This document shows positions 1 to 43,208 of a stretch of 43,208 nt of DNA, piece after piece. A program made the translations under genes and the position numbers. Source of the DNA: a virus; IMG/VR virus record IMGVR_UViG_3300045988_065740, positions 1 to 43,208 of that record, one strand, 5' to 3'. The notes under the pieces are model-generated. The model did no database searches, was not told the DNA's origin, and saw only the letters and a list, made by a program, of their open reading frames with translations. Position 1 is the stretch's first letter. The number at the start of each line of letters is the position of its first letter.

Positions 1-8069: not shown

Positions 8070-9098
8070 ATGGCAAGAACTGGTGTTTTTGGCGGCTTCT
8101 CTTTTGACGAGGAAGTTTTCACCGACATGATGCAGGAAGCGGATTATTGGAGCAATCCCGTACTCGCGTCTGGCGTTATCCGTCAGGATGGTTCCATCAT
8201 GGACATGATCGGCAGCAAGGGCAACGTGGCAACCATCCCCATGTATACGCCCATCAACATCCACGATACCAATATGGCCGCGCTGAACAATGACGGCCTG
8301 ACCGACAACACCCCGCAGGAGATTTCCGGCAGCAAGCAGACGTGCATGATGATCCAGCGCATGAAGGCGTTCAAGGCGAAGGATTTCACCCGTGAGCTGA
8401 CCGGCGCAAAGCCGCTGGATTATATCAAGTCCCGCATTCAGAACTATTACACCCAGGTCTGGGAAGACGAGCTGATGAACATCATCGCCGCCGTCCTTGG
8501 CGTGTCTGCCCTGTCCAGCCATGTCACCGACCTGTCTGTCACGACCGGCACGATCGGTGATGCAAACAAGGTCAGCGCAACCACGCTGATCGATGCGGAA
8601 CAGGCGGCGCTTGGTGACATGGCCGGTGGTCTTGGCCTGATGGTCATGCACTCCAAGATTTATGCTGCCTATCGCAAGCTGGGCCTTGTGGAGTATGAGA
8701 AGTATGTTGCCGGTTCCGGCGCTATCAAGCAGGACATCCAGCTGCCCACCATCGGCGGCAAGATCGTCAAGGTGACTGACTACTACACTTTGGACAGCTC
8801 CACTACCGGTTTCCCGGTATACAAGACCTTCCTGCTGGGCGAAGGCGCTATTCTGTCCTGCGACAAGAACAACTATGAGAAGCAGTACACCACGGACTAT
8901 GATCCCGAGACTTCTGCTGGTACGGACAAGTTCTATACCAAGCAGGGCAAGGTGCTGCATCCGAACGGCCTGTCGCTGGCTGTGGACAGCATCGCGAATG
9001 AATCCCCGACCAAGACGGAGCTGGGCAAGGCTGCAAACTACAGCCTGAAGTTCAACCACAAGAACGTCAGAATCGGCATGATCAAGTCCAACGGTTAA
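8070..9098 (+). CDS. Major capsid protein
   Basis: 342 aa. Lies between the scaffold and head-tail connector genes. Assigned by size and context; fold not verified. Confidence 0.8.
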   Translation: MARTGVFGGFSFDEEVFTDMMQEADYWSNPVLASGVIRQDGSIMDMIGSKGNVATIPMYTPINIHDTNMAALNNDGLTDNTPQEISGSKQTCMMIQRMKAFKAKDFTRELTGAKPLDYIKSRIQNYYTQVWEDELMNIIAAVLGVSALSSHVTDLSVTTGTIGDANKVSATTLIDAEQAALGDMAGGLGLMVMHSKIYAAYRKLGLVEYEKYVAGSGAIKQDIQLPTIGGKIVKVTDYYTLDSSTTGFPVYKTFLLGEGAILSCDKNNYEKQYTTDYDPETSAGTDKFYTKQGKVLHPNGLSLAVDSIANESPTKTELGKAANYSLKFNHKNVRIGMIKSNG

Positions 9099-9110
9099 GG
9101 GGGAAACCAC

Positions 9111-9419
9111 ATGCAGGAATTCATCATCATTGACGGCTTGCCTTATCTGTACGCAGACGGCAAAGCATACGCTGTCAGATGGGATGATGAAGGATTCACT
9201 TTGGGGGGAGTATTCCGGGAGGATATTCCCCCCGGTGATGTCATCATCCTGTCGGAACTGTCTGTAAAGGCTAAGTGTCAGGGACGGCTTGACAGCATCG
9301 GAACTGCTGACGAAAAGGAAGCAGTTGAGCCGGAGCCGGAAACCGAGCCGGAGCCGGAAACCGAGCCGGAGCCGCCCAAGCCCAAGCGCGGCAGAAAGAC
9401 AAAGGGTGAAACCGAATGA
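9111..9419 (+). CDS. Hypothetical head-module protein with an acidic EPEPET repeat and a basic tail
   Basis: 102-aa ORF with RBS aaggggga. The C-terminus EPEPETEPEPETEPEPPKPKRGRKTKG is encoded by an 18-bp tandem repeat. Confidence 0.65.
   Translation: MQEFIIIDGLPYLYADGKAYAVRWDDEGFTLGGVFREDIPPGDVIILSELSVKAKCQGRLDSIGTADEKEAVEPEPETEPEPETEPEPPKPKRGRKTKGETE
9327..9376 (+). repeat. 18-bp tandem repeat (gagccggagccggaaacc, about 2.7 copies), coding
   Basis: Read directly. It encodes the EPEPET units. Confidence 0.9.
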
Positions 9420-9964
9420 TCATGACCGTTGACGAACTGCGGCAGTTTGTGACAACGGACGAATCGGATCAGGCGCTTGAAGCACGGCTTCAGGCGCTTG
9501 AACTGCTTATTCGTGCGTACACCAACAACAACTTCCAGAAACGGGCGTTCCGCTCTGTGGCGGTTGCTATGGCAGGTCACAATCTGTTGGTGCAAGGTGC
9601 AAACCCATTTAAGACCGGTGACACGCTGCAAATCACAGAATCCGAGCTGAACGATGGCCTTGTTACCGTCAGCACATCATCCAATGACGCTATCACGGTA
9701 AACGAGGAACTGTATGACGAAAGCGGCGTGGTCATCACAAAGGTTGTCTACCCCGCAGATGTCAAGCTGGGCGTGGCAAATATGCTGAAATGGCAGCTTG
9801 AAAACGGTGACAAGGTAGGAGTAGCTTCAGAAACGATTTCAAGGCACTCTGTGACGTATTTCGACATGACCGGGGATAATTCCGCAGCCGGATTCCCGAA
9901 GGCTCTGACGGGCTTTCTAAGGCCTTATATGAAGGCACGGTTTGGACAGGGGTTGAGAGTATGA
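9416..9964 (+). CDS. Head-tail connector protein (gp6-like)
   Basis: N-terminus DELRQFVTTDESDQALEARLQALELLIRAYTNN is typical of gp6-like connector proteins. Start overlaps the previous stop. Confidence 0.7.
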   Translation: MIMTVDELRQFVTTDESDQALEARLQALELLIRAYTNNNFQKRAFRSVAVAMAGHNLLVQGANPFKTGDTLQITESELNDGLVTVSTSSNDAITVNEELYDESGVVITKVVYPADVKLGVANMLKWQLENGDKVGVASETISRHSVTYFDMTGDNSAAGFPKALTGFLRPYMKARFGQGLRV

Positions 9965-10305
9965 AAGGCATCGGCGGCAACATCACGGCAACGATCCAAG
10001 TCTACACTTCCACCAAGAATGAAATTGGCGAGAATGTGAAGGCGTGGACGGACGCGCAGACGTTCAAAGGCTGGCTTGACCTTTCTGCCGGTGACGCACG
10101 GCATACCACCTTCAATGCCAAAATCCAAGAATCCACCCATGTCTTTGTAGCTGACTATGTGCCGCTTGACAGTCGGATCACTGCCGAAAGTAGCAGAATG
10201 GTTATCGGCGGCAAGCGATACGAAGTCACGCTGATTGACAATCCAATGGAAATGGGCAGCGGATCACAGCTTGAAATCTATCTGAAATACACGGGAGGTC
10301 AGTAA
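9961..10305 (+). CDS. Head closure / head-tail adaptor protein (SPP1 gp16-like)
   Basis: 114 aa. Assigned by position and size; IGENVKAWTD...GWLD...THVFVADY resembles head-tail joining proteins. Confidence 0.65.
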   Translation: MKGIGGNITATIQVYTSTKNEIGENVKAWTDAQTFKGWLDLSAGDARHTTFNAKIQESTHVFVADYVPLDSRITAESSRMVIGGKRYEVTLIDNPMEMGSGSQLEIYLKYTGGQ

Positions 10306-10306
10306 A

Positions 10307-10786
10307 ATGGCAGATGTTGAATTTATTGACAACCATCTTCAGGTAAACAGAGCCATTGATGATGCTGTGGGTGCGTTTCTGCTGGAAGCGGCTGCGGAGC
10401 TTGTGTCAGCTACGAGAAGAAACACACCCACAGACACCGGGCATCTTAAAGGATCATGGGCGGCAAATGTCGATGAATCCAAAGGTGAAGCTGTTATCGG
10501 CAGTCCACTGGAAAATGCTATCTGGACAGAGCTGGGAACCGGCGAATGGGCTGTAAATCATAATGGCCGTTCTGGTGCGTGGTATGTCCCCGCCGAAAAG
10601 GTCACTGGTAAGAAAAAGCCCACATTCAACGGCCAGGTCATTGTTGTGTATGGCAAGAATGGCCAAAAGTTCTACAAGACAAACGGCAAAAAGCCCGCAC
10701 GGATGCTGCACAATGCCTTTGAGAAAAACAAGGCAAAGATCATCCGAAGGGCTGAACAAATCTTCAAAGCGAGGTTTGATGACTAA
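10307..10786 (+). CDS. HK97 gp10-like tail/neck component
   Basis: 159 aa. PTDTGHLKGSW motif and gene order. Confidence 0.65.
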   Translation: MADVEFIDNHLQVNRAIDDAVGAFLLEAAAELVSATRRNTPTDTGHLKGSWAANVDESKGEAVIGSPLENAIWTELGTGEWAVNHNGRSGAWYVPAEKVTGKKKPTFNGQVIVVYGKNGQKFYKTNGKKPARMLHNAFEKNKAKIIRRAEQIFKARFDD

Positions 10787-11169
10787 TGTCTAAAAATCTG
10801 CTGAAAGTCGTGTCAGACGGCATGACAGAATTGGGGCTTGAATACGAGTTCGGCGAATACACCAAGGAGCCGATTGTATACCCCTATTTTGTCGGTGAGT
10901 ACACGGAAACAGAGCCTATGACAGAGGACGGCTTGCAGGAAACAACCTTCATGCTGTCAGGCTTCAGCCGTGGCACATGGCTGACACTGGAAAATGCAAA
11001 AGCGAAGATCGAGAACTATTTCAACAAGGTATATGGCAGGACGGTCATGGTTGACGATGGGTCAGCCGTGGCCGTTTTTTATGGCAATTCCTTGATCGTT
11101 CCCACCGGGGACGAAGAACTGAAGAAAATCCAAATCAATCTACAATGCAAAGAATGGAAGGTGAGCTGA
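10786..11169 (+). CDS. Tail completion / tail terminator-like protein
   Basis: 127 aa. TAATG overlap with the previous gene; immediately upstream of the major tail gene. Confidence 0.55.
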   Translation: MSKNLLKVVSDGMTELGLEYEFGEYTKEPIVYPYFVGEYTETEPMTEDGLQETTFMLSGFSRGTWLTLENAKAKIENYFNKVYGRTVMVDDGSAVAVFYGNSLIVPTGDEELKKIQINLQCKEWKVS

Positions 11170-11170
11170 T

Positions 11171-11752
11171 ATGAGCAAAGAGGGCAAGACCGGCGTATCT
11201 GCCAATACCCCCAAGAATATCATGTTCGGTGCTGGTACGATTCACAAGGGTCTGAAGTATGCAGGAAGTTCGTGGAATTTTGATGAAACCATTATCGGTG
11301 CTACTTCGGGCGGCTCCAAGCTGTCTATTGTGCCGGAGATCACCAACATTGAGGTGGACGGCGCACTGGTCAAGGCCAAGGGCCTGACCGTCAAGACCGG
11401 CGAAACGGCAACTATGGAGATCAACTTCCTTGAGCTGACCAAGGACATCATCAAGGCGGCTACCATCGGCGCAGACGGCACGTCTGATGATGCATCCAAC
11501 TATGATCTGATCGAATCCAAGGCGAACATTGCCACGGGCGATTATTGGGAAAATATCGCCTTTGTCGGTAAGACGCTGGAAGGCAAGAACATCATTGCCA
11601 TTTTGGATAATGCGCTTTGCACTTCCGGCTTTGAGCAGGAAGGCAAGAACAAGGAAGGCGCTGTCGGCAAGTACACCTTTGAGTGTCATGCAGAGCTGAC
11701 CAGCGATCTGGATACGTTGCCTTGGCACATCTACTATCCCAAGGCATCCTGA
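11171..11752 (+). CDS. Major tail protein
   Basis: 193 aa, RBS aaggtgag. Lies upstream of the chaperone pair and tape measure, and is followed by a hairpin. Confidence 0.75.
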   Translation: MSKEGKTGVSANTPKNIMFGAGTIHKGLKYAGSSWNFDETIIGATSGGSKLSIVPEITNIEVDGALVKAKGLTVKTGETATMEINFLELTKDIIKAATIGADGTSDDASNYDLIESKANIATGDYWENIAFVGKTLEGKNIIAILDNALCTSGFEQEGKNKEGAVGKYTFECHAELTSDLDTLPWHIYYPKAS

Positions 11753-11757
11753 CGAGT

Positions 11758-11797
11758 AAGGGCAGAATCACAAAATGCAAGTGGTTCTGCCCTTATT
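11758..11797 (+). terminator. Probable partial terminator after the major tail gene
   Basis: aagggcagaa ... ttctgccctt stem with a 17-nt loop, followed by a weak attt tract. Confidence 0.5.
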
Positions 11798-11838
11798 TGC
11801 ATTAAATGCGAAAATAATTGAAAGTGTGGTTATATAAA

Positions 11839-12261
11839 ATGCCTGAAAACATTGATAAAACCTATGAGCTGCGAGACCTCCAGGCTGATGATTTGTTTGT
11901 GCTTGTAAGCATCGTCAGCAAAATCGGCATCAAGGAGTTCAAGGCTTGTTTTGCATCCGATGATGTCAAGGCCGCTGTTAAGAGCATGGCGAAGAAGGAC
12001 GAAAAGGAAGAAGCTGCCGACAACAGCAATGACATTACTTCTGTCGGCATTTCTGTGGCTTTGGACATCGCATCAATCCTGATGGCGAACATCGGCAGGT
12101 GCAAGAGTGACATCTATGCGCTGCTGTCCAATTTGTCCGGCATGAAGGTTGCCGACATTGCAAAGCTCCCGGTAATGACCTTCACAAGCATGGTCGTTGA
12201 CCTTGTGAAGAAAAAGGAGTTTGCAGATTTTTTTCAGGAAGCTGTAAAGTTGTTCAAGTAG
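11839..12261 (+). CDS. Tail assembly chaperone (G-like)
   Basis: Acidic protein of about 140 aa between the major tail protein and the tape measure. Alternative TTG start at 11818. Contains a slippery T7 run near its end. Confidence 0.75.
   Translation: MPENIDKTYELRDLQADDLFVLVSIVSKIGIKEFKACFASDDVKAAVKSMAKKDEKEEAADNSNDITSVGISVALDIASILMANIGRCKSDIYALLSNLSGMKVADIAKLPVMTFTSMVVDLVKKKEFADFFQEAVKLFK
12228..12234 (+). promoter_or_regulatory. Candidate -1 programmed frameshift slippery heptamer T_TTT_TTT
   Basis: In the chaperone frame the sequence reads gaT TTT TTT cag. The -1 frame is open from 12201 through 12575. Confidence 0.65.
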
Positions 12262-12308
12262 GCGATATTCAATTCTTCGATGTCCTGTTTCAGCGGTATG
12301 CAAATCCA

Positions 12309-12575
12309 ATGATTTTATTGGATCAGATGGCAAAGACCGGGCGGCTGTATGAGTTCATCAGCGCGGTTGTCCGCATACGCAACGAGGAACAGGAAGAAAA
12401 GGTCATGTGGGAATACTGGCTGCACAAGGATTTTGAACGCTCCTATCCTGAATTCCTTAACGCAGCAGGTGGAAACAGTACCACGCAGGCCGAGCCGGAA
12501 ACAACCAGCAAGCAGGAGCTGACAGAGATTGTCAAGCAATCTATGAAAATAGCATCATTCGTGCCACAGGAATGA
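12309..12575 (+). CDS. Tail assembly chaperone extension (T part of a G-T fusion); probably not independently initiated
   Basis: The ORF frame is -1 relative to 11839..12261 and is open from 12201. This is the classic arrangement upstream of a tape measure gene. Confidence 0.65.
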   Translation: MILLDQMAKTGRLYEFISAVVRIRNEEQEEKVMWEYWLHKDFERSYPEFLNAAGGNSTTQAEPETTSKQELTEIVKQSMKIASFVPQE

Positions 12576-12620
12576 ATTGCAGCCCCTTATTACCTGCCCT
12601 TACTTTAGGGAGGTAACGAC

Positions 12621-14360
12621 ATGGAACTTTTCAAGCTGTTAGGAACGATAGCCGTTGATAACACACAGGCAAAGCAAGCCATTGAAGAAACTGCGTCAAC
12701 AGCGGATAAGGGAAGCAAGAAAACGGATTCTTCCTTTAAGAAAATCGGTGAATCGGCACTGAAAATCGGAAAGGCTGTTTTGAGCGCTGGCGTGGCGTTA
12801 GGCGGCGCGTGGGTAGCAGCTATTGAGGGTTCCAGAGAATATAGAACGGAAATGGGCAAGCTGGACACAGCTTTTGTCACAAACGGCCATTCATCCGAAG
12901 CGGCAAAGAAAACCTATCAGGATTTACAGGCCGTTTTGGGCGATACGGATGTATCTGTTGAAGCTGCAAACCATTTGGCTGTCATGACCGACAACGAAAA
13001 GGATTTGCAGACCTGGACGGACATCTGCACCGGCGTTTTTGCAACATTCGGCGACAGTTTACCCATTGAAGGCTTGACAGAAGCGGCCAACGAGACAGCA
13101 AAGACCGGGCAGCTCACAGGCGGTCTTGTTGATGCGCTGAACTGGGCTGGCATCGGCGAAGAAGAATTTCAGGCGAAGCTTGACGCTTGCAGCACCGAGC
13201 AGGAGCGTCAGAAGCTTATCATGGACACGCTGAACGGCACTTATAAAAAGGCATCGGATCAGTACAAGGAAACCAATGCCGATGTCATAGCGGCGAATAG
13301 GGCCAACGAGAAGCTGACAAGCGCCTTTGCAGAACTGGGGCGTGTTGGTGAGCCGATTTTGACCGCTATCAAGAATAAGACCGCCGAAATGGTGGCCGCT
13401 GCTGTGCCATTGCTTCAATCCTTTATCACCAAAATAAAGGACATGATCAAATGGTTCAAGCAGAACAAAACCACCGTGCAAGCGTGGGCGGCTGGCATCC
13501 TTGCCGCCACGGTCACAGTATCCGGGTTTGTCCTTGTGCTGAAGTGGGGCAGCATCATGAGCAAGGCAACCACCGCCCTAAAGCTGGTCACAGGCGGCGT
13601 GAAGGCCCTGAATTTGGCCATGAAGGCGAATATCATCGGCCTGGTCGTGTCGCTTATCATCGGCCTTGTAGCAGCCTTTGTGTACCTTTGGAAAAACAAT
13701 GAAGGATTCCGCAACTTTTGGCTGAAGATGTGGGAAAAGATCAAGTCCGCCACTTCCTCCGCTGTCAAGTGGATCAAGAGCAAGTTCAACGATCTGAAGG
13801 ATGTTGTTTCAAGGGTCAGAAACACATTCGGCAGTATCAAGGACGCTATTGCTGACAAGATCGATGGTGCGCGGGACGCTGTAAAAAAAGCCGTTGATAA
13901 GATTAAGGGCTTTTTCCCATTGAGTGTTGGCAAGATTTTTACAAATTTGAAAGTCCCGAAAATCACTGTCAGCGGCGGCAAAGCACCCTTTGGCATTGCT
14001 GGCAAGGGCAAGAAGCCCAGCTTTGATGTCAAATGGAACGCTGAAGGCGGTATTCTTGACCGGCCCACCATCTTTGGCAGCATCGGAAACACGCTGCTGG
14101 GCGGCGGCGAAGCCGGGAAGGAAGCCATTGCGCCCATTGACACGCTTCTTGACTATGTACGCGCTGCTGTCAGCGCAGAAAACGAAGGAATCAGAAAGAC
14201 GCTGATTGAGCAAAACCAAATCCTGATTGACTTTCTTTCCCGGTCTATACCGCACGGCGTGACGCTGGATTCCAGCGCACTGGTCGGAGAGCTGACACCG
14301 GCAATAGATGTACGGCTGTCGGATAGGTTACGAAACGCCCAGAGGGGCAACACACGATAG
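12621..14360 (+). CDS. Tape measure protein, paralogue 1
   Basis: 579 aa, RBS agggagg. Helical Ala/Lys-rich sequence. Central hydrophobic segments (WAAGILAATVTVSGFVLVL, IIGLVVSLIIGLVAAFVYLW). N- and C-termini resemble those of the next ORF. Confidence 0.85.
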   Translation: MELFKLLGTIAVDNTQAKQAIEETASTADKGSKKTDSSFKKIGESALKIGKAVLSAGVALGGAWVAAIEGSREYRTEMGKLDTAFVTNGHSSEAAKKTYQDLQAVLGDTDVSVEAANHLAVMTDNEKDLQTWTDICTGVFATFGDSLPIEGLTEAANETAKTGQLTGGLVDALNWAGIGEEEFQAKLDACSTEQERQKLIMDTLNGTYKKASDQYKETNADVIAANRANEKLTSAFAELGRVGEPILTAIKNKTAEMVAAAVPLLQSFITKIKDMIKWFKQNKTTVQAWAAGILAATVTVSGFVLVLKWGSIMSKATTALKLVTGGVKALNLAMKANIIGLVVSLIIGLVAAFVYLWKNNEGFRNFWLKMWEKIKSATSSAVKWIKSKFNDLKDVVSRVRNTFGSIKDAIADKIDGARDAVKKAVDKIKGFFPLSVGKIFTNLKVPKITVSGGKAPFGIAGKGKKPSFDVKWNAEGGILDRPTIFGSIGNTLLGGGEAGKEAIAPIDTLLDYVRAAVSAENEGIRKTLIEQNQILIDFLSRSIPHGVTLDSSALVGELTPAIDVRLSDRLRNAQRGNTR

Positions 14361-14391
14361 AAGGCCGCTTCCGGTGGCCTTCTTTTATTTT
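14360..14391 (+). terminator. Intrinsic terminator between the two tape measure genes
   Basis: gaaggcc-gcttccggt-ggccttc followed by ttttatttta. Confidence 0.7.
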
Positions 14392-14419
14392 ATCTTCACA
14401 GAAAGTAGGTGAAGGTCAC

Positions 14420-16108
14420 TTGGAACTTTTTAAGCTAAAAGGGATTATTGAGCTTTTTGGCGCAGACAAAGCGAAGAACGAAATAGACGAAACCACAGAT
14501 CACGCCGAACGGAAAGGCTCTAAGCTGTTAAGCACAATGGGCAAAATCGGCGCTGCTGCTATTGCCGCTGGTGCTGCTGCTGTTGTGGCTGTCGGCAAAC
14601 AAGCTATTGCAGCGTATGCGGATTATGAGCAGCTTGTAGGCGGCGCACAGCTGATGTTCGGTGAAGCTTATGACTATATCGCAGACAAAGCCAAGAACGC
14701 ATACAGTACCGTGCAAATGAGCCAGAATGACTATTTGCAACAGGTAAACGGCTTTGCAACCGGACTAAAAACGGCGCTTAATGGAGATGCACAAGCGGCT
14801 GCTGTGCTTGCTGATAAGATCATCAACGCAGAAGCGGACGTTGTGGCGGCAACCGGCAATTCGCAGGAAGCCGTGCAGAACGCCTTCAACGGAATCATGA
14901 AGTCCAACTACACGATGTTGGACAACTTGCAGCTTGGCATCACTCCCACAAAAGAAGGATTTCAGGAGGTTATCGACAAGGTAAACGAGTGGAACGAAGC
15001 CAACGGAAACGCCACAAATTACCAGATTGAAAACCTTGCTGATGCACAGTCTGCCCTTGTAGATTATATTACGATGCAGGGGTTGGCCGGGTATGCATCG
15101 GCGGAAGCGGCAGGCACGATTCAAGGTTCTGTTGCATCCATGAAGGGCGCATGGCAAAACCTGCTTGTTGGTATTGCGGATGATAATGCGAACTTCAAGG
15201 AGCTGACTACCAATTTTGTCGATAGCCTTGTTGCCGTTGGTGAAAATATCATACCGAGAATAAGCGTAGTTATTCAGGGCTTAACGCAGCTTATCACGGA
15301 AACGTCCCAGACAATCATTCCGTTGGCTGTGCAGATTTTGCTTGAAAACCTGCCGAGCATTGTTGCTGCTGGCATGGATTTAATCATTGCGCTTGTAAGC
15401 GGCATCCTTGACAACATCGATATGCTGATTGACTGTGTGCTGGAAATGGTTGATGTCATAGTCGATAAGCTGATTGACAACTTGCCGAAGCTGATCGATG
15501 GTGGAATCAGGCTGATTGCTGCACTTGCTAATGGACTGATTCGTGCCATACCGAATTTGGTATCAAAAATTCCCCAGATTATTTCGTCTATCGTGAAGGG
15601 ACTTATCAGCGGCATCCCTGCAATTTCCGATGTCGGCAAGAACATAGTCGAAGGACTTTGGAACGGCATCAAAAACATGGGTTCGTGGGTTTCTGGAAAA
15701 GTAAAAGACTTTTTCGGTGGAATTGTAGGTGGAGTTAAGGATTTCTTGGGCATCCATTCCCCGTCTAAAGTGTTCGCCGGTATTGGCGGCTTTATGGCTG
15801 AAGGCTTGGGCGAAGGCTTTGACGATCAATTCAAGTCCGTAAAAAAGGACATCGAAAACAGCATGGACTTTGACGCTGGCACAATTACCGCAGATGCGAA
15901 CATCGACAGAAGCTATGCAAGTGGGGCCTACACGGTAACAAACGCAGTCAGCGATTCCGGCAGAATCCTGATGTTGCTTGAACAGTATTTGCCTATGTTG
16001 GCAAATATGAAGGTTGTCGTAAATAGCGGCGCTTTGGTAGGCGAGATTGCGGCCGATCTGGATGTGGAGCTTGGCAAAATTAACGCAAGGAGGGTGCGAA
16101 CCGTATGA
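14420..16108 (+). CDS. Tape measure protein, paralogue 2
   Basis: 562 aa, TTG start after aggtgaagg. N-terminus MELFKLKGIIE...AKNEIDET compares with TMP1 MELFKLLGTIA...AKQAIEET. C-terminus GALVGEIAADLDVELGKINARRVR compares with SALVGELTPAIDVRLSDRLRNAQRG. Contains a GIHSPSKVF motif. Confidence 0.85.
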   Translation: MELFKLKGIIELFGADKAKNEIDETTDHAERKGSKLLSTMGKIGAAAIAAGAAAVVAVGKQAIAAYADYEQLVGGAQLMFGEAYDYIADKAKNAYSTVQMSQNDYLQQVNGFATGLKTALNGDAQAAAVLADKIINAEADVVAATGNSQEAVQNAFNGIMKSNYTMLDNLQLGITPTKEGFQEVIDKVNEWNEANGNATNYQIENLADAQSALVDYITMQGLAGYASAEAAGTIQGSVASMKGAWQNLLVGIADDNANFKELTTNFVDSLVAVGENIIPRISVVIQGLTQLITETSQTIIPLAVQILLENLPSIVAAGMDLIIALVSGILDNIDMLIDCVLEMVDVIVDKLIDNLPKLIDGGIRLIAALANGLIRAIPNLVSKIPQIISSIVKGLISGIPAISDVGKNIVEGLWNGIKNMGSWVSGKVKDFFGGIVGGVKDFLGIHSPSKVFAGIGGFMAEGLGEGFDDQFKSVKKDIENSMDFDAGTITADANIDRSYASGAYTVTNAVSDSGRILMLLEQYLPMLANMKVVVNSGALVGEIAADLDVELGKINARRVRTV

Positions 16109-16770
16109 TTCCCAAGGTTTATATTGACGGCAAGGACACATACACGGAATACGGATTGCTGCTTGCAAGCAAGACTATTTCTTTGCCCAAAGTCCGCACA
16201 AACATGATAGATGTTCCGGGTAGGGACGGCTTGATAGACGCTTCCGATGCACTGACCGGAGAAGCCACCTATAAAAACCGTACTATCAAACTGGAACTTA
16301 TCGGCGTTCCCTCATTAAATGGGAAAGATTGGCCTTCCGCAATCTCCGATTTCTGCAACACCGTACATGGGAAGCGTGTCAAAGTGAAATTTTCCGAGGA
16401 CACCGCTCACTATTACAGTGGGCGGTGTTCTGCCGGTGACGTTAAGCTTAACAAAATAAAGCAGACGATCCCTGTTACTGTTGATTGCGATCCGTGGAAA
16501 TACAAGAACGAGAGAACAACGGTGTCCCGCTCTGACTTGGGGACGGCGTATAAACAGCTTGCGCTACCGAATGAAAGCCGCCCTGTTATCCCAACAATCA
16601 CGGTGGCGCAAGATACCGTATTGCTTTGGGACGGCAACACAATCAACGTCAGCGCAGGGGATCACATTTTACCCGCTATCCGGCTGGCAGCTGGTAACAA
16701 TATCCTGAAAGCCAAAGTCGCAAGCGGAACGGGAAGTATCACTGTGACGTATCAGGAGGCGAGTATGTAA
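16105..16770 (+). CDS. Distal tail protein (Dit), set 1
   Basis: 221 aa. ATGA overlap with TMP2. Siphovirus tail-component pattern ...DVPGRDGLID...DCDPWKY...AGNN. Confidence 0.8.
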   Translation: MIPKVYIDGKDTYTEYGLLLASKTISLPKVRTNMIDVPGRDGLIDASDALTGEATYKNRTIKLELIGVPSLNGKDWPSAISDFCNTVHGKRVKVKFSEDTAHYYSGRCSAGDVKLNKIKQTIPVTVDCDPWKYKNERTTVSRSDLGTAYKQLALPNESRPVIPTITVAQDTVLLWDGNTINVSAGDHILPAIRLAAGNNILKAKVASGTGSITVTYQEASM

Positions 16771-18428
16771 TGTATCAGCTAAAATACAAGGACTACATAC
16801 TGCATGATATGCGCCTTGCGGATGAAAAGATTATCGTCCGTGACCCCTCTGTTAAGCTTGCGGTGAGCAAAGCGGGTGAGATGACTTTCACGCTGGGCGC
16901 TGACCATCCGTATTTAAGCAATCTTCGGCGCATGAGCGGCCTTGTGGAGCTGCTGGACGGCACTTTGCCCATATACAGGGGCAGAATCACCACCGACACA
17001 AAAGACTTCTACGGGGCGCACAAAATCGAAACAGAGGGCATTATGACGGTGCTGAATGACAGCATCATCCCACCGTTCAACTTCCCAGAGGACTTTACGG
17101 AGGACGCTTCCTATAAGGCCGCCGCCGCAAGCGGGAATGTGGTTGATTTCTTCTTTCGTTGGATTTTGGCGCAGCACAACAGCCAAGTGTCCACGGAGCA
17201 GCAAATCAAGCCCGGTGTTTGTACCGTCACCGATAGCAACAACTACATCACCCGCAGCGCATCAGAGTATGCAACGTCAATGTCCACGATATCCGACAAG
17301 CTGATTAAATCGGCTTTGGGCGGGTATCTCCTGATCCGATATGAGGATGACGGGAACTATCTGGATTATTACGCTGCGTTGCCGCTCACAAATACGCAGT
17401 CTGTGGAATTTGCTGAAAATCTCCTTGACCTTTCCAGCGAGACGGACGGAACAAACATTTACACCGCTATTCTGCCAGAGGGCAAGGACGGCTTGACCAT
17501 CGAAGCGCTGTCAGATGGTGATTTGACAGATGACCTTGTTAAATCCGGGCTTACTATTTATAGCAAGTCTGGCGTGGCCACATACGGGCGCATTACCCGG
17601 CACGTCAAATGGGATGATGTGACTGTTGCCGCCAACCTTCAGACCAGGGCAAAGGCGGCGCTTGCTGACAACGGATTGTCAATGCCTGAAACCATCAAAC
17701 TGACGGCGGTTGATTTGGGATGGCAAGAGGATGTGCAGCATTTCCGGGTGGGCCGCATGACTGTTCTTTTTAGCACTACGCACGGATACAGCACATCCTA
17801 TCCGCTGCTGGAATTGTCCCCGGATATTCTTGATCCGGGCAACACCAGAATCACGCTGGGCGCTACCCAGCAAACCTACACGGGGGCGCAGATAGATACC
17901 AAGCGTGAAACGGATGAACGCATCGAAAGCACACGGCAGGAGATTTCCGAGCGGGTGGACGAATCTTCAAGCCAAGTGATACAGGCCACACGTCAGCAGA
18001 TAACCGACCTTCAGCAGAATATCAATTCCATCATTCTTTCCGCTTTGGAACGTTATGTGGAAACAGGTGACTTTGAAAGCTACAAGGAAGAGGTATCCAC
18101 CAAACTGTCCGTGCTTTCGGATCAATTAACCATTGACATCACCCGTATCACCGAACGCATTGATGACGTAAACGGTGATTTGCAGAGTAAATACAGCGAG
18201 ATCACAAAGGCTTTCCGTTTTACGTCTGACGGCCTAATCATTGGCGAAACGGGCAATGAAATCCTGCTGCGGCTGGACAATGATGTGTTGCAGTTTGTCC
18301 GCAATAACACGCCCGAATTGCAGATCACCGCAGAGGGCGTGGAAGCAATGCGTATCAAGGTATCTATCCTCTGCATCGGAAACGTGGTTTGGACGGAGGA
18401 CGAAAACGGCGATGTAATCGCCAGTTGA
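16770..18428 (+). CDS. Tail-associated protein (Tal / prophage tail endopeptidase-like), set 1
   Basis: 552 aa. TAATG overlap with Dit1. Follows Dit and has a coiled C-terminal half. Confidence 0.75.
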   Translation: MYQLKYKDYILHDMRLADEKIIVRDPSVKLAVSKAGEMTFTLGADHPYLSNLRRMSGLVELLDGTLPIYRGRITTDTKDFYGAHKIETEGIMTVLNDSIIPPFNFPEDFTEDASYKAAAASGNVVDFFFRWILAQHNSQVSTEQQIKPGVCTVTDSNNYITRSASEYATSMSTISDKLIKSALGGYLLIRYEDDGNYLDYYAALPLTNTQSVEFAENLLDLSSETDGTNIYTAILPEGKDGLTIEALSDGDLTDDLVKSGLTIYSKSGVATYGRITRHVKWDDVTVAANLQTRAKAALADNGLSMPETIKLTAVDLGWQEDVQHFRVGRMTVLFSTTHGYSTSYPLLELSPDILDPGNTRITLGATQQTYTGAQIDTKRETDERIESTRQEISERVDESSSQVIQATRQQITDLQQNINSIILSALERYVETGDFESYKEEVSTKLSVLSDQLTIDITRITERIDDVNGDLQSKYSEITKAFRFTSDGLIIGETGNEILLRLDNDVLQFVRNNTPELQITAEGVEAMRIKVSILCIGNVVWTEDENGDVIAS

Positions 18429-18442
18429 CAGGAGTGGAGAAC

Positions 18443-20362
18443 ATGGCATCTATCTATAGCAGCGCAAAAAATGGTTGGAAGCTGCGGCTTGATTGGTCTA
18501 TTACCGGACAATCTATCGCAAATAACACCAGCACATTAAGTCTTGATTTGTGGGTGTATGACGGAACCGGATATTCTCAAAACGAGTACAGCAACCAGGC
18601 ATATTATATAATCCAGGGCGAAAAGCATTGGAACCCATATAACTACTCAACTTCCGGCTGGTACAAGCTGGGCAGCAAGACCGTCACAGTCAGTCATAAT
18701 GCAGACGGCACGAAAAGTGTTGCACTTAGCGCGGAATGGGATTGCGGCTTTGACAGTCAATATACACCACGCCATTTGTCCTTGTCGCAGGCGGTCACGC
18801 TGACCACCATACCCAGAGCATCCACGGCTACCACCAGCGGTGACACGCTGGGTAATGTGTTGACCATCACCATCAAGAGGGCCAGCAGCGGATTTACCCA
18901 CAAGCTGTATTACACCTGCGGTAGCATCAAGGATCAACTGATTGCCGAAAATGTAGGCACATCGTACAGTTGGAATGCGCCGCCGGTGTCGCTGGCGCAG
19001 CAAGCGCCAAACGCGGAGACTGTGGCGCTCACGCTTACGGTCAAGACATACAATGGCAGCGCCTATGTTGGGGCATGGTCTTTGCCGGTGAAACTTTCCG
19101 TACCGTCATCTGTGGTTCCGTCCATATCTGTGACAATCGGTGATCCAACAGGTGTAAAAAACACATACGGTGGATATGTCCAGCTTCGCAGTAAAGTCAA
19201 GGTGGATATTACGGCATCCGGGGTGCAAGGAAGTTCGATCAAGTCTTACAGTATCAAGGTGGGCAGCATCTACGCTGCAACATCGGCCAGTGGCACAACG
19301 GATTATCTGCCCGGTTCTGGCGAACTGATTGTTGCTTGCGCCGTTACGGATAGCCGTGGGCGCACTGCCACAAAGACACAAAGCATTACCGTCCTTGCCT
19401 ATAGCAAACCGGCGATTACCGCTATTTCTGCCGCCCGATGCAATTCCGATGGCACAGCAAACCGGGCTGGCTCTTATGGCAAGGTAACGTTTTCCGGCGC
19501 TATCACGTCACTGTCATCCAAAAATACGGCGGCATATGCGGTGCAGTATAGGGAGGTTGGCGCGGAGGACTGGACAACGGCGGGCAGACCGGCAGCGGGA
19601 AACTATGCGCCCGCTGATATCTCCGCCGTGTTTGCCGCAGATAAAAGCAAGCGATACGAAGTACGCGTTGTGGCAACGGACGTATTTGAAAGCATTGGCT
19701 CCACGCTGCGCGACTTGCCAGCGGCATATGCACTGTACCATCTGGCAAAGCACCTGCTATCTGTTGGGCTTGGCCGTCTCTGCGATAAGGCCAACGCAAT
19801 ACAAGTGGGGCTGAACGCTTACTTTGACAGGGATGTGCAAGTCAGCGGCAAAACAACGCTTGATGGAAACCTTTCCGGGAAACATCTCACGGGAACCTGG
19901 CTACAAACAACAGCGGCCACGGATTTAGGCAAAACGCCGCCTAAAGTTGCTGTGCTGGATGATTCCGGGTGGATATATTACAGAACCCCGGTTGACCTTA
20001 TCTATCCGGTTGGTTCGATTTATATGTCAGTCAATGCAACCAATCCATCGGCCCTGTTCGGCGGGACCTGGGAGCAAATTAAAGACCGCTTTCTTCTGTC
20101 CGCTGGCGATTCTCATGCGGCTGGTAGCACGGGCGGCGAGGAAAAGCACACCCTGACCGCTGCGGAACTGCCAGACCATACACATACATTCAAGTACACG
20201 GGCCAGAGCGTCACGACCGGCGTTAATGCGATTAGGCTAAATCAAGCCGCAAGCAATCAATACAATGCCTATTCTGGCGGGCAATCCTCCAACTGCAAGG
20301 GGCAAGCGCATAACAATATGCCACCGTATCTGGCGGTGTACGTCTGGAAACGGACGGAGTAA
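18443..20362 (+). CDS. Tail fibre / receptor-binding protein, set 1 (DUF859-like N-terminal region, tail-collar-like C-terminus)
   Basis: 639 aa. The N-terminal roughly 400 aa align by eye with 22647..24425 (TVSHNADGTKS, FTHKLYY, VTDSRGRTATKT, ISAARCNSDGT). C-terminus: PVGSIYMS...FGGTWEQI...HTLTAAELPDHTH...HNNMPPYLAVYVWKR. Confidence 0.8.
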   Translation: MASIYSSAKNGWKLRLDWSITGQSIANNTSTLSLDLWVYDGTGYSQNEYSNQAYYIIQGEKHWNPYNYSTSGWYKLGSKTVTVSHNADGTKSVALSAEWDCGFDSQYTPRHLSLSQAVTLTTIPRASTATTSGDTLGNVLTITIKRASSGFTHKLYYTCGSIKDQLIAENVGTSYSWNAPPVSLAQQAPNAETVALTLTVKTYNGSAYVGAWSLPVKLSVPSSVVPSISVTIGDPTGVKNTYGGYVQLRSKVKVDITASGVQGSSIKSYSIKVGSIYAATSASGTTDYLPGSGELIVACAVTDSRGRTATKTQSITVLAYSKPAITAISAARCNSDGTANRAGSYGKVTFSGAITSLSSKNTAAYAVQYREVGAEDWTTAGRPAAGNYAPADISAVFAADKSKRYEVRVVATDVFESIGSTLRDLPAAYALYHLAKHLLSVGLGRLCDKANAIQVGLNAYFDRDVQVSGKTTLDGNLSGKHLTGTWLQTTAATDLGKTPPKVAVLDDSGWIYYRTPVDLIYPVGSIYMSVNATNPSALFGGTWEQIKDRFLLSAGDSHAAGSTGGEEKHTLTAAELPDHTHTFKYTGQSVTTGVNAIRLNQAASNQYNAYSGGQSSNCKGQAHNNMPPYLAVYVWKRTE

Positions 20363-20385
20363 CAATTTAAGAAAGGCGGTGCAAC

Positions 20386-21033
20386 ATGAAAGGGGTATCT
20401 TTTGGAACGTATCACAGCTATGCCGATTTTAGCTTGATTCTGACTTCAAAAGAGATTGCAGCCCCGAAAACAAAAACGGTGAAAATTGATGTGGAAGGTG
20501 CGGACGGTTCCATTGACCTTACTGATTTTTTCGGTGAGCCGAAATATGAGGACTGCACACACAAATTTCAGTTTTCAACTATCGTGCCACAAAGCGAATT
20601 TCTTACACTGTTTTCAACAATCAAAAACGCGATACATGGTAAAAAACTGCGGATTGTCCTTGATGATGATCCGCTTTTTTACTATGTCGGAAGATGCTAT
20701 GTTTCCAGTTTCACCAATGAAAAGAACATCGGAAAAGTAAGCGTGGAATGTGATTGTGAGCCGTGGAAGTACAAAGCGGCGAAAACCGTTGTCACACAGG
20801 CCGTCAGCGGTGAAAGCACCATTCCCCTGTCCAATCTCCGCAAGCGCGTTGTGCCGGAAGTGACGATCACGGCAGACAGCGCCTTGCACATTGTCTATGA
20901 GACAAGCAACATTTGGGACTTGGGCAACGGCAGCTACACATTGCCGGAACTGGAACTGAAGGCCGGGAACAACAGCGTTTCCGTCACGGGCGAAGGGACT
21001 ATTTCCTTTGCATATCGGGAAGCGGGGTTGTGA
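20386..21033 (+). CDS. Distal tail protein (Dit), set 2
   Basis: 215 aa. Collinear similarity to Dit1 (IDVEGADGSID, DCEPWKY, AGNNSV). Confidence 0.8.
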   Translation: MKGVSFGTYHSYADFSLILTSKEIAAPKTKTVKIDVEGADGSIDLTDFFGEPKYEDCTHKFQFSTIVPQSEFLTLFSTIKNAIHGKKLRIVLDDDPLFYYVGRCYVSSFTNEKNIGKVSVECDCEPWKYKAAKTVVTQAVSGESTIPLSNLRKRVVPEVTITADSALHIVYETSNIWDLGNGSYTLPELELKAGNNSVSVTGEGTISFAYREAGL

Positions 21034-21034
21034 T

Positions 21035-22645
21035 ATGTACAGGGTGTATTGTGACGGCCTGACGCTGTATAACAGCAGCTTGGAGAGCCTTAAAATATTC
21101 AGTCCTTCCGTGGAATTGGAGCTGAACAAGACCGGCAGTTTCTTATTCACAGTTTATCCCGATCATCCACAGTACAACGCCATTCAAAAGCTGCGGTCGA
21201 TCATCACGGTTTATCAGGATGACTATCTGATTTTTCGTGGGCGTGTCCTTGATGATGAAATCGGCTTCTACAATGAAAAGCGTGTTGTCTGCGAAGGTGA
21301 GCTTGCTTTCCTTCTGGACAGCGTACAACGGCCATACGACTATTCCGGGACGATTTCCGGTTTCTTAAACCTGCTGATTGATAACCACAATGCGCAAGTG
21401 GAGGAAGCAAAGTGGTTCACTGTCGGAAATGTCACGGTTACTGATCCGAATGATTATATCGTCCGGTCAAACATCGACTATGTTGATACATGGACAGAAC
21501 TGCAAAAGAAGATGATCGACCTGCTGGGCGGGTATATCGTCATCCGGCATGAAGGCTATATCAACTATATTGACTACCTGCAAGACTTCACGCTTCTTTC
21601 TCCGCAGAAGATCACATTCGGGAAGAATCTGCTTGACCTGAAGCGGATCAGGAAGGGCGCGGACATTGCAACGGCTCTGATCCCGCTGGGCGCGAAGCTG
21701 AAGGACGATGAAGGTAAAGACACAGACAACCGCCTGACAATCGCTTCTGTCAATGACGGCATTGATTACATCGTTGATGAAGAAGCCGCTGACAGGTACG
21801 GCCTTATTTTCGCAACGCATACATGGGATGACGTGACAGAAGCAGCAAACCTGCTGACAAAGGGCAACGCATATCTGGATGAACTTGTCAACCAGCCTGA
21901 AACCATTGAACTGACGGCGGCAGACTTGGCAACCGTGGACGCTTCCTTCGGAAATTTCCATTTGGGGACATACGTCAAGGTGGAGAGTACGCCGCACGGC
22001 ATAGGACAGAATTTCCTTGTTTCAAAGCTGTCTTTGAAGCTGTTGGAGCCGGGAGCGAACAAACTGACGCTTGGCGGGGTGTTCTTGGGCATTTCCGGGG
22101 CGCTGGCTGGCGTTTCCGGCGCACAGGGTGAAATTATACTGCAAATAGAAAATGCGTCCAAAACGGCTTCTACGGCCATTTACAACGTGGAACAGAATTT
22201 GCTTGCATCCTTGCAGGTATCAGAAGAAAATATCAAATCCGTTGTCGCTGAAAACTACTACCTGAAGGATCAGACGGACGCGCTTGTTTCCTCTGTCAGT
22301 ACGGAGATCGAGCAGACGAAGGAAAGCGTGGAAATACAGTTCAATCAATTCAGCGCTGACATTGATGCTGTGGCAGCGGGTGCAGATGCAGAGTTTGAAG
22401 AAATCCGCAAATACATCCGATTTGTGGACGGCTCAATTCTGCTGGGACAGGTCGGAAATGAGCTGGAATTGAAGATCAGCAATGACCGCATATCTTTCCT
22501 TCAGGACGCTGTTGAAGTGGCTTATTTCTCAGACAATAAGCTGTATGTGACAGACGGCCATTTTCTCCATTCCCTTCAGCTTGGGAACTTTGCTTTTATT
22601 CCAAGGGCAAATAACAATTTGAGCTTCAAGAAGGTGGGTGGTTGA
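21035..22645 (+). CDS. Tail-associated protein (Tal), set 2
   Basis: 536 aa from ATG 21035, which overlaps the Dit2 stop. The N-terminus parallels Tal1 (IFRGRVLDD compares with IYRGRITTD). Confidence 0.75.
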   Translation: MYRVYCDGLTLYNSSLESLKIFSPSVELELNKTGSFLFTVYPDHPQYNAIQKLRSIITVYQDDYLIFRGRVLDDEIGFYNEKRVVCEGELAFLLDSVQRPYDYSGTISGFLNLLIDNHNAQVEEAKWFTVGNVTVTDPNDYIVRSNIDYVDTWTELQKKMIDLLGGYIVIRHEGYINYIDYLQDFTLLSPQKITFGKNLLDLKRIRKGADIATALIPLGAKLKDDEGKDTDNRLTIASVNDGIDYIVDEEAADRYGLIFATHTWDDVTEAANLLTKGNAYLDELVNQPETIELTAADLATVDASFGNFHLGTYVKVESTPHGIGQNFLVSKLSLKLLEPGANKLTLGGVFLGISGALAGVSGAQGEIILQIENASKTASTAIYNVEQNLLASLQVSEENIKSVVAENYYLKDQTDALVSSVSTEIEQTKESVEIQFNQFSADIDAVAAGADAEFEEIRKYIRFVDGSILLGQVGNELELKISNDRISFLQDAVEVAYFSDNKLYVTDGHFLHSLQLGNFAFIPRANNNLSFKKVGG

Positions 22646-22646
22646 T

Positions 22647-24425
22647 ATGGCGAAAACGGGAACGATCACAAAGGCGATCCGGACGGGCTATCAAATGAAA
22701 ATCGTCTGGACGGTCGGCAGTCAGGCCGTGGCAAACAACACATCCAGCGTCACGGTCAAGGTGCAGCTTGTTTCCACCGGCGCAAGCTACACCATCAATA
22801 GCAGCGCAAGCAAAAGCGGCAGTCTGACCATCAACGGGACGAAATACACGTTTTCTTTCTCTGCGGCTCTTTCCGGCAATCAGACGAAAACGCTATTCAC
22901 AAAAACTGTCACCATAGCACATAATGCAGACGGAAGCAAGACCTGTGCTTTTGCGTCTACCATCGGGATCAAGGTCACGCTGGGCGGCACATATTATGGG
23001 GATGTTTCGGCATCCGGCAGCGGCACATTTGACACCATTCCACGGGCAACCACACCCACGCTGTCAGCAAGCAGCGTGAACATGGGATCAAGTATCACAA
23101 TCAATATGCCAAGGGCGGCAGGTGCCTTCACGCATACGCTGACATATAAGTTCGGCAACGCAACCGGCACGATTGGCAGCGGCCTTGGTACAAGCAAGGC
23201 TTGGGAAGTGCCGCTTTCCCTTGCAAGTCAAATTCCATCCGGGACAAGCGGCACCTGCACGATCACCTGTAAGACCTATAACGGCAGTACGCTGATAGGC
23301 ACAAAGACGGTTTCCTTCAAGGCCAGCGTCCCGGCAGCTATTGTGCCTACCATTTCAACCGTTTCCATGACGGAAACGGTTTCCGGCCTTGCCGCTAACT
23401 TTGGCGCTTTTGTGCAGGGCAAATCCAAGGTCAAGATCGGCATTGTGGCGGCTGGGGCTTACGGCTCCACCATCAAGACGTACAAGACCACCGTGGACGG
23501 GAAATCCTATTCCGGCGCAGCTCCTATCACCGGCACACTGTCCAGCGGCACAAAGGCCGTGACAGTCACCGTCACCGACAGCAGAGGACGCACGGCCAAG
23601 ACCACCAAAACGCTGACGGTCATTGCCTACGCCGCGCCGGTCATCAGGGGCATATCTGCTGTGCGTTGCTTGGCAGACGGTACGGAAAACTATGACGGTA
23701 CTCACGGCAAAATCGGCTTCGGCTTCAATATCTCCCCTGTCTCAAATCAAAACACAAGCAAATATGTTCTGGAATACAAGGCAAGGGCATCAAGCACATG
23801 GATAAAGCTGAAGGAAGGCACGGGGTACACCCTATCAACAACGCTGATAACCGGTGCCGATCTGAACGTTGATTCTGCCTATGATGTCAGACTGTCGGTG
23901 ACAGATTATTTCACCACGATCAGAAAAACCGTGGAGATACCAACGGCCTTCACGCTGCTGGACTTCAATTCTTCCGGGCGCGGCCTTGCCTTTGGTAAGG
24001 TGTCAGAGCTTGCGGAAGGCATTGAATTTGGCCTTCCGGTCATCTTCCGCAACGGGTATGAGATAACAGCAAATCCCGGATGGATAACGGCAAAGCTCAC
24101 AAGCGACTTTGAAACATACGCCACAAACGCCGGAAACACATTGCGATATAGGAAAGTCGGCGGCGTTGTCTATTTGAAGGGCGTTGTCACGCCGAAGGCA
24201 ACCTTGACGGGCGGCACGGACAATGTGACCATCACAACACTGCCGGAGGGGTACAGGCCGGAAGTGCAGGGCAATTTCATTTGTCAGGGCAGCGGAACGG
24301 CAATTTGGCTTTGCACCGTTACTGCTGCGGGGCTTGTGCGTTTCGCCCGGTATAGAAACGGCTCTGCATGGGCTGACGCTCCAAACAACACATGGCTACC
24401 AATCGACATTTCATTCATCGTCTAA
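22647..24425 (+). CDS. Tail fibre / receptor-binding protein, set 2 (DUF859-like N-terminal region, distinct C-terminal head)
   Basis: 592 aa from ATG 22647. Shares the N-terminal architecture with 18443..20362 but ends in an unrelated roughly 150-aa domain (…YRKVGGVVYLKGVV…WLPIDISFIV). Confidence 0.8.
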   Translation: MAKTGTITKAIRTGYQMKIVWTVGSQAVANNTSSVTVKVQLVSTGASYTINSSASKSGSLTINGTKYTFSFSAALSGNQTKTLFTKTVTIAHNADGSKTCAFASTIGIKVTLGGTYYGDVSASGSGTFDTIPRATTPTLSASSVNMGSSITINMPRAAGAFTHTLTYKFGNATGTIGSGLGTSKAWEVPLSLASQIPSGTSGTCTITCKTYNGSTLIGTKTVSFKASVPAAIVPTISTVSMTETVSGLAANFGAFVQGKSKVKIGIVAAGAYGSTIKTYKTTVDGKSYSGAAPITGTLSSGTKAVTVTVTDSRGRTAKTTKTLTVIAYAAPVIRGISAVRCLADGTENYDGTHGKIGFGFNISPVSNQNTSKYVLEYKARASSTWIKLKEGTGYTLSTTLITGADLNVDSAYDVRLSVTDYFTTIRKTVEIPTAFTLLDFNSSGRGLAFGKVSELAEGIEFGLPVIFRNGYEITANPGWITAKLTSDFETYATNAGNTLRYRKVGGVVYLKGVVTPKATLTGGTDNVTITTLPEGYRPEVQGNFICQGSGTAIWLCTVTAAGLVRFARYRNGSAWADAPNNTWLPIDISFIV

Positions 24426-24430
24426 CGCAA

Positions 24431-24462
24431 AGGGGAAGGCCGAAGCCTTCCCCTTCTTTTTT
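24431..24462. terminator. Bidirectional terminator between convergent genes
   Basis: aggggaaggc-cgaa-gccttcccct followed by a T-run on the + strand. It lies between the stop at 24425 (+) and the stop at 24463 (-). Confidence 0.8.
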
Positions 24463-25131
24463 TTATTCCTTAATTTTGAGTATGTAACTTCTACCCGATT
24501 TTGTTCGTTCTATCTTGCCCGTTCTGGCCGATTCTCGCAGGAAAGCGGAAACTTCATCTTTTATCAACGGATCAAATGTTTTCAGGAACTCGCTTTGAAT
24601 AATACCGTTACATTCACGTAATTTAGCCATTACGTCATATTCAAGAGTTGAAAGTAAATTTTCATGCTTAATAAGAGATGGAGCATCAGCTTTCAATCTT
24701 CTATAGTCCTTTACTTCTTCATTGTAACTCACTGATTCTAAAAAGTTTTCGCAAAACCACTTGTAATGGCACTCACCTGCTTCTTTGCATTCCTCGCCAA
24801 CACTGGCTATTGTGGCAAAATAATCTCTGTATGCATCAAGTTTGTCTTGTGTCAGGACAGCATTTCTCACCGCTTTCCACTTATCAGCTATTTTCCTGCC
24901 CTTCTCGCCTGTAAAATCTTGATAATAGACAAGCCAACCAAATGGGAGTTCACCATCTGGTGTTAAGTGCCGCAAATCTTCTCCCAAAGTATTGTGGAAG
25001 TTATCTTTTGGCTTTGAAATAAGGCCGTTATCTGAAAGAATTTTTGCGATTGCGCCAAAATCTTCTGCTTGTTTCAGTTCATTCAAAACAGTTTCTTTAC
25101 GCTTCCTCTTGAAAACACCAAACAATCCCAT
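24463..25131 (-). CDS. Hypothetical moron protein with a possible winged-helix C-terminus
   Basis: 222-aa ORF in an AT-rich minus-strand block between the fibre gene and the integrase. No family recognised. Confidence 0.65.
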   Translation of the reverse strand: MGLFGVFKRKRKETVLNELKQAEDFGAIAKILSDNGLISKPKDNFHNTLGEDLRHLTPDGELPFGWLVYYQDFTGEKGRKIADKWKAVRNAVLTQDKLDAYRDYFATIASVGEECKEAGECHYKWFCENFLESVSYNEEVKDYRRLKADAPSLIKHENLLSTLEYDVMAKLRECNGIIQSEFLKTFDPLIKDEVSAFLRESARTGKIERTKSGRSYILKIKE

Positions 25132-25143
25132 AACAGCACCACC

Positions 25144-25335
25144 TTAAACACGCTTCATTCTTTTCCCGTGATACTTCGGAATTACATCACGGTAAAAAAC
25201 ATCAACCGCAACCCGCGCTTCCTCAAAGTTTGGGAAAAGGTATGCGTCATCGCCAAGGATGATTTTCCAGCCCTTATTTTCCACAAGCTCAATTTTGAAT
25301 CCCTTGTAGGTGGTTTCCTTGACTTCAACAATCAT
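25144..25335 (-). CDS. Small hypothetical protein, co-oriented and near-contiguous with 24463..25131
   Basis: 63-aa ORF, with a 12-nt gap to the downstream gene. Confidence 0.55.
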   Translation of the reverse strand: MIVEVKETTYKGFKIELVENKGWKIILGDDAYLFPNFEEARVAVDVFYRDVIPKYHGKRMKRV

Positions 25336-25414
25336 ACGGTGTTTCCCCCTTTATAGTATTGTCACTTGAAATCTGGCAATATTCTACAACGCGCCAGCGC
25401 AGAAAACAAGCCCC

Positions 25415-25448
25415 CAAAATAAAAAGGGAAAGGCAAATTGCCCTTCCC
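25415..25448 (-). terminator. Intrinsic terminator (minus strand)
   Basis: On the minus strand: ggggaagggca-att-tgcctttccc followed by tttttatttt. Confidence 0.75.
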
Positions 25449-25454
25449 CTGATT

Positions 25455-25613
25455 TTAGTTATTCAGCTTTTCATTCATCTGTTCTTGTGTTATAATCCCC
25501 AAACAGTACAGCTCAAGCAGCGATTCAACATACACCGCTTTTCTTTCCTTGTATTCCTCCGCAGTTATTATATTGGCAACCAACAGCGTTTCAAGCAATC
25601 CTAATGTATTCAT
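25455..25613 (-). CDS. Small protein with two SHOCT-like repeats
   Basis: MNTLGLLETLLVANIITAEEYKERK...LGIITQEQMNEKL. ATG 25613 is preceded by aaggaag. The longer ORF option starts at 25673. Confidence 0.5.
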   Translation of the reverse strand: MNTLGLLETLLVANIITAEEYKERKAVYVESLLELYCLGIITQEQMNEKLNN

Positions 25614-25670
25614 TCCGTTCTTCCTTTCCGTTGATATATAAGGCTTTTTCCGGTTTGGTTTAACTATATC

Positions 25671-25708
25671 CATCAGTCATGCGCGGTTGAATCCGCACAC
25701 AACTGATG
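25671..25708. repeat. Imperfect 16-bp inverted repeat around ttgaat; candidate attP core
   Basis: catcagtcatgcgcgg-ttgaat-ccgcacacaactgatg, 21 nt from the recombinase stop codon. Confidence 0.35.
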
Positions 25709-25728
25709 GAAATGGTGGGTGCAAAAAA

Positions 25729-27381
25729 TCACACCCTTAGTTTAACATCAAGCACGATCTCCGGCGAAGTCCAGTTTCCACCTGTATTCAGCGGCGACTT
25801 GTGGCGGGTGCGCTTCTGCTCCTTGTCGTAATAGCGTACCTGCTTACTGCGTATTCTCTGCGGCGCATCCCTATGATATTCAATGCGTTCGATACAGGCT
25901 TTCAGGAGCCTGTTTTTTGTTGCTGCGTCCACGTCTGGATTATGCAGAGCGTTGAGTGCTTCGGTAAATTGCGCTATCTTTTCTTCGTAATCGACAGGTT
26001 CAGGCATGGATTCGTAAGCCTTGCAAAGCGCCTGTCTGACTTCTTCCTTCTCCTTCAATAGCTTTTCATTGAGCTTCTGGAAGATGTGCGGCGGCATCCG
26101 CTTTGCCGGATCAGGATCGGCTTGCGCTTCCCATTGAGCCAGTTCCTTTGCTTCAAGCTCTTTTTGCTTGGCTTCCAGATTGTTGATAAGCCGCATATGC
26201 AGCTTGACTGAATCGCCTTCATTGTTTTTCAATCTGACTTGAAAATCTCTGATACAATCGGCAAGAATCGCGCTCACACGTTCTTCCATTTCAGAATAAA
26301 GGCAAGAACCGGTTTTGCAGTATGTTTGTCCATCGCACAGTAGGCGCGGGGCTGAATCTCGGTTTTTATATATCCGCAGCGACATTGCGCGGCCACATTT
26401 ACACCAAATCAGGCCAGCAAACGGGTTTCTGACTTTCGTGGTTGGCTTCTGGCGAGTGTTTCTCCCCTTTTTCGCTTGCGCCGCGTTGAAAAGTTCTTCA
26501 GGGACAATGGCTTCGTGCTTTCCGTCATAAATCAGATATTCGCCCACTTTTGCAACCGGCCTTGTTTTCTTGAACTCCCCTTCTTCAACTATGGTCAGAG
26601 TTTTTCTGTGATTCCATTTGACCTTTCCAATGTAGTGAATGTTTTCCAACATTTTTGTCATTGCTGCCGTAGACCAATGTTCACCTTTCGGCGGCTTAAT
26701 GCCCATTTCATCAAATTTCTTGCAGATGGTTGTGCAACCCATGTTTTTATTGACGTACAGATCAAACATCATGCGGACAACATCTGCTTCTTCTTTGTTC
26801 GGGACGAGGATAGGACACTTCCTTTTTCCTTCTGTGACAAAGGTTTTGTCATAGCCGTATGGCGCAATATTTCCTACATAGTTTCCCTGACTGACGGACA
26901 GCAGGCGACCCCGGTTCAGGATTTTCTTCGTGTATTCAAGGTAGTCATTTCCGCGCTTCAGTTCGCGTTCGAATGCGTCCCAGTCATATTCATCCCGCAG
27001 GTCATAAATGCGCTGTGGCGTGATTACAAGGGTGTTGGTGTGCTTCAGTAGCTTCATCAGGCGGCCTATATCCTCCAAGTCACCACGGGTCAACCGCTGC
27101 GGCTCTACCACGGCAACGGCCTTGTATCGCGGCGATTCGATCAGGCGCAGAACGCGGTTGATCTCCGGGCGTTCGGCTATGGTTTCGCCGGACACAACTT
27201 CCCTATATTTATTTTCTTCCGGCACGACAGCGCCGAGGTGCTTTTCAGCCCATTCGTCCAGCATGGCTTCATGTTTTGACAGCACTTCTTCAACAGTCAG
27301 CAGCGGATCATCTGACCTGGACTTTCTCAAATAGTCAATGACTTCTTCCGGCTTAAAATCTATCTTCGGTTGATAATACAA
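25729..27381 (-). CDS. Large serine recombinase (integrase)
   Basis: 550 aa. N-terminal resolvase-type motif YLRKSRSD and VVSGETIAERPE. Central recombinase domain. Cys cluster CKCGRAMS...CDGQTYCKTGSC and coiled-coil C-terminus. Apparent TTG start. Confidence 0.9.
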   Translation of the reverse strand: MYYQPKIDFKPEEVIDYLRKSRSDDPLLTVEEVLSKHEAMLDEWAEKHLGAVVPEENKYREVVSGETIAERPEINRVLRLIESPRYKAVAVVEPQRLTRGDLEDIGRLMKLLKHTNTLVITPQRIYDLRDEYDWDAFERELKRGNDYLEYTKKILNRGRLLSVSQGNYVGNIAPYGYDKTFVTEGKRKCPILVPNKEEADVVRMMFDLYVNKNMGCTTICKKFDEMGIKPPKGEHWSTAAMTKMLENIHYIGKVKWNHRKTLTIVEEGEFKKTRPVAKVGEYLIYDGKHEAIVPEELFNAAQAKKGRNTRQKPTTKVRNPFAGLIWCKCGRAMSLRIYKNRDSAPRLLCDGQTYCKTGSCLYSEMEERVSAILADCIRDFQVRLKNNEGDSVKLHMRLINNLEAKQKELEAKELAQWEAQADPDPAKRMPPHIFQKLNEKLLKEKEEVRQALCKAYESMPEPVDYEEKIAQFTEALNALHNPDVDAATKNRLLKACIERIEYHRDAPQRIRSKQVRYYDKEQKRTRHKSPLNTGGNWTSPEIVLDVKLRV

Positions 27382-27394
27382 AAAATCAACTTCT

Positions 27395-27436
27395 TTCTTA
27401 GGTTATTGTTCGATTTTCTTAGGTTATTGTTCGATT
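27395..27436. repeat. Perfect tandem duplication, 2 x 21 bp (ttcttaggttattgttcgatt)
   Basis: Read directly. It lies in the 71-nt gap between the membrane-HTH gene stop and the recombinase start. Confidence 0.95.
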
Positions 27437-27452
27437 ATATTAAACTGTCTTT

Positions 27453-28028
27453 CTATTTATCCTCTTTTCTTCTGCTTTTTGCAATATAGTATAGAAACCC
27501 AAAGACGGCGGCACCAATGAGAATGCACAGCGCACACCCAATGACGGGGAATCTGCTTGCAACAAAAAGGCCGTGCTCCCTATCGCTGATGTCCAGCGCG
27601 ATATATCCGCACAGGGCAACGGAAAGGAATATGCACAGGCCAGCCAGCCCATAAATAACGGGCTTTCGCTCCCTGATTCCGGCTTGAAGCATCCTGCACT
27701 TTTCGTTCAAGTGCTTTATCTGCTGTTCTGCGCTGTTTAGCTTGGCCTGAAGATCGGCGTTCTCCCCCGCTTCCCGCTCACTCTGCGGCTCTGTGTCAAA
27801 CAGTCCATCCATAGAAAGATTGAGATACTTGCACAGGGCGGCGATATAAAACACGCTGGGGCTTGCCAGTGCCCCGGACAGAAACTTTGCAACGGTAGAC
27901 CGGGGAACGCCTGTGTGCTCCACAATCTCACGGTGCGTCCTATGCTGCGCTATTGCAGCTGCTTTGATGTTCTTGTACAGATTGTCGCATTGTGGCTGAA
28001 TTTGTTGAATAATAGTCTGCTTTTCCAT
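27453..28028 (-). CDS. Membrane-anchored HTH (XRE-like) regulator
   Basis: 191 aa. N-terminal HTH (HREIVEHTGVPRSTVAKFLSG), coiled coil (LQAKLNSAEQQIKHLNEKCRMLQ), then two hydrophobic helices (VIYGLAGLCIFLSVALCGYIAL; VIGCALCILIGAAVFGFLYYI). Confidence 0.75.
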   Translation of the reverse strand: MEKQTIIQQIQPQCDNLYKNIKAAAIAQHRTHREIVEHTGVPRSTVAKFLSGALASPSVFYIAALCKYLNLSMDGLFDTEPQSEREAGENADLQAKLNSAEQQIKHLNEKCRMLQAGIRERKPVIYGLAGLCIFLSVALCGYIALDISDREHGLFVASRFPVIGCALCILIGAAVFGFLYYIAKSRRKEDK

Positions 28029-28308
28029 AAAAATCTCCCGCTATCCTTTCCTTACATCGTTTAATTCGTCTGTAACATAGATTATCCCGGTTTGAGTGTT
28101 TACTTTTTATGAAAATTCGCTCTATTATGTAACCATAGCAGGTGAGGGGCTGCAACTCACAAGCTGCTACACGCCCGGTCATTCGGTGGCACGGTGGCCG
28201 GGCAACCTTTTCCAAAAATGGCATTTGTTTCTGGTTTCAAATTTTGTTGCAATTTCGTAAAATTAACCCGAAGAACATTAGTTCCCCTCTAATGAAAGGA
28301 TGTCTAAA

Positions 28309-28422
28309 ATGGATAAGTCAACATACATACACGAAATTGTCAAACTATTGGAAAGATGCAATGATGTCGAACTATTAGACCTTATTTATCAAATCATGCT
28401 CAAAGCATCCACAGGCATTTAA
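28309..28422 (+). CDS. Possible 37-aa micro-ORF
   Basis: ATG preceded by gaaagga; MDKSTYIHEIVKLLERCNDVELLDLIYQIMLKASTGI. Too short to support strongly. Confidence 0.25.
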   Translation: MDKSTYIHEIVKLLERCNDVELLDLIYQIMLKASTGI

Positions 28423-28775
28423 TCCAGAAAAGCATTTAAGCTTTTCCGCTTTTCAGAATCCATCTTACTAATTTTATCTACAATAGATAGGAATTCTTCA
28501 TCACTGCGTAATTTTAGAACGATGTCAGAAATGGCATCGTTATTTTTTTGCGCCTTTGTCCTTTCCATTGGAACATCATAGCCAAGCAACCATGATTCAG
28601 CTACATCAAGACACTTTGCGATTTTGTATAGGCGATCTGACTTTGGTTCAACTTTGCCAGACAAATACATAGACATTGAAGATTTTGGAATGCCTGTCTT
28701 TTCGCAGATGTCAACAGCCTTCATATTCCTTATATCCATTGCATTTTGAATCCGGCTGTATATCGGAACTCTCAT
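28419..28775 (-). CDS. CI-like repressor (XRE HTH, no peptidase domain)
   Basis: ATG 28775 is preceded by aagggag. HTH region MKAVDICEKTGIPKSSMSMYLSGK. Divergent from the early promoter. The longer ORF option starts at 28799. Confidence 0.8.
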   Translation of the reverse strand: MRVPIYSRIQNAMDIRNMKAVDICEKTGIPKSSMSMYLSGKVEPKSDRLYKIAKCLDVAESWLLGYDVPMERTKAQKNNDAISDIVLKLRSDEEFLSIVDKISKMDSEKRKSLNAFLD

Positions 28776-28799
28776 AATATCACTCCCTTTCCAAAACAT

Positions 28800-28828
28800 A
28801 CTATATCACCGAAAGTTCAACTTTGCAA
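28800..28828 (-). promoter_or_regulatory. Candidate repressor promoter (minus strand): TTGCAA, 17-nt spacer, TATAGT
   Basis: The minus strand reads ttgcaa agttgaactttcggtga tatagt, ending about 20 nt upstream of ATG 28775. Confidence 0.55.
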
Positions 28829-28835
28829 TATGCAA

Positions 28836-28852
28836 GTTTAATTTTTTTGAAC
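28836..28852. promoter_or_regulatory. Operator-like site, degenerate copy (gtttaatttttttgaac)
   Basis: Resembles the reverse complement of the 16-bp palindrome with one extra base. It abuts the -35 of the early promoter. Confidence 0.5.
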
Positions 28853-28859
28853 TTAGGTA

Positions 28860-28887
28860 TTGACAAATAAAATTATAGCAGTATAAT
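28860..28887 (+). promoter_or_regulatory. Candidate early (lytic) promoter: TTGACA, 16-nt spacer, TATAAT
   Basis: ttgaca at 28860-28865 and tataat at 28882-28887. Both are consensus hexamers. Confidence 0.7.
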
Positions 28888-28896
28888 AATGGCAGA

Positions 28897-28912
28897 GTTC
28901 AAAAAGTTGAAC
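28897..28912. promoter_or_regulatory. Operator O-a: palindrome gttcaa-aaag-ttgaac
   Basis: Perfect 6-bp inverted arms, 10 nt downstream of the -10 hexamer. Confidence 0.7.
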
Positions 28913-28955
28913 AACGCATCGAACATATATCGAACATATTTTTTTTGCAAAAGAA

Positions 28956-28971
28956 GTTCAAAAAGTTGAAC
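28956..28971. promoter_or_regulatory. Operator O-b: identical 16-mer gttcaaaaagttgaac
   Basis: Exact repeat of 28897-28912, located 59 bp downstream of it. Confidence 0.7.
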
Positions 28972-28998
28972 ACAGCCGACAAGCAGGAGGAAATAAAA

Positions 28999-29274
28999 AT
29001 GAAGAACGCAAAAGCACTTAATCTGAAGAACATGAAAGAAACCATCGTGAACTATTCTGGAGATCAGAAAGAGTTTGATAAAATATGGGACGCTTTCTAC
29101 CAGATGGCTTGCATCGGTTTCATCAGTCAGGACACATGGAAGAAATTCTCTGACCAGTGCGCTGGCTGGTATGTTGATGAAGAAAACGCTTGCGTCCGTG
29201 ATGGGCGACACTGCCCCGAAGGTGTTGATTCCATCGTATGGAAGTACACGCCAGACGCAGAATACAAGGCATGA
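28999..29274 (+). CDS. Early small hypothetical protein
   Basis: ATG 28999 follows gcaggagg; 91 aa. First gene after the early promoter. Confidence 0.65.
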   Translation: MKNAKALNLKNMKETIVNYSGDQKEFDKIWDAFYQMACIGFISQDTWKKFSDQCAGWYVDEENACVRDGRHCPEGVDSIVWKYTPDAEYKA

Positions 29275-29326
29275 ACACAAAAGCCGGTGGGCGGCGGCTA
29301 AACCGCCCGGGAAAGGAGGACGCACA

Positions 29327-29605
29327 ATGACCATTGAAACCATGCTTTACAGAAGATACAAGCAGTCCTTCTCCGACTGCGAAACGGTAGTCGGAAGCTA
29401 TGACAAGGGACGCAAGACCATCAAAGTTCTGCTGCCCGATGGCCGTTTAAAGCCCTCTGGCACGCGCGGCCAGTCCTATAAGTGGATGGAGTTTACCGGC
29501 GTCGAGAACGCCACGGGGCGGCCTGTGCGCTGCACCATCAAGGCGATTTGCAAGGACAACGCGATTAAGCGGCTGCCGAAGTCCTGCACATGGAACATTG
29601 ACTAA
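29327..29605 (+). CDS. Early small hypothetical protein
   Basis: ATG 29327 follows gaaaggagg; 92 aa. The longer 29075 ORF overlaps the previous gene and is discounted. Confidence 0.65.
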   Translation: MTIETMLYRRYKQSFSDCETVVGSYDKGRKTIKVLLPDGRLKPSGTRGQSYKWMEFTGVENATGRPVRCTIKAICKDNAIKRLPKSCTWNID

Positions 29606-29616
29606 GGGGGTGCGGA

Positions 29617-29871
29617 ATGAACTGCCACGGCTGCAAGTGGCTTGACCGCTACAAGGAGGACGGGCGCGGTTACTGTACGCATGTCGAGAGCAGCGAGCAA
29701 GGACGTGCCCACCGAGCTTACCTCCGGGCGAACAAGCAGAAGTACATTTTAGGCAGGGCGGAAGAGCCGTCTATCAAGGTCAGAATTCCGGATATGGAGC
29801 GCTGCGAGCTTTACGATCCAGGCGACTATAAAACCAGATTTAAAAAGGAGAACGACCATGCTGAACCATGA
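29617..29871 (+). CDS. Early small Cys-containing hypothetical protein
   Basis: 84 aa, RBS aaggggg. Contains CHGC...C...C residues. Confidence 0.6.
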   Translation: MNCHGCKWLDRYKEDGRGYCTHVESSEQGRAHRAYLRANKQKYILGRAEEPSIKVRIPDMERCELYDPGDYKTRFKKENDHAEP

Positions 29872-30013
29872 GAAAGAGAAGATCGAACAGGCGGTCAAGA
29901 CCATTAACAATACTGTAAACCGTGTGCTGATTGCCGATCTTTACGAGGGCTACGAACTGCGGAAGCTGAAAGAAGCCTTGACGCTCCTGCTTGAAGAAGC
30001 AGACAAGAAGTAA
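29858..30013 (+). CDS. Early 51-aa helical hypothetical protein (not in the supplied ORF track)
   Basis: ATG 29858 follows aaaaaggag. I translated it as MLNHEKEKIEQAVKTINNTVNRVLIADLYEGYELRKLKEALTLLLEEADKK, with stop TAA at 30011-30013. Confidence 0.5.
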   Translation: MLNHEKEKIEQAVKTINNTVNRVLIADLYEGYELRKLKEALTLLLEEADKK

Positions 30014-30040
30014 CCCCGTGCGGACGAGGAGGGTACAACG

Positions 30041-30253
30041 ATGGATAACTATAACAACATTTTTAGGCCGAATTTGGCGAAAGCCTTGAAGCCTTGCCCG
30101 TTTTGCGGATGCACCGACATCGTGTACGAGAGATACAGCCATCCGTCCGGTTGGCGCTGGCGCGTGTGGTGCGTTGATTGCATGGCAGGCATTGACCCCG
30201 GCTACGCACAAGATCAGTCAACGGTGCAAAGAATGTGGAACAGCAGAGCATAA
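30041..30253 (+). CDS. Lar-like restriction alleviation family protein, copy 1
   Basis: 70 aa. LKPCPFCGCTD...WCVDC...VQRMWNSRA matches the Lar-family pattern of CPFCG, a second Cys pair, and a WN-R ending. Confidence 0.65.
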   Translation: MDNYNNIFRPNLAKALKPCPFCGCTDIVYERYSHPSGWRWRVWCVDCMAGIDPGYAQDQSTVQRMWNSRA

Positions 30254-30340
30254 GCCGAAACGGCCTGAAAGGCCGTCTGCCGGGGATGACCGCCCGGCAC
30301 TGAAGATGGCAGGTCAATATATAAGAAAGGAATGATGTAA

Positions 30341-30550
30341 ATGAGCTATGCAAAGCTGCGCGGTAAAATCCGCGAGGTGTACGGGACGCAGGAAGCCTTC
30401 GCTGAAGCAATCGGGCTTTCTAAGGCTGGGCTTTCCATGAGACTGAATAACAAGATCAAGTGGACTGCCGATGAAATCGAAAAAACCAAGAACGCACTTG
30501 GCTTTGAAGCGGCAGAAATCGGCGAATATTTTTTTACACGAAAAGTTTAA
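30341..30550 (+). CDS. Cro-like / DUF739-like HTH protein
   Basis: 69 aa. GTQEAFAEAIGLSKAGLSMRLNNK is an HTH. It is the last gene of the first early block, and an operator copy overlaps its stop codon. Confidence 0.7.
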   Translation: MSYAKLRGKIREVYGTQEAFAEAIGLSKAGLSMRLNNKIKWTADEIEKTKNALGFEAAEIGEYFFTRKV

Positions 30551-30560
30551 CTTTTTGAAC
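30545..30560. promoter_or_regulatory. Distal operator copy (gtttaactttttgaac)
   Basis: Reverse complement of the 16-bp palindrome with one mismatch. The flanking tttttgaacttag is shared with 28844-28856. Confidence 0.6.
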
Positions 30561-30582
30561 TTAGCGGAAGGAGGTAACACCG

Positions 30583-30807
30583 ATGTCAAGGAAAATCACA
30601 CCGGAAGAACTGGTTGACGCAGAGATCGAGCGTCTGAAGAAAACGGACGCTGTGAAGCTGGCGCAGAAGGAACAGCGGCTTTTGTATCGCAAGCGGAAAT
30701 ACCTTGCTGATCTGCGCTGGTTGGAAAAGCGCGGCAAGGCGCTGATGGCCGAGGGCTGGACGCTGGACACGCTGGAGCTGCTGTTCAGGGACATCCCGGA
30801 GGAATAA
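30583..30807 (+). CDS. Hypothetical protein
   Basis: 74 aa, with a strong RBS (ggaaggaggt). Confidence 0.65.
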   Translation: MSRKITPEELVDAEIERLKKTDAVKLAQKEQRLLYRKRKYLADLRWLEKRGKALMAEGWTLDTLELLFRDIPEE

Positions 30808-30867
30808 CCAGCATTCGGACAACCAATGACCGAATAGGTTAAATCATAACAGAAAGGGAGTGTTTTT

Positions 30868-31095
30868 GTGAAAAGTCAAAGTCAGGATGTCTATGGTGAA
30901 CCGAGGGTTTTCAAGTTTCCAGGTCTGACGGCGTATGTCTACCAACCAATCCTGACGGACGAAGAAAGAGCCAGGCGCATGAAGCGCATTGAGCAAGCCG
31001 CAGCGGCGGTGCTGATCGAACAAGAAAAACTAAAGATAAGGAAGCGAGAGCATGAAACGCACGAAAACGAGAAACCAGCGCAAGCGCGGATGTAA
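30868..31095 (+). CDS. Hypothetical protein
   Basis: 75 aa, GTG start after aagggag. Its 3' end overlaps the next ORF by 44 nt. Confidence 0.5.
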   Translation: MKSQSQDVYGEPRVFKFPGLTAYVYQPILTDEERARRMKRIEQAAAAVLIEQEKLKIRKREHETHENEKPAQARM

Positions 31096-31255
31096 GGACG
31101 CTTGTCTGATTGCCGTGGTTGTTCTCCTGTGGGCAACCGTGGCCGTGATGATGTTCCGGGCATGGGTTGAACATCCGGCAGAGCAGCCAGTGAGCTATGA
31201 TCAACACATTGCCCACATCTGGTCATTAGGAGGTGATCCAGATGGACTGTCCTGA
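31052..31255 (+). CDS. Small membrane protein
   Basis: 67 aa. Basic N-terminus followed by the hydrophobic helix CLIAVVVLLWATVAVMMF. Confidence 0.5.
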   Translation: MKRTKTRNQRKRGCKDACLIAVVVLLWATVAVMMFRAWVEHPAEQPVSYDQHIAHIWSLGGDPDGLS

Positions 31256-31439
31256 CAATTACAGCCAATGGGAAGAACGCGAAAGACAAGCCGAAGCGCG
31301 GCTTGCAAGGCGGCCTGTGTGCTATGAGTGCGGCGAACACATACAGGATGATGACTGCTGGGAGTTGAACGGTGAACTTATCTGCACGGACTGCCTTGAA
31401 GCAAACCACAAGAAACACACGGAGGATTACATAGAATGA
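31242..31439 (+). CDS. Small Cys-rich (zinc-ribbon-like) protein
   Basis: ATG 31242 lies 8 nt after aggagg. Contains CYECG...CTDC pairs. Confidence 0.55.
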   Translation: MDCPDNYSQWEERERQAEARLARRPVCYECGEHIQDDDCWELNGELICTDCLEANHKKHTEDYIE

Positions 31440-32128
31440 AGGTTTTAGAGCTATTTGCCGGGACACGAAGCATCGGCAAGGCGTTTGAAGCCCACGGCCA
31501 TGAGGTGTTTTCTGTTGAGTGGGACAAGCACTTTGAAAACATTGACCTTTATGCCGACATCATGACCGTCACGGCTGATGACATCATTCAGCGGTTCGGC
31601 AGACCGGATGTGATATGGGCAAGCCCGGACTGCACGACATTCAGCATTGCGGCAATCAGCCATCACCGGCGCAAAAACGCAGCGACCGGCAATCTTGATC
31701 CCGTCAGCGAATACGCGAGGTTCTGCGATGCGGTCGATCAGCATGTTTTACAGCTTATCCGTGAGCTGAAACCGAAGTTTTACTTCATCGAAAATCCCCG
31801 TGGTGGCATGAGAAAGATGACCTGGATGCAGGGACTTCCCCGTTACACAGTCACATATTGCCAGTACGGTGACACAAGAATGAAGCCAACTGACATCTGG
31901 ACAAACCATCCTGATCCGCAGTTTAAGCCGATTTGCAAAAACGGTGATCCATGCCACGAAAGAAGCCCAAGAGGGGCAACCATCAGGAAGGCAAAGCAAA
32001 TGGGCATCATCCTTCCCCGCGGTGGAACAAGTGCGCTGAAGAACAGCATGGAAAGGTCAAAGATTCCTCCTGCACTGTGCCAGCACATTGTAGAAATCTG
32101 CGAAAAACCTTATGACATTCTGTATTAG
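31436..32128 (+). CDS. Compact DNA (cytosine-5)-methyltransferase-like protein (orphan)
   Basis: 230 aa. Motif I LELFAGTRSIG, motif IV-like SPDCTTFS, motif VI-like IENPRG, QYGD...R, and C-terminal KIPPALCQHI. No adjacent restriction endonuclease gene. Confidence 0.7.
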   Translation: MKVLELFAGTRSIGKAFEAHGHEVFSVEWDKHFENIDLYADIMTVTADDIIQRFGRPDVIWASPDCTTFSIAAISHHRRKNAATGNLDPVSEYARFCDAVDQHVLQLIRELKPKFYFIENPRGGMRKMTWMQGLPRYTVTYCQYGDTRMKPTDIWTNHPDPQFKPICKNGDPCHERSPRGATIRKAKQMGIILPRGGTSALKNSMERSKIPPALCQHIVEICEKPYDILY

Positions 32129-32167
32129 TGCCACGGTCAGCCCCAAATCTGCTAAATCTCAAAAGGA

Positions 32168-32830
32168 GTGAAAGCCTTGATAGAAATGAAAATCCTGTCC
32201 GGCCACGATGAATGGCTTGAAGCACGGTCACATTATATCGGCGGTTCTGACGCGGCGGCAGTTCTTGGCTTGAATCCGTACAAGTCCAATCTTGAACTGT
32301 GGCAGGAAAAGACCGGCATTGTTACACCGGAAGATATAAGCGAAAAGCCGTATGTGAAGTATGGTCACGCTGCTGAAAGCTATCTGCGGGAACTGTTTGC
32401 GCTGGACTTCCCTGAATACGAAGTGTGCTATGCCGAAAACAATCTCTGGCTGAATGATGCTTTTCCCTTTGCCCATGCGTCTCTTGATGGATGGCTTACG
32501 GATCAGGACGGCAGGAAGGGCGTTCTTGAAATCAAGACCACCAACATCCTTCAGAGTATGCAGAAGGAAAAGTGGGATCACAGAATCCCGGATAACTACT
32601 ACATACAGGTACTCCATTATCTGATGGTCACAGAATTTGATTTTGCCGTTCTGAAGGCTCAACTGAAGTACGAATTTCAGGGCGGTGACATCATGCTTCA
32701 GACGAAGCACTACAAAATTGAACGTTCGGATGTTCAGGAAGATATTGCATACCTGATGCAGAAAGAAGCTGACTTCTGGAAAAGCGTTCGGGCCAAAAAG
32801 AAACCGGCGCTTCTGTTGCCGGAAATATAA
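32168..32830 (+). CDS. YqaJ-like recombination exonuclease
   Basis: WLEARSHYIGGSDAAAVLGLNPYKS...LWQEKTG...DG...LEIKT is the YqaJ/PD-(D/E)XK pattern. The start is uncertain (GTG 32168, TTG 32177 or ATG 32186). Confidence 0.8.
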   Translation: MKALIEMKILSGHDEWLEARSHYIGGSDAAAVLGLNPYKSNLELWQEKTGIVTPEDISEKPYVKYGHAAESYLRELFALDFPEYEVCYAENNLWLNDAFPFAHASLDGWLTDQDGRKGVLEIKTTNILQSMQKEKWDHRIPDNYYIQVLHYLMVTEFDFAVLKAQLKYEFQGGDIMLQTKHYKIERSDVQEDIAYLMQKEADFWKSVRAKKKPALLLPEI

Positions 32831-32845
32831 GAAAAGGAGAAACAC

Positions 32846-33679
32846 ATGGAATTAAAGATCAACGAAGTGGCGCTTCCTGCGCCGATAACCTTCAACTATG
32901 AAGAACTGAAGTCAGAGCTGCTTCACAAGGTGTCTGTTTATGAAACTATGGTCTACACGGAAGATCAGGTGAAGGAAGCCAAGGCAGACCGTGCGGCGCT
33001 GAACCGGTTAAAGAAAGCCCTGAATGATGAACGCATTCGGCAGGAAAAAGAGTATATGCAGCCGTTCAATACCTTCATGGCACAGATTGCCGAACTTGTC
33101 AAAATTATTGATAATTCGGTGTCTGTCGTGGACAAGCAGGTCAAGGAGTTTGACGAAAAGGAGAAGGCAGAAAAGCTGGATACGATTCTTGAATACTTTG
33201 GTATCGCTCTTGCTGCAAAGCTTCCTTCTGTCCCGCTGAATCACCGCCTTGTGGTTGATGACAAGTGGCTGAATGCTTCTGTTTCCATGAAGTCCATTCA
33301 GGAAGCCATTGACACAAAGCTGGATCAGGTTGCGAAAGACCTTGCTGTTATCGCTTCTCTGCCGTCCTATGCGTTTGAAGCGCGGGAGTGCTACGTTGAT
33401 ACCCTTGACCTTGCAAAAGCCGTCAGCGAAGCCCACAGGCTCCAAGAACAGGCTGAAAAGAAGGCGGCATGGGAAGCGGCTGAAAAGGCGGCTGCTTCCA
33501 GCCCTGCAACCACATTTGAAGATGAACCGGCATCGGAAGTCGGAAAGGCAATCGCAAGCACTGAGAAGCCAGAACCTTCCCGCCAGTGGATTGGTTTTCA
33601 GGCGCTTCTTTCCGCTGACGAAGCAAAGGCGCTGGGCGCTTGGCTCAGAAACAACGGCATCAGATATAAGGCTATATAA
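32846..33679 (+). CDS. DUF1351-like phage protein, commonly linked to RecT modules
   Basis: 277 aa. N-terminus MELKINEVALPAPITFNYEELKSEL... and a coiled region, between the exonuclease and RecT genes. Confidence 0.6.
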   Translation: MELKINEVALPAPITFNYEELKSELLHKVSVYETMVYTEDQVKEAKADRAALNRLKKALNDERIRQEKEYMQPFNTFMAQIAELVKIIDNSVSVVDKQVKEFDEKEKAEKLDTILEYFGIALAAKLPSVPLNHRLVVDDKWLNASVSMKSIQEAIDTKLDQVAKDLAVIASLPSYAFEARECYVDTLDLAKAVSEAHRLQEQAEKKAAWEAAEKAAASSPATTFEDEPASEVGKAIASTEKPEPSRQWIGFQALLSADEAKALGAWLRNNGIRYKAI

Positions 33680-33695
33680 GAAAGGATGAATGACA

Positions 33696-34634
33696 ATGGC
33701 AGTCAATAATTCACTTCAGAAGTCTCAGAAGCGGCTTGGCATCGGTTCCTATCTCACAGGCGATGCGGTCAAGCAGCGTATCAATCAGGTCATCGGCGGC
33801 AAGGACGGCCAGCGGTTCATTTCTGCTGTCGTGTCTGCGGTGCAGACAAATCCGGCGCTTCAGGAATGCACAAATCAGAGCATCCTTTCCGCTGCTCTGC
33901 TGGGCGAAAGCTTGAAGCTGTCCCCTTCTCCCCAGCTTGGACAATATTACATGGTTCCCTTCAACGACAAGGAGCGCGGCAAGGTGGCGCAGTTCCAGCT
34001 TGGCTATAAGGGCTACATACAGCTTGCTATCCGTTCCGGCCAGTACAAGAAGCTGAATGTCCTTGCAATCAAGGCCGGTGAGCTTATCAAGTTCGATCCG
34101 CTGAATGAGGAAATCGAAGTCAAGTTGATCGAGGACGAAGAACAGCGTGAAGCGGCTGAAACCATCGGCTATTATGCCATGTTCGAGTATACCAACGGTT
34201 TTCGCAAGGCCATCTATTGGAGCAAGAAGAAGATGCTTGCCCATGCTGATAAGTACAGTCAGGCGTTTTCGGCCAACGGCGGCACGGTCAAAACCAGATA
34301 CGGAGAAAAGAAAAAGGTTTCGTATGCGGATTACTTAACCGGGAACTATGATCCGAAAGACGCGTGGATGTATTCTTCTTTCTGGTACAAGGACTTTGAC
34401 GGCATGGCATACAAGACCATGCTGCGGCAGCTTATCAGCAAGTGGGGCATCATGTCAATCGACATGGCTTCTGCCATTGATGCTGATATGGCCGTCATCA
34501 ACGAGGACGGCACGAAGGACTATGTTGACAATGACCCTGATGTCATCGTCATGGAGCAGCCTTCCGAGCCTGAACAGGAAACCAGCGAACAGAACGACAT
34601 TCAGGCGGCTTTGTTCGGGGGTGAAGGTCAGTGA
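33696..34634 (+). CDS. recT: RecT-family single-strand annealing protein
   Basis: SILSAALLGESLKLSPSPQLGQYYMVPF...FQLGYKGYIQLAIRSGQY is a RecT-like core. ATG 33696 lies 9 nt after aaagga; alternative start 33690. Confidence 0.8.
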   Translation: MAVNNSLQKSQKRLGIGSYLTGDAVKQRINQVIGGKDGQRFISAVVSAVQTNPALQECTNQSILSAALLGESLKLSPSPQLGQYYMVPFNDKERGKVAQFQLGYKGYIQLAIRSGQYKKLNVLAIKAGELIKFDPLNEEIEVKLIEDEEQREAAETIGYYAMFEYTNGFRKAIYWSKKKMLAHADKYSQAFSANGGTVKTRYGEKKKVSYADYLTGNYDPKDAWMYSSFWYKDFDGMAYKTMLRQLISKWGIMSIDMASAIDADMAVINEDGTKDYVDNDPDVIVMEQPSEPEQETSEQNDIQAALFGGEGQ

Positions 34635-35026
34635 ACAAAGTAATTCTGATTGGCCGCTTGGTGGCTGATCCTGACATCCGGCACACGCAGTCCGGCAAGT
34701 GCGTTGCTTCCTATCGCTTGGCCGTGGACAGGCCTTTCAAGTCTGACGGCCAGCCGGAAGCGGATTTCATCAACTGCGTTGCGTGGGGCAAAAGCGGCGA
34801 GTTCTGCCAAAGATACCTTCGCAAAGGCATGAAGATTGCCATTGAAGGCCGTATTCAGACCGGCAGCTATACCAAGGATGACGGGACAAAGGTTTATACC
34901 ACGGATGTCATTGTGGAACACCACGAATTCTGTGAAAGCAAGCGGTCTGCCGATTCCGGCGGCTATGCGGAACCGGCGCAGGGCTTCACAGAGATTGACG
35001 AAGATGACGGTGATCTGCCGTTCTGA
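34631..35026 (+). CDS. ssb: Single-stranded DNA-binding protein
   Basis: MNKVILIGRLVADPDIRHTQSGK... is an OB fold. Acidic tail DEDDGDLPF. Confidence 0.9.
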   Translation: MNKVILIGRLVADPDIRHTQSGKCVASYRLAVDRPFKSDGQPEADFINCVAWGKSGEFCQRYLRKGMKIAIEGRIQTGSYTKDDGTKVYTTDVIVEHHEFCESKRSADSGGYAEPAQGFTEIDEDDGDLPF

Positions 35027-35040
35027 AAGGAGAATAAAAC

Positions 35041-35217
35041 ATGAATAAGACTAAGACCAATCATCAGACCGGCTATCACAAGCCTGTTGTCAATCCGACT
35101 ACCAACTATCCGAAGGACAGCCACAAAGCTTTCTGCAAGCGCTGCTTGGAGAGATACCACGAAGGCATTTGCCCTATCACTGGCACTTCCAAGGCTTCCA
35201 GCCAGTGTGACATTTGA
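35041..35217 (+). CDS. Small 58-aa hypothetical protein (not in the supplied track)
   Basis: ATG follows aaaggag. I translated it as MNKTKTNHQTGYHKP...FCKRCLERYHEGICP... Confidence 0.45.
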   Translation: MNKTKTNHQTGYHKPVVNPTTNYPKDSHKAFCKRCLERYHEGICPITGTSKASSQCDI

Positions 35218-35229
35218 TGGAGGTGCGAA

Positions 35230-35781
35230 ATGAAAAAGGCAATTATGACAACGGATGCCTTCAATCGTTTGATTGATACAACTAAGGGTTTTGTTCAGAA
35301 GTACGGTGGCAAGGTTATTCATCAGTTTATCCGACTTGAATTTCATTCCGGCGATGATGAAGTGATTGCAGTTGCAGTTGATGGCTTCAAGCTTTCTGTC
35401 GAACACGCAGTGTGCAAAAGCGAAGAAGATTTCACTATTTATGTGAAAAGCAATGTCAAATTACCCAGAAAAGAAGAAGTGGAAATCGAACTGGAAGAAG
35501 ATGAAGCATTGTTTAGATGTAATGGGTTTGTGTTCGGATATCAGCAGCCAACTGGGAATTTTTTGGACTGGCAAAATGCTTTGCCGGATGGTGATCCAAA
35601 ATTCAGGATTGGCTTCAACGGGGAATATCTAATGAAGGCATTGGAAGCAGCAAGAATTTCCGTTGGTGGCGTATACAAAAATCCGATTGTGCTTGAATTC
35701 AGAAGCCCCGTTTCACCGGTTATTATCAGAACCAATAAGAACGATATCAAGATGGTTCTTCCAGTGAGAATTAAAGATTAG
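35230..35781 (+). CDS. Short DNA polymerase III beta (sliding clamp)-like protein
   Basis: 183 aa. AVAVDGFKLSV resembles the clamp ATDGHRLA element. The C-terminus FNGEYLMKALEAA...PIVLEFRSPVSPVII...IKMVLPVRI resembles the DnaN C-terminal domain ending. Confidence 0.5.
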   Translation: MKKAIMTTDAFNRLIDTTKGFVQKYGGKVIHQFIRLEFHSGDDEVIAVAVDGFKLSVEHAVCKSEEDFTIYVKSNVKLPRKEEVEIELEEDEALFRCNGFVFGYQQPTGNFLDWQNALPDGDPKFRIGFNGEYLMKALEAARISVGGVYKNPIVLEFRSPVSPVIIRTNKNDIKMVLPVRIKD

Positions 35782-35794
35782 GAGTTGGATTTGA

Positions 35795-36187
35795 ATGAGT
35801 AAATATCAGGGTGAGAAGTTCAAAATCCCCTATCCGCAAAGCAAAGCTGGGCAGAAACAATGGGCGAAGGAATACGGCATGAACGCCTATTATGCTGGGA
35901 AGCATTGGTCACGGCGAAAGCGCGATGCTGAGTTCTGGCACATGATGGTTCGCTCCTGCATGAACAGTCAGAATGTCCGGCGCGATCCCTTTAAGCGGCC
36001 TGTTGTCATTACCTTCCATTGGAATGACCGGCTTGACATTGATAACCACGCAATCATTGGAAAGATGATCGTGGACGCGATGAAAGGCCGTGTCATTGAG
36101 GATGACAACCGCCGCTGTCTGAAAGGCGTGTGCCACTACTTCCACGATGAAGATTACATAAGCGTGGAAATCCGTGAAATATCATAG
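35795..36187 (+). CDS. rusA: RusA-like Holliday junction resolvase
   Basis: 130 aa. LDIDNHAIIGKMIVDAMKGRVIEDDNRRC matches the RusA acidic motif pattern. Confidence 0.7.
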   Translation: MSKYQGEKFKIPYPQSKAGQKQWAKEYGMNAYYAGKHWSRRKRDAEFWHMMVRSCMNSQNVRRDPFKRPVVITFHWNDRLDIDNHAIIGKMIVDAMKGRVIEDDNRRCLKGVCHYFHDEDYISVEIREIS

Positions 36188-36207
36188 TTTGAAAGGAAAA
36201 CTTTTCG

Positions 36208-36636
36208 ATGGAAAAAATCAGAATCCGCTACCTGCGCGACATCAACAAAATCGAACGTTTCAACACGGGGGACTGGATCGACCTCCGCGCCGCCGAAGAT
36301 GTCTGCATGACTGCCGGGGAATTCAAACTGATTCCGCTGGGCGTTGCTATGGAGCTGCCGGAAGGCTATGAAGCGCTGGTTGCGCCGAGAAGCAGCACCT
36401 TCAAGAATCTTGGGATTCTGCTTGCAAACAGCATCGGTGTCATTGATGAATCCTACAAGGGCGATAATGACGAATGGCACTTCCCCGCTTACGCCGTCAG
36501 AGACACCTTCATTCACAAGAATGAGCGCATTTGTCAGTTCCGGATCATCAAGCATCAGCCCATGATCCACCTGATGGAAGTTGACTATCTCGGAAACGAA
36601 GATCGGTGTGGGATCGGCTCCACGGGAAGGATGTGA
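36208..36636 (+). CDS. dut: dUTP diphosphatase
   Basis: 142 aa. [23 protein letters not shown] and the terminal GIGSTGR motifs. Confidence 0.85.
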
Positions 36637-36641
36637 ATACA

Positions 36642-36989
36642 ATGTTTGAACACGATGGCTGCACAGGTTGCAGGTATGATCCGAAAGAGCATGATGAATT
36701 TCCGTGCAATCATTGCCGTGGCACTGTTAGTCCTGTCAATAAATTTTATAAGATGTGCGCTGATCTATATGAGCCTGAATCTTATAATCCCTATTGGGAA
36801 CGCATTTGCAAGCTTTCTGAGCGCCAGCGGGAAAAGGGTATGAAAACATACGGCCAAGGCATAGAAAGCAATCCTGCGGCGATTATGAGCCGGATTGAGT
36901 ACCTTCAGGAAGAACTTGTGGATGCACTCATGTACTGCGAGTGGATCAAAGACAAAATAAAGGAAGGTGAGCCGAATGACACAGTGTGA
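36642..36989 (+). CDS. Hypothetical protein (N-terminal Cys cluster; C-terminal helical region reminiscent of MazG-like proteins)
   Basis: ATG 36642. CTGC...CNHC, then KGMKTYGQGIE...LQEELVDALMY. Confidence 0.5.
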   Translation: MFEHDGCTGCRYDPKEHDEFPCNHCRGTVSPVNKFYKMCADLYEPESYNPYWERICKLSERQREKGMKTYGQGIESNPAAIMSRIEYLQEELVDALMYCEWIKDKIKEGEPNDTV

Positions 36990-37194
36990 CCGTATCCAGA
37001 GACACCTTGAAGATTACGGCAGCATCACAAGCCTTGAAGCTATGCAGGAATACGGGATCATGCGGCTTGCTTCCCGAATTGCCGATCTGAAGCAGATGGG
37101 CATCCCTATCAAGAAAGAGATGGTCAGCGGAAAGAACCGCTACGGGGAGCAGACAAGCTACGCCAAGTATTCTTTGGGTGGTGGTCAGACGTGA
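36976..37194 (+). CDS. Small winged-helix / HTH DNA-binding protein
   Basis: IQRHLEDYGSITSLEAMQEYGIMRLASRIADLKQMGIPI is a typical phage wHTH pattern. Alternative GTG start at 36967. Confidence 0.6.
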   Translation: MTQCDRIQRHLEDYGSITSLEAMQEYGIMRLASRIADLKQMGIPIKKEMVSGKNRYGEQTSYAKYSLGGGQT

Positions 37195-37412
37195 CAAAGA
37201 TAACGTTTGTTTCTGTCGAACAGAAGGTGCAGTTTGACCCATTCAACGGCATCAGAGGGCCTGCAAGTAGTGAGGTGCGGAAAATCGTTACTGGCACTGT
37301 TATTGCCGTATATCCCGAACACAAATGGTTTTCCGTTGTGTATGGCGTACATAAGCTGCGGACTTCGTTCAAGTTTTGCGATATCGGGGACGGGGTGAAA
37401 GTCCTTGGCTGA
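37191..37412 (+). CDS. Hypothetical protein
   Basis: 73 aa. GTG start overlaps the previous stop. Confidence 0.5.
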   Translation: MTKITFVSVEQKVQFDPFNGIRGPASSEVRKIVTGTVIAVYPEHKWFSVVYGVHKLRTSFKFCDIGDGVKVLG

Positions 37413-37926
37413 ATATATCAAAATTCCAACGGACTTTTTTGAAGCCGAACCTATAAAAAGCATTTTCGATAAAGGGCCTGTGACTGATGATACCGTTCTG
37501 CTATACCTTCACTTGCTTTGTGAAGCGAATCAAGAAAACAGAAGAAGCCTTTTCACCATTGGCAATATAATTCTTACGGAAGATGTGCTTTCGTGTGTTT
37601 TCCCTTATGCGAATCTTGACAAAAAACTCGAAACGCTTGAAATGTTTGGGCTAATCAAAAGAAACGAAAGAAGCATTCAAGTGTTTAAGTCTTGGGATGA
37701 TCCGCACGATAGAACTTCACAGAAATATAGAGAGTGGAGAACGGCTGTTTTTGTTCGTGATGGTTACCGCTGCAAGAAATGCGGCGCAAAAAGGAACCTT
37801 CAAGCGCACCATATCAAAACTTGGCACAGAAGTAAAGAGCTGCGATATGAAGTTTCAAACGGTGTTACCCTGTGCCGTAAGTGTCACTTAGAAGCTCATG
37901 GGGGGTGTTGGCGAAATGGCGAGTAA
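37405..37926 (+). CDS. HNH endonuclease fused to a replisome-organiser-N-like domain
   Basis: C-terminus WRTAVFVRDGYRCKKCG...LQAHHIKTW...NGVTLCRKCHLEAH is an HNH motif. The N-terminal roughly 100 aa resemble the N-terminus of the next gene. TTG start. Confidence 0.75.
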   Translation: MAEYIKIPTDFFEAEPIKSIFDKGPVTDDTVLLYLHLLCEANQENRRSLFTIGNIILTEDVLSCVFPYANLDKKLETLEMFGLIKRNERSIQVFKSWDDPHDRTSQKYREWRTAVFVRDGYRCKKCGAKRNLQAHHIKTWHRSKELRYEVSNGVTLCRKCHLEAHGGCWRNGE

Positions 37927-38749
37927 TGTCAAATGGATAAAAATGATGGTCGGGATGTTCGACGGCATGAGCTTCAAGAAGATCAAACGGGCGAAGATTG
38001 GCGGCGAGAGCTTCCGGGACAAGCTGACCGCCGTCTGGTTTGAGCTGATGGACTTTGCCGGAAAGTGCAACCACGAAGGCGCATTCATAAGCCCGTCGGA
38101 AATCCCGTTCACCGATCTTGCGGACATCGCAACGATGATCGACCGCGACGAAGAAGAATTGAAGCTCTGCATGGCGTTCTTTATCAATGAAGGCATGGTT
38201 ACTGTCATTGATGATGTTTACAGCCTTTCAAATTGGTCTGAATACCAAAATCAAGAAGGGCTGGACAAAATCAGGGAACAAAACAGGCTTAGAAAGAGAC
38301 GCCAGCGAGAAAATCAAAAGCTTCTTGCGGACATGTCACGAGACAGTCACGGGACAATCACGCCAAGTCACGCAACAGAAGAAGATATAGAAAAAGAAGA
38401 AGAAATAGAAAGAGAAAAGATAGATTATAAGGGAATCGTGAACACCTTTAATTCTGTCTGTGTATCCTTTCCTTCTGTCAAAGTCATATCTGATGCACGG
38501 AAGAAGGCCATTAAAGCCCGTCTGAAAAACTATTCCATTGATGACTTCAAAACGCTGTTTGAAAAAGCCGAAGCATCGTCTTTTCTGAAAGGAAAAAATA
38601 GCAACAACTGGTCAGCTACATTTGACTGGCTTATCAAGGATGCCAACATGGCGAAAGTCCTTGATGGCAACTACGATGATAAGAAAGGAGCTGGTGGCGG
38701 TGGAACGGATTCAAGAAATCCTGAAAAAATATATGGGGAATGCCTGTGA
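37916..38749 (+). CDS. Phage replisome organiser (DnaD-like)
   Basis: VKWIKMMVGMFD...FRDKLTAVWFELMDFAGK...LSNWSEYQNQ resembles the replisome-organiser N domain. C-terminal part ...NWSATFDWLIK. Confidence 0.75.
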   Translation: MASNVKWIKMMVGMFDGMSFKKIKRAKIGGESFRDKLTAVWFELMDFAGKCNHEGAFISPSEIPFTDLADIATMIDRDEEELKLCMAFFINEGMVTVIDDVYSLSNWSEYQNQEGLDKIREQNRLRKRRQRENQKLLADMSRDSHGTITPSHATEEDIEKEEEIEREKIDYKGIVNTFNSVCVSFPSVKVISDARKKAIKARLKNYSIDDFKTLFEKAEASSFLKGKNSNNWSATFDWLIKDANMAKVLDGNYDDKKGAGGGGTDSRNPEKIYGECL

Positions 38750-39542
38750 ATCGTACAGTCAAGAGGAAATGGAAAAATTCAAGGCAGATAGCTTCAACGA
38801 ATCGGAAGGTAGCCTGAATGAAAGTGACGGGTATAATTGCACCGTCTGCAAGAACAAGGGAATGATCCTCCGAGCAGCACAGACCAGCAATGGGAGCTGG
38901 ACAACCATTTCACGGGACTGTAAGTGCATGACAGTCAGGAGGACTATCAGGCGCATGGAGCGCAGCGGCCTGAAGAATATCATCCGGGACTACACCTTCG
39001 GCAAATTTGATGCTGCTGACGATTGGCAGAAGGTCATCAAGGAAGCAGCTGTTGCTTACGCCAAAAACCCGGAAGGCTGGTTCTTCGTCGGAGGGCAGAG
39101 CGGAGCGGGCAAAACACATATCTGCACCGCTATCTGCCGGGAATTACTTATGGACGGTAAATCAGTCAAGTATATGCTGTGGCGTGATGATGTTGTGAAG
39201 CTGAAGAACGCTGTCACAGACTATGAGGAGTACAGCAGATCGATCCAGCAGTACAAGAGCGTTGATGTTTTGTACATTGATGACCTGTTCAAGACGGGGA
39301 AATCCGATAAAGGGCCACAAGCTCCAACCGCTGCGGATGTGAATGCTGCTTTTGAAATCCTGAATTTCAGGTACAGCAATCCGAAGCTTATCACAATCAT
39401 ATCCAGCGAATGCACGATAAATGACATTCTTGACATTGATGAAGCTGTCGGTGGAAGAATTATTGAACGAACAAAACGCCCCTTCAGCATCAAGGGAGAC
39501 AAAAGCAAGAACTATCGCCTGAAGGGCGCAACGGAACTGTGA
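38700..39542 (+). CDS. DnaC/IstB-like helicase loader ATPase
   Basis: Walker A GGQSGAGKTH, Walker B LYIDDL. GTG 38700 follows aaaggag; alternative ATG 38733. Confidence 0.8.
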   Translation: MERIQEILKKYMGNACESYSQEEMEKFKADSFNESEGSLNESDGYNCTVCKNKGMILRAAQTSNGSWTTISRDCKCMTVRRTIRRMERSGLKNIIRDYTFGKFDAADDWQKVIKEAAVAYAKNPEGWFFVGGQSGAGKTHICTAICRELLMDGKSVKYMLWRDDVVKLKNAVTDYEEYSRSIQQYKSVDVLYIDDLFKTGKSDKGPQAPTAADVNAAFEILNFRYSNPKLITIISSECTINDILDIDEAVGGRIIERTKRPFSIKGDKSKNYRLKGATEL

Positions 39543-39558
39543 AAGGCGGTGACAACCA

Positions 39559-39852
39559 ATGGCAAAGCAGCAACATCTATCCCGAGAGCAGCGGCTGATC
39601 AGGACCGGCAGGCTGCAAGGCATAAAGGAAAATATGGACATGATCGGCATGGTGCTACTGGACAAGTTCGGATGGCACGTCCGAGAAGAAACGGAGGACG
39701 GACACGACACCATGAGCCTTGAATATCTTTTCAACTGCCTTACCGAGCTGACAGAAGCAATCAACAACGGCTATGTGCGCCGGAAGCATATCCGCGATAC
39801 GTTAGCCGAGGAATACAAGGTTGAATATGTCGGAGGTGAAGATAATGGCTGA
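39559..39852 (+). CDS. Hypothetical protein
   Basis: 97-aa ORF. Confidence 0.6.
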   Translation: MAKQQHLSREQRLIRTGRLQGIKENMDMIGMVLLDKFGWHVREETEDGHDTMSLEYLFNCLTELTEAINNGYVRRKHIRDTLAEEYKVEYVGGEDNG

Positions 39853-40012
39853 CAGAGCAGCTATCGCGGAAGCTCTTGATGAAATCGAAAACGGTATGTG
39901 CCGGATCAAGGAGAGCCGGGACATTTGGCAGAACAGCTTGATTTATGCGCTGTGCCAGGCGGTGCGGCTGTTGCTTCTGGACAAGTTGAAGGAGGTGCGC
40001 AAGCGTGGTTGA
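39845..40012 (+). CDS. Small hypothetical protein
   Basis: ATG 39845 overlaps the upstream stop (aATGgcTGA); 55 aa. Confidence 0.5.
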   Translation: MADRAAIAEALDEIENGMCRIKESRDIWQNSLIYALCQAVRLLLLDKLKEVRKRG

Positions 40013-40283
40013 ATTGAAACCGTGCCCATTCTGTGGCGGTAAAGTTAGCCTTGTTCCGTGTGATGACGAAGGAAATCTGCATGATGAGGCATATAGAGAA
40101 CATCCCTATAGTGGGCTTGGCTTTATGCTTCACCACGCTCACGAGGAAAACCCGGAATGCCCGATTGCAAGGTATGAGTGCGATGGCGGGATTTTGGGCG
40201 GTGTGTATATTTACGACACAGCAGACGAAGCCGCCGAGGCATGGAACAGGAGGGCTGACAATGGCAACAAAGAGAGTGTGTGA
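40005..40283 (+). CDS. Lar-like restriction alleviation family protein, copy 2
   Basis: LKPCPFCGGK...ECP...EAAEAWNRRA. GTG start 9 nt after gaaggagg. Confidence 0.65.
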   Translation: MVELKPCPFCGGKVSLVPCDDEGNLHDEAYREHPYSGLGFMLHHAHEENPECPIARYECDGGILGGVYIYDTADEAAEAWNRRADNGNKESV

Positions 40284-40440
40284 CCGCTGTGGTGCGGAGA
40301 TCAACCCGCCCAATTCCGTCACCTATGCTGGTATGCGGCGAGTTAAAAACGACATAAACGACAATGACTACGAGCTGTGTGTTTCGTGCGCGCACGAACT
40401 GCGGAAGTGGTTCAATGGGGAGGCGAACGACAATGGCTGA
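40261..40440 (+). CDS. Small zinc-ribbon-like protein
   Basis: 59 aa. CDRCG...CVSC. Confidence 0.5.
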   Translation: MATKRVCDRCGAEINPPNSVTYAGMRRVKNDINDNDYELCVSCAHELRKWFNGEANDNG

Positions 40441-40879
40441 ATACATCGAGCGCACGGAAGAACTCATACTTGCCATGAACGCCGGTGCGAGGGCAATCGA
40501 AAACACGAAGCGTTATCACGGGGCTGTTTACACCAAGGATGTGTTCTCGGAGAGCCCACAGGAAATCCCATACTTGCAGGCCGCCAAAGTGCTGCGGGAA
40601 ACAAGCGATGCTCCCGCCGCTGATGTGGCCCCGGCGGTTTGGATTCCGGTAACAGATCGGTTGCCGGAAGCAGGCACAAGAAGCAACGGTTGGGGAGATG
40701 TGACCGTTATTGCAACGAACGGAAAATTTGTGCGGCCGTTGATTTACGAAAGAGCAATCGTCAGGGGGAAAGTAGTATGGCGCTGGAAGTGGCCATGGGA
40801 CAGGATTTATGACGGAAACCCCGTTACGCATTGGATGCCGCTTCCAGAGCCGCCAAAGGGGGTGTCCGACAATGGTTAA
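40433..40879 (+). CDS. DUF551-like protein
   Basis: C-terminal WIPVTDRLPE...THWMPLPEPP pattern. Confidence 0.6.
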   Translation: MAEYIERTEELILAMNAGARAIENTKRYHGAVYTKDVFSESPQEIPYLQAAKVLRETSDAPAADVAPAVWIPVTDRLPEAGTRSNGWGDVTVIATNGKFVRPLIYERAIVRGKVVWRWKWPWDRIYDGNPVTHWMPLPEPPKGVSDNG

Positions 40880-41087
40880 GGCGAAAGTATATCTTAAATC
40901 CGGACAATGCTTTGACGTTTCCGCAGAAAAGATTGTGTGCAAGTATGACACTATTACGGGAGGATTAACATCGTTTAAGTACGAAGGTGCTACTGAGTGC
41001 CCAATCTATCTTGATGTTAATCAAGTCGCTGCTGTTGTACAGCTTCTGGACAATGAAAGCGGAGGTGACAACGATGCGGCTGATTGA
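40872..41087 (+). CDS. Small hypothetical protein
   Basis: 71 aa. Start overlaps the previous stop. Confidence 0.5.
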   Translation: MVKAKVYLKSGQCFDVSAEKIVCKYDTITGGLTSFKYEGATECPIYLDVNQVAAVVQLLDNESGGDNDAAD

Positions 41088-41379
41088 TGCGGATGCGGTG
41101 AAATTCAATTTTCAGTACGGCCGTGACGATAACGGCATTCTACTTGTACCATATAGAGACGCAAAAAAGCTGATTGAAGCGGCAAAAACTGTGGACGCTG
41201 TGCCTATTGTACGGTGTAAGGATTGCAAGTATTACAACTGGGGTGAATTGCTTGCCCCGAACAAGTTCTGTTTTCGTTTGAAGCACCCGATAGAAAATCG
41301 GGTAATCGGCTACAACTTTGCACCCGATGATTTTTGTAGCTACGGCGAACGGAAGGAAGGTGAAACCGATGGAAGCTGA
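41074..41379 (+). CDS. Hypothetical Cys-containing protein
   Basis: ATG 41074 follows ggagg; 101 aa. Contains CKDCKYY...C...C. Confidence 0.55.
   Translation: MRLIDADAVKFNFQYGRDDNGILLVPYRDAKKLIEAAKTVDAVPIVRCKDCKYYNWGELLAPNKFCFRLKHPIENRVIGYNFAPDDFCSYGERKEGETDGS

Positions 41380-43208: not shown

Follow-up and report, generated by a model that had tools for sequence, protein, structure and literature searches.

A tail-tip gene cassette nested within a second tail-tip gene set in a temperate siphovirus of gut Clostridia

Tail genes of the window

The window (the whole stretch of DNA that was analysed, 43,208 nucleotides, IMG/VR record IMGVR_UViG_3300045988_065740) is a gut prophage, and the phage is a temperate siphovirus of gut Clostridia. 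Between positions 12621 and 24425 it contains two genes each for a tape measure protein (TMP), a distal tail protein (Dit), a tail-associated hub protein (Tal) and a DUF859 fibre (Fib). All eight open reading frames (ORFs) are intact and lie on the plus strand where an earlier note on this DNA had placed them (Table 1). Some of the ORFs are open upstream of the likely start codon: Fib1 (18389-20362) is open from a TTG at 18389 and its true start is likely the ATG at 18443, Tal2 (21008-22645) is open from a TTG at 21008 with a likely ATG start at 21035, and Fib2 (22638-24425) is open from a GTG at 22638 with a likely start at 22647.

Family HMMs built in this analysis were run on the six-frame translation of the window and found two matches each for TMP, Dit, Tal and Fib and exactly one for the major tail protein. 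The claim that a single tube gene and a single G/GT chaperone accompany the two sets holds in the window but fails in some relatives, which carry a second tube gene inside the cassette described below. The one tube protein of the window would be common to both tip sets. The window has a single chaperone pair, made up of G (11818-12261) and the ORF for the T extension (12309-12575). The T reading frame continues without a stop codon over the end of G; it lies at -1 to the frame of G and overlaps the 3' end of that gene beside an A/T-rich slippery stretch, as expected of a G/GT chaperone that is presumably made by frameshifting.

Table 1. Tail genes, boundaries and terminator-like elements of the window
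Feature	Coordinates	Strand	Evidence
Major tail (tube) protein	11171..11752	+	phrog_885, E 5e-59; sole major tail protein HMM match in the window
Tail assembly chaperone pair G/T	11818..12575	+	Between tube and TMP genes; phrog_1021 and phrog_1294 matches
TMP1 (579 aa), backbone tape measure	12621..14360	+	TMP PHROGs; phrog_58, E 4.5e-35
Terminator-like hairpin and T-run	14359..14392	+	Consensus scan: 11-bp stem, 6 GC pairs, then TTTATTTTAT
TMP2 (562 aa, TTG start), inner-cassette tape measure	14420..16108	+	TMP PHROGs; phrog_58, E 2e-48
Dit1, inner-cassette distal tail protein	16105..16770	+	phrog_33, E 3e-16
Tal1, inner-cassette tail-associated hub protein	16770..18428	+	Prophage_tail PF06605, 43.3 bits (cut-off 31.3); phrog_3558, E 3.5e-83
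Fib1, inner-cassette DUF859 tail protein, receptor-binding candidate	18443..20362	+	DUF859, E 2.9e-59; Gp10_C PF21939, E 1.5e-24; phrog_372, E 1e-97
Right cassette boundary, 23-nt spacer before Dit2	20363..20385	+	DNA homology to relatives resumes here
Dit2, backbone distal tail protein	20386..21033	+	phrog_33, E 7e-16
Tal2, backbone tail-associated hub protein	21035..22645	+	Prophage_tail PF06605, 58.4 bits (cut-off 31.3); phrog_3558, E 1.5e-128
Fib2, backbone DUF859 tail protein, receptor-binding candidate	22647..24425	+	DUF859, E 9e-60; phrog_372, E 8e-106
Strong terminator-like hairpin closing the tail gene block	24430..24465	+	11-bp stem, 7 GC pairs, then CTTTTTTTTA

The members of each pair had been described as homologous, and pairwise BLASTP bears this out for Dit1/Dit2 (32% identity, E 3e-37), Tal1/Tal2 (30%, E 1e-62) and Fib1/Fib2 (33-34% over the N-terminal ~480 aa, the DUF859 region, E 1e-70). 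The C-terminal domains of the fibres differ, with Gp10_C in Fib1 and a match of Fib2 residues 491-593 to phrog_7127 ('receptor binding tail protein'). For the TMPs, homology stands by the termini, whose motifs are conserved family-wide, and by profile comparison, but the pairwise BLASTP match is not significant (best E 0.098). The TMP1 and TMP2 family profiles align end-to-end in hhalign (probability 100%, E 6.8e-48, 481 columns, 21% identity), scores that are possibly inflated by coiled-coil and hydrophobic composition. The near-equal lengths of the two TMPs in the window are a coincidence, as TMP1 is ~580 aa across the family and TMP2 anywhere between 466 and 928 aa. An AlphaFold model of Dit1 (pLDDT 70.6) has SPP1 Dit (2X8K, E 1.4e-7) as its best PDB match, with the NF5, Douge and TP901-1 baseplates next. 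Across all eight genes dN/dS is 0.05-0.36 (TMP1 0.05-0.13, TMP2 0.14-0.36, Dit1 about 0.09-0.13, Dit2 0.11-0.13, Tal2 0.06-0.12), indicating purifying selection.

The nested cassette and its boundaries

The earlier note read the region as a duplication in which TMP1 pairs with Dit1 and TMP2 with Dit2. The sets are instead nested: TMP2-Dit1-Tal1-Fib1 (14420-20362) is a contiguous foreign, horizontally exchanged cassette lying between TMP1 and Dit2-Tal2-Fib2, the latter being the genes with which TMP1 belongs. Motif classes and synteny suggest that the TMP1 protein pairs with Dit2 (its presumed partner) and Tal2, and TMP2 with Dit1 and Tal1. The C-terminal motif class of a TMP follows the class of Dit and Tal; class A accompanies Dit-cluster 1 and Tal-cluster 0, and two other Dit/Tal combinations have classes B and C. 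TMP1 ends in a class A motif (LDSSALVGELTPAID), matching the distal Dit2/Tal2 type, as does TMP1 in 58 of 60 non-redundant loci, and in the 30 loci with an adjacent inner set of class B or C it still agrees in class with the distal outer set. Both sets of the window are class A, so the motifs would also allow cross-assembly here (TMP1 with Dit1/Tal1 and TMP2 with Dit2/Tal2).

TMP2 is chimeric, with a backbone-type N-terminus of ~65 aa followed by a cassette-type body and a class A C-terminus. Over residues 66-562 it shares 71% identity with the one TMP of the single-set phage L001, and Tal1 is 92% identical to the L001 Tal. The N-terminus of the L001 TMP differs (MNLLDLFVKISVQD) and homology to TMP2 starts only at residue 66, whereas the TMP2 N-terminus (MELFKLKGIIE) resembles that of TMP1. 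Family-wide, TMP1 and TMP2 share the N-terminal motif M-E-L-F-K-L-x-G-x-I-A. Since the cassette TMP starts with MNLLDLFVKISVQD in single-set phages and with the backbone motif here, TMP2 has evidently acquired an N-terminus of the backbone type.

The left flank of the cassette is marked by the hairpin and T-run directly 3' of the TMP1 stop codon. A hairpin with a T-run is found at the equivalent spot in most relatives, with differing stem sequences, and is absent in L076; the element of the window may act as an intrinsic terminator. On the right the breakpoint is sharp, and DNA homology to the window resumes within the spacer before Dit2 in 8 of the 10 relatives compared, whatever the type of inner cassette. 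Resumption was slightly earlier in L081 (20309) and L108 (20306) and later in L112 (20433). Mosaic recombination is frequent in the tail-tip region.

Conservation and exchange among relatives

Scans of IMG/VR returned 68 loci with TMP1 as the query and 78 with Tal2, and metagenomes hold over 5700 protein clusters related to Fib2. The relatives belong to a large family of uncultured phages. The nested layout was found in about 48 non-redundant complete-region loci from at least 21 metagenome datasets, the sole exception (L053) being probably chimeric, as well as in GenBank MT835521 and in MAG contigs. The conserved order is TMP (~580 aa), second TMP, Dit, Tal, receptor-binding protein(s) (RBPs), Dit (~215 aa), Tal (~535 aa) and DUF859. 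TMP1 orthologues (46-95% identity) and Dit2 orthologues keep these lengths in all relatives. TMP1 is followed directly by Dit2 in none of the about 48 complete relatives, and none of them has lost the inner cassette, which also fits a model where both sets are needed for one structure.

The inner cassette has been exchanged among at least three non-orthologous TMP-Dit-Tal-RBP types, while TMP1, Dit2, Tal2 and Fib2 are conserved as a backbone. Near-identical backbones (TMP1 93-95%, Tal2 95-97%) carry different inner cassettes, for example in L080, L081 and L089. The cassettes of L076/L198 and L197 (two datasets) include a gene for an additional major tail protein (phrog_885, E 7e-35) together with a pair of small ORFs in the chaperone position, and some relatives have a lysis cassette with its own holin and endolysin genes at the end of the inner cassette. 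L206 is a natural variant in which TMP1 is precisely deleted and TMP2-Dit1-Tal1 is retained on the same backbone.

A search for relatives with only one set, proposed in the earlier note, found them for both types. The inner type alone forms the complete tail tip gene set of L001, L205 and L208-L210 (gene order TMP-Dit221-Tal-DUF859/Gp10_C-holin-amidase in L205 and L208-L210), and L074 and Ca. Heliusvirales phages have the outer type without an inner one.

Proposed assembly of two tail types on common heads

The comparative evidence favours two tail tips on a common tube over a composite baseplate, and we propose with moderate confidence that two independent initiator complexes would give two tail types on shared heads. 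The late operon would hold two self-sufficient initiator sets, with the backbone set split around the exchangeable cassette, and both would be co-transcribed. The C-terminus of each TMP would nucleate its own initiator complex, TMP1 with Dit2/Tal2 and TMP2 with Dit1/Tal1, and the common backbone-type N-terminus would give both TMPs access to one G/GT chaperone, one tube protein and one terminator. One pool of tube protein would then yield two kinds of tail joined to the same heads, and a burst would be a mixture of virions of two types differing in their RBPs. Judged from its genes, the phage probably produces particles of two kinds from a single genome, each kind recognising other hosts. If so, one specificity, that of the conserved outer set, would stay stable and the inner cassette would provide a second, hot-swappable one. 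The autonomy of each set type in single-set phages and the differing C-terminal ends of Fib1 and Fib2 support this proposal, as do the family-wide layout, the matching of the TMP termini, the independent combination of inner and outer sets, the cassettes with a second tube gene, the low dN/dS values and the L206 variant. Counting against it are the terminator-like hairpin that stands between TMP1 and its presumed partners, and two contigs (L116 and L129) with a split TMP2 or Dit, for which decay or sequencing error is possible.

An unlikely but still credible alternative is that both sets enter one tail tip or baseplate, as stacked Dit rings or a second hub with extra fibres, and that every virion displays both fibres as in phages with dual RBPs. 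In the SPP1, TP901-1 and lambda tails a single TMP oligomer occupies the tube lumen and a single Tal trimer plugs it, which counts against such a tip. Each set type also suffices as the only tip in single-set phages and comes with a TMP of its own whose C-terminus matches it, a tube gene is part of some cassettes, and the pairing of near-identical outer sets with non-orthologous inner sets argues against a specific interface. The constant co-occurrence of the two sets, with the inner cassette never lost, is in its favour, as is their position in one transcription unit without an internal strong terminator between them. Dual RBPs in one baseplate are moreover documented for lactococcal Phi4.2 (PMC6315561).

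Rather less probable is that the inner cassette builds another particle, namely a headless F-type tailocin, conditional tails or tails for another packaged element. Monocin, a bacteriocin that resembles a phage tail, has a tip that is likewise matched by the Dit1 model, the terminator-like element upstream of the cassette could permit differential expression, and own holin and endolysin genes end some cassettes. The cassette nevertheless lies inside the late operon for the virion, where a consensus scan gave it no separate promoter above the chance level, TMP2 has the backbone-type N-terminus expected for using the phage's own chaperone and tube, and in single-set phages this very cassette serves as the ordinary infective tail tip.

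That one set is a non-functional leftover of tail-module recombination, still unpurged, is largely refuted and very improbable. It could draw on the frequent mosaic recombination, the TMP1 deletion in one relative and the split genes in two contigs, but all eight ORFs are intact and under the selection noted above, the architecture persists to about 46-54% TMP1 identity across at least 21 datasets, and the cassette has repeatedly been replaced by other complete TMP-Dit-Tal-RBP sets without erosion.

We give hardly any weight to TMP1 and TMP2 being two halves of one ruler, serial or hetero-oligomeric, in a single tail. The one TMP of outer-type single-set relatives is about 1000-1325 aa, roughly the sum of TMP1 and TMP2, and positions 257-672 of the phrog_58 profile match TMP1 and positions 733-1034 match TMP2. 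Against this, both proteins have full N- and C-terminal TMP motifs and align end-to-end, there are single-set phages whose one TMP is of the TMP2 type (558-690 aa), the TMP2 C-terminus tracks the inner Dit/Tal class, and L206 does without TMP1.

The joining of two strain variants by the assembler, named in the earlier note as a possible refutation, is excluded for practical purposes despite the metagenome-type assembly of the window and one related 89-kb IMG/VR contig that looks chimeric, because the nested layout recurs in dozens of independent contigs, GenBank MT835521, MAGs and a 188-kb contig with an integrated prophage, a simple strain merge cannot give the nested order, the two sets in the window have no DNA repeat >35 nt in common, and over the fetched 20.6 kb (10386-31033), which span the whole region, a Logan contig (run ERR1110362) shows 100% identity to the window.

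Comparison with known systems

The canonical siphovirus initiator consists of TMP, Dit and Tal (SPP1 gp18/gp19.1/gp21, TP901-1 TMP/Dit/Tal, lambda gpH/gpM/gpL/gpJ) and uses a G/GT chaperone. Each set of the window likewise has a TMP, a Dit and a Tal (Prophage_tail) followed by a receptor-binding protein, downstream of the tube and G/T genes, but here the two sets are nested in one operon with a common tube, chaperone and head. Described phages have, to our knowledge, one initiator set each; literature searches found no phage with more than one, in agreement with the earlier note, which knew of no siphovirus with a full duplicate set.

In Mu (G segment/Gin) and P1 (C segment/Cin) DNA inversion switches between two fibre sets, one expressed per cell, and changes only the fibre and its chaperone. 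As we propose here from the genes alone, the window phage would resemble them in producing two virion types with different host range from one genome. Its two complete initiator sets, however, have the same orientation in one operon and, unlike in Mu and P1, no inverted repeats or invertase adjoin the tail genes in the window. In K1-5, SP6, CBA120 and phi92 all spikes sit on one baseplate via adaptor proteins, and the tape measure and hub are single. These phages and, as predicted, that of the window have several receptor specificities in one genome, but the window phage has a second tape measure and hub.

The lactococcal 936-group phages Phi4.2, Phi4R15L and Phi4R16L carry an extra RBP gene beside the classical one (PMC6315561). 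Both RBPs are present in the virion, in one atypical baseplate, and bind host cells, only an RBP gene is added and no second TMP, Dit or Tal is described, and the dual arrangement occurs in only 3 of 115 phages of the group (PMC6315561). The window siphovirus similarly encodes an additional receptor-binding candidate; its family differs in adding TMP, Dit and Tal too, and the doubling is family-wide.

The single-set relatives (Ca. Heliusvirales PV036446 and PV036429, L074 and the L001/L205 family) share homologous Dit-Tal-DUF859 modules and TMP C-terminal motifs with the window, and differ in having one TMP (558-1325 aa) followed directly by one Dit-Tal-fibre set.

Two sets of tail genes in the window

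The window is the genome of a temperate siphovirus, with genes for portal, MuF-like, scaffold, major head and major tail (tube) proteins. An earlier note had described two diverged sets of tail-tip genes downstream of these, and the observation is confirmed: eight intact ORFs, all on the + strand between positions 12621 and 24425, encode two tape measure proteins (TMP), two distal tail proteins (Dit), two hub proteins (Tal) and two DUF859 fibres (Fib). The Dit, Tal and Fib pairs are homologous and strongly diverged, as the note had proposed, with BLASTP identities of 32% for Dit1 and Dit2 (E 3e-37), 30% for Tal1 and Tal2 (E 1e-62), and 33-34% for Fib1 and Fib2 over the DUF859 part (E 1e-70). 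The TMP pair, which the note had judged homologous by eye, gave no significant match in pairwise BLASTP (E 0.098), and homology therefore had to be determined by profile comparison. With hhalign, the profile of the TMP1 family matches that of the TMP2 family from one end to the other (probability 100%, E 6.8e-48). Exactly one tube protein was found in the six-frame translation of the window with HMMs built here, in agreement with the note.

Positions of the features discussed; the outer set is TMP1, Dit2, Tal2 and Fib2, the inner set TMP2, Dit1, Tal1 and Fib1, and L-numbers denote loci or contigs of relatives
Feature	Record	Position	Strand	Remark
Endolysin (Amidase_3 + SPOR)	window	6493-7221		within head module, between MuF-like and scaffold genes
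Strong terminator-like hairpin	window	7220-7251		directly after endolysin
TMP1	window	12621-14360	+	outer
Hairpin and T-run	window	14359-14392		directly 3' of TMP1 stop codon
TMP2	window	14420-16108	+	inner
Left cassette breakpoint	window	14437-14645		within first 75 codons of TMP2
Segment shared with MT836707	window	15115-19839		86% DNA identity
Dit1	window	16105-16770	+	inner
Tal1	window	16770-18428	+	inner
Fib1	window	18443-20362	+	inner
Right cassette breakpoint	window	20363-20385
Dit2	window	20386-21033	+	outer
Tal2	window	21035-22645	+	outer
Fib2	window	22647-24425	+	outer
222-aa ORF	window	24463-25131	-	between tail block and integrase
Large serine integrase	window	25729-27381	-	sole recombinase near tail genes
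Second major tail protein gene and two small ORFs	L076	2319-3647		cassette start
Second major tail protein gene and two small ORFs	L197	5275-6600		cassette start
Second major tail protein gene and two small ORFs	L198	10001-11330		cassette start
TMP1 deletion	L206	7850-8030
Tandem major tail protein genes	L203	8680-9910		193 and 209 aa
Lysis genes at cassette end	L213, L214	5854-7738		just before outer Dit
Lysis genes at cassette end	L128	18204-20088		just before outer Dit
Gene in TMP spacer	L149	4991-5500	-	~170-aa protein
Gene in TMP spacer	L139	2583-3095	-	~170-aa protein
Split second TMP	L116	11762-13400		two ORFs
Split second TMP	L129	11801-14453		two ORFs; inner Dit also split
Integrated relative	L213	12640-22040		188-kb contig

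Identity of the tail components

TMP1 matches phrog_58 (E 4.5e-35) and 13 further TMP PHROGs, and TMP2 matches phrog_58 (E 2e-48), phrog_6900, phrog_5493 and others; neither has a Pfam TMP domain above cut-off. A TMP gene is placed after the tube and G/GT chaperone genes and before Dit. Each TMP of the window fits one half of this rule, as TMP1 lies after the putative chaperone pair G/T and is followed by TMP2, and TMP2 lies after TMP1 and is followed by Dit1; the TMP homologues of single-set relatives fit both halves. No enzyme domains were found in TMP2 variants of up to 928 aa. T is in frame -1 relative to G and is open across the end of G, beside a T-rich slippery stretch, and the frameshift is a prediction. 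No family-level chaperone annotation was obtained for G/T, phrog_1021 being of unknown function.

Dit1 and Dit2 belong to phrog_33 (E 3e-16 and 7e-16) and are assigned as Dit proteins. The Dit fold, typified by SPP1 gp19.1, joins a belt domain at the N-terminus to a galectin-like domain at the C-terminus. The best PDB match of the Dit1 AlphaFold model (pLDDT 70.6, with low confidence for residues 28-59) is the SPP1 Dit 2X8K (E 1.4e-7, probability 1.0) at TM-scores of only about 0.37, followed by the NF5, Douge and TP901-1 baseplates. Tal1 and Tal2 are assigned as Tal proteins with scores of 43.3 and 58.4 bits against Prophage_tail (PF06605, the N-terminal gp27-like hub domain, curated cut-off 31.3 bits), and they match phrog_3558 at E 3.5e-83 and 1.5e-128. 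A lytic domain was not detected in Tal1 or Tal2, and thus a 'lysin' activity is not implied. Fib1 and Fib2 score 201.6 and 203.3 bits against DUF859 (PF05895, cut-off 28.8 bits) and differ in their C-terminal domains (Gp10_C; phrog_7127). Their position, their variable C-terminal domains and their PHROG labels make them candidate receptor-binding proteins. No solved structure matches the DUF859 fibres by sequence, and searches of the Tal2, Fib2 and Dit2 sequences against PDB chains gave no match.

A nested layout conserved among relatives

The numbering of the earlier note groups TMP1 with Dit1 and TMP2 with Dit2. Single-set phages and cassette exchange show that the layout is instead nested, with the inner set inserted as a cassette into the outer, or backbone, set. 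The search for one-set relatives that the note had called for was successful for both types. MT836707 shares a segment with the window, has unrelated head and tube genes, and carries one set only. Its 558-aa TMP is followed by a Dit (83% identity to Dit1), a Tal (92% to Tal1) and a DUF859 protein (74% to Fib1). This single set recurs in L205 and L208-L210, an abundant contig family, where holin and amidase genes follow directly; two ORFs occupy this position after the DUF859 gene of MT836707. These single sets establish TMP2-Dit1-Tal1-Fib1 as a contiguous module that is autonomous elsewhere. The outer type, Dit2-Tal2-DUF859, is the only set in, for example, L074 and the Ca. Heliusvirales genomes PV036446 and PV036429, where it lies downstream of one TMP of ~1000-1325 aa. 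NatCom/Heliusvirales phages that seemed to have two Tal2 'places' turned out to be single-set.

Scans of IMG/VR yielded 68 loci with a TMP1 query and 78 with a Tal2 query, from at least 21 source datasets, and the ORFs of these relatives were classified with iteratively built family HMMs. About 48 non-redundant loci span the whole region. With the exception of L053, their gene order starts with a ~580-aa TMP and a second TMP (466-928 aa), continues with Dit, Tal and at least one receptor-binding protein, and ends with a further Dit (~215 aa), Tal (~535 aa) and DUF859 protein. The near-equal lengths of the two TMPs, to which the note had given weight, are therefore not conserved. None of the about 48 complete relatives has TMP1 directly followed by Dit2. 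The second TMP seemed to be missing in four loci, namely L053, which lies on a probably chimeric contig, and three in which overlapping or split ORFs had affected parsing.

The dual-set region is not an assembly artefact. A Logan contig from run ERR1110362 is identical to the window across the 20.6 kb fetched (10386-31033), spanning the whole region, and the same nested layout is found in GenBank MT835521 (human faeces, Mexico) and in three MAG contigs, which came from a TMP1 scan of genome contigs and carry unreliable taxonomic labels. The inner and outer sets have no DNA repeat longer than 35 nt in common, and the interval 11000-26000 contains no repeat, inverted or direct, of more than 39 nt. 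Neither an invertible segment nor a DGR tropism-switching system is recognised in the window.

L053, which seemed to have one TMP and two Dit/Tal sets, was dropped as evidence. Together with L145 and L154 it is part of the IMG/VR contig 3300045988_072179, which at 89 kb is about twice the usual genome length and in which a single-set phage (MTP208-TMP663-Dit256-Tal672-RBP) seems to be fused to a dual-set phage where the RBP module ends. This contig is probably an assembly chimera formed via an RBP gene common to both phages; inner cassettes and co-occurring single-set phages would then have RBPs in common. In L092, L095 and L143 the inner Dit looked truncated through an artefact of ORF chaining, and the genes are intact. 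The split ORFs of L116 and L129 could be due to sequencing error or to the onset of cassette decay.

Exchange of the inner cassette

Across the dual-set family TMP1, Dit2, Tal2 and Fib2 are conserved, and at least three types of inner module, not orthologous to one another, take each other's place. The first consists of a Dit, a Prophage_tail-type Tal and a DUF859 protein; the second of an SPP1_Dit-type Dit, a Sipho_Gp37-type Tal and other RBPs; and the third of a Dit and a phrog_538-type Tal, in one case (L080) with a collagen-like C-terminal part. L080, L081 and L089 have TMP1 proteins that are 93-95% identical, yet carry different inner types. By DNA comparison, the right breakpoint falls between Fib1 and Dit2 in 8 of 10 relatives, with the other two or three within ~80 nt of the Dit2 start. 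The left breakpoint falls near the start of TMP2 in 6 of the 10, and deeper in the cassette in the 4 that share more of it.

The cassettes of L076, L197 and L198, from two datasets, open with an additional tube gene (phrog_885, E 7e-35), with two small ORFs in the chaperone position ahead of TMP-Dit-Tal, so that they amount to a nearly complete second tail module. The N-terminus of the cassette TMP is less backbone-like in L076/L198 and L197. A sole tube protein and chaperone for both sets, as in the note, thus describes the window and not these relatives. L203 has tandem major tail protein genes, and its contig stops soon after. In L213/L214 and L128 the cassette ends in Phage_holin_5_2, PG_binding_1 and Amidase_3 genes, which looks like the captured distal end of the late operon of another phage.

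One relative, L206 (GCA_963640005.1, CAVHXX010000031.1), has the same backbone at 83% DNA identity with TMP1 precisely deleted. The deletion lies between two short GGGAGGTAAC / GAGGGGCAAC microhomologies, located at the ribosome-binding site of TMP1 and in its last codons; T, the hairpin, the TMP2-type gene, Dit1 and Tal1 are retained, and the contig stops in Tal1. No further copy of the junction was found in IMG/VR and JGI metagenomes.

Probable use and pairing of the two sets

Purifying selection acts on all eight genes: dN/dS against several relatives is 0.05-0.36. The ~50 C-terminal residues of the TMPs form motif classes that correlate with the Dit/Tal class: class A ('LDSGALVGxL') occurs with a Dit1/Dit2-type Dit and a Prophage_tail Tal, class B ('..ARWAI' or 'WRWRG') with a Sipho_Gp37 Tal, and class C ('NxREFGRxV') with a phrog_538 Tal. 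The match between an adjacent TMP and Dit/Tal could be mere linkage. TMP1 belongs to class A in 58 of 60 loci and the adjacent inner set is of class B or C in 30 loci, so TMP1 fits the distal outer Dit2/Tal2, across a 6-kb gap, even where the adjacent set differs. The motif classes give indirect support to the putative initiator complexes TMP1-Dit2-Tal2 and TMP2-Dit1-Tal1.

At the other end of the protein, the motif M-E-L-F-K-L-x-G-x-I-A is common to TMP1 and TMP2 throughout the family. The TMP homologue of single-set phages starts MNLLDLFVKISVQD and is similar to TMP2 only from residue 66, which indicates that TMP2 is a chimera, its N-terminus of the backbone type and its body of the cassette type, as expected if TMP2 must use the chaperone, tube and terminator of the backbone.

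Proposed assembly of two tails

Siphovirus tail assembly is understood to proceed from one initiator complex per genome. From these comparisons we infer a mechanism in which two initiator complexes, TMP1-Dit2-Tal2 and TMP2-Dit1-Tal1, would act independently, each starting tubes from a common pool of tube protein. The single G/GT chaperone would serve both TMPs via their shared N-terminus, and the outcome would be two tail types on the same heads, bearing either Fib2 or Fib1. A TMP occupies the lumen of the tube and determines tail length by its own length. Since TMP1 is ~580 aa and TMP2 is 466-928 aa without enzyme domains, many relatives should make two tail lengths; in L128, for example, the two TMPs are 580 and about 900 aa.

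The main rival is a composite tip, in which every tail shows both fibres. The inner cassette is never lost among the relatives, as a composite tip would lead one to expect, but each set is autonomous in other phages, the inner types combine freely with one outer set, and each hub has a matched TMP. Extended to the family, the two-tail mechanism would describe a clade of gut temperate siphoviruses that is constitutively dimorphic. Each burst would contain two virion forms with the same head and different TMP-Dit-Tal nucleators and receptor-binding proteins, and the tails of relatives would also differ in length and some in tube protein. As a plug-in second tail tip, the inner cassette would be traded between unrelated phages and made compatible by grafting the ~65-residue TMP N-terminus of the backbone. 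We regard this full account as evenly poised between right and wrong. If true, it would provide built-in bet-hedging or host-range expansion without DNA switching.

In Mu and P1, fibre genes are switched by DNA inversion. Either set of the window on its own conforms to the canonical siphovirus initiator set, and the unusual feature is that two occur, nested, throughout a family. Neither tandem tape measures nor duplicate Dit/Tal sets are described in the full-text literature searched, in which journal coverage is incomplete, and the earlier note likewise knew of no siphovirus with a duplicate initiator set. Literature matches for two tape measures referred to the two chaperone products. In the nearest documented cases nothing but receptor-binding proteins is added to a single baseplate, an example being lactococcal Phi4.2 (PMC6315561).

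The dual-set layout is conserved, was not foreseen by current models of assembly and lends itself to direct testing. A second initiator set throughout a family would mean that one head-and-tube line can be fed by two tip complexes. It would also show that the TMP is modular, with an N-terminal part that fits chaperone and tube and a C-terminal part that fits the hub, and that the host range of gut phages can be widened by trading TMP-to-fibre cassettes and not fibre tips alone. The natural chimeras make the rules of TMP-chaperone and TMP-hub specificity directly testable, and the two-set layout suggests a design principle for engineered phages of dual host specificity. The two TMP and two Dit/Tal genes of such genomes should be labelled as two sets, not dismissed as assembly errors, a point that bears on virome annotation and host prediction.

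Hairpins, lysis genes and host

The hairpin after TMP1 is kept at the same position in most relatives, with differing stem sequences, and is absent in L076. It may attenuate all downstream transcription. In some relatives the spacer between TMP1 and the second TMP contains 0.4-1.1 kb, including a minus-strand gene, and in these the hairpin has an A-run on one side and a T-run on the other, which could make it bidirectional. The minus-strand gene of L149 and L139 is conserved between both loci, encodes a protein with a signal-peptide or lipoprotein-like leader, and is likely a moron. In the window, no lysis genes lie downstream of Fib2; an endolysin gene is found in the head module. The 222-aa ORF next to the integrase gene has no Pfam or PHROG match. 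Finally, L213 is integrated beside argH, argG, murB and rapZ, and the adjacent ArgG is 87-92% identical to those of Clostridiales/Bacillota MAGs, an Anaerovoracaceae MAG and Ihubacter massiliensis, a clue that points to an Anaerovoracaceae/Ihubacter-like Clostridia host for this distant relative only.
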